Assembly (NCBI GenBank): GCA_903902325.1
Contig: CAIUUO010000202.1
Span: forward strand, 6,262 to 70,261
Direction: 5' to 3'
DNA: 64,000 bases
Source: an uncultured Bacteroidia bacterium
Lineage (GTDB): Bacteria; Bacteroidota; Bacteroidia; Bacteroidales; Prolixibacteraceae
Numbering within the stretch: the stretch's first letter is position 1; the number at the start of each line of letters is the position of its first letter. The notes below the pieces were generated by a model, which made no database searches, was not told the origin of the DNA, and saw nothing but the letters and a program-made list of their open reading frames with translations. Below are positions 1 through 64,000 of the stretch, piece after piece. The translations under genes and the position numbers were made by a program.

Positions 1-186
1 GTCATCCAGGTAGACTGTTTGGTGCCTGTAGGTTGCTAAGGCGGTGATCTTTTTCGGAATCAGTTGGGGATAGGACAGGTCAGGCGATAGTTTTCCAGGA
101 TAGAACAGGCTTCCATTATACGGAACAAGTACTCCGTCTTCAGATAAAATCCTTATCTGACCATCGCGGTTCACCGATAATGACAT
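1..186 (-). CDS. Partial hypothetical protein (N-terminal part; continues beyond window start)
   Basis: The minus-strand frame is open from the ATG at 186-184 to the window edge (MSLSVNRDGQIRILSEDGVLVPYNGSLFYPGK...). It overlaps the end of the 140..376 ORF in another frame. No recognisable motif. Confidence 0.25.
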   Translation of the reverse strand, partial: MSLSVNRDGQIRILSEDGVLVPYNGSLFYPGKLSPDLSYPQLIPKKITALATYRHQTVYLDD

Positions 187-376
187 ACGTGACACCGGCA
201 ATTGAGTTTTTGCCGTGTAAAAATTTAATGCTGAATTCCTGCGGATAGGGACGATCAGAATAACGAATTGATCTTGCCGGAACTTGTCCGGTCAAGAACC
301 GCTCTTTTTGTCCGGTACAGGAGGTCATACCAAAAATTGTCAGGGATAGCAGCAGATATCCTGTAAATAGTTTCAT
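140..376 (-). CDS. Small putative lipoprotein, function unknown
   Basis: 78-aa ORF with a hydrophobic signal sequence followed by a lipobox-like GMTSC. Confidence 0.45.
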   Translation of the reverse strand: MKLFTGYLLLSLTIFGMTSCTGQKERFLTGQVPARSIRYSDRPYPQEFSIKFLHGKNSIAGVTYVIIGEPRWSDKDFI

Positions 377-573
377 GATAATAGTAGTAGTAAACTCGTT
401 ACGAAGATAAAGAAAAATAGGTCCAAACTGCCAGTTGTTGGTATGATGGATTGATATCGTGGTATATCATATAACACATCGATTTTTTAAAATCAGGTTT
501 TCAAGAAGATAGTTGACAAACTAATTTTAACTGGCAAAGAAACAGAGATTTAGTGATGGATTGTATAAACAAA

Positions 574-605
574 ATCGTTCATTTCTTAGGGGTGAAATGA
601 ACGAT
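574..605 (-). terminator. Rho-independent terminator-like hairpin
   Basis: Perfect 12-bp stem (atcgttcatttc / gaaatgaacgat). On the minus strand it is followed by TTTTGTTT. It lies downstream of the 739..996 ORF. Confidence 0.5.
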
Positions 606-738
606 TAAGAATCAAAATTCAACGAATTGCATAAGATGCATACACTGTATGGGCATCAGGCTCCTGTTGTAGTAATTTATTCCGAAACTGAAATTATGAA
701 ACTGAAATAATGAATTGAAAAAATAACGCAAGTAAATC

Positions 739-996
739 TTAGTTGGCCCTGTAAAGGCAAAGATCAACAATGTCAAAAAAACTATTTTTTTTTTCAGGCA
801 TCTGGCCTTTTTTATGTTCGGAGGCAACTATTATTTCCACAAGTTCATTGTCTGACATAATTTCACAACTTTCGCCGTTTTTCAGTGTCCGAATCAGCGA
901 TTTTACTTTAACCATAAAGGTTTCAGGAGTAGTACTTTGAAGGTATAATCCCTTAGCTTCGTGTTCCAATAATCTGGTAAAAAGTTCCAAGTTCAT
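739..996 (-). CDS. Hypothetical protein
   Basis: 85-aa ORF with no recognisable motif. It is followed by a terminator-like hairpin. Confidence 0.35.
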   Translation of the reverse strand: MNLELFTRLLEHEAKGLYLQSTTPETFMVKVKSLIRTLKNGESCEIMSDNELVEIIVASEHKKGQMPEKKNSFFDIVDLCLYRAN

Positions 997-1243
997 GATG
1001 CGATTTTTTCACTTATTTAATGTGCAACAACTTGCATTCAATCCCACAATTGGTTGTAATGAAACCGTGTAAGTGGCCGCTGGCATTGATGATGATTGAG
1101 CACTATTTCTGAGGGTGAATATAATCTGGCTGTAGGGTTCAAATGGTAGGTGGTCCGGAGTATTTGCGTACTTATTTTATTGATTTATTTGTAGGGTTTT
1201 TCCCGACAAACAATCTTATGCAGGTTCCCATTATAAAAGTGAA

Positions 1244-1279
1244 GCCACCAATCCTCCTTGTGTATGGGTGATTGGTGGC
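1244..1279 (-). terminator. Terminator-like hairpin downstream of the GH38 gene
   Basis: 10-bp stem gccaccaatc / gattggtggc immediately after the GH38 stop. A T-rich run follows on the minus strand (TTCACTTTTATAA). Confidence 0.45.
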
Positions 1280-1306
1280 CTTAGAGCGGATATTTGCAGT
1301 AATTTC

Positions 1307-4300
1307 TTACTTGCCTTGAACTCTTAACCTGAAAGGGAGGTTTTCCTTGAAATTGTCTGAAACGGGTTGCAGAAGTTTCACATCATCAGTATTTTTCTTT
1401 GCAACGGTGATCGCGAATATTTTTATTTTATCATTGTCCGGAAGCGTAATCCTACTTGTACCTGGAGGTAGATTCAGGGCATATTTAAAAATGTACGAAT
1501 AGTGGTACGGATCATTTCTTGTAGGATAGCCAAAATGGGTATGGGAAGCAAACCAGGCGATGTTATCGGTTTTCAGAAAAGGTTCCATTATTCCAAGAAC
1601 GGTTGATCCATCCAAATCAAACTGCCTGTCGTAATGTTGGCCGATGAAGCCTGACCATTTTGCTATGTTCAAATCTATTTTCGCTCCGCCGGCCGCAAAA
1701 TTTCCATTTGTGTCTTCCGTGGCGGAAGCTAAAAAGTAAAGTTTGTTATAATCACCGACAGGTAAATCAACGATTTGCCCTTTACAGGTCACCACATTTT
1801 TTTGCAGGTCTTTCCGGCTGCCCATTTTAAATAGTACGTTCTCACTTATCAACGTATCGGGCATCATTTCGGCAGGATAGTTGTTGACATTACCATGTTC
1901 CGTAGTATCGTATTTTCTAACCATATCTCCGTCGGTCCGGTTGTTGTCAAAACTCATCACATCCTGATCGAAAGAAAGGCCGACAGGTTTCTGGATGAAT
2001 GCAATTTGACTTAAAGATGCAAGTTTGACCGCAAAACTCCTGATGGTAAAGTGTGAAAGTTCAAAGGAAAGTGAATTGCCATCAATGACTGCAGGGCCGA
2101 TCTTTTGCTCCTGACCGTTAATTTCGAATGCGTCAAGAATTTTTCCCGGTAAACGAAGTTTCAGACCGTTGAGGTCTTGTCCTGAGAGTTCATTGACTCG
2201 AACTACAAAATAGTCGCAGGCTTCTGCTCTTTTCAGTGCCATCAGACCAACCTTCGGAGAATTGATACTCAGAAATGAAAATGAAGAACCTGTTGTGCCA
2301 CCATGTTTCGGAGCCTCAAAGGCGATCAAAGGTTTATTCAGAAACTCGGCCTGCTTTTGTGTTTCACTTTCAGACCAATTACCGCTATGACTGTACAATC
2401 CGTATTTCACCTCCTGGATACCCCAGTCTTGTGAAGCCTGGTACAACCAGGTTGGGCAGAGTTTAGCCGAAGGAGTGTATAGCAAAGTAAGCCGAAGGGT
2501 ATTGTTGTCAGGCTTATCGGATCCGTATTTGCAGTCTTCCAGCACAGAAACACCAAATTTACCTGACTTATCTGTCAGGTCCAGCCACATTTTGGAAGGT
2601 ACCTCAAATTTTAGTTCGTGGTTCGTATTTCTTTCGACGGCGGCTGTTCCAAGGTTATAGGTTGCATTTTCATTTTCCACAGTAAAAGGGAAGGATGCTT
2701 TCAAACTTACTCCGGTAGATTGCCAGTCGATTTTGTTGGCAACCTCCACCCGTTTGCCAGCGTTTCCGGCTGACAAACTTATTATTTGTGTGATTACAGA
2801 ATTTTCTCCTTTTTTTGATACCTCGAAGGCTACCCGTACCGGACCATTCTCGACCATTTTAATCGTCACTTCCTGATTCATGAATGCGAAAGGAGGATTT
2901 TTGCGGTCGGACCAGAACATATTCCATGCAGGTTCCTTTCTAGGAGATTCATGCTGAAATTCTAATCTGGCAGGCTTTGACAGCAGCTCGCGGTGCTCTT
3001 TTTTATCCGTGATGGAGGCAATATCGCCGTTGTTATCCAGTGTGAGTCTGTAGAACTCATTTTCGAGACTATTGGGTTCGGCAGACAAGGCATTTGTAAT
3101 CAGTTTTGATTTTTCAATTGATTCTCGTGCATCGTATACAACAATACCCATTGAAGGCACCCTTGCAAGGAAAATGAATTTCACGGTATTTCCACTTCTG
3201 GAGATTATCTGTGATGGCACTTCTTTCCCTTTTTCGTCGAATACTTTTAAATGAGCAGGCATGACTGGGAAACTCAGTTCAGCAGTACAAATATCTTCCC
3301 GTTCACGGGCAACAGGATTGTAAATGGCAATAGCCCGGCCCTTGGTCTGGGTATTGAGTTGGGAGGAGACTACACCAAGGGAATTTTTTAATACCTCCGT
3401 AAATCCGTTCTGGGCAATAAATTCGTCGTTCCATGCCAGTTTGAAAGCGCTCGGAATGGCAGTTCCCGGTAAAACATCATGCATTTGGCTTCCTAACAAC
3501 AATTCCCAGGAATTATTAAGTTTGCCATAAGGATAAGGAGCGTCTGTCAGGAAGCCTGCCATGGAGGCCATCTGTTCGGCAGATTGTGCAAGAATTTCAT
3601 TTTTGCGGTTCAGTCTTTTCATGTAGGATTCAGAAGTCATTGAACCCGCGCTGTGCTCAACCAGGAGGAGATCCCCCTTGTAGACAGGTAATTTTTGCCT
3701 GATTTCAGGAGTGATATCCTTGTACATTTGGTCTGAAGAGGTCAGTACCACTTTGATTTTGCTGTCTGAATTTTGCAAACTCCCTTCTGCATTGATCACA
3801 TCCCTTTCGCGCAAACCTCCGCCCATGTCACCACACCCATAGTAGCGGTAGTCGAAGGTAATGCCGTATTTTTTCTGGTCGTCGGCCAGACGGTTGTCCC
3901 AGTAGGAATCTATGTCGAGACGGGGCATAAGATCCCCATCATAATCTGTGGCATCCAGACAAGCGACTACTCCCTTGCCGTCTGGCCCGTTCCAGACTCC
4001 CACATTAAATGGCAAAGGAACAGAGGTTTTGAGGTTTGGAATGGTGAGTTTCTGTGTGGAGAAGCCGATGATTCCTGCGTGATGGAGAACAGATGGCAAA
4101 CTTGCCACAAAACCAAAACAATCCGGAAGCATATAGTCGGAACTCACTTTGCCAAATTCCTTACGGAAAAAATTATTGCCATAAAGCACATGCCGTAGAA
4201 CAGATTCTGAAGAAGAAACATTCACCTCCGCTTCCTCCACGGAGGACCCTGCTACAAACCATCTTCCGGCATCGATGTATCCTTTCAGACGGGAGTAAAG

Positions 4301-4588
4301 TTCGGGATGGTATTCCTTCATCAGGCGGTAGCGCCGTGATCCCGTGAAGTTGAATACATAGTCGGGATATTTGTCAAACAGCCTGAAATTCTCTTCCATG
4401 GTATTCCTGAGGTATTCGCTGACTGTTGTTCTGTAATCCCATTCATATTCTGAATCCAGATGCGTATAGCCAACCGTATAAAGCACCCGCTCTTTGGAGA
4501 TATCGTAGGAGGCACGCCGGTTAAGCGGCTGAGAAAACGAACCGATGGAAATGAGCATCATTGCCATCAGTAACAATTTTGTATTCAT
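1307..4588 (-). CDS. Glycoside hydrolase family 38 (alpha-mannosidase-like), secreted
   Basis: 1093 aa with an N-terminal signal peptide. GH38 N-domain signatures are present: YTVGYTHLDSEYEWDY, RWFVAGSSVEEAEVN, MLPDCFGF (nucleophile Asp context) and MHDVLPGT. Confidence 0.85.
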   Translation of the reverse strand: MNTKLLLMAMMLISIGSFSQPLNRRASYDISKERVLYTVGYTHLDSEYEWDYRTTVSEYLRNTMEENFRLFDKYPDYVFNFTGSRRYRLMKEYHPELYSRLKGYIDAGRWFVAGSSVEEAEVNVSSSESVLRHVLYGNNFFRKEFGKVSSDYMLPDCFGFVASLPSVLHHAGIIGFSTQKLTIPNLKTSVPLPFNVGVWNGPDGKGVVACLDATDYDGDLMPRLDIDSYWDNRLADDQKKYGITFDYRYYGCGDMGGGLRERDVINAEGSLQNSDSKIKVVLTSSDQMYKDITPEIRQKLPVYKGDLLLVEHSAGSMTSESYMKRLNRKNEILAQSAEQMASMAGFLTDAPYPYGKLNNSWELLLGSQMHDVLPGTAIPSAFKLAWNDEFIAQNGFTEVLKNSLGVVSSQLNTQTKGRAIAIYNPVAREREDICTAELSFPVMPAHLKVFDEKGKEVPSQIISRSGNTVKFIFLARVPSMGIVVYDARESIEKSKLITNALSAEPNSLENEFYRLTLDNNGDIASITDKKEHRELLSKPARLEFQHESPRKEPAWNMFWSDRKNPPFAFMNQEVTIKMVENGPVRVAFEVSKKGENSVITQIISLSAGNAGKRVEVANKIDWQSTGVSLKASFPFTVENENATYNLGTAAVERNTNHELKFEVPSKMWLDLTDKSGKFGVSVLEDCKYGSDKPDNNTLRLTLLYTPSAKLCPTWLYQASQDWGIQEVKYGLYSHSGNWSESETQKQAEFLNKPLIAFEAPKHGGTTGSSFSFLSINSPKVGLMALKRAEACDYFVVRVNELSGQDLNGLKLRLPGKILDAFEINGQEQKIGPAVIDGNSLSFELSHFTIRSFAVKLASLSQIAFIQKPVGLSFDQDVMSFDNNRTDGDMVRKYDTTEHGNVNNYPAEMMPDTLISENVLFKMGSRKDLQKNVVTCKGQIVDLPVGDYNKLYFLASATEDTNGNFAAGGAKIDLNIAKWSGFIGQHYDRQFDLDGSTVLGIMEPFLKTDNIAWFASHTHFGYPTRNDPYHYSYIFKYALNLPPGTSRITLPDNDKIKIFAITVAKKNTDDVKLLQPVSDNFKENLPFRLRVQGK

Positions 4589-4713
4589 CGGTAGTTGACT
4601 TTGTTAATAGAAATTATTGCAAACATACACAGATCGTTGCAGATGAACTTCCTGAATCTTAACGAATAGTAAACATTTTTGGTTTTGAACTTTGTATAGG
4701 ATGTTCTCCTTTT

Positions 4714-5628
4714 TCAGGATTTGAACTCATCAAACAGTTTCAGTCCGTTGCTCCTTTTGATGATATAGATGTAGGCGATTGCTGTCCAGAACGAAAACAA
4801 AGCATAGATCAGGGAAGGTTTGACCATGTCCTGATTATGGAGCAATGTGCCGGCCACGAGAAAAGCTAGTGTTGTATTCTGCACGGCGGCCTCAATCCCG
4901 ATGGTACACGAGTTCCTCACTCCCAGTCCGGACGATCTGCTGAACCTGAATCCCCACAGCATTGAAAGGGCATTCTGCAAAAAGGCAAAGGGCAGAATGA
5001 TGAATACCTCCTTCATGGTAATGCCTGACCCACCGCTGTTTTCAGTTGCAAAAAATTTGATAAGGAAGACGGCACCCAGTGCGACGAGCAGTATCAATTT
5101 CAGCGGATGCTGTGCTTTTATAGCAAAAGCAGGCCTGTATGATCTGACAAGTACTCCGATGACAGCGGGCACAATAGTAACTGAGAATATCTGGATGATG
5201 GTTTCAATGTACGATAAGTGGATCTCGGTGGATTTTCCATAATAAAAAACGAGACTTAAATTGACGATGAGCGGAATGGTAAGCAGGGTGATAAAACTGT
5301 TGATGGAAGTAAATGTAATGGACAAGGCCGCGTTTCCCTTGAAGAAATAGGTAAGGAAACCTGATACGGTGCCTCCCGGACAGGAAGAGAGAATAATCAA
5401 TCCGACCTTGAAAGGAAGCGGCAGATTGGAGAGCCATGTAATTGTAAATGCAATAATCGGCAGGACAATTATTTGAGAGGATAATCCCGTGATCAGTGCT
5501 TTGGGATAGAAGAATACGTTCTTGAAGCTAGTGGATGTCAGCGACAATCCTACGCCAAACATGATAAAGGCCAGCACAAGGCTTATCACGAAATCAATGT
5601 AGGAATAGTGCGGAAGTGACATGATCAA
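4714..5628 (-). CDS. Bile acid:sodium symporter (BASS/SBF-like) family transporter
   Basis: 304 aa and polytopic, with SBF-like motifs SSCPGGTVSGF and QNTTLAFLVAG. Its start lies 5 nt after the stop of the upstream synthetase gene, which suggests an operon. Confidence 0.8.
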   Translation of the reverse strand: MIMSLPHYSYIDFVISLVLAFIMFGVGLSLTSTSFKNVFFYPKALITGLSSQIIVLPIIAFTITWLSNLPLPFKVGLIILSSCPGGTVSGFLTYFFKGNAALSITFTSINSFITLLTIPLIVNLSLVFYYGKSTEIHLSYIETIIQIFSVTIVPAVIGVLVRSYRPAFAIKAQHPLKLILLVALGAVFLIKFFATENSGGSGITMKEVFIILPFAFLQNALSMLWGFRFSRSSGLGVRNSCTIGIEAAVQNTTLAFLVAGTLLHNQDMVKPSLIYALFSFWTAIAYIYIIKRSNGLKLFDEFKS

Positions 5629-5633
5629 TTTTT

Positions 5634-8600
5634 TTAATGTTTTTGTGCAGGAGCGCCTACAAAAATATTATTTGCTGGCAATGTTTCACTTTTCATCAGT
5701 ACGGAGAGCGGCTCCAGAATTGAGCCATCCTCCATTTTTGAATCATACAAAACTACTGACATCCCACCAACACTGCAATGTTTACCAATATCAACATACG
5801 ACATTTTCATCACACGGTCTTCAAAAAGATGGGTTTGCAGGGTGCAATTATCGTTTGCCATGGCATGGTCCCCTATTTTTACAAGATCAAATTCTGTAAT
5901 CTGGGTAGTATTGATGCATACTCTTTTCCCTATTTTACAACCCAGCAGTCTTAGGGGGAATTTAATGAACGGGGTGCCTGTCAGCATATTAAGGAAGAAA
6001 AGTACCAGGAAATTCTCGTATAGTCCCGTAACGAGTTCACTTCTCCAGACATAATTGCTCCAAAGTGGTTTGTTGGCCGGTTTGTAACGTCCGATGATAA
6101 TCCATTTGAATACAGCAGTAATGATTGTTCCCAATATTCCCGCACCCAGATATAGAAAAGGGAAGAGGGCGAACAGAACAAACAGGTCATATTCGACCTG
6201 TAAATAGGAGGTGATATTGGAGATCAGGGAAGCCATGGCAAGAAACATGACCGCAGGAAGGGTTACACGGAAAAATTCGATGCTGTAGCGCAGAATGAAT
6301 AATTTCCTAGTGGGTTTATAGGTTCTTTCCGCAGAAAATTCGTGATTAATATCCCTTTTTGGAAGGTAAACAGCGGGTGATCCGAACCAGGAAGTTCCGT
6401 GTTTTGCAGGAAGGTCCTTATCCGGGACTTTTGACAAAACACCAACCAGGACATCGTCGCCTAGAACGGTATTGGGACTTATCACCGCACTGTTCCCAAC
6501 GAAGGTTCTGTTGCCAATGTAAGTTTTTGCGATGGTGATGTAACCATTTCGAACGCTGGAAGCGCCGATGGAAACAGAGTCGGCCAGAAAACACTCATCC
6601 CCGGTGACCAATAGGTCCGGTGAAATAAATTCGACGGTGGAAATTTCCACCCTTTTACCCATCTTCACTCCCAGCATTTTGAACCAGAATTGCAAATACA
6701 GGGTTGTGTACATGGTACCGAGCACCTGAAGGCTGAGTTTCATCAACTGGTCGAAGAACCATTTCCTGTGGTAAAAACCGCTGTTGACACGGTAAACTCC
6801 CTCCTTTATGTTCCCAAGCAAAATCCATTTAAGCAAGGTAATGATCAGCACAAGTATAACAACGAAAAGCACCCCGACAAGGAAAATATGCGGCAATAAT
6901 GTGATCCATGACTCTTCATTGCTGTAATCGAAATGTGTAATCACCATCATGCCCGGGAAATAGGCAATCATGGTAATAAGGGGGATCAGGAACACGCTGA
7001 AGGCATAGAAAAAATTACGTTTTGACCAGGGAGGAACTGCTTCCTGGTAATTATTCATTCCAATTCTCCTTGCCGGTGAGCCTCCCCAGTTTTCGCTGCT
7101 TGGTATTACGGCCCCTTCCGGAACAAGTGTCAGATCTTCAATCGAGGAGTTTATCTCCATCCTGGTATTGTGACCAAGACAACATCTTGTGCCAACATAG
7201 CAGTTGCTTTCCAATTCAATGGTACCGATATCCAGATAACCATCTGCGATCGTGAATCCTTTTAGGTGAGAGTCTGTGCAGATACTGACATTGTTTCCCA
7301 GGTGAAAAAGGTCGAAGGCCGAGATGGCTGAGGTGTTGATGTAACAATTTTTACCCACTTTGGCACCCAAAAGCCTCAGGAATACATTCATAATCGGAGT
7401 ACCCGTAAAATAGGAGATAGGTGATATGTTGACGAGTTTGTCGGCCAGCCAGAACCTGAAGTAATACATTCCCCAAACCTTGTATCTTCCGGGTTTGATT
7501 TTCCCAATAACCAGCCATTTGAGCGTAATGGCGAAAAAAGTGATTGCAGGAAGGAGTGAAAAATAAGTTAAAAGCATCATCAGAAGGGAATCTATCACGG
7601 TATATTCTGCCTGGTAGAAGTAAGAATATACAAAGAATGGCCCCATCCATTCGATACCGAAAATGAGCGCAATAAAAAGCATGGACAGCCCCTGTAAAAA
7701 TCCACAGGAATAGTAGCTCCACATGGAAGGAGTGTTTACATCGCGCGGCTTGTCAGGAGTTTTACCTGAAGAAGGCCGTTTATTTTCGAGCGCCGTGGCA
7801 AGGTCAGAAAGTACCGGATGTTTGTACAAATCAACCACCGACAGGTTTTCAAACATCGGATTTTTACGCAGATCAGACGATATAAGTGCCGCCAAAAGGG
7901 AATGTCCCCCAAGATCTTCAAAGAAATTGTCATCCATCGAGATGTCGGAACGATGGATGTTTCTAGCAATTGCCTCAACCAATTTCTTTTCAAGATCCGT
8001 AACCGGAAGGATGAACTCTTTCTGGGCAGAAAATGAAAGGGGAATTTCAGGAGCAGGCAATCGTTTCCTGTCAACCTTCTGGCTGGTCGTCATCGGAAGT
8101 GCAGGAAGCACATCCAGGGTTGAAGGAATCATGTAATAGGGCAGTTTTGCACGAAGTCCTGCAGCAATCTCCTCCCTGTTGATTTCCACATTCTTTTCGA
8201 TCATTACATAGGCAGCCAGCTGCTGAGTGTCAACATCCAGCGAAACTACGGCGGCACGTATCCCCGGTGACTGAAGCAATAAACCTTCAATTTCAGCCAG
8301 CTCAACCCTGAATCCGCGAACCTTGACCTGTGCATCTACACGGCCAACGTAAATTATTTCGCCTTCAGCATTGTATTTTGCAATATCCCCGGTACGGTAA
8401 TATCTTTCAGGAGCGCCAATGAAACGATCGGTTTCCAGAAATTTTTGTACTGTCAGGTCATCCCTGTGGAGATATCCCCTGGCAATGCTCTCGCCACCCA
8501 AAAGAATCTCGCCTTCCTCATTCACCCCGACAGGCTCAAGATTTTCATTGACAATGAGGACTTCATATCCGGGCAATGCTTTCCCAATCGTGACGGCACA

Positions 8601-9533
8601 ACTCTCGTTCAGCAGTGAATAGGTGGCAATCACTGTAGCCTCGGTAGGTCCGTAGGTGTTGTAGACCATTCTCCCTGGCTTGCACCATCTGTGGGCAAGA
8701 TCAGATGAACAGACTTCCCCTCCGAATATTAAAATCTTCAGAGCCGGAATATCTTCCGTGACCATGGATAACAAGGTTGGGGCACAGGAAAGAAAAGTAA
8801 TATGGAGTTGGTTTAAAAGTGCAGCAAACTGATCGCCCGATCGCATGATGTCGTATGTTCCGACTACTAGCGTGGCGCCTACTGAAAACGGTACCCAAAT
8901 TTCCTCGACAGAGGCATCAAAAGAGACTGAAAATCCCTGTAAAGCCCTGTAAGAGTTGTCGATGGGATAGATGATTTGTGCACCCCTGATATAATTGGTC
9001 ACATTGCGGTGTTCCAGCAAGACGCCTTTTGGTTTCCCTGTCGTTCCTGAGGTATATATGATATAACAAAGGTTGTCGGGGCTCCTGTTCTCCACCCTTG
9101 GTTCCGTATCAGGCAAGGATTTAAGCGAATCCCATTGCTCATCAATGTTGAACAATGGTTGAGGTTTTAACCCGTTAGAAATTCTCTCCAGAATTTCATT
9201 GGACGTGACAAGAACCTTTGCTCCTGAATCCTCCATGATGAAATTTACCCTCTCGGCAGGAATCTCAGGATCAAGCGGGATGTATGCGCCTCCGGCTTTT
9301 AATACTCCGAGCATCATGATGTAGACTTCGGCACAACGCGGCAGCAGGATGACAACCTTTTCTTCCGGAGCTATGCCTTTTTCAATCAGAAAATGCGCAA
9401 ACCGATTGGCAAGTGTATTGGTTTCGGCATAGGTAAATCTCTTCGCTCCCTGCTCGATGGCGATCGCATTCGGGTATCTGACAGCTGATTGTTTGAAATA
9501 CTGATCTAGAAATTTACATCCCTGTCCATCCAT
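5634..9533 (-). CDS. Pls-like single-module NRPS (adenylation + carrier domain + three membrane-flanked tandem C-terminal domains); putative homopoly(amino acid) synthetase
   Basis: 1299 aa. AMP-binding core motifs: YIIYTSGTTGKPKGV, NTYGPTEAT, YRTGDI, GRVDAQVKVRGFRVELAEIE, SQKVDRKRL. Carrier motif: DLGGHSLLA. After these come three hexapeptide/beta-helix-like soluble segments, each preceded by hydrophobic TM pairs and ending in a G(S/A)PA motif (NWGGSPA, SWFGSPA, FVGAPA). There is no condensation or thioesterase domain. Confidence 0.85.
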   Translation of the reverse strand: MDGQGCKFLDQYFKQSAVRYPNAIAIEQGAKRFTYAETNTLANRFAHFLIEKGIAPEEKVVILLPRCAEVYIMMLGVLKAGGAYIPLDPEIPAERVNFIMEDSGAKVLVTSNEILERISNGLKPQPLFNIDEQWDSLKSLPDTEPRVENRSPDNLCYIIYTSGTTGKPKGVLLEHRNVTNYIRGAQIIYPIDNSYRALQGFSVSFDASVEEIWVPFSVGATLVVGTYDIMRSGDQFAALLNQLHITFLSCAPTLLSMVTEDIPALKILIFGGEVCSSDLAHRWCKPGRMVYNTYGPTEATVIATYSLLNESCAVTIGKALPGYEVLIVNENLEPVGVNEEGEILLGGESIARGYLHRDDLTVQKFLETDRFIGAPERYYRTGDIAKYNAEGEIIYVGRVDAQVKVRGFRVELAEIEGLLLQSPGIRAAVVSLDVDTQQLAAYVMIEKNVEINREEIAAGLRAKLPYYMIPSTLDVLPALPMTTSQKVDRKRLPAPEIPLSFSAQKEFILPVTDLEKKLVEAIARNIHRSDISMDDNFFEDLGGHSLLAALISSDLRKNPMFENLSVVDLYKHPVLSDLATALENKRPSSGKTPDKPRDVNTPSMWSYYSCGFLQGLSMLFIALIFGIEWMGPFFVYSYFYQAEYTVIDSLLMMLLTYFSLLPAITFFAITLKWLVIGKIKPGRYKVWGMYYFRFWLADKLVNISPISYFTGTPIMNVFLRLLGAKVGKNCYINTSAISAFDLFHLGNNVSICTDSHLKGFTIADGYLDIGTIELESNCYVGTRCCLGHNTRMEINSSIEDLTLVPEGAVIPSSENWGGSPARRIGMNNYQEAVPPWSKRNFFYAFSVFLIPLITMIAYFPGMMVITHFDYSNEESWITLLPHIFLVGVLFVVILVLIITLLKWILLGNIKEGVYRVNSGFYHRKWFFDQLMKLSLQVLGTMYTTLYLQFWFKMLGVKMGKRVEISTVEFISPDLLVTGDECFLADSVSIGASSVRNGYITIAKTYIGNRTFVGNSAVISPNTVLGDDVLVGVLSKVPDKDLPAKHGTSWFGSPAVYLPKRDINHEFSAERTYKPTRKLFILRYSIEFFRVTLPAVMFLAMASLISNITSYLQVEYDLFVLFALFPFLYLGAGILGTIITAVFKWIIIGRYKPANKPLWSNYVWRSELVTGLYENFLVLFFLNMLTGTPFIKFPLRLLGCKIGKRVCINTTQITEFDLVKIGDHAMANDNCTLQTHLFEDRVMKMSYVDIGKHCSVGGMSVVLYDSKMEDGSILEPLSVLMKSETLPANNIFVGAPAQKH

Positions 9534-9662
9534 GAATACACCCTTTTTTGAAACAAATAAATATAGTGCTTTTCTTTGTGGTATGACACATCAGTTAAAT
9601 CCAAAATTATTAAATTCGAAAACCCGAAATAACTAGTTGACACCTTAATTCAATCCCATCCA

Positions 9663-12428
9663 ATGAGCAAAAAATTTCCCCTTGGATTCCTGCTTTTATT
9701 GTTTTCAATCGCGCTCTCCAGTGCACAAACATTGCCATCCCCAAAACAGCATTTTGGATTTTCAATAGGTGAAAATTATAAATTGGCAACCTATACCCAA
9801 ACTGAAGCCTGGTTTAAAAAAATCGCATCCGCCTCCAACCGGACAAGCCTTGTTGACATGGGTCAGACCGAAGAGGACAGAACCCAGTACATGATGGTCA
9901 TTTCCTCGCCCGAAAACATTAAAAATCTGGGCAAATACAAGGAAATTGCACAAAAAATGGCCCATGCAGAGCAACTTACAGACGCTGAGGCACAGAAACT
10001 GGCCACCGAAGGGAAGGCCGTTGTCTGGATCGATGGTGGACTTCATGCCACGGAAACTGTGGGGACGCATCAACTTATTGAAACGATTTGGAATCTGGTA
10101 AGCAGAAATGATCCGGAAACCCTGCGGATTCTGGACGAAGTGATCATTTTACTGGCGCACGCAAATCCTGACGGACAGGAACTAGTTTCCAACTGGTACA
10201 TGGGCAATCCGGATACGCTGAAAAGATCCTACGCACAACTCCCAAGGCTCTATCAGAAATACATTGGCCACGACAACAACAGGGATTTCTACATGATGAA
10301 CATGAAGGAGACCCAAAACATCAGCAGGCAACTCTATGTGGAATGGATGCCCCAGATCATATACAACCACCATCAGGCCGGACCTGCAGGCTCAGTCGTA
10401 GCCGGACCTCCCTACCGGGATCCGTTCAATTACCTGTTTAACCCGCTCGTGATCACAGGGATCGATGCCGTTGGAGCTGCCATGATCAACAGGTTGAACG
10501 CGGAAGGCAAACCGGGATATACTGAACGGGGTGGCTCAGTATTTTCGACCTGGTACAATGGCGGATTAAGGACAACCTCCTATTTCCACAACATCATCGG
10601 AATCCTTACGGAGATTATAGGTAATCCGACACCTTCTTCCATCCCGCTTGTTCCGGCGCGTTTGCTCCCCAGCGAAAACACTCCTTTCCCTGTGATGCCC
10701 CAAAAATGGCTTTTCAGGCAGTCGATTGATTACTCCGTATCCCTGAATTATGCCATCCTCGATTATGCGGCCAGAAACAGGGAACACCTGCTTTACAATA
10801 TTTATACCATGGGAAAAAATTCCATTCTCGCCGGGAACCGGAACAACTGGACCATCTCCTCCAAACGTGTGGATGCTATAAGTAACGCCTTTAAAAATAG
10901 TCCCAAAAGCAGAAAAAGTACTGACAGTACCAACAACGCCGGAAGGGAAAGAGTAGATACCATTCCAATGAAATACTGGGATGTTGTTTTTAAGGACTCG
11001 ACCCTCCGGGATCCGCGCGGCTATATCATCACTGCCGACCAGCCCGACTTTCCTACTGCGGTTAAGTTTGTCAATGCCCTGATACGATCAGGAATACACC
11101 TACACAAGGCAAGCGCAGATTTCACGGTAGATGGGAAAAAATATCCGGCAGGTTCCTTTGTGGTAAAGACAAACCAGGCTTTCCGTCCTCACGTCCTTGA
11201 TATGTTTGAACCTCAGGATCATCCCAATGATTTTCTTTACCCCGGGGGACCGCCGGTCAAGCCTTACGACATCTCGGGCTGGACACCTGCCTATTCCATG
11301 GGAATTCAGTTTAGCAGGATCCTGAAGGCTTTCGACGGACCTTTCCTGGCCATTCCCTACGGAGAAATTCAATCACCGGCAGGAGCCATTGCCTCCTCTT
11401 CAGGTGCAGGTTACATTCTGGATTCAAGATGTGATAATTCGTTTGTCGCAGTCAATGAGTTACTTCGTTCGGGAGTTGAGGTATTCAGGATCAAGAATCA
11501 GACAGGCATCAAACCTCAGGTTGGCCAGGGTTCATTTTTTGTGCCATCCGGCAGCAAAGCCAGGCAGGTTTTGCAAAAGGCTACGGCTGACCTAAGTCTC
11601 CGTATAGTTTCAGTCTCCAAAAAACCGGATCAGCTTACCGGGAAGATTTCCTCTCTGCGCATCGGGTTATGGGATACTTATGGAGGCTCCATCTCCGCCG
11701 GTTGGTTGAAATGGATCATGGAACAGCATCAGTTTGCCTTCAAACCCGTTTATGCCAGGGAGATTGATGAAGGGAATCTCAGGAAGAAATACGATGTGCT
11801 GATTTTTGTAGGCGGAGCGATCCCTCCTGTGAAAGGAAGTGAACCGGCCGGACCGAAGGATACGACCAAAATCACGGATATTCCTGCCGACTACAGGTAC
11901 CAGTGGGGCAAAATTACCGCGGATACCTCCGTGGTGCAACTTAAAAAGTTCATGGAAGCAGGCGGTACAGTGGTTACGATCGGCAGAAGCGCCAATCTGG
12001 CGTACCATTTGAAACTGGCGGTGAAGAACGCCCTCGAGGAGATGAACAAAGGGAAGCTTACTCCGCTATCCTCCGATAAATTTTATATTCCCGGCAGCAT
12101 CCTGAGGGTCGCAGTCGATTCAGCACAGACATCCGGCTGGGGAATGGCCGCGCGTGCGGACGTCTTCTTCGATTCGAGTCCGGTTTTCAGGCTAATGCCG
12201 GAAACTGCCGGTCAAAGGAAAGTCACTCCGATAGCGTGGTTCGATTCTGCACTGCCTCTTCGAAGCGGCTGGGCTTTCGGCCAGGAATACCTGCAGGACG
12301 GAGTTGTTGCCTTCGAAGCCAAAGTTGGTTCGGGTAAGATATTCGCTTTCGGACCCGAAATAACTTTTAGGGCACAGACATACAATACCTTCAAATTGCT
12401 GTTCAATGAGCTTTATTCGGGGTACTAG
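9663..12428 (+). CDS. M14 family zinc metallopeptidase (carboxypeptidase-like), secreted, with a long C-terminal extension
   Basis: 921 aa with a signal peptide. Carries HATETVG (HxxE zinc ligands) and LAHANPDGQE, typical of M14 peptidases. Confidence 0.85.
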   Translation: MSKKFPLGFLLLLFSIALSSAQTLPSPKQHFGFSIGENYKLATYTQTEAWFKKIASASNRTSLVDMGQTEEDRTQYMMVISSPENIKNLGKYKEIAQKMAHAEQLTDAEAQKLATEGKAVVWIDGGLHATETVGTHQLIETIWNLVSRNDPETLRILDEVIILLAHANPDGQELVSNWYMGNPDTLKRSYAQLPRLYQKYIGHDNNRDFYMMNMKETQNISRQLYVEWMPQIIYNHHQAGPAGSVVAGPPYRDPFNYLFNPLVITGIDAVGAAMINRLNAEGKPGYTERGGSVFSTWYNGGLRTTSYFHNIIGILTEIIGNPTPSSIPLVPARLLPSENTPFPVMPQKWLFRQSIDYSVSLNYAILDYAARNREHLLYNIYTMGKNSILAGNRNNWTISSKRVDAISNAFKNSPKSRKSTDSTNNAGRERVDTIPMKYWDVVFKDSTLRDPRGYIITADQPDFPTAVKFVNALIRSGIHLHKASADFTVDGKKYPAGSFVVKTNQAFRPHVLDMFEPQDHPNDFLYPGGPPVKPYDISGWTPAYSMGIQFSRILKAFDGPFLAIPYGEIQSPAGAIASSSGAGYILDSRCDNSFVAVNELLRSGVEVFRIKNQTGIKPQVGQGSFFVPSGSKARQVLQKATADLSLRIVSVSKKPDQLTGKISSLRIGLWDTYGGSISAGWLKWIMEQHQFAFKPVYAREIDEGNLRKKYDVLIFVGGAIPPVKGSEPAGPKDTTKITDIPADYRYQWGKITADTSVVQLKKFMEAGGTVVTIGRSANLAYHLKLAVKNALEEMNKGKLTPLSSDKFYIPGSILRVAVDSAQTSGWGMAARADVFFDSSPVFRLMPETAGQRKVTPIAWFDSALPLRSGWAFGQEYLQDGVVAFEAKVGSGKIFAFGPEITFRAQTYNTFKLLFNELYSGY

Positions 12429-12429
12429 A

Positions 12430-12459
12430 TAATTGACAATTAACAATTGACAATTGACA
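12430..12459. repeat. Short tandem repeat (caattga / aattgac units)
   Basis: taattgacaattaacaattgacaattgacag lies directly after the M14 stop. The same word recurs at 29644-29665. Confidence 0.8.
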
Positions 12460-12623
12460 GTGAATAGGATTTCTTACTGTCTTGATTGAATGATTGATAA
12501 TTATCCAATTTGTTTTGTTTAATTTTATCCATCAAAGGCTAAACCTGTTCTCAGTTCATACGTATGCTGAATAATTGGTGGAGGTTACAAAGTGTGAATT
12601 TATTACCTGCTAAATAGAATCTT

Positions 12624-13973
12624 ATGTCTCTTTCAATTGTCCCTTTTATTGTGAGTCTGGTTTTTTTGAATCGGTTCAGGAGATTTTCCAGGGCGAACGG
12701 ACTACTGCATTGGGAGATGCTTTTCAGATACGCCCTTCTTCTTTCCGTTGCCCTCTTTATTACCGGCATGGTATTTAAATCGGAAGACTTTACGAAGTGG
12801 CTATGGCATATTTACCTGATCGTACTGGTTGTCTTTCCCTTGCAGCAGAAAGAGTTCCGACCGTTGCGCAACTTTATTTCGGCATTCATCCCCTATGTAC
12901 TGATATCGGTTGTAAGTGATTTGACAGAAGTCATCAATGCAGACTTTTTCAAGACAACCGAAACGTATTTCAAAAATATCACGGCGCTGACCTATATCTG
13001 GATGATTGCCCTGTTTTACAGCCAGAACAGGCAAAATAAGGCAGCAGAAAGAGAACGCATAAAAAGATTGCATGAGGATGAACTCAACAAGGTAATCGCC
13101 GCGAGGAAGGTTGAGCTGGAAGTCCTGGTGCAGGAGCGTACCGTCGAACTTACGAAACAGAAAGAGGAACTGGAAAATACGCTTGAAGAGTTGCGAGCCA
13201 CTCAGTCGCAACTGATCCAGTCCGAAAAGATGGCATCTCTGGGCGAACTCACCGCAGGTATTGCCCACGAAATCCAGAACCCGCTCAATTTCGTCAACAA
13301 TTTTTCGGAAGTGAGTGTTGAACTGCTGGATGAGATGCAGGCAGAGATTGGGCGGGGGAATTCGGAGGAGGTAAAACAAATTGTGACCGACCTGAAACAA
13401 AACCTCGAAAAGATCAACCATCATGGCAAGCGTGCCGACAGTATTGTCAAGGGGATGCTGCAGCATTCAAGAACCAGCACCGGACAAAAGGAACCGACGG
13501 ATATCAATGCCCTGGCAGATGAATACCTGCGACTGGCCTATCATGGACTAAGGGCCAAGGATAAATCATTCAATGCGAAGTTTGAAACTGATCTGGACCC
13601 AAACCTGGGAAAGATCAATGTGATACCGCAGGACATGGGCAGGGTGATCCTGAATTTGCTCACCAACGCCTTCTATGCAGTAACCGAGAAAAAGAAATTG
13701 CTGGGAGAATCATTTCAGCCCTCTGTGACCATTAGCACCAGGAAGATGGGTAAAAATGTTGAAATCAGGGTGACAGACAACGGGAATGGAATCCCTGAAA
13801 AAATCATTGATAAAATTTTTCAGCCCTTCTTTTCAACGAAACCGACCGGCAAAGGAACAGGACTGGGCCTTTCCCTTTGTTATGAGATAGTCACCAAGGG
13901 GCATGGAGGTGAATTGAGCGTCGAAACAAAAGAAGGTGAGGGTTCTATATTCATTTGTACCTTACCCTTGTAA
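12624..13973 (+). CDS. Sensor histidine kinase (multi-TM N-terminus, HisKA + HATPase_c)
   Basis: 449 aa with N-terminal hydrophobic helices and a coiled-coil linker. H-box EKMASLGELTAGIAHEIQNPLNF. N/G boxes: LLTNAFYA, DNGNGIP, GTGLGLSLCYEIV. Confidence 0.85.
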   Translation: MSLSIVPFIVSLVFLNRFRRFSRANGLLHWEMLFRYALLLSVALFITGMVFKSEDFTKWLWHIYLIVLVVFPLQQKEFRPLRNFISAFIPYVLISVVSDLTEVINADFFKTTETYFKNITALTYIWMIALFYSQNRQNKAAERERIKRLHEDELNKVIAARKVELEVLVQERTVELTKQKEELENTLEELRATQSQLIQSEKMASLGELTAGIAHEIQNPLNFVNNFSEVSVELLDEMQAEIGRGNSEEVKQIVTDLKQNLEKINHHGKRADSIVKGMLQHSRTSTGQKEPTDINALADEYLRLAYHGLRAKDKSFNAKFETDLDPNLGKINVIPQDMGRVILNLLTNAFYAVTEKKKLLGESFQPSVTISTRKMGKNVEIRVTDNGNGIPEKIIDKIFQPFFSTKPTGKGTGLGLSLCYEIVTKGHGGELSVETKEGEGSIFICTLPL

Positions 13974-13986
13974 ACATGATTGAAAG

Positions 13987-14367
13987 ATGAATAAGATTCT
14001 GGTTGTTGACGATGAGAGAGATATTCAGACCTTGTTTGAACAGCATTTCAGAAAGGAGATCAGGCATGGAGAAGTTCAGTTCGTCTTCTCGTTTTCGGGA
14101 GAGGAGGCGCTGACTTACATGTACGAACATGAGCAGGAGGCTGTCCTGATCTTGTCGGATATCAATATGCCCGGCATGAGTGGACTTGAATTGCTGAAAC
14201 ACATCAAGGAGAAGTACGAAAAACCGCCACCTGTGGTCATGATGATCACTGCCTATGGCGATGATGATAATTACAGGACGGCAATGAGACTGGGAGCAGA
14301 TGATTTTCTGACCAAACCATTGGACTTCAAATCACTCAAGGAGAAATTAAAAACCACGCTCTTATGA
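13987..14367 (+). CDS. Stand-alone response regulator receiver (CheY-like)
   Basis: 126 aa. Carries ILVVDDE, the phospho-acceptor context LILSDINMPGMSG, and a conserved K in LTKPL. Confidence 0.9.
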   Translation: MNKILVVDDERDIQTLFEQHFRKEIRHGEVQFVFSFSGEEALTYMYEHEQEAVLILSDINMPGMSGLELLKHIKEKYEKPPPVVMMITAYGDDDNYRTAMRLGADDFLTKPLDFKSLKEKLKTTLL

Positions 14368-15395
14368 TTAAAATATTAATTGTCGATGATGAAACTGATC
14401 TGGAGATCCTCATCAGGCAGAAATTCCGCAAGAAAATCAGGGAACAGGACTATGAATTTGTTTTTGCTGTGAATGGAAATGATGCATTAAAAAAAATGGC
14501 AGAGTTTCCGGATGTGGAGATCGTATTAAGCGATATCAACATGCCGGAAATGGATGGTTTAACCTTGCTGACAAAACTCAGCGAAAGCAATCCTTTGGTG
14601 AAAACTGTAATGGTATCGGCTTATGGCGACATGGAAAACATCCGCAAGGCCATGAACCGGGGGGCCTTCGATTTTGTGACGAAACCTGTTGATTTTGATG
14701 ATCTGGAATTGACGATGGAGAAGACGATCCAGCACGTGAAACAGATCAGGGAGACATTGCGTGCCATCAAGGAGAACAACATCCTGAAAATGTACGTGGA
14801 TGAGAATGTGCTCAATTTCATGGGCAGCAGGGAATATGAAACATCCATCATGGTCAATGAAACAGTGGAAGCGACAGTAGCGTTCATTGATATCTGCAGT
14901 TTTACCTCCATAAGTGAAAAAGAGACCCCGGATACGGTAGTTTCCCTGTTAAACAGGTATTTCGACCTGATGGTAAAGGAGATTATTGCCCAGCAGGGGA
15001 TCGTCGACAAATTTATGGGAGATTGCCTGATGGCTGTATTCAAGGGACCTTACCATCCCGACAGGGCCATTGACGCTTGCCTGGCCATCCGAAGCAAAAT
15101 TGAAGAACTTCAGGGGCATGTCGATTTCATGCCAAAAGTTTCCATTGGGATCAACAGCGGTGAAATGATTTCTGGAAATATAGGTTCTGCAACTTTGCGC
15201 CGGCTTGATTATACGGTGATTGGAGATGCCGTGAATACAGCAGAGCGATTGCAAAGAGCAGCTGGTGATGGTCAGATTGTTATTTCAGAAGCAGGCTATG
15301 AAAGGGTGAAACAATCGTTCAACTGCAGGCCAATTGGTCCGGCAGTCCTGAAAAACAAAGCAGAAGAGGTGATGCTTTACGAAGTCCTGAATTAA
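14364..15395 (+). CDS. Response regulator receiver fused to a class III nucleotidyl (adenylate/guanylate) cyclase domain
   Basis: 343 aa. REC motifs: ILIVDDE, LSDINMPEMDG, VTKPV. Cyclase motifs: VAFIDICSFTSISE, DKFMGDCLMAVF, GINSGEMISGNIGS, DYTVIGDAVNTAERL. A 4-nt ATGA overlap links it to the upstream REC gene. Confidence 0.9.
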   Translation: MIKILIVDDETDLEILIRQKFRKKIREQDYEFVFAVNGNDALKKMAEFPDVEIVLSDINMPEMDGLTLLTKLSESNPLVKTVMVSAYGDMENIRKAMNRGAFDFVTKPVDFDDLELTMEKTIQHVKQIRETLRAIKENNILKMYVDENVLNFMGSREYETSIMVNETVEATVAFIDICSFTSISEKETPDTVVSLLNRYFDLMVKEIIAQQGIVDKFMGDCLMAVFKGPYHPDRAIDACLAIRSKIEELQGHVDFMPKVSIGINSGEMISGNIGSATLRRLDYTVIGDAVNTAERLQRAAGDGQIVISEAGYERVKQSFNCRPIGPAVLKNKAEEVMLYEVLN

Positions 15396-15413
15396 TATTT
15401 AAATTGAGTCAAC

Positions 15414-16874
15414 ATGCAATATGACCAGGTACATTCCTTCCTGATTCAGAAACTCGAGGATAGTTTGCCTTCTTATCTTACTTACCATGATGCAGGCCAT
15501 ACGAGGAACGTCATCGAAGCAGCCGGACATCTGGCTATAGCTGAAAACATCACCGGGGAAGATCTGGTTTTGCTGAAGACTGCTGCCTTGTTCCATGATT
15601 CAGGGTATATGCAGATTTACAAGGGGCATGAAGAGGTTTCCTGCAACCTGGCCAGAAAATGCTTGCCCGAGTACGGATATACTCCTGTACAGATTGAAAC
15701 CATTTGCCGGCTGATCATGGCTACCAGGTGGCCGGCCAAACCAACCGACTTGCTGGAGAAGATACTTTGCGATGCCGATATGTATTACATCGGAACGGAA
15801 CATTATACCTTCTACGCGGAGAAATTGTATCTTGAATTGAAGAAAAATGGTTCCGTTAAAACAAAAGTCGAATGGTTATTGCAACAGGTGGAGTTTCTTT
15901 CAGCGCATAAATTTCACACACAAACCGCTGTCAATGAAAGAGAAGCGGTAAAAATAAAAGAATTGCACCAGCTACAGATGCAGCTTGAATCCGCGGTTTC
16001 TGTTTCCAATAAGATGAAGCCCGGCGAGTTGATCCAGGATATACTGCTGATGATGATCGGCGTCGTTTTTGCCGGTTACGCCTTGAAAGGATTCCTGGTG
16101 CCGAACCGTTTTTTTGACGGTGGCATCACGGGCATCTCGCTCCTTGTCCATGAATTGTACGGATTCAATCTGGCCATTGTGATTTTCCTGCTAAACCTGC
16201 CTTTCGTGGTGGTAAGTTATTTTTCTGTCAGTCACAGGTTTGCCTTATGGACGTTTTTCAGTGTGATCCTGTTGGGCATCTGTCTTACCTTGTTGCCCGA
16301 TGTGGCAATCACAAAGGATAAATTGCTGATCTCTATTTTTGGGGGGGTATTCCTCGGAATAGGTATCGGCCTAATCATGCGTGCTGGGGCTGCCCTGGAC
16401 GGAATCGAAGTGCTTGCACTCTATACCCTGAAGCGAACCTCCTTTACCATCACTGAAATAATTTTGGGGATCAATGTCCTCATCTTTGCTGTCGCTGCCC
16501 TCAAGTTTGGGGTGGAAACTGCCTTATATTCGATCCTGACCTATTTTTCTGCTACCAGATGCATCGATTATGTCGTAGAAGGGATTCAGGCATTTACAGG
16601 CGTGACCATTATCTCCGCCAAAAGTGAGTTGATCAAGTACAAGCTGGTCAATGAACTTGGAAGGGGTATTACAATTTACAAAGGACAAAGAGGGTTTCTT
16701 CCCGGAAAATTTGAAATCAGTGCGGATTGCGACATCATCTTCACGGTTATCTCGAGACTTGAACTCCGGAAACTCAAGAACCTTGTCTACAACGAAGACC
16801 CAAAAGCCTTTGTCTTTGCCAATACCATCAAAGAAGCTTCCGGTGGCATCATCAGCCGAAGACATCATCATTGA
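15414..16874 (+). CDS. HD-domain phosphohydrolase fused to a YitT-family membrane protein (DUF161 TM region + DUF2179 C-terminal domain)
   Basis: 486 aa. N-terminal H...HD...D pattern: YHDAGHTRNV, LFHDSGY, CDADMYYIG. The central region has YitT-like TM helices (FLVPNRFFDGGITGISLLV). The C-terminal soluble domain is typical of YitT (ITIYKGQRGF ... FTVISRLELRKLKNLV). Confidence 0.75.
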   Translation: MQYDQVHSFLIQKLEDSLPSYLTYHDAGHTRNVIEAAGHLAIAENITGEDLVLLKTAALFHDSGYMQIYKGHEEVSCNLARKCLPEYGYTPVQIETICRLIMATRWPAKPTDLLEKILCDADMYYIGTEHYTFYAEKLYLELKKNGSVKTKVEWLLQQVEFLSAHKFHTQTAVNEREAVKIKELHQLQMQLESAVSVSNKMKPGELIQDILLMMIGVVFAGYALKGFLVPNRFFDGGITGISLLVHELYGFNLAIVIFLLNLPFVVVSYFSVSHRFALWTFFSVILLGICLTLLPDVAITKDKLLISIFGGVFLGIGIGLIMRAGAALDGIEVLALYTLKRTSFTITEIILGINVLIFAVAALKFGVETALYSILTYFSATRCIDYVVEGIQAFTGVTIISAKSELIKYKLVNELGRGITIYKGQRGFLPGKFEISADCDIIFTVISRLELRKLKNLVYNEDPKAFVFANTIKEASGGIISRRHHH

Positions 16875-17163
16875 ATATACTTTAGAATCTTTTTTTTGTT
16901 GCAGGTTATAAGATGCAGATTCCGGGATGCGGGTATGAGTTTTATATCCCTCTAGTCTTTCCATTGTCTCCGTCAATTCCGTCTTTTCGGTCCATGAATC
17001 TTCGGTTCCTGACGAAGGGGTAGAAGGGTTCTTTAGTCTTTTATCCTAATTTGTTTATTATCTTGGTACATTTGTTTGGAACATTGTCTGCGAGTTATGA
17101 AATTATTACCGTTATAACTTTAACAGACAATTTTCACAGGTACTAATTTAATTTCCCAATGGC

Positions 17164-18138
17164 ATGGCAACTAAAAAAGATAGCATTACAGAACCGGTCT
17201 CTGCAAAAGGTCTGTTGAAAGAATTCGCAGGACTAAGTCATAAAAAATTTTATGCACGTGCCGGTAAATTTTCCAAACAATTCAGGGTAACGGGGGATAA
17301 GAAATTTAAACTGAAGGATTTCCCCTGTGATGTGGATTCCAATCTGGGAGAAGAAGAAAAACAGGCAACCCAGCAGATTCTTCGCATAGGAGTTGAGGCT
17401 CTTGCCGAATTGCAGGATAAATTGTACGCGCAGGACAAATGGGCCTTACTCGTTATATTTCAAGCCATGGATGCTGCAGGGAAAGATGGGGCTATCAAGC
17501 ATGTGATGTCGGGTGTGAACCCCCAGGGATGTGATGTGAATTCTTTTAAGGCACCTAATGCTGAGGAGTTGGACCATGATTTCCTGTGGCGTTGCATGAA
17601 GCACCTTCCTGAGCGAGGCAGGATCGGTATTTTCAACCGTTCCTATTATGAAGAGGTATTGGTTGTCAGGGTACATGACGGAATTCTGAAATCACAAAAA
17701 TTACCTGAGAAACTCATAACTGACAACATTTGGAAGGAACGGCTGGGTGATATCAGTAACTTTGAATCCTATCTGAACAAGAACGGGGTCCTGGTGGTAA
17801 AAATATTCCTCAATGTATCCAAAAAGGAACAGAAGAAACGTTTTCTCGAACGAATTGAAAAACCCGAGAAAAACTGGAAATTCAGTAACTCTGATCTGAC
17901 GGAAAGGAAGTTCTGGGATGAATACATGGCTGCCTACGAAGATATGATCCGAAAAACAGCCACTGAAAAATCACCCTGGTATGTGGTGCCTGCCGATAAC
18001 AAACTGTATGCCCGTATTGTGGTGGCGGCTGCCATCCTGCATGCCCTTAACTCCATGAAACTGTATTATCCAAAAGTAAGCGAGGAAAAGGTCGCAGAAT
18101 TGCAGCGAATTAAGCAGATGTTGTTGGAGGAAGAATAA
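17164..18138 (+). CDS. Polyphosphate kinase 2 (PPK2) family protein
   Basis: 324 aa with the PPK2 P-loop-like motif FQAMDAAGKDGAIKHV, plus FNRSYYEEVLVVRVH and PWYVVPADNK. Confidence 0.9.
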   Translation: MATKKDSITEPVSAKGLLKEFAGLSHKKFYARAGKFSKQFRVTGDKKFKLKDFPCDVDSNLGEEEKQATQQILRIGVEALAELQDKLYAQDKWALLVIFQAMDAAGKDGAIKHVMSGVNPQGCDVNSFKAPNAEELDHDFLWRCMKHLPERGRIGIFNRSYYEEVLVVRVHDGILKSQKLPEKLITDNIWKERLGDISNFESYLNKNGVLVVKIFLNVSKKEQKKRFLERIEKPEKNWKFSNSDLTERKFWDEYMAAYEDMIRKTATEKSPWYVVPADNKLYARIVVAAAILHALNSMKLYYPKVSEEKVAELQRIKQMLLEEE

Positions 18139-18140
18139 TC

Positions 18141-18233
18141 AAAGGAAAAAGGATAAAGGGAAAAGGATAAAGTAAGGAACGATTTAATCATTATTTCTAC
18201 GTAACCTGTAACTTGTAACCTGTTACGTGAAAC
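18141..18233. repeat. Two short-period intergenic repeat runs (aaaggataaag-type and gtaacct heptamers)
   Basis: aaaggaaaaaggataaagggaaaaggataaagtaagg, then gtaacctgtaacttgtaacctgttacgtgaaac. They lie between the PPK2 and SulP genes. Confidence 0.7.
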
Positions 18234-18245
18234 ATTCTCTGATGT

Positions 18246-19943
18246 ATGCTCAGCAGTTTTTTCCCACCGTTGAAATGGATGAAATCCTATCGGCTGAAGG
18301 ATGCCGGAAGTGACCTTCTATCAGGCATAACGCTTGCCGCCTATGGGATTCCTGTCGCCATGGCATATGCTTCCCTGGCAGGATTGCCTGTCTATTACGG
18401 AATCTACGGATATCTGATTGGAGGTCTTTTTTATGCTTTTTTCGGGACAGGCATGCAACTTGCAATCGGTCCAACCTCTGCAATCTCACTTTTGATTGGG
18501 ACCACGTTGGCCACAATGGCAAATGGGAACGTGCAGCAAACCGTGCAGATTGCTTCCCTGACAGCCTTGGTGATGGCCATGATGAGTCTCTTTGCATGGC
18601 TCCTTCACCTGAATAGCTTCGTGAATTTCATCAGTGAATCCGTATTGCTGGGTTTCAAGGCAGGCGCCGCATTAACCATTGCTCTTACACAACTTCCGAA
18701 ACTTGTAGGAACGTCAGGTGGCGGCAACAATTTTTTTGAAATGGTAATTGTTCTGGTACACCAGTTGCCATACACAAATCTTGCGGTTTTTGGCTTTGGC
18801 ATTGTGGGGATCCTTTTCCTGATTGCCAGTGAGAAAATTCTGCCTGGAAGGCCGTCGGCCATCCTTCTGGTGGTTGTATCTATCATTTTGATTTCAACTA
18901 CCTCATTGGGCCAGGCCGGTTTCTCCCTGACAGGAGAGATCCCCTCCGGATTGCCCATTTTCAAGATACCTGCACTAAGCGTTAAAGATATCGATGGTAT
19001 CATTCCGCTGGCATTTGCCTGTTTTTTGCTCGCATACATCGAAAGTGTATCGGCTGCAAAAACGCTCGCTGCAAGAGGAGGGTATGAAATTGATTCACGT
19101 CAGGAATTACTTGCCCTTGCGGTAGCGAATGCTGCAACCGCTTTCGGTCAGGGTTATCCTGTTACAGGGGGCTTGTCTCAATCGGCAGTTAACAGCAGAG
19201 CCGGAGCAAAAACCCCGTTATCCCTTGTTTTTGCTTCTGCAACCATTGCACTTTGCCTCCTGTTTCTGACAGGTCCACTGAAAAATCTGCCCAATGTTGT
19301 GTTGGCCATTATACTTCTTGTTGCAATCAGTAGTTTGTTTGATTTAAAAGGATTGAAACGTCTCTGGAAAATAAGCCGGATGGAATTTGGAGTGGCGATG
19401 ATTGCGCTGTCAGGTGTCATTGTATTTGGAATTCTCAAGGGTGTTGTTCTGGCAGCTGTTTCATCCATTGTCTGGCTGCTGTTCATTATTTCCAATCCTC
19501 ATGTTGCCTTCCTTGGCAGGATTCCAGGCACGCGCAGATACACGGATTTAGGCCGTCATCCTGACAATGAACTAATTCCGGGCATGTTGCTGATTCGGGT
19601 TGAAGCCTCCATTCTCTATTTTAATGTAGAGAAGATCAGGCATCATATTTGGTCGAAAATTATAGATGGTGGCGAATCGCTCAAATGCGTAATCTGGGAT
19701 TTCAGTACTTCTCCTTATGTTGATACGGCTGGAGCCGCATTGATCAAAAAACTTTACCTGGATCTGAAGGCAATCGGAATAAGTCTACGGATCGCTGAGG
19801 CGCATGCACAAGTTCGTGATCTATTAAGAGCCGAAGAAATTGACCACCTGTTGGGACATATCAGCAGAAAAGTTTCTGTAGATGATTTTGTAAACGGTGC
19901 AGTACCGACCGAAGAGCAAGCTCACGAGGGAATTGACAATTAG
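18246..19943 (+). CDS. SulP family inorganic anion transporter with C-terminal STAS domain
   Basis: 565 aa. The N-terminus has DLLSGITLAAYGIPVAMAYASLAGLP, followed by many TM helices and a C-terminal STAS-like region (ILYFNVEKI ... VIWDFSTSPYVDTAGAALI). Confidence 0.9.
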   Translation: MLSSFFPPLKWMKSYRLKDAGSDLLSGITLAAYGIPVAMAYASLAGLPVYYGIYGYLIGGLFYAFFGTGMQLAIGPTSAISLLIGTTLATMANGNVQQTVQIASLTALVMAMMSLFAWLLHLNSFVNFISESVLLGFKAGAALTIALTQLPKLVGTSGGGNNFFEMVIVLVHQLPYTNLAVFGFGIVGILFLIASEKILPGRPSAILLVVVSIILISTTSLGQAGFSLTGEIPSGLPIFKIPALSVKDIDGIIPLAFACFLLAYIESVSAAKTLAARGGYEIDSRQELLALAVANAATAFGQGYPVTGGLSQSAVNSRAGAKTPLSLVFASATIALCLLFLTGPLKNLPNVVLAIILLVAISSLFDLKGLKRLWKISRMEFGVAMIALSGVIVFGILKGVVLAAVSSIVWLLFIISNPHVAFLGRIPGTRRYTDLGRHPDNELIPGMLLIRVEASILYFNVEKIRHHIWSKIIDGGESLKCVIWDFSTSPYVDTAGAALIKKLYLDLKAIGISLRIAEAHAQVRDLLRAEEIDHLLGHISRKVSVDDFVNGAVPTEEQAHEGIDN

Positions 19944-20665
19944 TTCTTTATGCACCTGACTGACAAACCATACAGTTTGTCAACAAAATTTTTCCCTGCC
20001 GTTGTTTTATTATCGTAGGCATATCCAGTGTTGTAGACCAGATAGAAACGTTTGGCTGTATTTACTGTGTACTCAGTCGATGACCACCAATTGCCACTGA
20101 TTCCGTAATTGTTGTATGTGCCGTTGAAAGTACGGTAACCGCATGCCAGAGCTGTAAATCCCGTTGTATTGGTCGCATAGAGATTAGGTACATACCAGTC
20201 AATTGTGCCTGCTTCTTTTAGTTTGCCCCCTGCCAACGAATCGACTCCCAATGAGGTTGAAAGAGTTGTCCAATCGGCGTCAGAAGGAACACGCCAACCG
20301 GTTGGACATAACTTATTGGTTTGAACGGTATACCAATTGTATATTGCTCCATATTTGGCCTTGTAGGTAACAGAGTCGTTTGAGTAATACGTATATGCAG
20401 GAGTAGTCAGGTTTGACCACGTACTGTTGTCGGTCACATATTGTATATTCTTGCCATCTGTCATTTTAAATGACCTAAGGTTCTCGGCCATCCACGTCTG
20501 GGTACCTATTGTAACTGTTTTATAGACATTTCCTTCGACATCCGAAACCGAACCGTTGACAATCGTATCTGCAGTTGTATCGCTTTTCTTGCAACCACCT
20601 ATAATGAGTACAAGTAATCCAATAAATAAACCTGAATAAACCAGGATTCTTCCACTATTCTTCAT
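19940..20665 (-). CDS. FISUMP (Fibrobacter succinogenes major paralogous) domain lipoprotein
   Basis: 241 aa with lipobox LIIGGCKK. FISUMP signatures: TIGTQTWMAENL, YGAIYNWYT, CPTGWRVPSDADW, GFTALACGYR, SVRCIKN. Confidence 0.85.
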   Translation of the reverse strand: MKNSGRILVYSGLFIGLLVLIIGGCKKSDTTADTIVNGSVSDVEGNVYKTVTIGTQTWMAENLRSFKMTDGKNIQYVTDNSTWSNLTTPAYTYYSNDSVTYKAKYGAIYNWYTVQTNKLCPTGWRVPSDADWTTLSTSLGVDSLAGGKLKEAGTIDWYVPNLYATNTTGFTALACGYRTFNGTYNNYGISGNWWSSTEYTVNTAKRFYLVYNTGYAYDNKTTAGKNFVDKLYGLSVRCIKN

Positions 20666-20713
20666 TGATGTTTTTTTGTTGTAAAAATATGCTTTTGTTC
20701 CATAATATCTACA

Positions 20714-21511
20714 CTACGGCTTCCCAACATACAAATAGGCTGAAACGCTGCTTACCGCGGTAAAGATACCCAATCCATTTATAACATTAGCTTTTATTTC
20801 TGAAATTGAAAGCGAACTGCTGCTGTTTTCCTGAAAAAAGAGCACATATTCAGGTTCGATTTTGTAGAGAATGATTCTATGCTGACCGTAAAACTGGAAG
20901 GAACGGGGATTCAGTTCGTAGCTGCTTGCGCTGATCGGCTGATTCCGAAAAAAATCTTTGGCATTCGGAGACTTCGTATCAATTGGTACTTTGACACTCT
21001 CGACATTTTTTACGTAGATGAAGTAAAAACTCCCGTCATCGTTGGTCCAGTTTATTTGGATCGGATCAGGCATATCCGAAAATCCTCCGGTTCCTGTCGA
21101 GCCCCTTTGCGCAATTGAAATATTGCTTGCCGAAAGCGTCATATTCTGTGGCTTGGCAGGTGCAACGGTTGTTGCAGAGACAACCTGACCATTATATGGA
21201 AATGAAAGCACGTAGGTCTTGCCCGAAGAAATTGTTAAAGTGCTATTCGCATAAACCCCGTTTCCTGTTGAAGAAAGGGTGTATTTTTTACCAGATGTAA
21301 CGTCCGTAATATCCACAGAAAGTTTATTTACATCCATATCCGAAAGCGACATGTCGGATGTAAAAGGTATTAGTTTTGACACTTTGACCGTTGGACTTTC
21401 ATCTGCATAAAGGTAAGACTCAACCACGGGTTTGTCCTGGAATCCTGTGATTACAGTTTGTTTACATGACATCAGGAGACAAAGGGCGATTAAAAAAAAT
21501 ATTTTATTCAT
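20714..21511 (-). CDS. DUF4249-like lipoprotein (partner of the upstream TonB-dependent receptor)
   Basis: 265 aa with lipobox LLMSCKQ. Its start lies 3 nt after the receptor stop. The size and position match the usual DUF4249 arrangement. This is a family call from context, not a motif match. Confidence 0.55.
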   Translation of the reverse strand: MNKIFFLIALCLLMSCKQTVITGFQDKPVVESYLYADESPTVKVSKLIPFTSDMSLSDMDVNKLSVDITDVTSGKKYTLSSTGNGVYANSTLTISSGKTYVLSFPYNGQVVSATTVAPAKPQNMTLSASNISIAQRGSTGTGGFSDMPDPIQINWTNDDGSFYFIYVKNVESVKVPIDTKSPNAKDFFRNQPISASSYELNPRSFQFYGQHRIILYKIEPEYVLFFQENSSSSLSISEIKANVINGLGIFTAVSSVSAYLYVGKP

Positions 21512-21514
21512 GAC

Positions 21515-24235
21515 CTAAAACTTTACGGATAATGTAACATTCGGAGTTATTCCCAGATAGCTGATATCACTTTGCAAAATTACATCATCAACCACCTGAA
21601 ACTGTCTGGAGTTCACGTTAATTCTGTTGTAAAGGTTGAAAACAGAAAAACTGAGTGAGTTGTTTTTCCCTTTCTGGTTGAAGAGATTGAACCTGTAGGA
21701 AGCGGCTATGTCCATCCTGTGATAGGCCGGCAATCGGTAGGAATTCTTATCACTGACCGAATAATAGGTGGCGGTTGTTCCGTCAATCAGGTTCAGGGTA
21801 TATGCTCCAACCGGGGCAGTATAGGGTCTTCCTGTTGCGTAAATCCAGGTCGCAGAGAAATCAAAGTTTCCCCATTTGTAAATGCCAACCATCTTCAACT
21901 CGTTTGTAACATCCTGATTCGCAAAATAATATTGATCTGACTGGAGAGGGAACCTGTTCTTTACCTGTCCCAGGGTATAACAGATCCAGCCATTGAAATT
22001 ACCTGCTTTTTTTTGTGCAAGTAGTTCCATTCCAATGGCATAGCCGTTTCCTGTAAAAAATTGTTCGGTTGCCTGAATTGCAGTACCCGGTTGAGGAATG
22101 GATCTGTACCGCATAGAGTACTCTGAGATATTCTGGTTTTGCTTGTAATATCCTTCCACGCTGAAAAGGTAATCAGGCAGGTCATAGTTGAGTCCGAGAT
22201 TGAAATGTACGGATGAACTAACCGGAATTTCCTTGCCATCTGACAGGATCCAGAAATCCCTGTTCCCTGACATGATATCTTCCCTGACAACCTTGTTTGC
22301 AAACTGATAGTATAATCCTGTTGCGCCGTTTAGGGTAATCTTTGGTGCTATTTTGTAACTTGCATTGAGTCTGGGTTCAGGATATATTTTGCTCGTAGCA
22401 CTGTAATAGTTCAACCTCAAACCTGGTGTCACCGTGAGTGAGTTGTTGAAAAACAATATTTTATCCTGAAAATAGAATCCGGCAATGGTCGCTTTTATCT
22501 CTTTGTTAAGAACTGTTATGGTATCATTCTGCTGGAAATTGTATTTAATCGAATAATAGGTGCCATAACCGCCGAATTCAAATGTGTTTCTATCATCAAA
22601 CAGATATTTCCAATCGTTTTTGAGACTCAGGTCAATCAGATTGTTGTCCTCCAGAATTCCGCTTTTGCGGATGGTCGATACTGCATTCTGGTTGATGGTG
22701 ATTGATCTTCTTTGGTCTCTTGTACTGTAATAGTCCGAAAAACTCGCAAGCAAATTGGATGTCAGTTTTTCATTTACTTTCCTGGTCCATTTTGTACTTG
22801 CCCCCACATTGCCGTATCTGGTAAAATCTGAATTATCCATGGATATGCTTCCTCCGCCCGGAGGCGCTCCGCCTCCACCCGGTATTCTGAATTGAGGTGT
22901 GTTATCGAGGTAATCGGTGCCATTGAAAATGCTGAATGTGTAAACATCTTTGGCCGTTGCCTTAAAGGTAATTTTACCGTTCAGGTCATAAAAATAGGAT
23001 GCCGTATTTGCACTTCTTCCACCGAACATGGGTCTTGAGGTGTTGGAGGTAGATTTACTCAATGCACTGATTTTATCATACAGGTATCCCTGGTAAGACC
23101 TCCGGAACGCAAACAGGGTGGTTATCCGATCTCCAATGGGTATTTCCACATACGTGTTCACACTCAGTAAACTGACTTCAGCGCCTACTGTAGCTTTCTT
23201 TGAATTGCCATCCTTACCCGTAATTTCCGTAACGCTGGCTAATCGTCCCCCAAATTTTGCATCGAATCCTCCTTTGTACAATTGAACATCCTTGATGGCG
23301 TTGGAATTGAAGGCGCTGTAAAAACCATAAAGGTGATCCACATTGTACACAGTAAATCCATCATAAAGGATCAAATTCTGATCGGGCGTACCTCCCCTGA
23401 CATACATTCCCGCTGAACCTTCGTTGGAAGCGCTGACTCCGGGCATCAGCTGAAAACCCCGCATGATATCCTTTTCCCCAATATTCGGCAATATCTTAAG
23501 GGCAACAGGAGCCATTTTGATCTCTTGCGTAATGGTGGATTGCTGAAGAGCCTTGTCGTCTTTCCTGCCGTTGATAAATACCTCCGTGATTCCGACACTT
23601 TGCTGTTTTAATTCGATCCTCAGCGACTGATTTTCCTTCTGAGGTTCCAATTCAATTCTTTTTGTATGATAGCCTATATAGGAAACAATAACCACAGCCG
23701 TGTCTGCCGGTACTTTTTCCAGGGCAAAGTGGCCATTCTGGTCGCTGGTCACACCTTTTGTCGTTCCTTCGATGACGATGGTCGCGAAGGGTATTCGCTC
23801 CCCATTCTCCACATCAACAATGTCACCCGATAAAAGAAAATTTCTTTTGACAGGTTTGAGTTTTTTGCGGGATTGGGTTATTTCGGTTCTTATAATTTCC
23901 TTGTGATTCTGCAGTTGATCCATTTGCGCTTTGTCTTTTGCCACGTAGATATATCCGTCTTTCCCGACCAAGGTAACCATGCTCCAGGATGAAACGAACA
24001 TTTTCAGCATGCCACCAACAGTTTTTTCCTGGTCTGTCATCAAGGCAGTATTGAATTGCTTCAGATAATCCTGGTCATAAATGAACCGGATGTTCAGGTC
24101 CTGTCCCAATTCCGTCAGAATTTCATCCAGTCTGCCGACATAGTTTTTTGGAAGTCTGAAATTTTCAACTGTCTGTGCCTGTAAAAGCATCGGCACCACC
24201 AGTAAGACAATTACGGGGATTAATCGCTTCATCAT
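21515..24235 (-). CDS. TonB-dependent receptor with carboxypeptidase-regulatory-like domain
   Basis: The ORF extends to 24289, but the likely start is at MMKRLIPVIVLLVV (signal peptide). It has a CarbopepD_reg-like segment (SGDIVDVENGERIPFATIVIEGTTKGVTSDQNGHF), a plug region (GVSASNEGSAGMYVRGGTPDQNLILYDG) and a C-terminal beta-barrel ending TLSVKF. Confidence 0.85.
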   Translation of the reverse strand: MMKRLIPVIVLLVVPMLLQAQTVENFRLPKNYVGRLDEILTELGQDLNIRFIYDQDYLKQFNTALMTDQEKTVGGMLKMFVSSWSMVTLVGKDGYIYVAKDKAQMDQLQNHKEIIRTEITQSRKKLKPVKRNFLLSGDIVDVENGERIPFATIVIEGTTKGVTSDQNGHFALEKVPADTAVVIVSYIGYHTKRIELEPQKENQSLRIELKQQSVGITEVFINGRKDDKALQQSTITQEIKMAPVALKILPNIGEKDIMRGFQLMPGVSASNEGSAGMYVRGGTPDQNLILYDGFTVYNVDHLYGFYSAFNSNAIKDVQLYKGGFDAKFGGRLASVTEITGKDGNSKKATVGAEVSLLSVNTYVEIPIGDRITTLFAFRRSYQGYLYDKISALSKSTSNTSRPMFGGRSANTASYFYDLNGKITFKATAKDVYTFSIFNGTDYLDNTPQFRIPGGGGAPPGGGSISMDNSDFTRYGNVGASTKWTRKVNEKLTSNLLASFSDYYSTRDQRRSITINQNAVSTIRKSGILEDNNLIDLSLKNDWKYLFDDRNTFEFGGYGTYYSIKYNFQQNDTITVLNKEIKATIAGFYFQDKILFFNNSLTVTPGLRLNYYSATSKIYPEPRLNASYKIAPKITLNGATGLYYQFANKVVREDIMSGNRDFWILSDGKEIPVSSSVHFNLGLNYDLPDYLFSVEGYYKQNQNISEYSMRYRSIPQPGTAIQATEQFFTGNGYAIGMELLAQKKAGNFNGWICYTLGQVKNRFPLQSDQYYFANQDVTNELKMVGIYKWGNFDFSATWIYATGRPYTAPVGAYTLNLIDGTTATYYSVSDKNSYRLPAYHRMDIAASYRFNLFNQKGKNNSLSFSVFNLYNRINVNSRQFQVVDDVILQSDISYLGITPNVTLSVKF

Positions 24236-24537
24236 TTTCGAACAATTTTTTTGTATGTGAACCTTCATGAACTGGTTCCAAAAGATCAAAATAGGATTTG
24301 AGAAAACCTCTTTGCATTTTGATTTTTGAAAACTATTCGAATATTAAGTTCAAAAAAAATAAGTTCAACGAAATGGCATATTGGATCAACGAAACGGGCG
24401 GAAATGCGCACGGGGTCACCAGAAATGACACTTTTCGCATAAATTTCACAGGGAAGAATGCAAATAGGATAATATGTCCTCAATTGAGCCATGAACCATG
24501 GATTTTGGAGTTGCCTTTTTAGCAAATAAATTAGATT

Positions 24538-25596
24538 TTATGGATTGATATGATCCAGAAAGGCATCCATGGCATGCGTTGGTTTGCCATCTGCAGCCCA
24601 GGCGCTAAGGGCATAATGGCTCCAGCTTCGCGCCCCTTCAGGTTCCCAGTAAAGTACGCCCAATCCCTTGCCGTCAGGAACTGCCAAAATTTTTTTCTGA
24701 ACTGCGACAAGCATATCGTAGGTATTCTGAACTTTATTGTCCTCACCCCCCACTTCCACCACCATTACCTCCTTGCCATACCGTGAAACCATGTCTGTAA
24801 GATTATTTCCCAGATCATTGATGGAGAGGGTATAATCAGGATTTCCAGTAAGCCAGTAAGGATAATAGGACATTCCAATCACGTCGTATCTGGCACCATT
24901 GGATGTGGCATTGTCGAACCACCATTTGAACCTGTCGCTGTTATTGCCCTGATCCAGATGCAGAATTACATTGGAATGAGGACTAACTGCCTTGATAGCA
25001 GCATATCCCTGGTTGATTAATTGCACCAGCTGGCTGAAATTTGCAGTACTACCTTCTGGATAAACCATTCCGCCAGAGATCTCATTTCCAACCTGCACCC
25101 ATTCGGGATAAACACCTGCCGATTTGAGGGCATTCATTACATCGGCCGTATAATTATAAAGATCTTTCAATAAGGTCTGGAAATCATGACCTTCCCAGGC
25201 TTTGGGCTTTTTTTGTTTGGAAGGATCGGCCCAACTGTCGCTGTAATGAAAGTCAAGCATTACCCGCATCCCCCATTTCTGTGCCCGGACAGCCAGAGCA
25301 ACTGTTTCGGCTTTGCTGCAATGGCCGCTGAAAGGATCATCAGATGGATCCACGAAGGTTCTTAATCGGATAGAATTTATTCCATGGTCTTTCAAAATCT
25401 GGAAACAATCTGCCTCTGTTCCGTTATCATTGTAAAACTTATATCCCGTGGCTTCCATCTGGGGGAGCCAACTGATATCTGCTCCCCTGGCAAAAACAGA
25501 TATCTGGGGATTTTGAGATTCCACTTTCCCGTTGCACGCTGTCGAAAGGATCATGGAAATGAGCAAAAGGGAAATACGTACGGATGATTTTTTCAT
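24538..25596 (-). CDS. Glycoside hydrolase family 53 (arabinogalactan endo-beta-1,4-galactanase)
   Basis: 352 aa with a signal/lipoprotein sequence. GH53 motifs: RGADISWL, INSIRLRTFVDP, MLDFHYSDSWADPSKQKKPKAW, VQVGNEISGG, VVEVGG. Confidence 0.9.
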   Translation of the reverse strand: MKKSSVRISLLLISMILSTACNGKVESQNPQISVFARGADISWLPQMEATGYKFYNDNGTEADCFQILKDHGINSIRLRTFVDPSDDPFSGHCSKAETVALAVRAQKWGMRVMLDFHYSDSWADPSKQKKPKAWEGHDFQTLLKDLYNYTADVMNALKSAGVYPEWVQVGNEISGGMVYPEGSTANFSQLVQLINQGYAAIKAVSPHSNVILHLDQGNNSDRFKWWFDNATSNGARYDVIGMSYYPYWLTGNPDYTLSINDLGNNLTDMVSRYGKEVMVVEVGGEDNKVQNTYDMLVAVQKKILAVPDGKGLGVLYWEPEGARSWSHYALSAWAADGKPTHAMDAFLDHINP

Positions 25597-25628
25597 GTCA
25601 AGCCATTTTTAAGACGATCACCAACCTT

Positions 25629-26594
25629 TTACAAGTCAAATGCATAGGAAATACCCGCGGAGAAGAAAATACGTGTTTTACTGGTAATAAAATCAGGGAC
25701 ATTCATCGGTAAAGAAATATTCAGGGCAGAGTTGATTGTAAGATTCTTTAGTGTGTATTTCACAGGGAAAAGCATTTCAATTGAATTGATCTGATTGGAA
25801 GGCGTATAACTGAAAATATCTCCAAGTGTTGCTGTTGGACTGAGTTGAGACAACTGTTTGTCAATCTGTTTTTTATTTGCGATGACATTGAGTGCCAACA
25901 ACTCTTTGATGGTAATAGTGCTTCCATATTTAGTTAATAGCGGTGACAGAGATTTGAAATTTAAATTAGTTAGCCTGAAGTAAAACGAGTTATCTCCATA
26001 GTTTCCCCCGACGGAAGGGTCAAATTCAAATGTGTTGCCTTTTGCCAGTAGATTATCGGCTGCAAGATGGAAAGCGCTTGTGAAATTAAGGTTTGGGGAT
26101 TTACTTGTTCCGAAGAGATAATCGAAGGTAACTGCCGGCCGGAACCAATTGAAATTTCCGTTGGCTGATAGTCCGAATTCATTGGTAAACATGGATTTAG
26201 CTGTTGTCGATCCGGAAGAGTAGAAAAAATGTGCATAATTGGGAGCCAATATGACAGCATCATTCAAAAAGTAAAAATTCCATCCTCCCACCAGATCAAA
26301 TTCTTCCGTTGATTTTGACAAAGTTGGATTACTGTTGCCGATCATGAATCCGTTTGCAAGCAGAAAAATACCTTTCTTTCCGTAATACGCAACGCTTGAA
26401 CCCAGTGTAGGTTGTTTTACCAGATTGGTGTAAATCCCAAGGAATCCTGAATCTCCTGTGTAATCAACGGTTGCTTCTATGGTGGAAACGGATTCCTCTG
26501 TAGAAATTTTTGGAGCAGCAGGAATTTCTTGTGCTTTTGCGGTAAAACCCAACAGCACGGCCAATATCAACGTTATGAGAAGAAATTTTTGCAT
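25629..26594 (-). CDS. Putative outer-membrane beta-barrel protein, function unknown
   Basis: 321 aa with a signal peptide ending AKAQE. It shows an alternating aromatic/glycine-rich beta-strand pattern and ends GISYAFDL. Confidence 0.5.
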   Translation of the reverse strand: MQKFLLITLILAVLLGFTAKAQEIPAAPKISTEESVSTIEATVDYTGDSGFLGIYTNLVKQPTLGSSVAYYGKKGIFLLANGFMIGNSNPTLSKSTEEFDLVGGWNFYFLNDAVILAPNYAHFFYSSGSTTAKSMFTNEFGLSANGNFNWFRPAVTFDYLFGTSKSPNLNFTSAFHLAADNLLAKGNTFEFDPSVGGNYGDNSFYFRLTNLNFKSLSPLLTKYGSTITIKELLALNVIANKKQIDKQLSQLSPTATLGDIFSYTPSNQINSIEMLFPVKYTLKNLTINSALNISLPMNVPDFITSKTRIFFSAGISYAFDL

Positions 26595-26625
26595 ATTATA
26601 TTAATTTGACCATTCAATAGCTTCA

Positions 26626-29082
26626 TCAATCGTCATCGCCGTCACTCTCTTTGGATGGAGAGAAAAAAGCCGCATGAACGGGCGCTGGACAAGGTAAATC
26701 CAATCCCTTCACAGATGACCATATTATTTCATTGAACCTGGCATCAGGGATCCTGTCCTCTTTGCTGAAATCAAATTTTTCACTGAGGCTGGACATTTGG
26801 TTATCATCCTTATTCCTTAGGTTCAGATCGACCAGATTGGGAGTAGCCTTGAATGGCGGATGCGTTGCAGTCGTGTTGAAACACCTCCACATGGGTTCGG
26901 CCGAGGCGTCGTATTGGGTCATGGGTGGCAAGCCAAGAATCAATTCGATGGTGCGTAATGCTGAACTTGTTGAATACATGGTATGGTCTACAAAATCCTG
27001 CTTCACAAATCCCCCGGCAACATAGGTGGTCGAGCGGTGGGCATCGACATGATCGGGTCCATTCTGGGCATCATCTTCCAGGATAATGACCACACTTTCA
27101 TTCCATATTGGAGAATGGCTGAGATATTCAATGAACAGGCCACAGGCCAGATCGTTGTCTGCATTGTGCGCTTTTGGAGTCGTACGGCCCTTCCTCAATC
27201 CTTCCGTATGGTCGTTTCCGAACCGCAAGGTATTCAAACGAGGCACATTTCCTGCCGCAAGAAGCGCCTCGAAATCACGTTTCCATTGATGAAAGCGCAC
27301 GGTATCACGAATGGAAAGATCCCATCCGGAGTATTCCTTGCAAAAATGGTCATTCAGTACCGGGATATTTGGTGTGTGGGCGTCAGATATAAACTCACCG
27401 TAACTCCTGTAGGATACCCCGAATTTTTTGCAATAATCCCACAAAAAGCCGTTTTTGTTATTGGCAGTTTCACGCTCTCCTTCGCCCGGATAAAATCCTC
27501 CTCTTCCACCATAACTGGATGGCCAGTTCTTTTCGAGATAGTCTGTGGCATAAGCGCCCATGGTCCAGTTATGACCATCTGCACTGACCTCCCCATCCAC
27601 ATAGAAATTATCAAGCAACACAAATTGTCTGGCCAGATTATGAAAATTGGGAGTGACTTTCTCCCCAAACAGTACAAGACTCGTGTCCCCATTCCCTGCA
27701 CTCATGTCGCCAAGAACCTGATCATAGGTTCTGTTTTCCTTGATGATGTAAAATACATATTTGATTGGGGATAGGTCGCCTACCCTGGATGGTATCGGGT
27801 TGCCGGTTTCACAGGCAGAAGTCATCTCCTTCTCCTTGACATATCTGGTATTACTGTACACGGCCTGGGAATAAATACCCAATTGATTTGCATCTGGGGT
27901 AGGAATTGACTGAAGGATCCCTGTAAATAGACCGCCTATATACTGCACTTTATTGTTTTGTATGTCCGCATGGCGCGCTACGGCCTCTTTTTTGCTCATG
28001 GGATTTGGCCCGAGTGGATTTGCCCTGGAAGTTAGACCCTTGCCGTTGGTCACAAAAATGGTATTGTTGATCACCCTGACACAAGTTGGATACCAGCCGG
28101 TAGGAATAAATCCCTTGCTTTTGCTGTTGCCGGGATTGCTTACGTCGAAAACTGCGAGACAATTGTTGTCGGCGTTGGCAATGTAAAGCGTCTTTTCATC
28201 ATCACTAAGAGCCACGCTGTTCGTAGTTGATCCGGTCGGTGAATCGGGATACAAGGCACTGTTCAATATTTCAATGACCTTGTTTTTTTCCGTAGAAACC
28301 ACTGAAACAGAATTGTCGTTGGCATTACAAACAAACAGGTATTTACCATCGTGGGAGATGCACATATCGTTTGGATTGTCTCCAACTGGTATTGAACCTT
28401 TCACTGTTTGTTTCCTGGTATCAAAAGCAATTACCTTGTCACATCCCCAGCAGGTGACATAGAGGGTTTTATTGTCATCCGACAACAAACAGGCATATCC
28501 TTCACCGCCTAATGCAATTTTATTTTTTATTTTTTTTGATTGCAAATCAATTACATACAAAGAGTTGTTTTCTTTGGTGACGGTATAAAGCAATTGTTGT
28601 TCATCGTCCACCGCAATGCCTGCAATTGAAATTTTTTCAGGCCATTTTTTGCCGAGCACAATGGTGTCTGAAGGAATAATCTTGTTGTTTTTGATCATGT
28701 ATCGCATAATCCAGTTGTCGTTTCCGCCTGATGCATACAGATATTTCCCATCTTTTGAAAATGTCAGGCCAAGCCATCCTTTTGCAATTGTAATTGAATC
28801 AAACAATTGCATTTTTATCGGATCAATAAGCTGAATACTCTGATCGCTTTGTCCGTTATTGGTAACTGCCAACAGCTTTCCGGACGGTGCAATTGCCATA
28901 TTTAAGGGCAAATCTCCAACCGGCAGTAACTTGCCAACCGGAGTAAGCTTCCAGCCATTCGGCAAAGAGACACGGCTTGATTCAATCTCCTTGAGGGTCT
29001 GCGCATTTACCCGGAATGCGAATAATGACCATACAATGATGCAAATGAGTGAAGCAATAAATTTGTTTTTGGCAGAAAACAT
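26626..29082 (-). CDS. YVTN-type beta-propeller fused to a phosphoesterase (phospholipase C / acid phosphatase family) domain
   Basis: 818 aa with a signal peptide. Repeated propeller blades are present (LYVTCWGCDKVIAFD, LFVCNANDNSVSVVS, LYIANADNNCLAVFDV). The C-terminal half carries IKENRTYDQVLGD and EDDAQNGPDHVDAHRS, typical of the phosphoesterase family. Confidence 0.8.
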   Translation of the reverse strand: MFSAKNKFIASLICIIVWSLFAFRVNAQTLKEIESSRVSLPNGWKLTPVGKLLPVGDLPLNMAIAPSGKLLAVTNNGQSDQSIQLIDPIKMQLFDSITIAKGWLGLTFSKDGKYLYASGGNDNWIMRYMIKNNKIIPSDTIVLGKKWPEKISIAGIAVDDEQQLLYTVTKENNSLYVIDLQSKKIKNKIALGGEGYACLLSDDNKTLYVTCWGCDKVIAFDTRKQTVKGSIPVGDNPNDMCISHDGKYLFVCNANDNSVSVVSTEKNKVIEILNSALYPDSPTGSTTNSVALSDDEKTLYIANADNNCLAVFDVSNPGNSKSKGFIPTGWYPTCVRVINNTIFVTNGKGLTSRANPLGPNPMSKKEAVARHADIQNNKVQYIGGLFTGILQSIPTPDANQLGIYSQAVYSNTRYVKEKEMTSACETGNPIPSRVGDLSPIKYVFYIIKENRTYDQVLGDMSAGNGDTSLVLFGEKVTPNFHNLARQFVLLDNFYVDGEVSADGHNWTMGAYATDYLEKNWPSSYGGRGGFYPGEGERETANNKNGFLWDYCKKFGVSYRSYGEFISDAHTPNIPVLNDHFCKEYSGWDLSIRDTVRFHQWKRDFEALLAAGNVPRLNTLRFGNDHTEGLRKGRTTPKAHNADNDLACGLFIEYLSHSPIWNESVVIILEDDAQNGPDHVDAHRSTTYVAGGFVKQDFVDHTMYSTSSALRTIELILGLPPMTQYDASAEPMWRCFNTTATHPPFKATPNLVDLNLRNKDDNQMSSLSEKFDFSKEDRIPDARFNEIIWSSVKGLDLPCPAPVHAAFFSPSKESDGDDD

Positions 29083-29282
29083 GGTATTTTTTTATTTGTT
29101 TGTGTACGTCAAATTACGTGAATAGTTTTCGATCTGCAAATGGTATCAATCAAAAAGGATTTTATAAAATAAAAACACCTGCCTGAATCATCGGGAAGGT
29201 GTCTTTCGTACGGGCAGGACATTTAAATGAGTGATTTTCGAGTTCCGGCTCAGGTTTTGAAAAGAATCAAAAGTTAGCTCAT

Positions 29283-29519
29283 TCAGAGGGTTCTGTGTGT
29301 GCCATCGCAAAATGGGGGATTTTTCGATTTCTTGCATCCGCACAGATACTTTGGACCTGATTCTTCAGCCTTAAAAAACAAGGGTGTAAATTCTGAGCCG
29401 CGGTGCGAACCGTCACAGAAAGGTTGATTTTTACTCTGGCCGCAGGCACACCAATGATACTCTTTGCCCGCTTCAAGTTCGACTACATAAGGAGTTTTTT
29501 GCGCAATTTTTGGTTCCAT
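29283..29519 (-). CDS. CDGSH iron-sulfur domain protein (two CDGSH motifs)
   Basis: 78 aa containing [16 protein letters not shown] and [16 protein letters not shown]. Confidence 0.9.
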
Positions 29520-29643
29520 GTTATTTTTTTTATTTGTTATTAATCACATTCCGATGCAAATCTTCAATCAGAACTATTTTTTAAACTCTTAAATTACTAA
29601 AAATATTGACGTGTTTTATCTTGATTATGAATAAATTAATACA

Positions 29644-29708
29644 AATTGACAATTGACAATTGATAATTTTTCATTTTTCATTTTTCATTTTTCATTTTCA
29701 ATTTTCAT
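29644..29708. repeat. Tandem heptamer repeats (caattga x3, then ttttcat x5)
   Basis: aattgacaattgacaattgataatttttcatttttcatttttcatttttcattttcaattttcat. It overlaps the last codons and the stop of the pirin gene. Confidence 0.85.
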
Positions 29709-30431
29709 AGGTACTTCCATCAGCAGCAATTCAGCATCTTGTGAATCCGATCGTATCGTAATCTTGTCAACATCGCTGATCCCAAATCCGTCTCTTTCAT
29801 TCAACTGCTGATCATTGATTGAAATATTGCCTTTCAGCACAAAGGCATACACCCCATTGCCCTCCTTTTTGAGGGAGTATTCTGTCGTGAATTTATGGTC
29901 GAATTTTCCCAGGTGGAACCAGGCATCCTGGTGAATCCATACTCCGGCATCATTCGGGTTGGGAGAAATTATCTGTTGTAATTTATTGTGCCTGTCTGCG
30001 ATATCCAATGTTAACTGACCGTATCTGGGTATTACATTTTGTTTGTTGGGAAAAACCCAGATCTGTAGGAATTTTACCAGATGATCCTTGTTTTTGTTGT
30101 ATTCACTATGGCGGATGCCAGTCCCGGCGCTCATCACCTGGATGTCCCCATGCCTGATCACGGCCACATTCCCCATGCTGTCCCTGTGCTCAAGATCGCC
30201 TTCCAGCGGTATGCTGATGATTTCCATGTTATCATGTGGATGGGTTCCGAAGCCCATACCTGGAGACACCTGATCATCATTGAGAACCCTCAGTGCTCCG
30301 AAATGGATTCTTAAAGGATCATAATATCCGGCGAAGCTAAAGGTATGTTGACTGTCGAGCCAGCCATGGTTGGCATGCCCGCGGGAATTTGCCTTATGTA
30401 ATACTGTGTTTGCCATAATATTTAGAGTCAA
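29685..30431 (-). CDS. Pirin family bicupin protein
   Basis: 248 aa with the cupin metal motif GFGTHPHDNMEIISIPLEGDLEHRDSMG. The true start may be the second Met (MANTVLHK). The C-terminal residues MKIENEK are encoded by the heptamer repeat. Confidence 0.9.
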   Translation of the reverse strand: MTLNIMANTVLHKANSRGHANHGWLDSQHTFSFAGYYDPLRIHFGALRVLNDDQVSPGMGFGTHPHDNMEIISIPLEGDLEHRDSMGNVAVIRHGDIQVMSAGTGIRHSEYNKNKDHLVKFLQIWVFPNKQNVIPRYGQLTLDIADRHNKLQQIISPNPNDAGVWIHQDAWFHLGKFDHKFTTEYSLKKEGNGVYAFVLKGNISINDQQLNERDGFGISDVDKITIRSDSQDAELLLMEVPMKIENEK

Positions 30432-30689
30432 TTGTATTGGTGCAAAGATGCCAGATAATAAAAAATTACATGTTATAAATTTCGGAAGAACTGTTGCGAT
30501 ATTCGGAAAATGACAGAATAGTCATTCATTTAAAGTACTATTTATAAAGAACTTTGTTTCAATATTTTTGTCATTTATGCTGCATGCCAGGAAAGAAAAT
30601 GCTATATTGGTATCTGATTTAAGAGGCTATCGTTTTTATAACCGCAATAATTTTAGTATTCAAATTTCAGTCTTAGAAAAGGTTCTAAT

Positions 30690-31238
30690 ATGGGAAAACT
30701 GATAATTTTTTGTTTGCTGAGCATACCTGTTTTCATGCTGTCAATGAGAAGCCTGTCAAGTTTCAAAAACCATGGATTTTACAGGTTCTTTAGCTGGGAA
30801 TGCATTTTGTGGCTACTGGTTTCCAATTATAAATTTTGGTTTGAAGATCCATTCATTCCAAGCCAGATTGCTTCCTGGATTTTGCTTTTTGTCTCCATCT
30901 GGTATGTATTGGCAGGAACCATTCTGATGAAGAAACTCGGTAATGCACAAAAAAGCAAGGATCGCGAATCACTCTTCGGGTTTGAAAAGACCACGGAGCT
31001 GATCGACAGGGGAATTTTCGGATACATCAGGCATCCACTCTACGGGTCATTGATTTTACTGACCTGGGGAATCTTCCTTAAGCATGTAACGGTACCTTTA
31101 TTCTTCGTTTCACTGGCTTCTACCATCTTCCTGTATTTTACGGCTGTGTTTGATGAGAAAGAGTGCATTGAGTATTTTGGGGAGCAGTACCGTCAATACA
31201 TGAACCGAAGCAAAATGTTTGTGCCGTTTTTATTCTGA
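30690..31238 (+). CDS. Isoprenylcysteine carboxyl methyltransferase (ICMT/PEMT-like) family membrane protein
   Basis: 182 aa with 4-5 TM helices. Carries GIFGYIRHPLYGSLILLTWG and EEKECIEYFGEQYRQY, typical of the family. Confidence 0.75.
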   Translation: MGKLIIFCLLSIPVFMLSMRSLSSFKNHGFYRFFSWECILWLLVSNYKFWFEDPFIPSQIASWILLFVSIWYVLAGTILMKKLGNAQKSKDRESLFGFEKTTELIDRGIFGYIRHPLYGSLILLTWGIFLKHVTVPLFFVSLASTIFLYFTAVFDEKECIEYFGEQYRQYMNRSKMFVPFLF

Positions 31239-31244
31239 GGAATT

Positions 31245-31622
31245 CTAATCATTGAAAATGGCTCCGAGAATACCCACAATGATCCCCGGAAGGCAGATGA
31301 GGAACAATATGAACATAATGGTTCCCTGGCTAAGATACTGTTCGTATCCCAATGCAGAAAGCAGGTAGATGACTGCGAAGGTCAGTGCGATGATTCCTGC
31401 AAAAATCCAAGCCATAACGGCATAGCTTCTGGCGTGTTTCCAGGTGTGCAGCAGGGTATAGAAAAGGAAACAAACACCTGCCATCCGGGAAGCAATCCCA
31501 ATCAGGTTATGGGATATACCCACCAACTGTGAGGCAACTAAAAGAACCACAGAGATGATAAAATACCAGATGGTCTGCGGACGATTTGGAGGATCAAAAA
31601 GAGAGGTGAAATGATTCTTCAT
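31245..31622 (-). CDS. Small integral membrane protein, function unknown
   Basis: The ORF runs to 31820. The hydrophobic core (4 TM helices) starts after Met67 (MKNHFTSLFD), so the start is placed at 31622. No motif recognised. Confidence 0.4.
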   Translation of the reverse strand: MKNHFTSLFDPPNRPQTIWYFIISVVLLVASQLVGISHNLIGIASRMAGVCFLFYTLLHTWKHARSYAVMAWIFAGIIALTFAVIYLLSALGYEQYLSQGTIMFILFLICLPGIIVGILGAIFND

Positions 31623-31837
31623 ACAAAGGAGTAATGTTTGAATCGGCATTTCCTCAAATTTAAAGTTTTTAAAGAGTATCAGCAAATATATTTCCAGGTT
31701 TTTAGTGCGAGGATATTCGAATTGATTATTCTTCACGAAGTGCCGTGGGACACCAGAGGATACTACCAATGTAACGTTCCAGTCCTGTTTCCAGATTCTG
31801 GGAATAGCAGATTGCAACAATCTTGCCGTATGTTGCC

Positions 31838-33175
31838 TTATTCCTCCGGAGGAACAGTTATTTCAGTTGCAGACTGGATACCTGACGATATTTCTTTGGG
31901 TATATAACCCAATTTGACGTAAACGGGATGTATCGCCTTTCTGATTTCAGGAAGTTTTCTTGCAAAGATGAGCGCTCCCAAAATGCAGGTGATTCCTCCC
32001 ATCAGAATAGTATACTGAACCCCAATCGTTTTTGCCAGGGTTCCTGCCATGAAACTTCCGAAGGGTGCCGTTCCCATAAAGGCCATGGTATAAAAACTCA
32101 TTACCCTGCCTCTTTTGTCGTCATCCACGATGGTTTGCAGAATGGTATTGCTCGATGCCATCTGCAACATCATCCCAAGACCGATGATGATCATCAGGAT
32201 CATGGAGATCAGGAATATTCCGGAAAATGAAAATGCGACCAAACCAATTCCGAATGTCGCTGCAGCCATTGGAATGATCCGGCCCAGACCTAGCACATTC
32301 TTTCGGGAGGCGAGGTAAAGGGCTCCGCTCAGTGCTCCAATCCCGGATGCTCCCATCAGAAAGCCAAATGTATGGGGTCCGCCATGCAGTATCTCTTTGG
32401 CCACAACAGGCATCAGGACGGTATAGGGCATTCCCATCAGACTGACCAACGCCAGCAGAAGAATCATGTATCTGATGGGAAGAGATCCGAACGTATAACG
32501 AAATCCTTCCATGAACTCTTTCAAGATGTGGTTCTCCTTTTTCTTTACTTCGGGAAGCTTTATTTTCATCAGGAACAAGAAAAGCAATACAAAAAGATAG
32601 CTAAAACCATTAATCAGGAAACAATAGCCTTCTCCCGCAAAGGCAATTAACAGACCCGCTATCGAAGGGCCCAATAACCTTGCCCCGTTCACCATCGATG
32701 AATTTAATGCGATGGCATTGCCGAGGTCTTCCTTTTTATCCACCATGTTTATTACAAGGGACTGTCGTGCAGGAACATCGAATGCGTTGACAATGCCGAG
32801 TATCACGCTGAGAACGACAATATGCCAAATTTCAATTGTGCCGGTCAGATAGAGGAATGCCAGAACAAGCGCCTGAATCATCGCCAATATCTGGGTGACA
32901 ATCAAAATATGGTACTTGTTCCAGCGATCCGTGAGAACTCCGGCGAATGGAGAGATCAAAAAGGTTGGAATCTGACCTGCAAACCCGACTACTCCGAGCA
33001 AAAAAACCGAACCCGAAAGGTGATAAACCAGCCAGGGAGTTGCTATTCTCTGGATCCATGTGCCAACCAGCGAAATACTCTGACCACTGAAGAAAAGCCG
33101 ATAATTCCGGTACTGAAGGGAGCGGAATATTCCGTGAAAGTTGGTTTCGTTATTTTGATTCTTACTGATTCTCAT
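31838..33175 (-). CDS. MFS transporter (EntS/DUF894-like)
   Basis: 445 aa with about 12 TM helices. The N-terminus FRSLQYRNYRLFFSGQSISLVGTWIQ and the loop GVLTDRWNK are typical of this MFS subfamily. Confidence 0.85.
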   Translation of the reverse strand: MRISKNQNNETNFHGIFRSLQYRNYRLFFSGQSISLVGTWIQRIATPWLVYHLSGSVFLLGVVGFAGQIPTFLISPFAGVLTDRWNKYHILIVTQILAMIQALVLAFLYLTGTIEIWHIVVLSVILGIVNAFDVPARQSLVINMVDKKEDLGNAIALNSSMVNGARLLGPSIAGLLIAFAGEGYCFLINGFSYLFVLLFLFLMKIKLPEVKKKENHILKEFMEGFRYTFGSLPIRYMILLLALVSLMGMPYTVLMPVVAKEILHGGPHTFGFLMGASGIGALSGALYLASRKNVLGLGRIIPMAAATFGIGLVAFSFSGIFLISMILMIIIGLGMMLQMASSNTILQTIVDDDKRGRVMSFYTMAFMGTAPFGSFMAGTLAKTIGVQYTILMGGITCILGALIFARKLPEIRKAIHPVYVKLGYIPKEISSGIQSATEITVPPEE

Positions 33176-33456
33176 TTTCTACAGATCGCCAGGGTAGATT
33201 TTCATTCGGAGATATAAAGGGTACAGGTGTTTTTGAATAGATGCATCAAACTATTCACATGAAATAAATCTGTTCCCTACAGAAAGTCAAAATTAGGAAA
33301 TAATGATTAAATTCTCCTGTCAATAGGGAATGTCTGTGATATCGTAAGATAGTTCCTGATCAGGCAATATTTAGTGTCTGGCTGATACGTGAATATCGTG
33401 AAATCTGCGCCATTTTACTATTTTTATAAACTTCAATTTACAACTGCCGACAAACT

Positions 33457-34872
33457 ATGGGTAATCAAAGGAATCTGGTAAGGACGCTCGGACTGGGCTA
33501 TGTGGTCATCTTTGTAGTGGCAAACATCATTGGGTCAGGTGTTTATAAAAAAATTGCCCCAATGGCTGCCGAGCTTCATTCATCTGTCTGGATTTTAATT
33601 GCTTGGATTGTAGGCGGGATTATTACCCTTTTTGGCGCACTGAGCAATGCAGAAGTTGCCGGATTACTGGCCGATACGGGTGGGGAATTCATCTATTTCA
33701 AGAAAATTTACAATCGTTTTTTTGCCTTTTTATATGGTTGGTCCCTATTTACGGTGATCCAGACTGCAACCATCTCTTCCCTCGCCTATGTTTTTGCCCA
33801 GTCGCTGAACAGTATAATCCCCATTCCAGAAATTTTACCCTCTATGCAGCATTTCACCATTGGCGGTGTTTTTTATCCTTTCCAGGATTTCGGCGTCAAA
33901 TTGGTTGCTATTCTGTTGATCCTTTTTTTAACGTCAGTCAATATTTCCGGTCTCAAAACAGGAGCTGGGGTTAGCAGGGCGATCATGATGCTCGTATTCA
34001 CCGGACTCGGAGTCATCGTCATTTTCGGTTTGGGCAGCGGACATGCCAGGCCTGCCAATTTTATGGAGATGAGTAATGTCACAAGTGGAGCAGTCACGCT
34101 TTCTTCCTTTTATACCGCCATGCTTGCGGCATTCTGGGCCTATCAGGGCTGGGTTTCAGTTGGTTTTATCGGGGGAGAAGTTAAAAATCCCAGGAGCAAT
34201 ATCCCAAAAGGAATAGTGTTGGGTGTTCTTGTTGTCATCTTCATATATCTGTTGGTGAATGTAACCTACCTGACTCTCCTCTCGATCCCTCAGCTGGAAC
34301 AAATTTATGCGGCAGGCAACCAGATTGCTGCTGTTGAGGCGGTAAGAAGTTTCTGGGGTTCCGGCGGCGTGCTATTTATTTCCCTGCTGATACTGCTCAC
34401 AACCTTAGGCTGCACAAATGCCAGTATTCTCACGGGCGCCCGACCCTACTATGCCATGGCGAAGGACCGGCTGTTCTTCTCAGGGATCGGGAAACTGAAC
34501 AAGGCCAATGTACCATCGAATTCATTGCTATGGCAGGGCATATGGTCATCCGTGCTGGTATTGTCGGGAACATTTGACCAGCTGACGGACATGATCATAT
34601 TTGCGGTTTTTATTTTTTACGGTGCGACTTCGCTGGGAGTATTTATCCTGCGCAGCAAAATGCCCGATGCACACAGGCCTTACAAGGTGTGGGGGTATCC
34701 TGTTGTTCCTGCCATCTTCATCCTGTTTTGCATCGGATTGTTTGTCAATACGATAGTCACCCGGCCGCGTGAGGCTGCCATCGGTATGACCCTGATACTG
34801 GCCGGAATCCCTGTTTATCTTTGGTTGCAAAGAAGAAATTTGAAAACAGAAGATTCCCCTGAAGAGAAATAA
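33457..34872 (+). CDS. Amino acid permease (APC superfamily)
   Basis: 471 aa with 12 TM helices. Carries VVANIIGSGVY near the N-terminus and GGEVKNPRSNIPKG, typical of APC transporters. Confidence 0.9.
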   Translation: MGNQRNLVRTLGLGYVVIFVVANIIGSGVYKKIAPMAAELHSSVWILIAWIVGGIITLFGALSNAEVAGLLADTGGEFIYFKKIYNRFFAFLYGWSLFTVIQTATISSLAYVFAQSLNSIIPIPEILPSMQHFTIGGVFYPFQDFGVKLVAILLILFLTSVNISGLKTGAGVSRAIMMLVFTGLGVIVIFGLGSGHARPANFMEMSNVTSGAVTLSSFYTAMLAAFWAYQGWVSVGFIGGEVKNPRSNIPKGIVLGVLVVIFIYLLVNVTYLTLLSIPQLEQIYAAGNQIAAVEAVRSFWGSGGVLFISLLILLTTLGCTNASILTGARPYYAMAKDRLFFSGIGKLNKANVPSNSLLWQGIWSSVLVLSGTFDQLTDMIIFAVFIFYGATSLGVFILRSKMPDAHRPYKVWGYPVVPAIFILFCIGLFVNTIVTRPREAAIGMTLILAGIPVYLWLQRRNLKTEDSPEEK

Positions 34873-34895
34873 AATTATTTGGGAGGAGATACTCC

Positions 34896-35216
34896 TTAAA
34901 AGGTAATCATTCTGTCGGCCCAAAGAACCAGACTGAGGCAATCATTCATGGTGGACATTGGGCAGGCTTCCGTTTCGCCCATACATCTTGACTTCAGGCA
35001 AGTGCCGCAGGCGAATATCTCTCCCCCGAAATGGACAAAGTCCTTGAGTTTGTCGCCCACATCAAATTTTTCGTGCGTGAGTCCTTCGCATTCAACTGCT
35101 TCTCCCATTAGGAATATTTTGACTTCGTGATCGTGTTTCAATGCTATGAGGCCAAAACGAAATGCATTCCATGCCTTTTCAAACTCTTTTGTCTGAAGAA
35201 TAATTCCAATTTTCAT
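34896..35216 (-). CDS. DsrE/DsrF-like family protein
   Basis: 106 aa. The pattern MKIGIILQT ... IFLMGEAVEC ... ACGTCLKSR resembles small DsrE-fold proteins. Confidence 0.65.
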   Translation of the reverse strand: MKIGIILQTKEFEKAWNAFRFGLIALKHDHEVKIFLMGEAVECEGLTHEKFDVGDKLKDFVHFGGEIFACGTCLKSRCMGETEACPMSTMNDCLSLVLWADRMITF

Positions 35217-35481
35217 GGCAGTATAGTTTAGAGGTTAATTTCTTTGCATGAACTGATACCCAATGTTGTTTGCGGTAGCTCAACTGATGATGAAGCCTTT
35301 CCTTATTCAATGTTGGGAGATCATAGCCAATTGTGAATTTACTTAGAATTTGTATCAGATACAAGAACATCCGGACACTATTTCGGAATACTTTTTACGA
35401 TTTTTGAAAAAAAAAACAGGTATCAGGGGCGAATAAACCCACAATACCTGTCTAATAAATTATCAGCAAGTTGAACTGCCG

Positions 35482-35862
35482 TTACCTGTTCTGCATCCTT
35501 GCAGCTCTTTCTTCGGCTTGTTTTTTGCGGAATGCATCCAACTTGGGTCCCTGTTCAGCTGTTAAGACTGCTTTGATTTTAGCATCTGTATCTGCCTGCA
35601 TCTTCTGTCCCTCTGCCATCATCTTTTCACGGTCCATCTGACCACCGGAGTCGCGCATTTTCTGAAACATTTCTGACCGGGCTTTTTGTGCATCTGTAAC
35701 AATCGGAGTAACCTTGGCTACCTGAGCAGGGGTCAAATTTAATGCAGCTGTCAAACCGTCGAGTTCCCTTTTCAGTCTCTCTTCAGGGGTTCCACCCATT
35801 TGTGCAAAACATGTACTTGCAGCCATAACGGCTACCAAAACTACCATTACTAATTTTTTCAT
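35482..35862 (-). CDS. Secreted helical, Lys/Glu/Ala-rich periplasmic protein (Spy/CpxP-like composition)
   Basis: The ORF extends to 35904, but the probable start is MKKLVMVVLVAVMAAS (signal peptide). The rest is low-complexity and helical. No catalytic motif. Confidence 0.5.
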   Translation of the reverse strand: MKKLVMVVLVAVMAASTCFAQMGGTPEERLKRELDGLTAALNLTPAQVAKVTPIVTDAQKARSEMFQKMRDSGGQMDREKMMAEGQKMQADTDAKIKAVLTAEQGPKLDAFRKKQAEERAARMQNR

Positions 35863-35949
35863 AGGATAAAATTTAAATTTAGTTGTTTGACAATATTCGT
35901 TCATAAAGGTTTAAAAACTCTAGTGCGTATTTGTACGATCCACTGCAAT

Positions 35950-37134
35950 TTAATGTTTCTTGAGAACTTCCAGCATTTTGCGGTCCAATTTTTGTCCATG
36001 CCAATCCTCATAATCAACATCTTTTCTTCCGGAATTCAGTACCCCAAAATCACCCCTGAAGTTCCAGAATGCCCATCCAATGCCGTTTTCGGTCAGTATA
36101 TCCAATACATCGCTGATCCAGGCAATAAATACTTCATGGGGAGTTTCACGGTAGCAACCGCACTCGCCGCAATGTACGCCGATGCCTTTCTGTACTAGTT
36201 CAGTCCAGGGCCGATAGAATTCTTCCAGGTTCTTTCTTCCGAATTCTTTGCCTTTGATCGTACCCGGCCATACAGGAACAGGGGCATCATCAGGATTCTT
36301 CCATACCCATGGTGCCCTGTAATGTGAAACATCACCGGGGTAATATCCCCTGCAGCTTTGTGCCACCTTCAGATCCGAAAGTTCCGGCGTAACAGAGCTC
36401 CCTCCATTGTTCCCATCTGCAAGCACCAGCCTTTCGGGGTTGTATTTCAGAATCGCATCGAGGCAGCCCTCTACTATTTGCCTGTAAAGTTCACCCGGGA
36501 TCGCTTTTCTTGACCCAAACTGGTCATTCATGTCTTCGCGGTAGCAGGGTTCATTGATCAGATCGAAACTGAGTTGCTTTGCGGAGATATTTTTGAACCG
36601 CATTGCCCACATTTCCCAGTGTGCATAGAGCGCCAGTTGGGCTTCGTGATCCTTCCAGAGGTTGAAGGGTTCGTTAAACCCTGCATTGATGCAGAATCCC
36701 GGTACCCGGTGAAGGTTGAGGCTGACATGCATGCCATATTTGTTTGCCAGGTAAACAAGTTTTTCTATCTCTTCGATCGCCTGTTCATTGAAATCCATTA
36801 CCTGTTCAGTTGCAATCCTTTTGTCCTTGTCGGGACCCGGGTCAAACCTGATATAGCTGGGATACTGTACCGGAATACGGACAAAATCAAATCCCCAGTC
36901 GGACATCCATTTCAAATCATCTTCAGTGGTGAGTTCCCTGTTGTGGTGTCGCGGGATAATCATGGGTCTGGAAGTATAGAAATCCAGCAGATTAAATCCG
37001 CGCCAACGGGGAAGCTTGTTGACTTTTTGGTCGGTGTTTGACATTCCCATAACCGAATAACTGCCTGAAAGTCCTAAAAAGGCACTTCCGGCTGCTGCAG
37101 TTTTTACAAATGAACGACGGTTAAACCTTTTCAT
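35950..37134 (-). CDS. Glycoside hydrolase family 5 (cellulase-like), TAT-exported
   Basis: 394 aa with twin-arginine signal MKRFNRRSFVKTAAAGSAFLG. GH5 acid/base motif FDLINEP and nucleophile context GVHCGECG. Confidence 0.85.
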   Translation of the reverse strand: MKRFNRRSFVKTAAAGSAFLGLSGSYSVMGMSNTDQKVNKLPRWRGFNLLDFYTSRPMIIPRHHNRELTTEDDLKWMSDWGFDFVRIPVQYPSYIRFDPGPDKDKRIATEQVMDFNEQAIEEIEKLVYLANKYGMHVSLNLHRVPGFCINAGFNEPFNLWKDHEAQLALYAHWEMWAMRFKNISAKQLSFDLINEPCYREDMNDQFGSRKAIPGELYRQIVEGCLDAILKYNPERLVLADGNNGGSSVTPELSDLKVAQSCRGYYPGDVSHYRAPWVWKNPDDAPVPVWPGTIKGKEFGRKNLEEFYRPWTELVQKGIGVHCGECGCYRETPHEVFIAWISDVLDILTENGIGWAFWNFRGDFGVLNSGRKDVDYEDWHGQKLDRKMLEVLKKH

Positions 37135-37259
37135 TTTGACAAGTTTTTACTGATAAAAAATGATTGATGCCAAATCTATACTAAAGTGCATAGTTTTCTT
37201 TAATTTTGATGTGCCGATTATGATTTTTTTTGAACCATATTGCGATTTTATAGATTTTT

Positions 37260-38141
37260 TTGACGTTGATCATGGGAAAGTCAGGATTCTATCTGCTCAG
37301 GGCCTTAACCTGGTTTATTCAATTGTTTCCACTCAGGATCCATTTTTTGGTATCTGATATTCTGTTTGTTTTACCGTATTACATCGTTCGATACCGGCGG
37401 GATGTTGTGGCAACTAACCTTGCCAACTCCTTCCCGGAGAAATCACTGAAGGAACGTAATTTGATTGCCCGAAAATTTTACCATCATTTCTGCGATGCAT
37501 TCGTGGAAAATTTATATTTCGATAGAATTTCAAGGCGGGAAGGGAAAAATCGCGTGAAATATCTGAATCCTGAATTGTTGAATGGCTATTTGGATGAAGG
37601 CCGGCAAGTATTTGCCTTTTTCGGACATTACAACAACTGGGAGTGGTTCTGTAACTTGTCCTTGTACTCCGATCACCGCCTCTATGCCGTTTATAAAAAG
37701 CTCAGAAGCCAGACTTTTGAACTCTTTTACCGTCACATCCGAAGCAGGTTTGGTGTAATTCCGCTCGAAAAAGCGGATACTTTCAGACAATTGAAGCTGG
37801 ATCATCAGGATAATATCCCTTCCATGTCTGCCCTCCTTTTTGACCAAACGCCTAAACCGCATGAGATTCATCACTGGATTACTTTCCTCAACCAGGAAAC
37901 ACCGGTATTGACTGGAGCGGAAAAGGTGGCACAGAAACTTGATGGAGTGGTTCTCTTTCTCTATTCAAGAAAGATCAGGCGCGGGTATTATGAGACTGAA
38001 TTCCTGCTGGTGACGGATCATGCCAGGTCGTGTCCGGAATTTGAAATAACCGACAGATGCAACAGCCTGTTGGAAAGACAGATCCTTGAACAGCCTGAAT
38101 TCTGGCTTTGGTCGCATAAAAGGTGGAAACACAAACGTTAA
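37260..38141 (+). CDS. Lipid A biosynthesis (LpxL/HtrB-like) lysophospholipid acyltransferase family protein
   Basis: 293 aa with an N-terminal membrane anchor. Acyltransferase motif FFGHYNNWEW (H-x4-E/D type) and C-terminal PEFWLWSHKRWK, typical of the HtrB/MsbB family. Confidence 0.8.
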   Translation: MTLIMGKSGFYLLRALTWFIQLFPLRIHFLVSDILFVLPYYIVRYRRDVVATNLANSFPEKSLKERNLIARKFYHHFCDAFVENLYFDRISRREGKNRVKYLNPELLNGYLDEGRQVFAFFGHYNNWEWFCNLSLYSDHRLYAVYKKLRSQTFELFYRHIRSRFGVIPLEKADTFRQLKLDHQDNIPSMSALLFDQTPKPHEIHHWITFLNQETPVLTGAEKVAQKLDGVVLFLYSRKIRRGYYETEFLLVTDHARSCPEFEITDRCNSLLERQILEQPEFWLWSHKRWKHKR

Positions 38142-38268
38142 ACTGTTACAAAACAAATAAGAAGAACCGAAAAGCAGTTTTAGCATATGGTTTTTGCTAA
38201 CCTGAGTCTCGGTTCTTCCCAATTTATCAGAAAGGATGATTTATTTTAAATTCTCCCATCCTGAACAA

Positions 38269-39639
38269 CTACAAGTTCTCCCCAAATGAAAATCCTTTCC
38301 TTGCAGGCTCCCTGATAAATACGTCCAATTCAGGATGGTTGGTGACCTTCATGTTTTTGGCATCATATTCAATTCGAGTGTTGAATCTCTGCGCGAGAAC
38401 TCCTGTGAGGGCCATCTCTACCAGTTGGGTGGCATAATCGAAATTGGATCCGGGGATTTTCCCGTTCTTGATGGCATCGATCCACTCACGCTGCGGATTT
38501 TCTTCGAAAGTCCTTGGAATTGTTTTTTCAGGCAGTTTGGTTTTTTTGAATTCTTCCCATTCCGGCATAGGCATGAGAAGCCTTGGCTCATTCGGCCTTC
38601 CACCTGTGACAAGGCTTGCTTTATCTCCCACCATGATCATGCCGCTTCCAGCTAATTTCTCAATCTTCCATTCCGGACGAATCTCGGGTTTCAGTCCGCC
38701 TTCATACCAGTGCATCTTTACAGGAACCTTGTTCCCGCGGGCAGGGAAATCCCAACGTATAACCGATTTGTCGGCTACAAAACCTGTGTCGGGAACAGGA
38801 GTCTTGAACTCAGCTTCTACAACATCGGGCATGCCCAGATCAAGCGACCAGAAAGGAGCATCCAGGGTATGGCAGCACCAGTCGCCCATCTCGCCGTTCC
38901 CGAAATCGAACCAGCTGCGCCAGGTTTTTGGAACGTAGACGCTGTTATAGGGTCTGTAAGCCGCAGGACCCAGCCATAAATCCCAATCCAGACCAGTAGG
39001 AACAGGTTGTTCAACAGGAGGGAAACTTTCGGGTTTATTGAAATATTTATTCGGACCAAAGTCCGGGCCATCAAACCAGGCAATCACCTCTGTGACATTG
39101 CCCAGCAATCCGGCTTCATACCACTCCTTGACAAGGCGAATACCATTTGTCGCGTGACCCTGGTTGGCCATCTGTGTAATGACATTGTAATGATGGGCAG
39201 CTTTCTTCAGAGTACGCAACTGCCAGATATTGTGCGCAAGAGGTTTCTCAACGATTACATGTTTGCCCAACTGCATGGCTGCCATGGCTGCCGGAAAATG
39301 GGAATGATCGGGCGTGCAAACCATCACGGCATCAATCTCCTTGTGCATCTGGTCAAACATGACCCTGTAGTCTTTGAAGCGCCTGGCTTTTGGCATAGCG
39401 GTAAATGCTTCAGCGGCCCTGTTGTCGTCGACGTCGCACAATGCGACAATGTTTTCATTCCACTTGGGGTCTTTCTGGTTAATCAATTTGCTCCAGTTGC
39501 TTTTACCCTGGCCTCCAACCCCGATTACGGCAATATTCAGACGGCCGGAGGGAGAGCAACTCATAAGATTGGGAATAAATACTGCACCCGCACTGATTAC
39601 CGATGCTGTTCTGATAAAGTCTCTTCTGGTTGGATTCAT
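38269..39639 (-). CDS. Gfo/Idh/MocA family oxidoreductase, TAT-exported
   Basis: 456 aa with TAT signal MNPTRRDFIRTASVISAGAVF. Rossmann motif IAVIGVGGQG and CTPDHSHF, typical of the family. Confidence 0.9.
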   Translation of the reverse strand: MNPTRRDFIRTASVISAGAVFIPNLMSCSPSGRLNIAVIGVGGQGKSNWSKLINQKDPKWNENIVALCDVDDNRAAEAFTAMPKARRFKDYRVMFDQMHKEIDAVMVCTPDHSHFPAAMAAMQLGKHVIVEKPLAHNIWQLRTLKKAAHHYNVITQMANQGHATNGIRLVKEWYEAGLLGNVTEVIAWFDGPDFGPNKYFNKPESFPPVEQPVPTGLDWDLWLGPAAYRPYNSVYVPKTWRSWFDFGNGEMGDWCCHTLDAPFWSLDLGMPDVVEAEFKTPVPDTGFVADKSVIRWDFPARGNKVPVKMHWYEGGLKPEIRPEWKIEKLAGSGMIMVGDKASLVTGGRPNEPRLLMPMPEWEEFKKTKLPEKTIPRTFEENPQREWIDAIKNGKIPGSNFDYATQLVEMALTGVLAQRFNTRIEYDAKNMKVTNHPELDVFIREPARKGFSFGENL

Positions 39640-39798
39640 TGTGATTTCATTCTTTAAAATTTATGATTGAAATGTGAAGAAATGCCGACTAATAATGCTG
39701 ACTAATTTAGTGAATTTTGTATTATCCTTTGTATTAAAAATTCAAAGAATCTAACTTTTGAAAGGGGGTTATTTCAATTTGATTCTTAGAGATTTTCG

Positions 39799-40971
39799 TC
39801 AATTTTCTTTTCCGATGTTCATACCTAAAAAATAAACTATTACCACGACTGTTGCCACTGCCGTTGCCAGGAATGCCGCTGTTGCTCCGAATCTGAACCA
39901 GACGACTCCGGTAAGTGAACTTGCAAGCATGGTACAGATACTTTGCAATCCTGTAAATGTACCGATGGCGGTCGCAGTATCCTTCTTGTCGGAGATGTTT
40001 GAAATCCATGCCTTGGATATTCCCTCCGTGGCCGAAGCATAGATGCCGTAAAGAAAGAACAATCCGAATATCAGAATCATATTGTTGCTGATGGCCATGC
40101 CGGCATAGACTACCGAAAATAGCCCCAGCCCGGTAATGAAAATTGTTTTTAATCCGATCCTGTCGGCAAGGATACCTACCGGGAAGGAAGACAGGGCGTA
40201 GATCAGGTTGTAAAAAATATAAACTCCGATGACCATGGTGTCATCCAGTCCGGCTTGCCTGGCCTTCAACAACAGGAAAACATCGGAACTATTGAAAAGT
40301 GTAAAAACCAGCAATCCGATTACCAGTTTCCTGTAAGCCTTCGGACTCACCTTCCAGTATTTAAGAAAAGAAAAAAACGGAGTGGAAACTTTGGGCTTCG
40401 CATCGGCAGGGATCTTCTCTTTCAGGAAAAATGTGGAGACAACTGCCAGAAGTCCCGGAAAAAAAGCGATAAAGAACAATGTTTTGTAATTCCCGGGATT
40501 AAAGTAAAGCCAGACAAGTGCGAATACCGGCCCGAGCACGGCTCCAAGGGTATCCAATGAACGATGAAACCCGAAAACCTTTCCTTTTGTTGCCGGGGTT
40601 GCTTCATCTGAAAGCATGGCATCCCTTGCGCCGGTCCTGAGTCCTTTGCCGATCCGGTCCATAGTTCGTGCAAGGAAGATCCAGAGCGGATAAACAAAAA
40701 GCGCCATCATCGGTTTGGAAATGGCACTGAGGGAGTAACCATACCGGACAAAAGGAACGCGGCGCCCTGAATTGTCAGAAAGTTTTCCGAAGTACCCCTT
40801 GCTTAGTCCTGCCGTTGCCTCTGCCACACCTTCCAGGATACCGATCAGAACCACTGAGAACCCTATGCTCTTGAGATAGATGGGCATGACCGGGTACAGC
40901 ATTTCACTGGCTACGTCCGTAAACAAACTGATCAGGGATAAAGTCCAGATGGTGCGTGTGATGTATTTCAT
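39799..40971 (-). CDS. MFS transporter
   Basis: 390 aa with about 12 TM helices and an MFS loop motif GKLSDNSGRRVP. Confidence 0.85.
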   Translation of the reverse strand: MKYITRTIWTLSLISLFTDVASEMLYPVMPIYLKSIGFSVVLIGILEGVAEATAGLSKGYFGKLSDNSGRRVPFVRYGYSLSAISKPMMALFVYPLWIFLARTMDRIGKGLRTGARDAMLSDEATPATKGKVFGFHRSLDTLGAVLGPVFALVWLYFNPGNYKTLFFIAFFPGLLAVVSTFFLKEKIPADAKPKVSTPFFSFLKYWKVSPKAYRKLVIGLLVFTLFNSSDVFLLLKARQAGLDDTMVIGVYIFYNLIYALSSFPVGILADRIGLKTIFITGLGLFSVVYAGMAISNNMILIFGLFFLYGIYASATEGISKAWISNISDKKDTATAIGTFTGLQSICTMLASSLTGVVWFRFGATAAFLATAVATVVVIVYFLGMNIGKEN

Positions 40972-41028
40972 AGTTGGTTTGCCGGAAAGTTAAATTTGTG
41001 GGAGTATAGCGGGAAAATGAAAATAATT

Positions 41029-41129
41029 AACCGCAAAGATCGTAAAGATTTCTCGCAAAAATCACAAAGTTTGATCTTTGGACCTTAAACTTTGCGTACC
41101 TCTGCGCCTCCTCTGCGTCCTCTGCGGTT
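41029..41129. repeat. Imperfect inverted pair of short-period repeat arms (AACCGCAAAG... / ...CTCTGCGGTT)
   Basis: Left arm: aaccgcaaagatcgtaaagatttctcgcaaaaatcacaaag. Right arm: ctttgcgtacctctgcgcctcctctgcgtcctctgcggtt. The right arm is an imperfect reverse complement of the left, giving a potential long hairpin. Confidence 0.75.
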
Positions 41130-41168
41130 AAAAATTCGACTATCCGGATAGCCATTCTGCTCAGGATC

Positions 41169-42026
41169 CTATTTTAAAAGAACAAACCCTACAGGCAACT
41201 CTCCATTGTTTCCGATAGCTGCAATGAATCGCAACTCACGCTGGGTGAAATTGCCGGTGATCTCACAATTTCCGCCGTTAATTTCGGACCTGATTGATGG
41301 AGCAAAAAGCACTTTATCATCAAGCAGAAGAGCTATGGAATTGTGCATGTTTCGTTTTGTAGCTTCAGCCCACAGATCGATAGCCGATTTTTTGAATCTG
41401 ATATCGATGTAGTTTCTCCTGGAGGTTGAGTCTGTTTTTGCCATTATGCTCTCAATGGCCGAACCAGTTAATAATGCACCATTCCTTTCGTCAGGTTTTA
41501 GAGCATATAGACATACCTCTGATTTTTCAAAGAGTTCAGTCCATACAAATTTGCATTTCTGACCCGGTTGAGTGGCCTTTAAATAGTCGTTCACAAGATT
41601 TATCCGGGATGGAGTAGTGCATCCGATTTCGGCGGATGAATCGCGCGGCGTTTTTGATTGAAGGAGAGACAAAAGTTGGGTGTCATTCTTTAACAATTGC
41701 TTTATCTGCAGGTAATTCCAGGTTTCATAAAACTCAAGGACACCCTTCTGCGTGATTAGTCTCTGAACCAATTTCATCTCGTTGTCATTTGCAAGAATAA
41801 CCGCAATCTGATTCTTGCCGATCGCCTTTACTTCATATTTGTCGGCGCCAAAGCTCTTTAATCTGGCGGAAATGATATCAACAGATCTGGTCAGTTCGGA
41901 TGCTGTTATTTGACTCTCAGTTGATTGAATAAGTATTTTGTGACGATTGTTTGGTTTGCTTTTCAGACCCGTTGCGACCATTCCAAATAGGATTACTGCA
42001 ACCAAAACATAAATAATTGATTTCAT
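41169..42026 (-). CDS. Membrane-anchored hypothetical protein with a SecD-periplasmic-head-like N-terminal segment
   Basis: 285 aa with one N-terminal TM helix. The segment SVDIISARLKSFGADKYEVKAIGKNQIAVILANDNEMKLVQRLITQKGVLEFYE resembles the SecD P1 head motif. No SecD/F membrane domain is present. Confidence 0.45.
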   Translation of the reverse strand: MKSIIYVLVAVILFGMVATGLKSKPNNRHKILIQSTESQITASELTRSVDIISARLKSFGADKYEVKAIGKNQIAVILANDNEMKLVQRLITQKGVLEFYETWNYLQIKQLLKNDTQLLSLLQSKTPRDSSAEIGCTTPSRINLVNDYLKATQPGQKCKFVWTELFEKSEVCLYALKPDERNGALLTGSAIESIMAKTDSTSRRNYIDIRFKKSAIDLWAEATKRNMHNSIALLLDDKVLFAPSIRSEINGGNCEITGNFTQRELRFIAAIGNNGELPVGFVLLK

Positions 42027-42102
42027 AAAGTTCTAATTTTAAGTTAAATACAAGCCGCTCTCTTTCGAAAGGGCGAAAAAAACAGATACTAAACGGGAAT
42101 AT

Positions 42103-42495
42103 TCAACTTAAAATCAGAAGGATATCATTATCGGGCTGATGAAACTGATTAAAAAACCAATGTTGGGTGATTGGTTTAATTAATAATAGGGCTTTTTGAC
42201 GGGCTATGTATTTTTGATCTGTTATCCCGTTTTCGGAAATTACCTTAAATTTTACACTGAGAAGGTTGAATTTTGTACTGATGCTGAACGGAATGATTTT
42301 TTTTTGAAAGACAACCTGCTGAACATTGTTATAGGCAACTGAATTTGAATGAATCAGAGAAGCCATTTCTGTCTGAATCGCCCTGCCAGCAGGTTTTTCA
42401 TCGTATTTGGCGAACGAGCATACGAATAGGAAGAACAATACGATTAGAATTGCTGTCCCCGGGTATCCCTTGTTATCTGTCCGTTGCAAGATCAT
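42103..42495 (-). CDS. Hypothetical membrane-anchored protein
   Basis: 130-aa ORF with one N-terminal hydrophobic helix. No motif recognised. Confidence 0.35.
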   Translation of the reverse strand: MILQRTDNKGYPGTAILIVLFFLFVCSFAKYDEKPAGRAIQTEMASLIHSNSVAYNNVQQVVFQKKIIPFSISTKFNLLSVKFKVISENGITDQKYIARQKALLLIKPITQHWFFNQFHQPDNDILLILS

Positions 42496-42581
42496 CTAAC
42501 AAATGTAAGATTTTTTTATTATTTCTTCATCAGCCAGACTTCTGAAACGATTTTAATCCAACCGTCCGAATTCCATCAACA

Positions 42582-42992
42582 TTATACCCCAACATATTTT
42601 GTAATGTAGTACCCCGAAATACTGACTACCGTCGTGATAAACGTTCCCCAGATCAGGTCGACGACGACCACATTGAGCGGAAAGCCCTTCAGGGTGGCAT
42701 AGTTGGTCAAATCATAGGTGGCATAGGTGATAAGTCCGAAAATTGCGCCAAGTACCAGAGCCCTTCCCGGGGATTGTTTTTCAATGGATGGATAGATCAC
42801 GAAAATAAAGATTCCAATAATGAAAAGCAGATAAAAAATAAGTGCTGCGACCCAGTTGACGGTATCGCTCATAAGTGCGCCAAGATATTTTTTGTAAATA
42901 TTTTTGGCAATCAGTCCTAGCCAGATCATATCTACAGCAAAAAACACAAGGGTCGTCAGCAGGTAGCTGATCAGCATTTTTGTATACGTCAT
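42582..42992 (-). CDS. DUF2177 family membrane protein
   Basis: 136 aa with 4 TM helices. The N-terminus LLTTLVFFAVDMIWLGLIAKNIYKKYLG matches my recollection of DUF2177 proteins. Confidence 0.65.
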   Translation of the reverse strand: MTYTKMLISYLLTTLVFFAVDMIWLGLIAKNIYKKYLGALMSDTVNWVAALIFYLLFIIGIFIFVIYPSIEKQSPGRALVLGAIFGLITYATYDLTNYATLKGFPLNVVVVDLIWGTFITTVVSISGYYITKYVGV

Positions 42993-43211
42993 AATTGTTG
43001 TTTTGATTGTTGATTATGGAAGAGAAATCGAATATCTGATAAAAATACAGAATAATTAGCGCTTTTAAGCAGAAAATTTTGCTTGTTTTGCTGAAATTGA
43101 TAATTGTAATCATTACAAATAATTATAGCCCGCATTAAACTTTTTGAAGGGAAGATTGTCAAAAGGGCTCAAAGAACAAGGCTTGATTTTTTTGCAATTT
43201 ATTATTTTCCG

Positions 43212-44429
43212 ATGTCCCGACATATTCCTCCTACCATTGTCTTCCTGATAATACTATTTTTTTTCGCGAGTCGCCCGGCAGCCGGGCAATATGGAATGGC
43301 GGAGAAAAAAGATAGTACAATCATCCTGCAAAAAGATGTAGTGGATTTATTTCATCACAAAATGATATCCCAATTGCGCATGGACAGCATGAAACTGCAA
43401 GGGAAAGGGCCTTTCATCTCTGTCATGCCGGTTGTGGGTTATTCCATGCAATCCGGTCTGACGGGCGCCATCGTTTCGAATACCTCATTCTATACGGATG
43501 ACAGCAGGTCCAGATTCTCGAATCTCCTCCTCAACGGATATTATTCCCAGTTTCACCAATACTGGTTCACTGCCAACACCAATATATTTTTCGAAAAGCA
43601 CAAGATCCATCTTTTCGGTGACACACGCTACTACAATTTCCCAACCCAAACGTATGGATTGGGCACAGGCAGTCAATTATCAGATGAACTTGATATCAAG
43701 TTTTCTTATTTGCGGATTTACCAGTATGTCTACCATGAGTTAAGACCAAATATTTACGTGGGCATAGGCTACAACCTGGACTCTCACTGGAACATCAAAT
43801 CAGATACCATTCCCGGAAAGGCCTTGGAAGATTTAAAGAAGTACCAGAAAGACTGGAATTCGATATCTTCCGGATTATCGCTTAACCTGTTGTTCGACAA
43901 TCGGGTAAATTCAGTCAATGCGGATTCGGGAAGCTATGCTTTCCTGCAGTACCGTACCAACCTGAAAGGTCTGGGCAGTGACAACAACTGGCAATCCATG
44001 GTCATTGACCTGAGGCATTATATCCATTTGCCGGGACTGCACCGCAATGTGCTGGCTTTCTGGAATTACAATAACTTTACCATGAAAGGCACGCCACCCT
44101 ATCTTGATATGCCAAGTGTTGGCTGGGATTTTTATTCGAATACCGGCAGGGGATATGTTCCTGGTAGATACACAGGAAGTAATTTTATGTACCTCGAATC
44201 CGAGTTCCGTCATGACATCACACGCAACGGATTATTTGGGGTAGTCGTGTTTGCCAATGCTGAAACGGTATTTCAAAACTGGTCAGATTCACATTCAATC
44301 ATCCCCGGTACAGGACTGGGTCTGAGGATTAAAATCAACAAACAATCCAACACCAACCTGGCGATTGACTATGGCTTCGGGGTGGGTGGATCTCACGGAT
44401 TATTCTTCAACCTGGGCGAGGTGTTTTAA
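43212..44429 (+). CDS. Outer-membrane beta-barrel protein (Omp85/bacterial surface antigen-like)
   Basis: 405 aa with a signal peptide. It has an aromatic/glycine-rich strand pattern and a C-terminal OMP signature ending LFFNLGEVF. Confidence 0.55.
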   Translation: MSRHIPPTIVFLIILFFFASRPAAGQYGMAEKKDSTIILQKDVVDLFHHKMISQLRMDSMKLQGKGPFISVMPVVGYSMQSGLTGAIVSNTSFYTDDSRSRFSNLLLNGYYSQFHQYWFTANTNIFFEKHKIHLFGDTRYYNFPTQTYGLGTGSQLSDELDIKFSYLRIYQYVYHELRPNIYVGIGYNLDSHWNIKSDTIPGKALEDLKKYQKDWNSISSGLSLNLLFDNRVNSVNADSGSYAFLQYRTNLKGLGSDNNWQSMVIDLRHYIHLPGLHRNVLAFWNYNNFTMKGTPPYLDMPSVGWDFYSNTGRGYVPGRYTGSNFMYLESEFRHDITRNGLFGVVVFANAETVFQNWSDSHSIIPGTGLGLRIKINKQSNTNLAIDYGFGVGGSHGLFFNLGEVF

Positions 44430-44452
44430 CAACTGAATATAAATAATTTTTT

Positions 44453-44775
44453 ACCACGAAGGACACGAAGGTTGACACAAAGGACTCGAAGTAAATTGAA
44501 TAAAATACATTCCCAACCGGGGATTCTGCCGAATGATCAGGACTTCACTCCCGGATACAAACTTGTCGCCTCACGCGACTAAATCCCGGAGTTCATCCAT
44601 TTTCACATTTTCACATTTCCCAATTTTCACATTCTTCGTCCTCCTTCCTGTATTTCCCAAACAAAAATCGGCGATTCGGAAATCGCCGCACCCAATCCTT
44701 GCCACTAACTTTCCCTTCCGTCCTCTCCGTCCCTCCGTCCTTTCCGTCCTCTCCGTCTCTCCGTTTCACCGTCCT
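44453..44775. repeat. Intergenic low-complexity repeat region (ACGAAGG-type, ttttcaca-type and ctccgtc-type arrays)
   Basis: Three runs are present: accacgaaggacacgaaggttgacacaaaggactcgaag; ttttcacattttcacatttcccaattttcacattcttcgtcctccttcc; and ccttccgtcctctccgtccctccgtcctttccgtcctctccgtctctccgt. Confidence 0.8.
44661..44688 (-). terminator. Rho-independent terminator of ppc
   Basis: 8-bp stem cggcgatt / aatcgccg with a 4-nt loop. On the minus strand it is followed by ATTTTTGTTT. It lies about 90 nt downstream of the ppc stop. Confidence 0.6.
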
Positions 44776-44779
44776 TCCA

Positions 44780-47551
44780 TCATCCCGTCGAACCCAGTGC
44801 ATTGGCGATGGCATTGATTGACTTCAGCAGGGTAGTGTTTTGCTGCATCTTGAGGTTGTCATTTGCTGATTCTGCGTTTTCGCGCCATAACCTGAGGGTT
44901 TGCACCTGGATAAGGTGAACTGTATCCAGCGCCACTGCCCTGAGACGTGTCGAATAGTAGTGGTTTTGCCTTCTTTGCTCAAAAGGAAGCTGAAGTAGTT
45001 CCGTCAGTAAAGATTCCGTCAATTTGTATTCATCCAAAATCATCTGTAAAATTTCCTCCCTGATGGGTTGTTCCTTAACCAGCGTGGCATATAATTCGAT
45101 AATGGCCGGATCCGTCGCAGCCAGACCGGAATCTACGTTTGTGAACAGGTATCGGAGCAGGGGATGTGTGGGTATAAGTTGGCAAAGCAGAGCGTATTTC
45201 TCCGGTTCATGCTCTTTCAACTGCCGAAGGGCGCTGCCTACGCCATACCAGCTGGTAATATTGACCCGGCACTGACTCCAGCTGAAAACCCAGGGAATGG
45301 CCCTCAAATCTTCCAGGGTTCGCTGATTCGTTCGCCTCGACGGACGTGAGCCTATTTTGCTCGTTTCGATGACATCAATGGGTGTTGCCTGTTCGAAAAA
45401 CCGAATGAAATCGGGATGACGCGTGAGTTCCAGATAGGTTTTATAACTATCTGCGGCCATGGTGCGCATCAGTTCAAAGAAATGATCGTCCACGGAATAG
45501 TGGTTGGCAAGTGTATTGAGCAGTGCACCCGAGGTAAGCAATTCGAGGTTGAAAGCAGCATTTACCTTGTTTGCATATTTTCTTTCGATGGTTTCACCCT
45601 GTTCTGTGAGCCTGAGTTTACCGCAAAGCGAGCCAGGCGGGAGTGAACGCATGAACCAGTGCATTGGTCCTGCGCCACGGCTGATACTGCCTCCCTTGCC
45701 ATGAAAGAAAATTACATCCACGCCATGCTGACGTCCAATTTCAGCCAGTCTGTACTGGGCTTCAAACAGATTCCACTGACTGGCAAGAATACCGCCATCC
45801 TTGTTGCTGTCGCTGTATCCGATCATGATTTCGGCAACGGGCCGGCTGTATCCTTTTGCCTCCATGTCCAGGCGCAGGGTATTGGCAACGATTGTATTGG
45901 ACAGAAATTCACCGAAAATACCGGGGGCATGCTGCAGGTCTTCAAGAGTTTCGAACAAAGGCACTACAGGTATCATGCATGCCGGACCATTCTCCGTTTT
46001 AATGTATAAGCCTGCTTCGCGGCAGACCAGGAAAAGGATGTACAGGTCATCCACAGTTCGTGTCATGCTGACAATCAACTTTCCAATGGCATTGGAACCA
46101 TACTTGCTGATGTGATCTGTAAGCAGGGTCAGATAACTGAGAACATTGACGGTTTCAGGCTCAGACCCTGAGTAGGTTCTGGTAAACGGACGGTACAATT
46201 TCAACTCCTCCTGCAGGAAGTCTTTGCTTAAATTACCTTCTTCGGTGAAATTGCAAGCTTCACAATTGACATCTTCCAGCAATCCTTTCAGTGCTTTTTG
46301 GTAATAGGCGCTGTTCTGCCTGATATCCAGGTGCACGAGGTGAAATCCGAAATTTTTGATGAACCGCATGGTACTTACAACCTCATTGATTGCCAGCGAG
46401 GGCGCTCCCCAGATTTTGATGGCATTTGAAAGAACATCGAGGTCGGCGAGCAGTTGCGGCGAATTCCGGTAGTGAAACCCGGGCTGAACCTTCAGGTGGT
46501 CGGCGATGGTTAGGTCGTCCGTCTGGAAAGGCAATTTTTCGATGAGCAAAAGCACGTATTGCCTGAAGGGTTCCCTCGCAGAGGATTTTAGCCATCCGGC
46601 TCCGGATTCAGGAATCAACTGATCGGATAAGAAATTCTTGTGCTGCACAAAAAAGAGCGGCAGACTGCTTTCCTGCGCATAGATGCTTAAGCTGTCGGCC
46701 AGGGCATGCAGACGCTGATGTACCATTTTTAGCGCCTCCGAGCGGAGTTTTTTCAAGGCGAATCCGGTGATTTCTGGCGTTACCAGCGGATGCCCGTCGC
46801 GGTCTCCGCCAACCCAGGTCCCAAGCGTGATTCCCGGCAGGTTGTGGTAATCCTGAAGTTCCTTCGGATCAAACCCGGCTTCCGACCATGCCTGCAACAG
46901 TTGTTTGTCCTGCTGGTCGAAAACTTCAGGGAAGACGTTGGTCAGGTAGTAGAGCATGTTTTCAAGCTCCGTCTCAACATGCGGTTTTTCAAGGTAGATA
47001 TCGTCAATGAACCATAATCTGGTCAGGATGAGATTGATCTCATTTTTGATGCTTTGCCTTTCTGTATTGGTGTAAATAGGATTTTCCAACATCACAAGTT
47101 TGAGGTAAAGATCGCGGTAGAATTTCAGGACAACGGTCCGTTTTGCTTCGGTAGGATGGGCCGTCAGAACAGGTTCAACCTCCAGATGGGACAGCGTTGC
47201 GGCGATTTGTTCCTGTTCGATGCCTTTCGATTTCAGTTCGGCAAAAGTGTGCGCCCAACTACCGTTGATGCTGCTGATTCCATTCTTTTGCTGTTTTTGT
47301 CGCCGGCTCTGAACCGCCCAATTGACTTCACACAAATTCAGAAGCTGAAAACAAATCGAGTAAAGATGAACCACCTTTTGCTCCATCCCTTCTGGGATTT
47401 CGGCAACGGGATTGTTCAGCCAGGGTACAAATCCTGTCAGTTCCTTTTCATTGTTGGCTTCGAGTACTTCCGTCAGGCAACGAAGCAAAAAGAGCAGATC
47501 CTCGTATGGTTTTCCAATTATCCTGATGTTTTCCTGGAGTACAGGGTGCAT
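44780..47551 (-). CDS. ppc: Phosphoenolpyruvate carboxylase
   Basis: 923 aa with hallmark motifs VLTAHPTE, MIGYSDSNKDGG and FHGKGGSISRGAGP. The C-terminus ends in NALGSTG (the family typically ends in TG). Confidence 0.95.
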   Translation of the reverse strand: MHPVLQENIRIIGKPYEDLLFLLRCLTEVLEANNEKELTGFVPWLNNPVAEIPEGMEQKVVHLYSICFQLLNLCEVNWAVQSRRQKQQKNGISSINGSWAHTFAELKSKGIEQEQIAATLSHLEVEPVLTAHPTEAKRTVVLKFYRDLYLKLVMLENPIYTNTERQSIKNEINLILTRLWFIDDIYLEKPHVETELENMLYYLTNVFPEVFDQQDKQLLQAWSEAGFDPKELQDYHNLPGITLGTWVGGDRDGHPLVTPEITGFALKKLRSEALKMVHQRLHALADSLSIYAQESSLPLFFVQHKNFLSDQLIPESGAGWLKSSAREPFRQYVLLLIEKLPFQTDDLTIADHLKVQPGFHYRNSPQLLADLDVLSNAIKIWGAPSLAINEVVSTMRFIKNFGFHLVHLDIRQNSAYYQKALKGLLEDVNCEACNFTEEGNLSKDFLQEELKLYRPFTRTYSGSEPETVNVLSYLTLLTDHISKYGSNAIGKLIVSMTRTVDDLYILFLVCREAGLYIKTENGPACMIPVVPLFETLEDLQHAPGIFGEFLSNTIVANTLRLDMEAKGYSRPVAEIMIGYSDSNKDGGILASQWNLFEAQYRLAEIGRQHGVDVIFFHGKGGSISRGAGPMHWFMRSLPPGSLCGKLRLTEQGETIERKYANKVNAAFNLELLTSGALLNTLANHYSVDDHFFELMRTMAADSYKTYLELTRHPDFIRFFEQATPIDVIETSKIGSRPSRRTNQRTLEDLRAIPWVFSWSQCRVNITSWYGVGSALRQLKEHEPEKYALLCQLIPTHPLLRYLFTNVDSGLAATDPAIIELYATLVKEQPIREEILQMILDEYKLTESLLTELLQLPFEQRRQNHYYSTRLRAVALDTVHLIQVQTLRLWRENAESANDNLKMQQNTTLLKSINAIANALGSTG

Positions 47552-47760
47552 GGCGTTATTTTAAAGTTGAATAAAATTAGTACTATTTCTTACGATAACG
47601 ACCGGATAATGTTTGACGATGGAATCCTGAATTCAATGGTAACATCAAAATAATTTAACATGGTGTTTGAATATGATAGTTAAAAACCTTTGAATCCGGC
47701 CCAGGATTTGTAAATTAGCAGTTTAGTCAGGCCGCGTAAAATCTTAAAATTTCTAATCCA

Positions 47761-48738
47761 ATGAATCCAAATCCTATCAGGGAGTTTGCCTCCTCCTTCC
47801 AGAAAAGCAGGATACTGCTGAGCGGTTTCGAGCTTGACCTGTTTACAAATGTGGATGAATCCGGTTCTACTGCCTACCAGATTGCTTGCAAACTGAATCT
47901 GGACATTCATGCTTGCGACCGGTTGCTAAATGCCCTTGCATCCCTTGGCTTTTTAACAAAGCAGAATCTGTTGTTTTTCAATACTCCTGAAAGTTATTGC
48001 TTCCTGTCAAAAAGGAGTCCGGATTATCTGGGCGGACTGATGCATACCAACCACCTCTGGAACACATGGAGTAATCTCACGAAGGTGGTGAAGACAGGAA
48101 AATCGGCGCATCCTGAAGAAATCAATGTGAGGGGAGATGATTGGTTGTTCGCATTTATCAGCGCCATGCACGATAGGGCTACGAAGCAGGCTCCCGGGCA
48201 ATTGTCCGGGCTTGACATTTCAGATGTCCGGTCATTGTTGGATGTCGGCGGTGGCTCCGGCGCCTATTCCATGGAATTCGTCAGCAGGAAACCCGACATG
48301 GAAGCCACTGTTTTTGATCTTCCCAATGTAGTACCGATCACCAGACATTTTGTCGACAAGGAAGGTTTTTCCGGCAAAATCCAGACTTGTACGGGTGATT
48401 ATACCACTGAAAACCTGCCTGAAGGGTTTGACCTTGTGTTCCTGTCGGCGATCATTCACAGCAATTCGCTGGAGGTTAACGGCGATCTGATTAAAAAATG
48501 TTTCAAGGCTCTGAATAAGAACGGCAAGATCATCATCCAGGACTGGGTCATGAACAACGAGCGGACCAAACCGACTGCCGGTGCAATTTTTGCCATCAAC
48601 ATGCTTGTGGGTACCGAAGCTGGCGACTGCTTTACGGAAGAAGAGGTATTCGGGATGCTTGAAACGGCCGGATTCGGGAATATTACGAGGGTCGAGTTTG
48701 AATCAGGACTAAGTCAGGTAATTGCCCGAAAGATTTAA
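47761..48738 (+). CDS. SAM-dependent O-methyltransferase (family 2, with N-terminal dimerisation/winged-helix domain)
   Basis: 325 aa with SAM motif I LLDVGGGSGAYS and acidic loop VFDLP. The overall layout matches O-methyltransferase family 2. Confidence 0.85.
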   Translation: MNPNPIREFASSFQKSRILLSGFELDLFTNVDESGSTAYQIACKLNLDIHACDRLLNALASLGFLTKQNLLFFNTPESYCFLSKRSPDYLGGLMHTNHLWNTWSNLTKVVKTGKSAHPEEINVRGDDWLFAFISAMHDRATKQAPGQLSGLDISDVRSLLDVGGGSGAYSMEFVSRKPDMEATVFDLPNVVPITRHFVDKEGFSGKIQTCTGDYTTENLPEGFDLVFLSAIIHSNSLEVNGDLIKKCFKALNKNGKIIIQDWVMNNERTKPTAGAIFAINMLVGTEAGDCFTEEEVFGMLETAGFGNITRVEFESGLSQVIARKI

Positions 48739-48739
48739 T

Positions 48740-48961
48740 AATTCGACGATTAGTTAATTCGACAATTCGACAATGGGCTGATGTGCCAATTCGGTAATTC
48801 GATAATTGAAAATTTGTTTGTTAGAATATTATCATTAAATACTTTAGTCATCTCTTTCATCATCGTCGAATTGTCACATTGTCGAATTGTCGAATTGTCA
48901 CATTGTCGAATTGTCGAATTGTCGAATTGTCACATTGTCGAATTGTCACCTTGTCGAATTA
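48740..48961. repeat. Octamer tandem repeat arrays arranged as inverted arms (AATTCGAC / GTCGAATT)
   Basis: The left arm is aattcgacgattagttaattcgacaattcgacaat...aattcggtaattcgataattg. The right arm has about 12 units of attgtcga/attgtcac at 48864-48961. The arms are reverse complements flanking an AT-rich spacer, between convergent genes. Confidence 0.9.
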
Positions 48962-51826
48962 TTCTCCGTAGCCTGTCTCTTTCCCCTTTAGTACAGCCGG
49001 AATGCCTTCCTTCATCCATTTCGGTTCTGGTCCACCCTTGAGGAAATGGTCGAAAAACTGGCTCATCCGGATGGAGAGATCCTGCCTGTTGGGACGCTTG
49101 GTGAGGTTGTGCTCCTCGCCGTTGTAACTGAGCAACCAGGCAGGTTTGCCCAGACGGCGCATGGCCGTGAAAAGTTCGATTCCCTGGTACCATGGCACCG
49201 CTCCGTCCGTGTCGTTGCTCATAATCAGCAGGGGAGTGGTGATCCGGTCTGCAAAGAAGATGGGAGAATTTTCAATGAACAAATCCCGTTTATCCCAAAG
49301 TGTTCCTCCGATTCGGCTCTGGCCATGTTCGTACTGGAACTCTCGTACCACGCCGCTTTCCCAGCGAATACCGCCATAGGCAGACGTCATATTGCTCACT
49401 GGCGCTCCGGCCATGGCAGCCTTGAACATACCTGTCTGTGTCACCATAAACGCTGTCTGGTAACCACCCCAGCTTTGTCCCTGAAGTCCCATGTTGGCTG
49501 CATCGATGTACGGGCGTTTCATTAGTTCAAGTGTTCCGCTCATGATGGAATTGTAGGCATCCTTCCCGGGATGACCCGTGGTATAGGTGATGTCCGGTAC
49601 AAAGACAATGTATCCGTTGCTGTTGTAATGGGGGAAATTGACAGTCGACCTCGAGGGTGACGGCACATAGTGGGAGTTCAGTTTATCCGAATAGCGCTCA
49701 TAATAATAGACGATCATCGGATATTTTTTGGCGGGATCGAAGTTTTCGGGTTTGTATAGCAGCCCTTTCATCTCCTTGCCCTCAAGGGTTGTCCACTTGA
49801 GCTGTTCAACTGTTCCCCACCAATATTGATTCTGTTGCGGATTGGCGTTGGAAAGTTTTTTCGCAGACTTGAAATCGGCACTGCTCTGCCACAAATCGGG
49901 ATAAACGGTGTAGGAAGATTTTTGCCAGATTAGTTGATCCGCGTTTTTTGCCTTGATGGGAACAGTATAGTCATTGTCTGACCGTACCAGACTGGTTAAC
50001 AGGCATGGATTGTTCAGTTTCAGGGTGACAAATCCTTGTTTACAACTCACTTCTTCTACGGCTTTCAGTAGAAGGGGTTCTGATGGATTGATGCACAAAG
50101 CCTCGGGATCAAGGTTGATATAGCGGTAGGAAGTTTTCTCGCTGCGTCCTGAAATGGTAAGGTTTACAGGTGGTTTGACTGCATTTGGATCGAACTGCCA
50201 GATGTCGTACTGGTCGTAGATCAGAATGGCCTCATCGTTTTTGGTCCAGCCTGCGATGCCATAAGGTCCGGGAATAGACGGTATGTCGTTCTTCTCATTG
50301 AAAAATGCAACAGGAATTGTTGCGTTCAGGATCTTGGACTGGAATTTGATCAGATCCATGCAAAACCATGCCTTTTCAACTCCTTCGTACCAATAGTAGT
50401 ATTTGCCGTCGGGTGAAATATCTCCCGGAAAGGATTTCTTCAACAAAATCTGTTTCCTGGTACCCGTTTTCAGATCAATCAGGTAGATATCGCGGTAGCT
50501 GGCTTCCTCCCAGGATGAGAGCTTCTCGTACGGTTTTTCGGAATAACCGATGGCCAGCTCTCCATTGCCTTTTTGGATGGTCTTGACCCGCGTGACCAGC
50601 GTGTCGGCCAGTTGGATGACTTTCCTGTCGGGGATGCGGTACACGGCATTGTAACTTTGCTTCAGGTCGTTGTCCATTTCCTTGAGCTGCTGCGACTGCA
50701 GTCTTCCGTCCTGCCAGTTCCAGACATCCACCTTCGTTTTCTCCTCATCCAGGAGGGTGTCTTTCGGTTGAGACCATATTTTTGGAGCAGTGCCGAAATA
50801 GAGTTTATTCCCATCCTCCGAAAAATTGAGCTTGCCGTTTTCGCTCACTTCCCAGTATCTTGGCATTCCCGGTGTGAGCGTATCGGCAATTGCCTTGGGA
50901 GCATTCTGCTTTTCATTCCATAAATTCAGGCTGTAGCGCTTCACCTTTGCGGTATCCTTCGTGAACAGGTAAGCCACCTGCCTTCCTGCATCATCTGCGA
51001 GCACTTTCTTGGCCAGTCCGTTGCCTATGTTCAGCATCTTTTCCTGAAGGATGCGGGTATCAAAAATATGCACCGCAGAGGTATCGACAGTGTCCTTTTT
51101 TAAAGTGATGAAAGCGCACAGGGCGCCGTTCTTCGAGAAGGTGAATTCGGTTACGTTTTCATAGATAAATTTGGCTCCGGTAACTGGGTTAGAAATTGTT
51201 AGCAGGGCCGTTTCCACCTCGCTGAAGACACCTTTTTTTGGTTTCTTTTCCTTCTCTTTTTTGGGTTCGTTTACCGTTTTAAGTAGGGAGCTATCCTTTG
51301 CCGATTTTAATTTCAGGCTGTCTTTTGGTTCACCTTTCGGTTTGGCTGTATCTTTTGATTTCTCCTGCAGAAATGCGATCCACGCTCCACCCTCTTTTGG
51401 CATCTGGAACGATTTCACCCTGGGTATTTTAACCAAAGAGTCAGTTTTCAACAAACGAATGCCCAGCGAGTCTTTTGGCAGATCTTCCTTTTTGGTCTTT
51501 GCCAGTTTGAGTTTATGCAGAACCGGCTCCGGCTGCTTGATCTTAAATGCCACCAGCTCGGAGCCACTGCTGAATGCTGCCTCCTGTCCCCGGGGCAGGG
51601 AATCGTGCTTTCCTGTCAGAAGGTTCTGCAAATGCAGAAAACCATCGCCCTTTTGGGGATTCACTTCATACGACACCACCTGGCCGTTGGGCGAGATCTG
51701 TGGTTTTGCCATCTCCTTCCAGTTGTCATAATCCGAATTGGAGAGTGATTTTTTTGTAACGGTTTGGGATGATACTGAAGCAGCAGCCATCGATAAAAGG
51801 ATATACAGGAAAATTGTTTTTGTCAT
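48959..51826 (-). CDS. S9 family serine peptidase (prolyl oligopeptidase/dipeptidyl peptidase-like) with N-terminal beta-propeller
   Basis: 955 aa with a signal peptide. Catalytic Ser motif GLQGQSWGGYQTA, Asp context MSNDTDGAVP and His context YNGEEHNL. Confidence 0.9.
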   Translation of the reverse strand: MTKTIFLYILLSMAAASVSSQTVTKKSLSNSDYDNWKEMAKPQISPNGQVVSYEVNPQKGDGFLHLQNLLTGKHDSLPRGQEAAFSSGSELVAFKIKQPEPVLHKLKLAKTKKEDLPKDSLGIRLLKTDSLVKIPRVKSFQMPKEGGAWIAFLQEKSKDTAKPKGEPKDSLKLKSAKDSSLLKTVNEPKKEKEKKPKKGVFSEVETALLTISNPVTGAKFIYENVTEFTFSKNGALCAFITLKKDTVDTSAVHIFDTRILQEKMLNIGNGLAKKVLADDAGRQVAYLFTKDTAKVKRYSLNLWNEKQNAPKAIADTLTPGMPRYWEVSENGKLNFSEDGNKLYFGTAPKIWSQPKDTLLDEEKTKVDVWNWQDGRLQSQQLKEMDNDLKQSYNAVYRIPDRKVIQLADTLVTRVKTIQKGNGELAIGYSEKPYEKLSSWEEASYRDIYLIDLKTGTRKQILLKKSFPGDISPDGKYYYWYEGVEKAWFCMDLIKFQSKILNATIPVAFFNEKNDIPSIPGPYGIAGWTKNDEAILIYDQYDIWQFDPNAVKPPVNLTISGRSEKTSYRYINLDPEALCINPSEPLLLKAVEEVSCKQGFVTLKLNNPCLLTSLVRSDNDYTVPIKAKNADQLIWQKSSYTVYPDLWQSSADFKSAKKLSNANPQQNQYWWGTVEQLKWTTLEGKEMKGLLYKPENFDPAKKYPMIVYYYERYSDKLNSHYVPSPSRSTVNFPHYNSNGYIVFVPDITYTTGHPGKDAYNSIMSGTLELMKRPYIDAANMGLQGQSWGGYQTAFMVTQTGMFKAAMAGAPVSNMTSAYGGIRWESGVVREFQYEHGQSRIGGTLWDKRDLFIENSPIFFADRITTPLLIMSNDTDGAVPWYQGIELFTAMRRLGKPAWLLSYNGEEHNLTKRPNRQDLSIRMSQFFDHFLKGGPEPKWMKEGIPAVLKGKETGYGE

Positions 51827-51949
51827 GGTTCACGAGTTTCAGAAAAGTGGGCTCAAGATAGGATTTATGCAGGAATTTTTAAAAGTTAATGAAGCGATAA
51901 ATTTTTTTATTCATGGATAAGATATTCAAGTTTCAGAGAAGGAGGAATG

Positions 51950-52085
51950 TACCCGAACGGGTATTTATTGATTGATTTACGCTATATTTATACCCGATCG
52001 GGTATAAAAAAGATATTTTTGCAATATTTGTACCCGAAAGGGTATATTGTTACAATTAATTGTTATATTTGTACCCGATAAGGTA
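51950..52085 (+). promoter_or_regulatory. Four phased palindromic operators (TACCCGAnnGGGTA) plus a -7 promoter box upstream of the hipB-like gene
   Basis: Operator sites: TACCCGAACGGGTA (51950-51963); TATACCCGATCGGGTATA, a perfect 18-bp palindrome (51989-52006); TACCCGAAAGGGTA (52031-52044); and TACCCGATAAGGTA (52072-52085). Their centres are spaced 40-41 bp apart. A TATATTTG sequence (TAnnTTTG -7 box) at 52064-52071 overlaps the last site, and the ATG is at 52092. Confidence 0.6.
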
Positions 52086-52091
52086 TAAATT

Positions 52092-52370
52092 ATGCTACTG
52101 AAAGAATTTGTCAGAGAGAAAAGAGGCGCTGCAAAGCTTACTCAGCCAGAGTTGGCCGAAAAGGCAGGCGTAGGATTGCGCTTTGTTCGTGAACTGGAAA
52201 AAGGCAAGGATACCCTGCGTATGGACAAAATAAACCAGGTGTTGAAGTTGTTTGGGTATGAAGTGGGACCCATTGCAATGGACAGGGATGTTCTGGTGAT
52301 GAATGAGCCGGAGACCTTAAATTATACAGGAAATGAAGCTGCCCGCCCAGAAAGGAGGACTCAACCATGA
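52092..52370 (+). CDS. hipB: XRE-family helix-turn-helix protein (HipB-like)
   Basis: 92 aa with the HTH segment LTQPELAEKAGVGLRFVRELEKGK. It is the first gene of a three-gene operon with ATGA start/stop overlaps. Confidence 0.8.
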   Translation: MLLKEFVREKRGAAKLTQPELAEKAGVGLRFVRELEKGKDTLRMDKINQVLKLFGYEVGPIAMDRDVLVMNEPETLNYTGNEAARPERRTQP

Positions 52371-52699
52371 GAAAGGTTGAAGTGAAGATCCATGATCGAA
52401 CAGCCGGTTGGCTAATGCAGGATGAGACAGGGTATCATTTTAGGTATGATGCCATTTATCTGGAATCGTCAGAAAAGGAACCGGTCAGTCTGACCCTTCC
52501 TTTGAATAAAATCTCCTTTTCAAGCAAGGTACTCTTTCCATTTTTTGATGGACTGATTCCCGAGGGATGGCTGCTTGATATCGCTGAGAGGAATTGGAAA
52601 CTGAATCCCCGCGACCGCATGGGATTGTTGATGGCATGTTGCGGGGATTGTATCGGAGCAGTAAGTATTTATCCTGTTAAGGAGGAGGATCAAACATGA
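52367..52699 (+). CDS. hipS: HipA N-terminal-subdomain protein (HipS-like)
   Basis: 110 aa. Carries TAGWLMQDETGYHFRYDAIY and FFDGLIPEGW, typical of the HipA N-terminal (couple_hipA) domain. A 4-nt overlap links it to both neighbours. Confidence 0.75.
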   Translation: MRKVEVKIHDRTAGWLMQDETGYHFRYDAIYLESSEKEPVSLTLPLNKISFSSKVLFPFFDGLIPEGWLLDIAERNWKLNPRDRMGLLMACCGDCIGAVSIYPVKEEDQT

Positions 52700-53643
52700 A
52701 AAGATGTTTGTATTGTTATCAGCAGCTAAAGGAAGACGAAAAGGATTTTCACGCCCGGTGCAGCAAAAAAATCTTTGGACTATCCACGCCTCCGCAGTTG
52801 GACTATTCTGAATCAGAAATGGAAAAGCTGGCAGGGGAGGTCGTTCGCAGTCAAATTGCTTTAACGGGAGTGCAACCTAAGATTTCATTGGAACTCTCCT
52901 CTCTAAAAAACAGAAACGAGCCACGAAGATTTACAATTGTAGGTTTGTGGGGTGGATATATCTTAAAACCGCCGACCTTCAGGTATCCTCAATTGCCAGA
53001 AGTTGAAGATTTAACCATGCATCTGGCAAGGATTGCAAAAATAGATGTTGTGCCACATTGCCTCATCCGGCTCCGGTCAGGGAATCTGTCCTATATTACC
53101 AAGCGCATTGATCGTTCAGGCATTGGGAAAATCCACATGGAGGACATGTGCCAGTTGACTGAAAAATTAACAGAAGATAAATACCACGGTTCCTACGAGC
53201 AGATAGCCAAAACCATATTGAGATATTCTGCCAACCCCGGACTGGACGTAATTAATTTCTTCGAGTTGGTGCTTTTTTCCTTTCTCACAGGCAATGCAGA
53301 TATGCATTTAAAGAATTTTTCTTTGATCCATAAGCCTGAAACCGGATCAGTCCTCTCACCTGCCTATGACCTGGTTGCGACAGCGCTTGTCAATCCAGCC
53401 GATGATGAGGATTGTGCATTGATGCTGAATGGCAAAAAGAAAAAATTAAAGCGCAAGGATTTTGTTGTGGCATTCACCACCCTGAAACTGGATCCAAAAC
53501 AGCAGGAGTCTATTTTCAGGAAAATGGAGAATGCAAAAGACAAATGGATGGAATTTATCGATATCAGTTTCCTGAGCGATGATTTCAAGGAGAGTTACAA
53601 ACAATTGATATGTGAAAGATTTCTTAGACTTTCACTAAAGTAA
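52696..53643 (+). CDS. hipT: HipA-family Ser/Thr kinase core (HipT-like toxin)
   Basis: 315 aa. Nucleotide-loop region LTGVQPKISL, catalytic loop GNADMHLKNFSL and Mg-binding SPAYDLV. The N-terminus has a Cys/His motif (CLYCYQQL ... FHARCSKK). Confidence 0.8.
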   Translation: MKRCLYCYQQLKEDEKDFHARCSKKIFGLSTPPQLDYSESEMEKLAGEVVRSQIALTGVQPKISLELSSLKNRNEPRRFTIVGLWGGYILKPPTFRYPQLPEVEDLTMHLARIAKIDVVPHCLIRLRSGNLSYITKRIDRSGIGKIHMEDMCQLTEKLTEDKYHGSYEQIAKTILRYSANPGLDVINFFELVLFSFLTGNADMHLKNFSLIHKPETGSVLSPAYDLVATALVNPADDEDCALMLNGKKKKLKRKDFVVAFTTLKLDPKQQESIFRKMENAKDKWMEFIDISFLSDDFKESYKQLICERFLRLSLK

Positions 53644-53828
53644 AGTAATAATTATTATCGCTGCATTGAAAAGTGTTGGCATTGTTTTAGATTTCTTGAA
53701 TTATTTTATTGAAAACTATATAATCTCTAATCTAATTTTGGGATTGATTGTTAATCATTTTTTACCAAGAAACCCACACTAAATCTAGAAATAATTGATA
53801 ATGCACCTGAACCTAATACTATTGCTAA

Positions 53829-54341
53829 ATGAAAACAATTAAACTTAGCCTGATGATCTTGATGGCCGGATTATTACTGGTCAACAATCCGGTTTATTCC
53901 CAGAACAAATATGAGGTGGCCTTTGGAGTTGGGGTACCGGAATTACTGAGCGCAAGGATAAAATATGGTCGAAATCTGCAGGTAGGTGTGTGTGCAGGGT
54001 TTTACACCTTTGACTGGTATGGAAGTACTGTTTTGGATTGGTCTGTTGCAGCGGAGGTAACCTATCATTTCCTGGGTAAATCAAAATTTGTGGAAGTGTC
54101 ACCCTGGTATGTTTTGGGCGGATTAGGGTATTTTCACCTTCCTGTTTACAATATCTATGAAGATTATGATGTGGCTTGTTACCCAAGAATTGGCAGGACT
54201 TTTAATTTTTCAAAACGAGTAGGAATAAATATGGACATTGGCGCCTTTCTTCCATTGTCGGCAGCAACGGATATCTATCCCTATTCCTATAGTTTTCAGG
54301 CGTTATGGTGTGGAAATGTTAATTTTTTTGTAAGATTTTGA
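53829..54341 (+). CDS. Small outer-membrane beta-barrel protein (OmpW/porin-family-like)
   Basis: 170 aa with a signal peptide ending VYSQ. It shows a Gly/aromatic alternating pattern and ends NFFVRF. Confidence 0.5.
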   Translation: MKTIKLSLMILMAGLLLVNNPVYSQNKYEVAFGVGVPELLSARIKYGRNLQVGVCAGFYTFDWYGSTVLDWSVAAEVTYHFLGKSKFVEVSPWYVLGGLGYFHLPVYNIYEDYDVACYPRIGRTFNFSKRVGINMDIGAFLPLSAATDIYPYSYSFQALWCGNVNFFVRF

Positions 54342-54510
54342 GCATTTCCACGCTGTATTGACTATACCCTCACCGGAGGTTCAGCAGTGCAGAATGATGC
54401 CGGAACAAGGTAATAGATAAAGTTTTTTTGTGAAAAAATAGTGCAGATATGCTGCATATCCCATAAAAAAAGAGCCACAATTTTATTTGTAACTCTTTGA
54501 TATTCAATTT

Positions 54511-54555
54511 GTGACCCTGGAGAGACTCGAACCCCCAACCTTCTGATCCGTAGTC
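54511..54555 (-). pseudogene. 3' fragment of a tRNA-Arg(ACG) gene (anticodon loop to acceptor end); putative att scar
   Basis: The minus strand reads GACTACGGATCAGAAGGTTGGGGGTTCGAGTCTCTCCAGGGTCAC. That contains an anticodon loop CTACGGA, the 3' anticodon stem TCAGA, a T-arm GGGGG-TTCGAGT-CTCTC and the acceptor 3' strand CAGGGTC plus discriminator A. The matching 5' acceptor strand (GACCCTG), D-arm and 5' anticodon stem are absent upstream. Confidence 0.7.
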
Positions 54556-54842
54556 CGTAAATTCCATTCCACTGATTATCATTGTGTTGTATTCCTTATC
54601 ATTAGGTATTCGGGTTTTGTACTGTTTGTCATTATTTGTCCCTGATTTACCCAAAACTTGGCGTGAAACTTGGCGTGTTGATTTGGTGTAATCTAACACC
54701 GACCTTGAACCCAAGAATCGGGTTGAAGATAATCATCCTGTTCAATTTGAATTTAAGAATTTTGATCGATAGTTGACTTCGTAGATTTTAAAAGTAGGTA
54801 TTTATTTTGTTATATTTGGGAGACTTAACCAATCGTCAAAAT

Positions 54843-56969
54843 ATGAAAACCTACACCTCGACATTTGGAATTATTCTGTTAGGACTGATCATCACATTGA
54901 TAATCTGCTGTAAAAAAGAATCACCTAAAGTTGAACCGACAGTAACTTTAACAACTGCAACCAATATTACAGCTAATTCAACAACTTCAGGCGGTTCGGT
55001 AACCGCTGATGGAGGAGATCAAGTAACAGCAAGAGGTGTTTGTTGGAGTTCTACTAATGCGACTCCCACGACTTCAGATAATAAAACAACCGATGGAACG
55101 GGAACTGGTTTTTTCTCAAGCTCATTATCTGGATTAACACAAGGAACAACATACAATATACGGGCTTACGCTACAAACTCTGTTGGAACAGGATATAGTA
55201 GTGCGACTTCATTCAAAACGCTGGCTCTAGCTCCAACGCTAACAACAACTGATTTATCAGCAGTAACAGCTACTTCATTCAACAGTGGTGGAAATATTAC
55301 CAATGATGGAGGGTCGCCTGTTACTGCCAGAGGAGTTTGCTGGAGCATTAATCAAAATCCAACCTTTTCAGACAGTAAAACCTCAGATGGAACAGGAACA
55401 GGAATTTTCACAAGTTCAGTTACGGGATTAGCAGCTGGAACTACATACTATGCTAGGGCATATGCGACAAACAGCATCGGTACAACTTATGGAAACCAAT
55501 TAACGTCAAAGACATCTGCTGTTGTTCCAACCCTGACAACTACGGTTGCATCATCCATTACATCAACGACAGCCACCAGTGGTGGTAATATCACTTCAGA
55601 CGGAGGTGGAGCAATCTCGATCAGAGGAGTCTGTTGGGGTACTACAGCCAGTCCAACAACTACTGGTAGTAAAACTTCTGATAACACTGGAACGGGTAGT
55701 TTCACAAGTTCTATTACTGGACTAACAGCCAATACAACCTATTATGTCAGGGCTTATGCTACAAATAGTGCTGGTACAGCATACGGTAGTGAAATTTCCT
55801 TCAAAACTTCAGCAAAACTTCCAACTCTGACAACTACTGCTGTTACAGCTATTACCAATACAACAGCTTCAAGTGGCGGAAATGTTACAAATGACGGGGG
55901 GGCAACAATTAGTGCCAGAGGAGTTTGCTGGAGTACCAGTCAGAATCCAACCACAACAGACAATAAAACAGCAGACGCAACTGGTACTGGGGTATTCACG
56001 AGTTCCATTACCGGTTTAACAGCTAATACCACTTATTACATTAGGGCTTATGCCTCCAATAGTGCTGGTACAGCTTATGGGAATCAGGTGTCTGCTACAA
56101 CGACCAATACTCCAACTGGCCTTGCTGATGTATATTATGGTAAAGTGGCCGTTGGTGGATCATTTATGCCAACCGCAGAATATATAAAAGCAAATTTCAA
56201 CAGAGCAAGTGGTGAAGTTGGTGGTTATCCAATACCTAAAAAATACCAATTTGATACTACTCCTGGGCAATATATATACTTTGTTTATAAAGATTCTCCT
56301 TCAGGTGTTGGATATGGTTATAGGGCAATAAATTGGGTTAGAGTACCTGGGGCTTGTGGTTCATCACAAATCGCTGGCTATGGCGTGGGATCAGTTTATA
56401 GTTATAAACAAATTGATCCGCCAACTACCCAAATTCTTTGTGCAGGTACTTTTTTTGTTCAATATTACGGGAAAATTGATATTGATGGTACGATTTATAG
56501 AGTTTGGAAATCAGGATTGGCGAATGTTGATCCAGTTGTAGAAGTATTTTCTATTCCGGACAATCCATCTGGACTTGCTGATGTTTATTATGGTATAAGC
56601 ACAGATACACAAGTAACTGCTGATTATATTTTAACAAATTTCACAAAGACCACTGGACCCGTTGGTACTCCAACAGGTAAACAATATACATTTGGAGACA
56701 CATTTAATACATATAGATTTTGGGCTATTCCTGATCTTCCAAATACGGGTGAACGAGTAATAGCTAATCTTACAACATCAGATGGCTTGGCTGTTATAGG
56801 TCTTCAACCAGGCGGAACTTTTTATACCTATTATCAAAATAACCCTACTCCACCTTCTCAATCCATACAATACGGGAAATTGGACATCAATGGGATCACA
56901 TATAGATTGTATAGAACAACACTTAAATATACAAGTACTACAACTCAATTTCGAGTCTATTCATTTTGA
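54843..56969 (+). CDS. Surface lipoprotein with four about 93-aa Fn3-like tandem repeats and a duplicated C-terminal domain of unknown function
   Basis: The ORF opens at 54807, but the likely start is MKTYTSTFGIILLGLIITLIICCKKE (lipobox). There are four repeats of the pattern TTxxxTxITxTTAxSGGNxTxDGGxxxxARGVCWSxxxNPTxxDxKTxDGTGTGxFTSSxTGLxxxTTYYxRAYATNSxGTxYG. These are followed by two about 150-aa repeats that each start GLADVYYG. Confidence 0.7.
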   Translation: MKTYTSTFGIILLGLIITLIICCKKESPKVEPTVTLTTATNITANSTTSGGSVTADGGDQVTARGVCWSSTNATPTTSDNKTTDGTGTGFFSSSLSGLTQGTTYNIRAYATNSVGTGYSSATSFKTLALAPTLTTTDLSAVTATSFNSGGNITNDGGSPVTARGVCWSINQNPTFSDSKTSDGTGTGIFTSSVTGLAAGTTYYARAYATNSIGTTYGNQLTSKTSAVVPTLTTTVASSITSTTATSGGNITSDGGGAISIRGVCWGTTASPTTTGSKTSDNTGTGSFTSSITGLTANTTYYVRAYATNSAGTAYGSEISFKTSAKLPTLTTTAVTAITNTTASSGGNVTNDGGATISARGVCWSTSQNPTTTDNKTADATGTGVFTSSITGLTANTTYYIRAYASNSAGTAYGNQVSATTTNTPTGLADVYYGKVAVGGSFMPTAEYIKANFNRASGEVGGYPIPKKYQFDTTPGQYIYFVYKDSPSGVGYGYRAINWVRVPGACGSSQIAGYGVGSVYSYKQIDPPTTQILCAGTFFVQYYGKIDIDGTIYRVWKSGLANVDPVVEVFSIPDNPSGLADVYYGISTDTQVTADYILTNFTKTTGPVGTPTGKQYTFGDTFNTYRFWAIPDLPNTGERVIANLTTSDGLAVIGLQPGGTFYTYYQNNPTPPSQSIQYGKLDINGITYRLYRTTLKYTSTTTQFRVYSF
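54942..56105 (+). repeat. Intragenic tandem DNA repeats (about 280-bp period, 4 copies)
   Basis: These DNA repeats encode the four Fn3-like modules of the lipoprotein. Recurring strings include ggagtttgctggag and acaacttattatgt/acatactatgc. Confidence 0.75.
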
Positions 56970-57012
56970 TGAATTTTGGAATCTAGGAAATTCAATATAA
57001 TATATTTACATT

Positions 57013-57975
57013 ATGCATTTAGATGATTTAATTAGAGATGAAGCAATCCTTATTAGATATATTAAAAAGTCAATTGCTGACTCAATAGATTTGGTTGTTG
57101 ATAAGTGTACAGGACTTGGAAATATTCCGCAAGAACCTGATTTTGTTGCTTCACTTGTTATAAATTTCACTCCAGAATTGCTCAAAATAATGCAAGTTGT
57201 TTTTCCAAATTATAAATTTGCTTTGACGGGTGTTTTTTGCCATCAGAAGCCACTTGTAAATATTGGACTTTCTACGAATCCTGAAATTGGAGACTTATTA
57301 TTTGTGTATGTTGATACTGATAAAAATAACATAACAAAGCTAAACTCACTTTTATTTCAAGCAAAAGTTACGAGAACTAATTCAATAAATATTCAGAATG
57401 CATTTGCACATCAACTGAAACTGTATTCTGAATGGCCTGATTTTGAGTATAAAAGAGCTGGTGTACTTAACGGAGTTAAGAGAAAAATACAGCCTAAAAC
57501 ATTAAATGATGGAGCCCAATATCTTCTTATAAACCCTTGTTCATTGTATTATCCTCAAAGGAATGTACGTAGATCCCGAATGGGTTGTTCTATTCCAAAT
57601 AAAAAACTTCAAGTCAACAACGACTTGGCAGTTGAAATATTGGATTTTCTAAAGTTTAAGGCTGGCAGAGCATTTGAGGCTGATCCTTCAATTTCAAATG
57701 ACGACTGGACCAAAATGATATGGGATATTTTGAACATTACCAAAGCTAAGGCTTCAAAAAGAAAAAATTCAGGTATCATAAATTTTCCAAGACAAATGGC
57801 GGCTGAATTTGATGGTTGTTGCTTCATATCCTCAGAGATAAATTCTATCTATCAAGATTTACACAGTGAGTTCAGTTATTGGGACTCAAACAATCAGAAT
57901 GAGATCAAATTTATTGATGAAGATCATATTTCGCTTTCAGTTATAGTCATTGAAAGTAATGAACTGATTGAATGA
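57013..57975 (+). CDS. Orphan hypothetical protein with PD-(D/E)xK-nuclease-like motifs
   Basis: 320 aa. Candidate motifs are EPDF (about aa 41), EIGDLLFVYVD (Asp on a hydrophobic strand), SLLFQAKV ((E/Q)xK) and HQLKLY (QxxxY). Their order and spacing resemble RecB/Cas4-type PD-(D/E)xK cores. This is motif reading only. Confidence 0.45.
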   Translation: MHLDDLIRDEAILIRYIKKSIADSIDLVVDKCTGLGNIPQEPDFVASLVINFTPELLKIMQVVFPNYKFALTGVFCHQKPLVNIGLSTNPEIGDLLFVYVDTDKNNITKLNSLLFQAKVTRTNSINIQNAFAHQLKLYSEWPDFEYKRAGVLNGVKRKIQPKTLNDGAQYLLINPCSLYYPQRNVRRSRMGCSIPNKKLQVNNDLAVEILDFLKFKAGRAFEADPSISNDDWTKMIWDILNITKAKASKRKNSGIINFPRQMAAEFDGCCFISSEINSIYQDLHSEFSYWDSNNQNEIKFIDEDHISLSVIVIESNELIE

Positions 57976-58030
57976 TAAGGAATAAATACACAAGACCAAA
58001 AGAGCTGACAGGCAAATCTAAGTTTCAAAA

Positions 58031-59254
58031 TCAAAACAGTATCTCATTGATCTTATGGGTCTTCTCAATATCTAGGGAGGACAAATAGTGACTACTTGTT
58101 TGCGGATTTGCGTGACCGAGCATTTCAGAAATTTCCTCAATGGATCTTCCCCCGCGTTTCAGGCAAGTGGCGTATGAGTCCCTGGCAGTCTTGAGCTTCA
58201 ACGGAACTGACAGTTCCAACTTCTTGCCTAAAGCGGTCAAATTCTTGTTTAGTAACTGTTTCATCTTGTGATTCTTGTTCTCAAAAGTGACATCTGAGTA
58301 GCCGTCACACATTAACCCTAATATATACGGACTGGTCTTAACACCGACCTTATCAATGAGGGTTCGTAATTTTAGACTGACAGGGATAGATATCTCGTTG
58401 ATGTTATTCTTCCGTGTCGTTTCTGTTTTCTTGCGGATAATTCTAATGTATTCACCGCTAATATTGTCCCATTTCATACGTAACAGGTCACCAAAATTGA
58501 TCCCGTTCATCCTGTAGAGGAGTAACCATATATCTCTGGCATACTCAAGATCCTTTTCATCTTCCTTGAATTCGGTGTAATCTGCCACCTTTCTAATTTC
58601 ATCGTTGGTCATTACAATTTTCTTAGGCCAGGAACTCTTCAGGCTGTACCCGCCACCTTTGCCGAAGGGATATTCATAGTCTCTGGGGATCAATTTAACC
58701 TCATTGGTATAATAGTTGATCAGCCGACGAAGATCCCTTAAATTGGAGTCTATGCTACTCTGTGACCATCCCAGTTTTAGTTTATCCCGTTCAAATTTTT
58801 GTAGGAAATCCGGTGTTACATCGCTGACAGATAATCCGGGTTTGTAGTTCTCAAACGTCTGCATAGTCATCTTGACGTGGGCACGGGTTCTGATCTTTAG
58901 ATGTTCAAGGCCGTAGGTCTCATTAAAATTGGTGAACAGGTCTTGGAGTAGGAGAGAGGTTGGGATCTCCTTGTCCTTTTCGAAGAATAGCTCCCTGAAT
59001 CTTTTTTTGTTGTACACTTTCATTTCTGAAAATAGCCTTTCGCATTTGGTGATATACTTGTTGCAGGTATCACGGAACTCAATACTCTTAGGTTCGCCGA
59101 ATTTCTTGACAAAGACCTGATTGTATTGGGTCTTTGTCATCTTTCCGACATTCAGATACATTACGTCACCTTTGTGTGTAATCCTTACTGTCAGGTTGTA
59201 CTTGTCGTCAGACAACTTAGTTCTGAGATCAAGGACGATTTTAATCTTTGCCAT
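58031..59254 (-). CDS. Tyrosine site-specific integrase (Bacteroidetes type with N-terminal arm-binding domain)
   Basis: 407 aa. The N-terminus MAKIKIVLDLR ... YNLTVRITHKG is a typical arm-binding domain. The catalytic region has TARDSYATCLKRGG, MLGHANPQTSSHYL and the context for the catalytic Tyr. Confidence 0.9.
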   Translation of the reverse strand: MAKIKIVLDLRTKLSDDKYNLTVRITHKGDVMYLNVGKMTKTQYNQVFVKKFGEPKSIEFRDTCNKYITKCERLFSEMKVYNKKRFRELFFEKDKEIPTSLLLQDLFTNFNETYGLEHLKIRTRAHVKMTMQTFENYKPGLSVSDVTPDFLQKFERDKLKLGWSQSSIDSNLRDLRRLINYYTNEVKLIPRDYEYPFGKGGGYSLKSSWPKKIVMTNDEIRKVADYTEFKEDEKDLEYARDIWLLLYRMNGINFGDLLRMKWDNISGEYIRIIRKKTETTRKNNINEISIPVSLKLRTLIDKVGVKTSPYILGLMCDGYSDVTFENKNHKMKQLLNKNLTALGKKLELSVPLKLKTARDSYATCLKRGGRSIEEISEMLGHANPQTSSHYLSSLDIEKTHKINEILF

Positions 59255-59266
59255 AGTTACCTTCTA

Positions 59267-59473
59267 TTATATCTTTCTCAATTTTGGAAGTTCGTGAACC
59301 ATATCACCTTCGTTCAGGAGCCATTCATCTATTTGTTCCGTGTCAAACAGAACCCTTCTCCCAACTTTTAAATATGGGATGGTGCATCTCATAACCCTTT
59401 TGTAGATCGTTGATTTACTAAGAGAGGTGTATTCACTTACACCGTTTACATCTAAAAACCTTGTGCTTTTCAT
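59267..59473 (-). CDS. Excisionase/AlpA-like helix-turn-helix DNA-binding protein
   Basis: 68 aa with FLDVNGVSEYTSLSKSTIYKRVMRCTIPYLKVGRRVLFDTEQIDEWL, the excisionase-family HTH pattern. It sits immediately upstream of the integrase. Confidence 0.75.
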   Translation of the reverse strand: MKSTRFLDVNGVSEYTSLSKSTIYKRVMRCTIPYLKVGRRVLFDTEQIDEWLLNEGDMVHELPKLRKI

Positions 59474-59901
59474 AATTCTTCAATTTTAAAATTTACACTA
59501 TTATTGTTTATAAAATTCATTTTTTGAGTTATTAAATTGCTATTAATTATCTGGTTGCCAGATTGTTTCGTTTTATTTATTTTGTTTTTACCCCCCCTGA
59601 CACCCCTCTCCAGACCCGGCACCCGGGCTCCTCTCTCTATTTATCCCCCCTTATATGGTAGTTAACTGTCACATATAGAACGCTTTCAATACCTCAGAAA
59701 AATGCTGCCGGGATTTTGGCCAGAAATTTGGAAATTTGTTCAAAGAGGGTCGGTGGAATTCCCACCATTCTCTTTTCATATCGTTTGCGCTCTTTTGCCG
59801 GAGATTGCGCTCCGGGTAGCGCATACTGGTCAAGTTTTCTGGGAGGTGAGGTGTCGTCCAAGAGGGTCAGTGACTAACGCACTGACATCTTGAAAGATCC
59901 A

Positions 59902-60258
59902 TTACGATCTTCTAAACACTCTGAATTTCTCTCCGGTGGGAAGAATCCTTAATTTGTATTCTGGGAAGAAGGCGATTCTAAGCCTCAATACTGGATATCT
60001 CAATTCCCTATTTATCGGAAATGACTCTCCGGGATTTAGTCGTCTCATTGTTGCATTTAGCTTGAGAATGATATCGTAACTGATGTTACGAATTGGCTCT
60101 GGCATATCCTTATCAATAGTGAATATGTCTTCCATAGTTTCCTCTGAGGATGTTACCCTATTGTCGTTTTCGTGATCAAGTTGGGTGTTGATTCCTTCTG
60201 TGCTTTCAGAAAGTTGAATCAATTCTTGAAAAGATTCTGTCATAATTTGTTCTTTCAT
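59902..60258 (-). CDS. Hypothetical protein with an acidic N-terminal half
   Basis: 118-aa ORF in the same orientation as the island genes. No motif recognised. Confidence 0.4.
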   Translation of the reverse strand: MKEQIMTESFQELIQLSESTEGINTQLDHENDNRVTSSEETMEDIFTIDKDMPEPIRNISYDIILKLNATMRRLNPGESFPINRELRYPVLRLRIAFFPEYKLRILPTGEKFRVFRRS

Positions 60259-60322
60259 TTTAAAAAGTATTGTGGGGGTCTGAGTTAACCCCAGACCACC
60301 AGGTTAAAAAATTCTGTTTAAT

Positions 60323-61018
60323 CTACTTCATAGGTTTCTGTAATACCGTATCACCCAATAATTCCTTTCCGATGATCCGTCTTAGGTTCTTCTTCCTTTT
60401 CACGATCGTGAACTTTTCCAGACCAACGATTAATTGAAGAACTTTCTCTTTACTTGGTTCAGGTAATTTATGGTTACCACTATCTGCGCCAATATTTACC
60501 TGAATCGGTTCGCACCTCTTGATGAGATCAACCATTTCATCCAAATCAAAGTCCAAAATGGGTTCAATGGTAACATATTTAGGAAGTTTGATTCGAGACA
60601 TACCTTCTACACGATGAACCGGTAGAGGTCAGTTGTTCATTATCTCAGGGTAATACCTGTTTGTTTCGATGGTCGTGCAAACCACGGAATTTTCAGGTAG
60701 TACGAAGTCGAGCAATCGCACCGGATTTTTTGTTTGAAAAAGGTAACGATTATCAAACTTCTCACAGAGGTCAAGTGTCCTCTTGATCCATTCCGCTGGT
60801 ACAGCAGACGCAAACATATCGTTACTACTGCCGACAAAGATGAAGTTGCCGACACCTAATTTCGTCCTGAGTTCCTTTTCATCCAACCTGACAGGGTTCA
60901 GTGGACCCCAGCGTTTAACATAACAGTAGGAGCAATCGTGGGTACAAGTTCCTTTGACGGTATTCCAAGTATGGGTAATGAATTCATACATATTACCTTT
61001 GCTAGTATTTAGTGCCAT
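60323..61018 (-). pseudogene. DUF5131 / phage Gp37-Gp68-like three-Cys (CX3CXYC, radical-SAM-like) protein gene interrupted by one in-frame TGA
   Basis: The ORFs 60629..61018 (129 aa) and 60323..60601 (92 aa) are in the same frame. They are separated only by a TGA at 60629-60631 plus 9 sense codons. The N-terminal part carries HTWNTVKGTCTHDCSYCYVKRWG and FIFVGSSNDMFA, which resemble the Gp37/Gp68 family. The combined length of about 231 aa fits that family. Confidence 0.55.
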
Positions 61019-61044
61019 AATTCTTGATTTAAAATGTTAATAAT

Positions 61045-61070
61045 GGTGGTCTGGCAGATTCCAGACCACC
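61045..61070 (-). other. Intercistronic hairpin (GGTGGTCTGG / CCAGACCACC)
   Basis: Perfect 10-bp stem with a 6-nt loop, between the methyltransferase stop (61081) and the next start (61018). A related copy ending in the same CCAGACCACC lies at about 60273-60300. Confidence 0.6.
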
Positions 61071-61080
61071 GGTGTAATTT

Positions 61081-62871
61081 TTATCCGACTAATTTGTATT
61101 GTTGACCAATCTGAGGTTCAATTAGATTGGATTCAAGGATATGAAGTCTCCTCTGTGTCTGACGGAAGTAGTTTTCCTCCATCTCGACACCGATATAGTC
61201 CCTCTTCAGATTGAGTGATGATTCCATCGTACCACCAACACCGTTCCAGATATCCACCACCAGATCACCCGGTTCTGTGGATTCAAGTATCAGTACCTTA
61301 GTCAGGTATTGAGGGGCGGTCGATGTATGACGTTTTTCATCATCCTCACGGAAGTAGTCTTCCGGATGTTGAACGTTACCCTTGATGATACCGATGTTCC
61401 TGTTCAGGTCATCTTCCGAACCATCGATATTATCCATTACAATTTGTTTACAGGTCTCCTCGTCAAGGGTGTTCCTTGGTTTCTTCAGACTTGGTTGGTA
61501 ATACATACCCCCACGTCTGGTATTTCCACGGTTATCAGTGTTTGTACACCCTACATAGACCCCTTCTACTTCTTCATCCAGTTCGATGAAAAGATTAGGG
61601 TTGGAGTAATAGTTGTGGGGATCAAGAGTGAACCGGTAAACCATTTCCATCCCGTTGACCATATTCCTGGACTTGTGACTCCGTGGTTGTGGATTGTTTT
61701 TCCACCACACTATCCGACTGGTCAAATAAAAACCCTTACGTTCCATTTCTACCACGAAATGTTCGATACTACAGGAGAGTGATCCTTGGTGGTTTCGGAA
61801 ATCATCGATGATGACATAGATACTTCCGTCGGGAGACATAAACTGTTTGTAACGTTCGTATGTTTCGGACAGGTATACTCCATATTCGTGACCGGTCATA
61901 TTATGTCCTGTCTCCGTCTCCGGATCGTCCCCATTCAACCGTAAGTCACCGTACGGAGGTGATCCCACAAGACATCTGATCAGTTTCTTGAACGGATTTT
62001 CGAAGTCCACTGTCCGGTTATTCCCCTTGATAAGATGAACGTGTTCAGAAATGTAGGTTTCATTGATTTCGGGAACGGTAACTTTATTCTTCCTATGGTT
62101 ATCCTTCCTTTGTTCAACCTTACCCATCTTTACCAACATACCACGGAATTCATCAGGTGAAAGATCCTTTTTGAGATACCCTTTAACTATCTTGAATTCA
62201 GATTCGTCATTCAAGTCCAAATTGGAAAGAGAATATTCCAACCGATTGAAGTCGAATGACCCGTCACAGAGTTTCCTGTAGGATTCTTCTGACGTGAACT
62301 TTTCTGGGTACTTTTCAACAATTTTCCTTAATAGATGACCTTGGTTGTTGGTCATTTTACCATCGAAAATGGTCTCCAGAATACAATCTCCTTCACCTTT
62401 AAACAAACTATTCAAACTGACACGTTCCTTCACCTTGTTCTTTTTGTAACCCAACTCTTTCCCGATCTTGGAATACCGGTTCCCCGGTATTCCACGTTGT
62501 TCAGGATACATCTCAAGATAGTGTCGGAACTCCATTAGTTTTTCACGACCGGACTTGACCCGTTGTTTGTTAAGGTCGATTATGGTGTTTTTGATCTCGG
62601 TTTCATCCGAAATGTCCAATACCGAAACCTCCACCTCTGTCACACCCATCCATATAAGGGTCTGTAACCTGATCTTACCTGACACCACCCAGAAAACATC
62701 AGGTATCTCCAGGTCAGATCGATCCGGGACAACGATGATTGGATAAACTGGAACGTTACCGGTTCTTTTGATGGACTCCTTCAGGTAACTGACAGGGTTG
62801 GAATCGTACACTAAATCGTGGTAAGGATGAATGAAAAGTTTTTCATTCGAAACTTTAATTGTTCTCATCAT
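61081..62871 (-). CDS. ParB-like N-terminal domain fused to an N6/N4 DNA methyltransferase (beta-class order: motif IV then motif I)
   Basis: 596 aa. The N-terminal ParB/Srx-like segment has IHPYHDLVYD and PIIVVP ... VVSGKIRLQTL. Methyltransferase motif IV is LVGSPPYGDL. The C-terminal SAM-binding motif I-like sequence is PGDLVVDIWNGVGGT. Confidence 0.8.
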   Translation of the reverse strand: MMRTIKVSNEKLFIHPYHDLVYDSNPVSYLKESIKRTGNVPVYPIIVVPDRSDLEIPDVFWVVSGKIRLQTLIWMGVTEVEVSVLDISDETEIKNTIIDLNKQRVKSGREKLMEFRHYLEMYPEQRGIPGNRYSKIGKELGYKKNKVKERVSLNSLFKGEGDCILETIFDGKMTNNQGHLLRKIVEKYPEKFTSEESYRKLCDGSFDFNRLEYSLSNLDLNDESEFKIVKGYLKKDLSPDEFRGMLVKMGKVEQRKDNHRKNKVTVPEINETYISEHVHLIKGNNRTVDFENPFKKLIRCLVGSPPYGDLRLNGDDPETETGHNMTGHEYGVYLSETYERYKQFMSPDGSIYVIIDDFRNHQGSLSCSIEHFVVEMERKGFYLTSRIVWWKNNPQPRSHKSRNMVNGMEMVYRFTLDPHNYYSNPNLFIELDEEVEGVYVGCTNTDNRGNTRRGGMYYQPSLKKPRNTLDEETCKQIVMDNIDGSEDDLNRNIGIIKGNVQHPEDYFREDDEKRHTSTAPQYLTKVLILESTEPGDLVVDIWNGVGGTMESSLNLKRDYIGVEMEENYFRQTQRRLHILESNLIEPQIGQQYKLVG

Positions 62872-63082
62872 AATTGATTTTAATTTGTTGATATTTAATT
62901 ATTTATAAATTTTTGAATTGGGTTTTTTAAGACAGGGTATTCCCATTAACCCAAAAGTGATTGTTTAAATCCTATTTGGATATTACATCAACTGGTCTTT
63001 CGAGGAATAGGAAGAACCCTGTCTATTTTACAATCGAACCGGTTTCAGTCAATTGTGTAATGGATTAAGTTTCGTCAAATAA

Positions 63083-63439
63083 TCAACTGACTTGTTTCAT
63101 TTCGATACCGAATATTTTTCCTTCCAAAATTTCCACATCAAGAAGACATATAGTTTCGATATCTCCTTCGGTCTGATGAATTCTAAGTGAATATTCGTTT
63201 TCCGACACTTTGATGACTTGATATTCTCTTTGTATTTCCAGTAAGAAGTCCAATAAACGTGATCCCCTTAGTACCATTTTCAGGTAAGTTGTCACATTCC
63301 GTTTCCCACCAATCCATACAAGTGTTGAAGGACTTGAGAAGGAAACTTGTGTGTGGAGATGATCTTTTACCAAGTTAGTGTCATACTCTTCCCACATTTC
63401 AATTACTTTAAGAACCTGAGGTAAATTTGTTGTTTCCAT
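63083..63439 (-). CDS. Hypothetical protein
   Basis: 118-aa ORF co-oriented with the island genes. No motif recognised. Confidence 0.4.
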   Translation of the reverse strand: METTNLPQVLKVIEMWEEYDTNLVKDHLHTQVSFSSPSTLVWIGGKRNVTTYLKMVLRGSRLLDFLLEIQREYQVIKVSENEYSLRIHQTEGDIETICLLDVEILEGKIFGIEMKQVS

Positions 63440-63830
63440 AATTTGATTTTTTTAAATTGTTGATATTTAATTTTTTGTGTGATTTTGATTTTTTTGGTAT
63501 CGAGACAGAGTTTTCCCATACGACCATAATTTGACCGTTCTCCAGACTGAATCGACTGGTTAAAACACTTAGGAATTACTGGATTTTGAGAGATCCCCTC
63601 AGGAAGAGTTGAGTCCTGTTTCTTTCTCTCCAGTCTTTCGGTTTTTTGGTAGTATCAACTTTAACCGGTCAGAGTGTTGACCTTTTGATCTTGAATTCTC
63701 GGTTTTAAAAATTTGTTTTTTCATACTCTTTATATTGAAATATTTCTTTTACCTAATTTTAACAATACAAAGGTCGGAATACTATAAGTAACTGACAAAT
63801 AATCAATTGGAACTTAGCAGGACAAAATGA

Positions 63831-63866
63831 AACCCAATAAATTCCGAAAATGGAACTTATTGGGTT
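63831..63866 (-). terminator. Rho-independent terminator-like hairpin
   Basis: 10-bp stem aacccaataa / ttattgggtt. On the minus strand it is followed by TCATTTTGT. It lies about 50 nt downstream of the partial minus-strand ORF at the window edge. Confidence 0.5.
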
Positions 63867-63917
63867 CTGTATATCTCAATTTTATTCCAGTAATAAATAC
63901 TGGGTATAAGAAATTAT

Positions 63918-64000
63918 CTAAGACCGATTTAATGACAATCCTTTACGAAATTCCTCAGGAGATATCAAGCCATCTTTAACTTTTTTAAATAAATTAATCC
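63918..64000 (-). CDS. Partial CDS (C-terminal 26 codons; gene continues beyond the window end)
   Basis: The minus-strand frame is open from the window edge to the TAG at 63918-63920 (...INLFKKVKDGLISPEEFRKGLSLNRS). A terminator hairpin follows. Confidence 0.3.
   Translation of the reverse strand, partial: INLFKKVKDGLISPEEFRKGLSLNRS

Follow-up and report, generated by a model that had tools for sequence, protein, structure and literature searches.

On the minus strand of the window (the whole stretch of 64,000 nucleotides that was analysed), a long synthetase gene lies immediately upstream of a gene for a transporter of the BASS/SBF family, and a short spacer separates it from a divergently oriented M14 peptidase gene. 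Judging from its domain matches, the product of 5634..9533 is a single-module peptide synthetase that is bound to the membrane and belongs to the known Pls/PosA family. The features of the locus are as follows:

5634..9533, minus strand: Pls/PosA-family single-module synthetase gene, 1299 aa plus stop (ORF, translation, TIGR02353, TIGR01733)
8058..9512, minus strand: adenylation domain, about aa 8-492 (Pfam AMP-binding and AMP-binding_C)
7788..7985, minus strand: carrier (thiolation) domain, aa 517-582 (Pfam PP-binding, 30.8 bits, cutoff 20.8)
Codon 7899..7901, minus strand: predicted phosphopantetheine site, Ser545 in GGHSL (motif position)
7029..7724, minus strand: repeat unit 1, TM1/TM2 (aa 608-679) and beta-helix domain C1, with its GSPA end at aa 818
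6300..7028, minus strand: repeat unit 2, TM3/TM4 (aa 840-911) and beta-helix domain C2, with its GSPA end at aa 1051
5637..6299, minus strand: repeat unit 3, TM5/TM6 (aa 1085-1148) and beta-helix domain C3, with its GAPA end at aa 1293
4714..5622, minus strand: BASS/SBF-family transporter gene, 302 aa from ATG (Pfam SBF)
9534..9662, no strand: divergent intergenic spacer between the synthetase and M14 peptidase genes, 129 nt (sequence)

The three repeat units were delimited by hydropathy, internal repeat BLAST and AF2 secondary structure.

The synthetase is translated from an uninterrupted reading frame. AMP-binding matches aa 13-355 with 284 bits in Pfam, where Hexapep is also matched, and the A-domain model TIGR01733 of NCBIfam gives 399 bits (cutoff 317); no match to Condensation or Thioesterase was found in the protein at E<=0.01 in Pfam. 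The core motifs of the A domain (YTSGTTGKPKG, NTYGPTE, YRTGD and the A10 lysine K486) are intact and are also invariant in the homologues. The GGHS of the carrier domain is found at aa 542, and G542-S545 are invariant in 17 homologues.

The C-terminal region places the protein in the family. The NCBIfam model TIGR02353 (“Pls/PosA family non-ribosomal peptide synthetase”) matches aa 613-1296 along practically its whole length (profile positions 2-695 of 695), with 607.1 bits against a cutoff of 423.1. Hydropathy identifies six hydrophobic segments arranged as three pairs (608-637/645-679, 840-867/874-911 and 1085-1108/1113-1148), and the three repeat units are homologous to one another, with 25-29% identity and E values from 5e-13 to 4e-26 in unit-to-unit BLAST. 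An AF2 model of aa 601-1299 (pTM 0.81, with low confidence at model residues aa 432-474, part of repeat unit 2) is built of one pattern that recurs three times (a pair of long helices, a strand, helices and a beta-helix), a layout that agrees with the AlphaFold description of the C-terminal region of PosA (PMC10522769, section 13). When this region was compared with the PDB (Foldseek, phmmer), the only matches were trimeric left-handed beta-helix acyltransferases and gamma-carbonic anhydrases; the Hexapep match of Pfam is weak and lies inside repeat unit 2 (aa 1004-1031), and a literature search found no cryo-EM structure of the region.

The first-pass annotation of this DNA had described one adenylation and one carrier domain (GGHSL), no condensation or thioesterase domain, and three tandem soluble domains ending in G(S/A)PA, and had read the whole as a Pls-type architecture. 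The HMM and topology analyses bear this out: AMP-binding, PP-binding and TIGR02353 are all matched, the six hydrophobic segments are found, and the homology to the tandem domains of Pls-type enzymes extends over the full model with the TM pairs present. The three helix pairs are also present, but each of them precedes its soluble domain and does not bracket it.

The substrate was approached through the specificity code of the A domain, which in a MAFFT alignment reads DAESIGTVIK (D206, A207, E210, S249, I269, G271, T293, V301, I302 and K486). As a check, the same alignment recovered the published PosA code DMEHNGTVSK except at position 6, which is absent from the copy of the PosA sequence that was aligned. 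All ten positions are invariant or nearly so in 17 homologues, D206 and E210 are invariant within the Bacteroidia clade, and every readable Bacteroidia homologue has the same code, with the sole exception of L010 (DAESVGTVVK). The code of the Pls of Streptomyces albulus is DAESIGTVVK, assigned to Lys by experiment, and DAESIGTVIK has already been tabulated as Lys-type, a call that is itself a prediction (PMC10522769, Suppl. Table 2). The Asp at position 1 and the Glu at position 3 bind the two amino groups of the diamino acid (PMC10522769, section 9 and discussion), and the M218A mutant of PosA indicates that Ala at position 2, as opposed to Met or Phe, favours Lys (PMC10522769, section 9). 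The pattern of the Lys-type subgroup, DAESIG(T/S)V(V/I)K, whose second position is Ala, accommodates DAESIGTVIK. Because this code is one position away from that of Pls and has been tabulated as Lys-type, L-lysine is the best prediction for the substrate, and an epsilon-poly-L-lysine-like compound the best prediction for the product; the cationic substrate proposed earlier from three residues (D, A and E) thus gains a full ten-residue code of the Lys type. Specificity codes predict substrates imperfectly, and the match of the A domain to the solved A domain of Pls (251 bits for 7wew) scores no better than its match to ordinary NRPS A domains (324 bits for 1amu).

The reading that we favour, and consider fairly probable, is that of a Pls/PosA-family synthetase of cationic homopoly(amino acids), stand-alone and embedded in the membrane, which would convert L-lysine into an epsilon-linked poly-L-lysine-type product. 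To the domain content, curated-HMM family membership, repeat and topology layout and conserved Lys-type pocket found here, this reading adds a catalytic cycle, an isopeptide linkage and a mode of product release that we infer by analogy with characterised Pls and PosA. In such a cycle, the N-terminal adenylation domain would convert L-lysine to the aminoacyl-AMP, and the lysine would then pass as a thioester to the phosphopantetheine arm on Ser545 of the carrier domain. The three homologous C-terminal units, each taken to be a membrane helix pair with a cytoplasmic left-handed beta-helix, would present a side-chain amine, either from free lysine or from the untethered chain as it grows, for attack on the thioester. 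One residue would be added per cycle without the intervention of a condensation or thioesterase domain, and the predicted product would be an epsilon-linked poly-L-lysine-type isopeptide oligomer or polymer. The synthetase would act alone, and the BASS transporter, the M14 peptidase and a GH38 mannosidase would be syntenic neighbours in Prolixibacteraceae and not required partners. A scan of the 34 largest ORFs of the window revealed no phosphopantetheinyl transferase, so activation of the carrier would have to come from elsewhere in the genome. A scan of the rest of the window found no lysine-supply or other biosynthetic genes, only ordinary chromosomal genes.

The clade to which the synthetase belongs shows 64-85% identity and is spread over Bacteroidia MAGs of several families, among them MAGs that carry the labels Prolixibacteraceae, Paludibacter, Bacteroidaceae, Muribaculaceae, Prevotella, Parabacteroides and Tannerella. 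Prolixibacteraceae MAGs come closest, with a synthetase that is 79-85% identical and neighbours that are syntenic, in line with a Bacteroidota host as named in the first-pass annotation. This level of identity across several families, together with the conserved code, speaks for a working enzyme under purifying selection. The clade forms a single 50%-identity cluster, and the next representative is 45% identical in the C-terminal region. Clustering of every ORF lying up to 7 kb from the synthetase revealed no conserved partner gene across the 24 loci, and beyond the Prolixibacteraceae synteny block no neighbour is kept among them. The novelty implied by the first-pass annotation is reduced by the fact that these homologues already carry the Pls/PosA family name in RefSeq/PGAP, and that Bacteroidetes members of the family were already included in the PosA paper (PMC10522769). 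As the poly-lysine prediction follows from existing family models and published pocket rules, it extends what is known and is no surprise.

An enzyme of the same family could nevertheless perform other chemistry, either by using a different diamino acid (ornithine, beta-lysine, diaminobutyrate or arginine) or by transferring lysine onto another acceptor, such as an envelope lipid, a glycan or a small amine, so that no free homopolymer would result. The clear separation of the Bacteroidia clade and the low identity of the synthetase to PosA (35%) are compatible with such a change, the retention of a single conserved gene in many Bacteroidia families would also suit a physiological, envelope-related role, and the pockets of some family members are unassigned in the PosA paper (PMC10522769, section 10). 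We consider other chemistry rather unlikely all the same: the only difference from the experimentally assigned pocket of Pls is a conservative change of V to I, and the Asp1/Glu3 pair and Ala2 that define the Lys-type members are all in the pocket (PMC10522769). The codes for Orn, DAP, DAB and beta-Lys (DMEHN.., DFE.., DGESVSVVNK) are clearly distinct, and every characterised member of the family makes an isopeptide homopolymer.

The relationship between the synthetase and the BASS gene requires separate discussion. The transporter had been placed 5 nt after the synthetase stop codon, and a TTG start is indeed found there, at 5628 (ORF 4714..5628, minus strand, 304 aa), but the ATG located 11 nt downstream of the stop, which is the choice of gene callers, is the more likely start. 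Pfam SBF (PF01758) matches the protein with 103.9 bits against a gathering score of 24.3, whereas the more specific NCBIfam models stay under their cutoffs, both TIGR00841 “bass” (149.9 bits, cutoff 326.3) and the PanS pantoate transporter equivalog NF047939 (96.3 bits, cutoff 400). It is from the short gap that we infer possible co-transcription of the two genes. Matches to the Bacteroidetes-type -7 motif TAnnTTTG are found upstream of the synthetase, BASS and GH38 genes: TAATTTTG lies in the 9534..9662 spacer on the minus strand (9602..9609), and TATTTTTG precedes the BASS ATG by 38 nt. With 61 occurrences in the window against 52 expected, the motif shows no enrichment, and because it occurs at chance level, 9602..9609 is a candidate promoter only; a scan for sigma-70-type promoters gave results near shuffle expectation, the model being uninformative for Bacteroidota.

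One reading, suggested by the first-pass annotation, is that the two genes constitute a co-transcribed unit, in which the transporter would supply the precursor or handle the product. Handling of a counter-ion would be another role within such a unit. The gap of 5-11 nt, the absence of a terminator-like hairpin between the genes and the conservation of the pair with a similarly short gap in seven related loci (L001, L002 and L013 from genomes, L081-L084 from metagenomes; synthetase identity at least 79%) are consistent with it. Since these seven loci are all close relatives with common flanking genes, plain synteny suffices to explain the pairing; the M14 gene flanks all paired loci for which upstream sequence is available, and GH38 is also present in two. 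In 14 further Bacteroidia loci (synthetase identity 64-71%) the co-occurrence survey found no BASS gene at 10 kb or less from the synthetase, nor was there one near it in any of the non-Bacteroidia loci surveyed. In turn, BASS orthologues with 64-80% identity (L085-L095) sit among other genes, and the DNA upstream of them, as far as it is available (up to 6 kb), contains no synthetase. Characterised BASS members carry organic anions such as bile acids, pantoate and pyruvate, so this transporter is a poor chemical fit for lysine or a polycation, and given that the -7 match TATTTTTG precedes its ATG, the gene could be transcribed on its own. A working two-gene unit is therefore improbable. The pairing is lineage-specific, a functional link with the synthetase is not supported, and as a conserved feature the pairing, which was the one unusual element claimed for this locus, does not hold up.

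The divergent M14 carboxypeptidase was considered as a candidate polymer-degrading enzyme, for which Streptomyces Pld and PldII are possible analogues. Its co-occurrence with the synthetase is limited to the close relatives that also have BASS.

That the C-terminal 700 aa are a generic hexapeptide acetyltransferase-like fusion with no role in polymerisation, or that the gene is decaying, is very improbable: weak Hexapep and ordinary acetyltransferase matches are all that Pfam and the PDB offer, but TIGR02353 is matched end to end far over its cutoff, all three units are complete, TM pairs included, the reading frame is open throughout, and invariant positions number in the hundreds across 39 homologues.

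Epsilon-poly-L-lysine has been approved as a food preservative, and related polycations attract interest both as antimicrobials and as cell-penetrating carriers. The proven producers are actinomycetes and some fungi, with Acinetobacter for poly-ornithine, and no proven Bacteroidota producer of such polycations was found. If the clade makes poly-lysine, anaerobic Gram-negative Bacteroidia from lakes, wetlands and similar habitats would join the known producers, and it would have to be asked how the polymer is tolerated or exported by a Gram-negative cell. A broader proposal, which we regard as doubtful, is that one highly conserved Lys-type polymerase is retained throughout this clade, whose Bacteroidia are mostly uncultured and largely anaerobic, and that its polycation serves as a physiological polymer or modification of the envelope or periplasm, and not as a secreted antibiotic, with coupling to an anion symporter in Prolixibacteraceae. 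If true, the family would gain a new biological role, and Bacteroidota their first polymer of this kind.

Among the known systems, the Pls of S. albulus (BAG68864.1; A domain PDB 7wew) has the same A-T-(TM pair + tandem domain) x3 layout, likewise has no C or TE domain, belongs to the same NCBIfam family (TIGR02353) and shares nine of the ten code positions (DAESIGTVVK and DAESIGTVIK). Its host is an actinomycete, whereas that of the Bacteroidia synthetase is Gram-negative and probably anaerobic. The similarity of the A domains is modest (251 bits), and GrsA or LgrA score higher; the comparison is drawn from the published code and the A-domain structure, and on the Bacteroidia side the product is predicted.

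PosA of Acinetobacter baumannii (ATY43264.1; PMC10522769) is 35% identical over its full length, on 1315/1332 residues of the published sequence. Both enzymes have the same C-terminal layout of six TM segments and three beta-helices in AlphaFold predictions, and both come from Gram-negative hosts as stand-alone genes with no biosynthetic cluster, PosA being described as a single-gene operon (PMC10522769, section 6). They differ in the pocket, which is DMEHNGTVSK (Orn) in PosA and DAESIGTVIK in the Bacteroidia synthetase: Met218, which restricts chain length to ornithine, corresponds to Ala207. PosA-like enzymes and proteobacterial enzymes of the DLEDLGTVVK type occupy a separate branch of the tree.

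The identical code DAESIGTVIK occurs in Planctomycetota (Schlesneria, Humisphaera), Elusimicrobia/Endomicrobiales, Seinonella and “Acidobacteria bacterium PYV28785.1” (PMC10522769). These Lys-code homologues are the nearest outside Bacteroidia (37-45% identity); they belong to other phyla, have no BASS neighbour and are also uncharacterised. Within the same phylum and family, the Chitinophagia homologues (Chitinophaga vietnamensis and Pedobacter caeni in PMC10522769; L041 and L043) are about 36% identical, carry the Orn-type code DMEHNG(S/T)V(S/T)K and branch with the PosA-like enzymes, which implies that Bacteroidota hold at least two unrelated lineages of this family.

The synthetase and the genes around it are arranged in the window as follows:

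4589..4713, minus strand: 125-nt spacer between the BASS (SBF-family) transporter gene and the GH38 alpha-mannosidase gene
4714..5628, minus strand: BASS ORF; the TTG start gives 304 aa, the ATG at 5622 gives 302 aa
5634..9533, minus strand: synthetase ORF, 1299 aa (ORF call and translation)
9663..12428, plus strand: M14 zinc carboxypeptidase, 921 aa, with an N-terminal signal peptide

The Pfam search of the synthetase returned AMP-binding (aa 13-355), AMP-binding_C, PP-binding (aa 517-582) and a Hexapep match, and no condensation or thioesterase domain; together with the amino-acid adenylation model TIGR01733 (399 bits, cutoff 317), this bears out the single adenylation and single carrier domain described in the first-pass annotation. 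At the level of sequence models, the decisive domain evidence for the family is the NCBIfam match to TIGR02353 (“Pls/PosA family non-ribosomal peptide synthetase”), which spans aa 613-1296 end to end, scores 607 bits where the curated cutoff is 423 and, with three paired-helix units, agrees with the Pls-type architecture proposed earlier. The reported carrier motif of GGHSL type (GGHS at 542) and the G(S/A)PA ends of the three domains (GSPA at 818 and 1051, GAPA at 1293) were all located, and the six expected hydrophobic segments were found in three pairs, each immediately N-terminal to a soluble stretch. The three units, each a helix pair plus a soluble domain, are mutually homologous (25-29% identity, E 5e-13 to 4e-26), so the C-terminal region is a true tandem triplication. 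With the adenylation and carrier (T) domains in the cytoplasm and the helices in pairs, this topology would require all three soluble domains to be cytoplasmic as well.

The ten Stachelhaus positions of the substrate pocket were read from an alignment of the synthetase, 80 homologues and PosA, the delta-poly-L-ornithine synthetase of Acinetobacter baumannii (sequence from the supplement of PMC10522769). The alignment returns the published PosA code, minus one residue missing in the OCR copy of PosA, and this validates the position mapping. The synthetase code consists of D206, A207, E210, S249, I269, G271, T293, V301, I302 and K486.

Substrate codes of the synthetase and of reference enzymes (reference entries from PMC10522769, Supplementary Table 2)
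Window synthetase: DAESIGTVIK, predicted Lys
S. albulus Pls: DAESIGTVVK, Lys, experimental
Acidobacteria entry PYV28785.1: DAESIGTVIK, Lys-type, predicted
PosA: DMEHNGTVSK, Orn
DAP and DAB enzymes: DFE..., DAP and DAB
beta-Lys enzyme: DGESVSVVNK, beta-Lys

The PosA study shows that both amino groups of the substrate are bound by Asp1 and Glu3 and that chain length is set by position 2, which is Met in PosA and Ala in the Lys enzymes; the M218A change in PosA raised Lys efficiency about ten-fold (PMC10522769). All ten code positions are invariant or nearly so among the Bacteroidia homologues. Taken together, the Lys-type code, the published pocket rules and this invariance point to L-lysine as the best-supported substrate, so that the earlier guess of a cationic substrate was right and can be narrowed. 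Given the isopeptide (side-chain) linkage in all characterised family members, the product is best predicted to be of the epsilon-poly-L-lysine type. Two homologous loci (L068, L069) gave nonsensical codes in the alignment (DREHLGPRAR, DGQHDGARRR), which probably stem from a frameshift or from selection of the wrong ORF and not from real variation.

A protein search with the synthetase gave thousands of matches, the best 120 of which are all 68-100% identical. Species-representative genomes were scanned once, and the matches fall into three identity tiers. The first (64-85%) is a Bacteroidia clade with MAGs labelled Prolixibacteraceae, Paludibacter, Bacteroidaceae, Muribaculaceae, Prevotella sp., Parabacteroides sp., Tannerella sp. 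and others, the closest being Prolixibacteraceae MAGs (79-85%). The second (37-45%) carries the identical code and comprises Schlesneria (L017, L018, L026) and Humisphaera (L020), both Planctomycetota, together with Elusimicrobia (L019), Endomicrobiales (L062), Seinonella (L029), one Alcaligenaceae MAG and one Tatlockia MAG; loci L024 and L027 fall within it. The third (34-36%) consists of proteobacterial enzymes with an Orn code or the unassigned code DLEDLGTVVK. In a neighbour-joining tree the Bacteroidia clade is monophyletic and lies beside other Lys-code sequences; this grouping and the shared code in other phyla suggest a wider Lys-code lineage outside actinomycetes. Two Chitinophagia members, L041 (Flavipsychrobacter) and L043 (Chitinophagaceae), have an Orn-type code, DMEHNGTVTK, and fall among the PosA-like enzymes in the tree, so that Bacteroidota hold at least two unrelated lineages of the family.

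In a 50%-identity clustered library, 712 representatives match at E<=1e-30; the entire Bacteroidia clade is one of them, and the next shares 45% identity with it over the C-terminal region. The family is thus large and the clade one distinct twig. The family is present across many phyla, the Bacteroidetes members listed being Chitinophaga and Pedobacter, both with an Orn code (PMC10522769). NCBI already names homologues in Prolixibacteraceae and other Bacteroidota MAGs “Pls/PosA family non-ribosomal peptide synthetase”, as it does RefSeq WP_320037762.1 (uncultured Bacteroides sp.). Among the papers searched, none dealt with the Bacteroidia Lys-code clade, and neither the polymer in Bacteroidota nor a BASS partner was reported. 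The Bacteroidota host was correctly assigned, and the synthetase adds a new, uncharacterised member to a known family that databases already annotate.

Much of the interest claimed for the finding came from the pairing with the transporter. The BASS protein is a genuine SBF/BASS family member (Pfam SBF, 104 bits), although it scores under the named-subfamily cutoffs (TIGR00841, 150 vs 326; PanS, 96 vs 400). The two ORFs are adjacent on the minus strand, and the junction reads ...CAT TAA AAAAATTGATCATG..., with TTG 5 nt and ATG 11 nt downstream of the synthetase stop; gene callers on identical public contigs start BASS at the ATG. Co-transcription is possible because the gap is short and no terminator-like hairpin was detected between the genes. 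A match to the Bacteroidetes-type -7 motif, TATTTTTG, sits 38 nt before the BASS ATG, and the synthetase and GH38 have comparable matches upstream; the motif is not enriched above chance, so the evidence on transcription around these genes is not firm. The BASS-GH38 spacer, in which no terminator-like hairpin was detected, holds an exact match to this motif, TATGTTTG, 32 nt upstream of the GH38 ATG, and GH38 is probably transcribed from its own promoter.

The BASS, M14 and GH38 proteins served as tblastn queries against the full set of 80 genome loci. Only L001, L002 and L013, all Prolixibacteraceae, have BASS as the next gene downstream and M14 upstream in divergent orientation; both are absent from 14 other Bacteroidia loci (64-71% identity, up to 10 kb of flank) and from every non-Bacteroidia locus surveyed. 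When all flanking ORFs were clustered, no neighbour proved to be shared throughout the clade. Scanning metagenomes with BASS gave 16 loci: the synthetase lies upstream in all four at 83-87% identity, and in none at 80% (n=1) or 64-68% (n=10), several with 2.6-6 kb of upstream DNA; loci without it have other neighbours. Related lineages thus contain either gene without its neighbour, and the pairing tracks a synteny block, M14 - synthetase - BASS, with or without GH38. Characterised BASS members transport organic anions (bile acids, pantoate, pyruvate), which does not suit lysine or a polycation. A functional link, such as the proposed role as precursor importer or product handler, finds no support, and what the survey leaves is a lineage-restricted adjacency.

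M14, encoded divergently from the synthetase with 129 nt of spacer between them, is syntenic with it in the same close relatives as BASS, where upstream sequence exists, and in no other locus; that it trims or degrades a lysine polymer is conceivable but unsupported. Beyond it, 12624..16874 (plus strand) encodes a run of signalling proteins: a histidine kinase, a stand-alone receiver, a receiver-adenylate/guanylate cyclase fusion and an HD-domain, YitT membrane and DUF2179 fusion, mostly syntenic in L002 and L013. Outside the synthetase locus the window, this run included, is ordinary Bacteroidota chromosome, with a histidine kinase, response regulators, an adenylate cyclase, the HD-YitT fusion, PPK2, SulP, a TonB-dependent receptor, glycoside hydrolases, PEP carboxylase and several peptidases. 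A HipA_C-like kinase ORF lies at 52696..53643 (plus strand), and 56001..58000 and 62001..64000 have clearly lower G+C (0.34 and 0.36, ~0.44 elsewhere) and may be acquired DNA.

A scan of the window found no biosynthetic cluster, phosphopantetheinyl transferase or lysine-supply gene, which fits a stand-alone synthetase, an organisation like that reported for posA (PMC10522769, section 6); the synthetase and PosA are 35% identical over their full length. PDB sequence and fold searches with the C-terminal region matched only left-handed beta-helix acyltransferases (among them maltose and galactoside O-acetyltransferases and serine acetyltransferase) and gamma-carbonic anhydrases, and neither these nor the literature search found an experimental structure of a Pls/PosA-type C-terminal region. 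An AlphaFold2 model of aa 601-1299 (39 aligned sequences; pTM 0.81, mean pLDDT 77, part of unit 2 predicted poorly) contains three copies of one unit, each running from a pair of long helices through a short strand and two or three helices into beta-helix strands. This predicted layout agrees with the published AlphaFold/RoseTTAFold model of PosA, in which six bent membrane helices lie beneath three beta-helices that pack together in roughly three-fold symmetry (PMC10522769, section 13).
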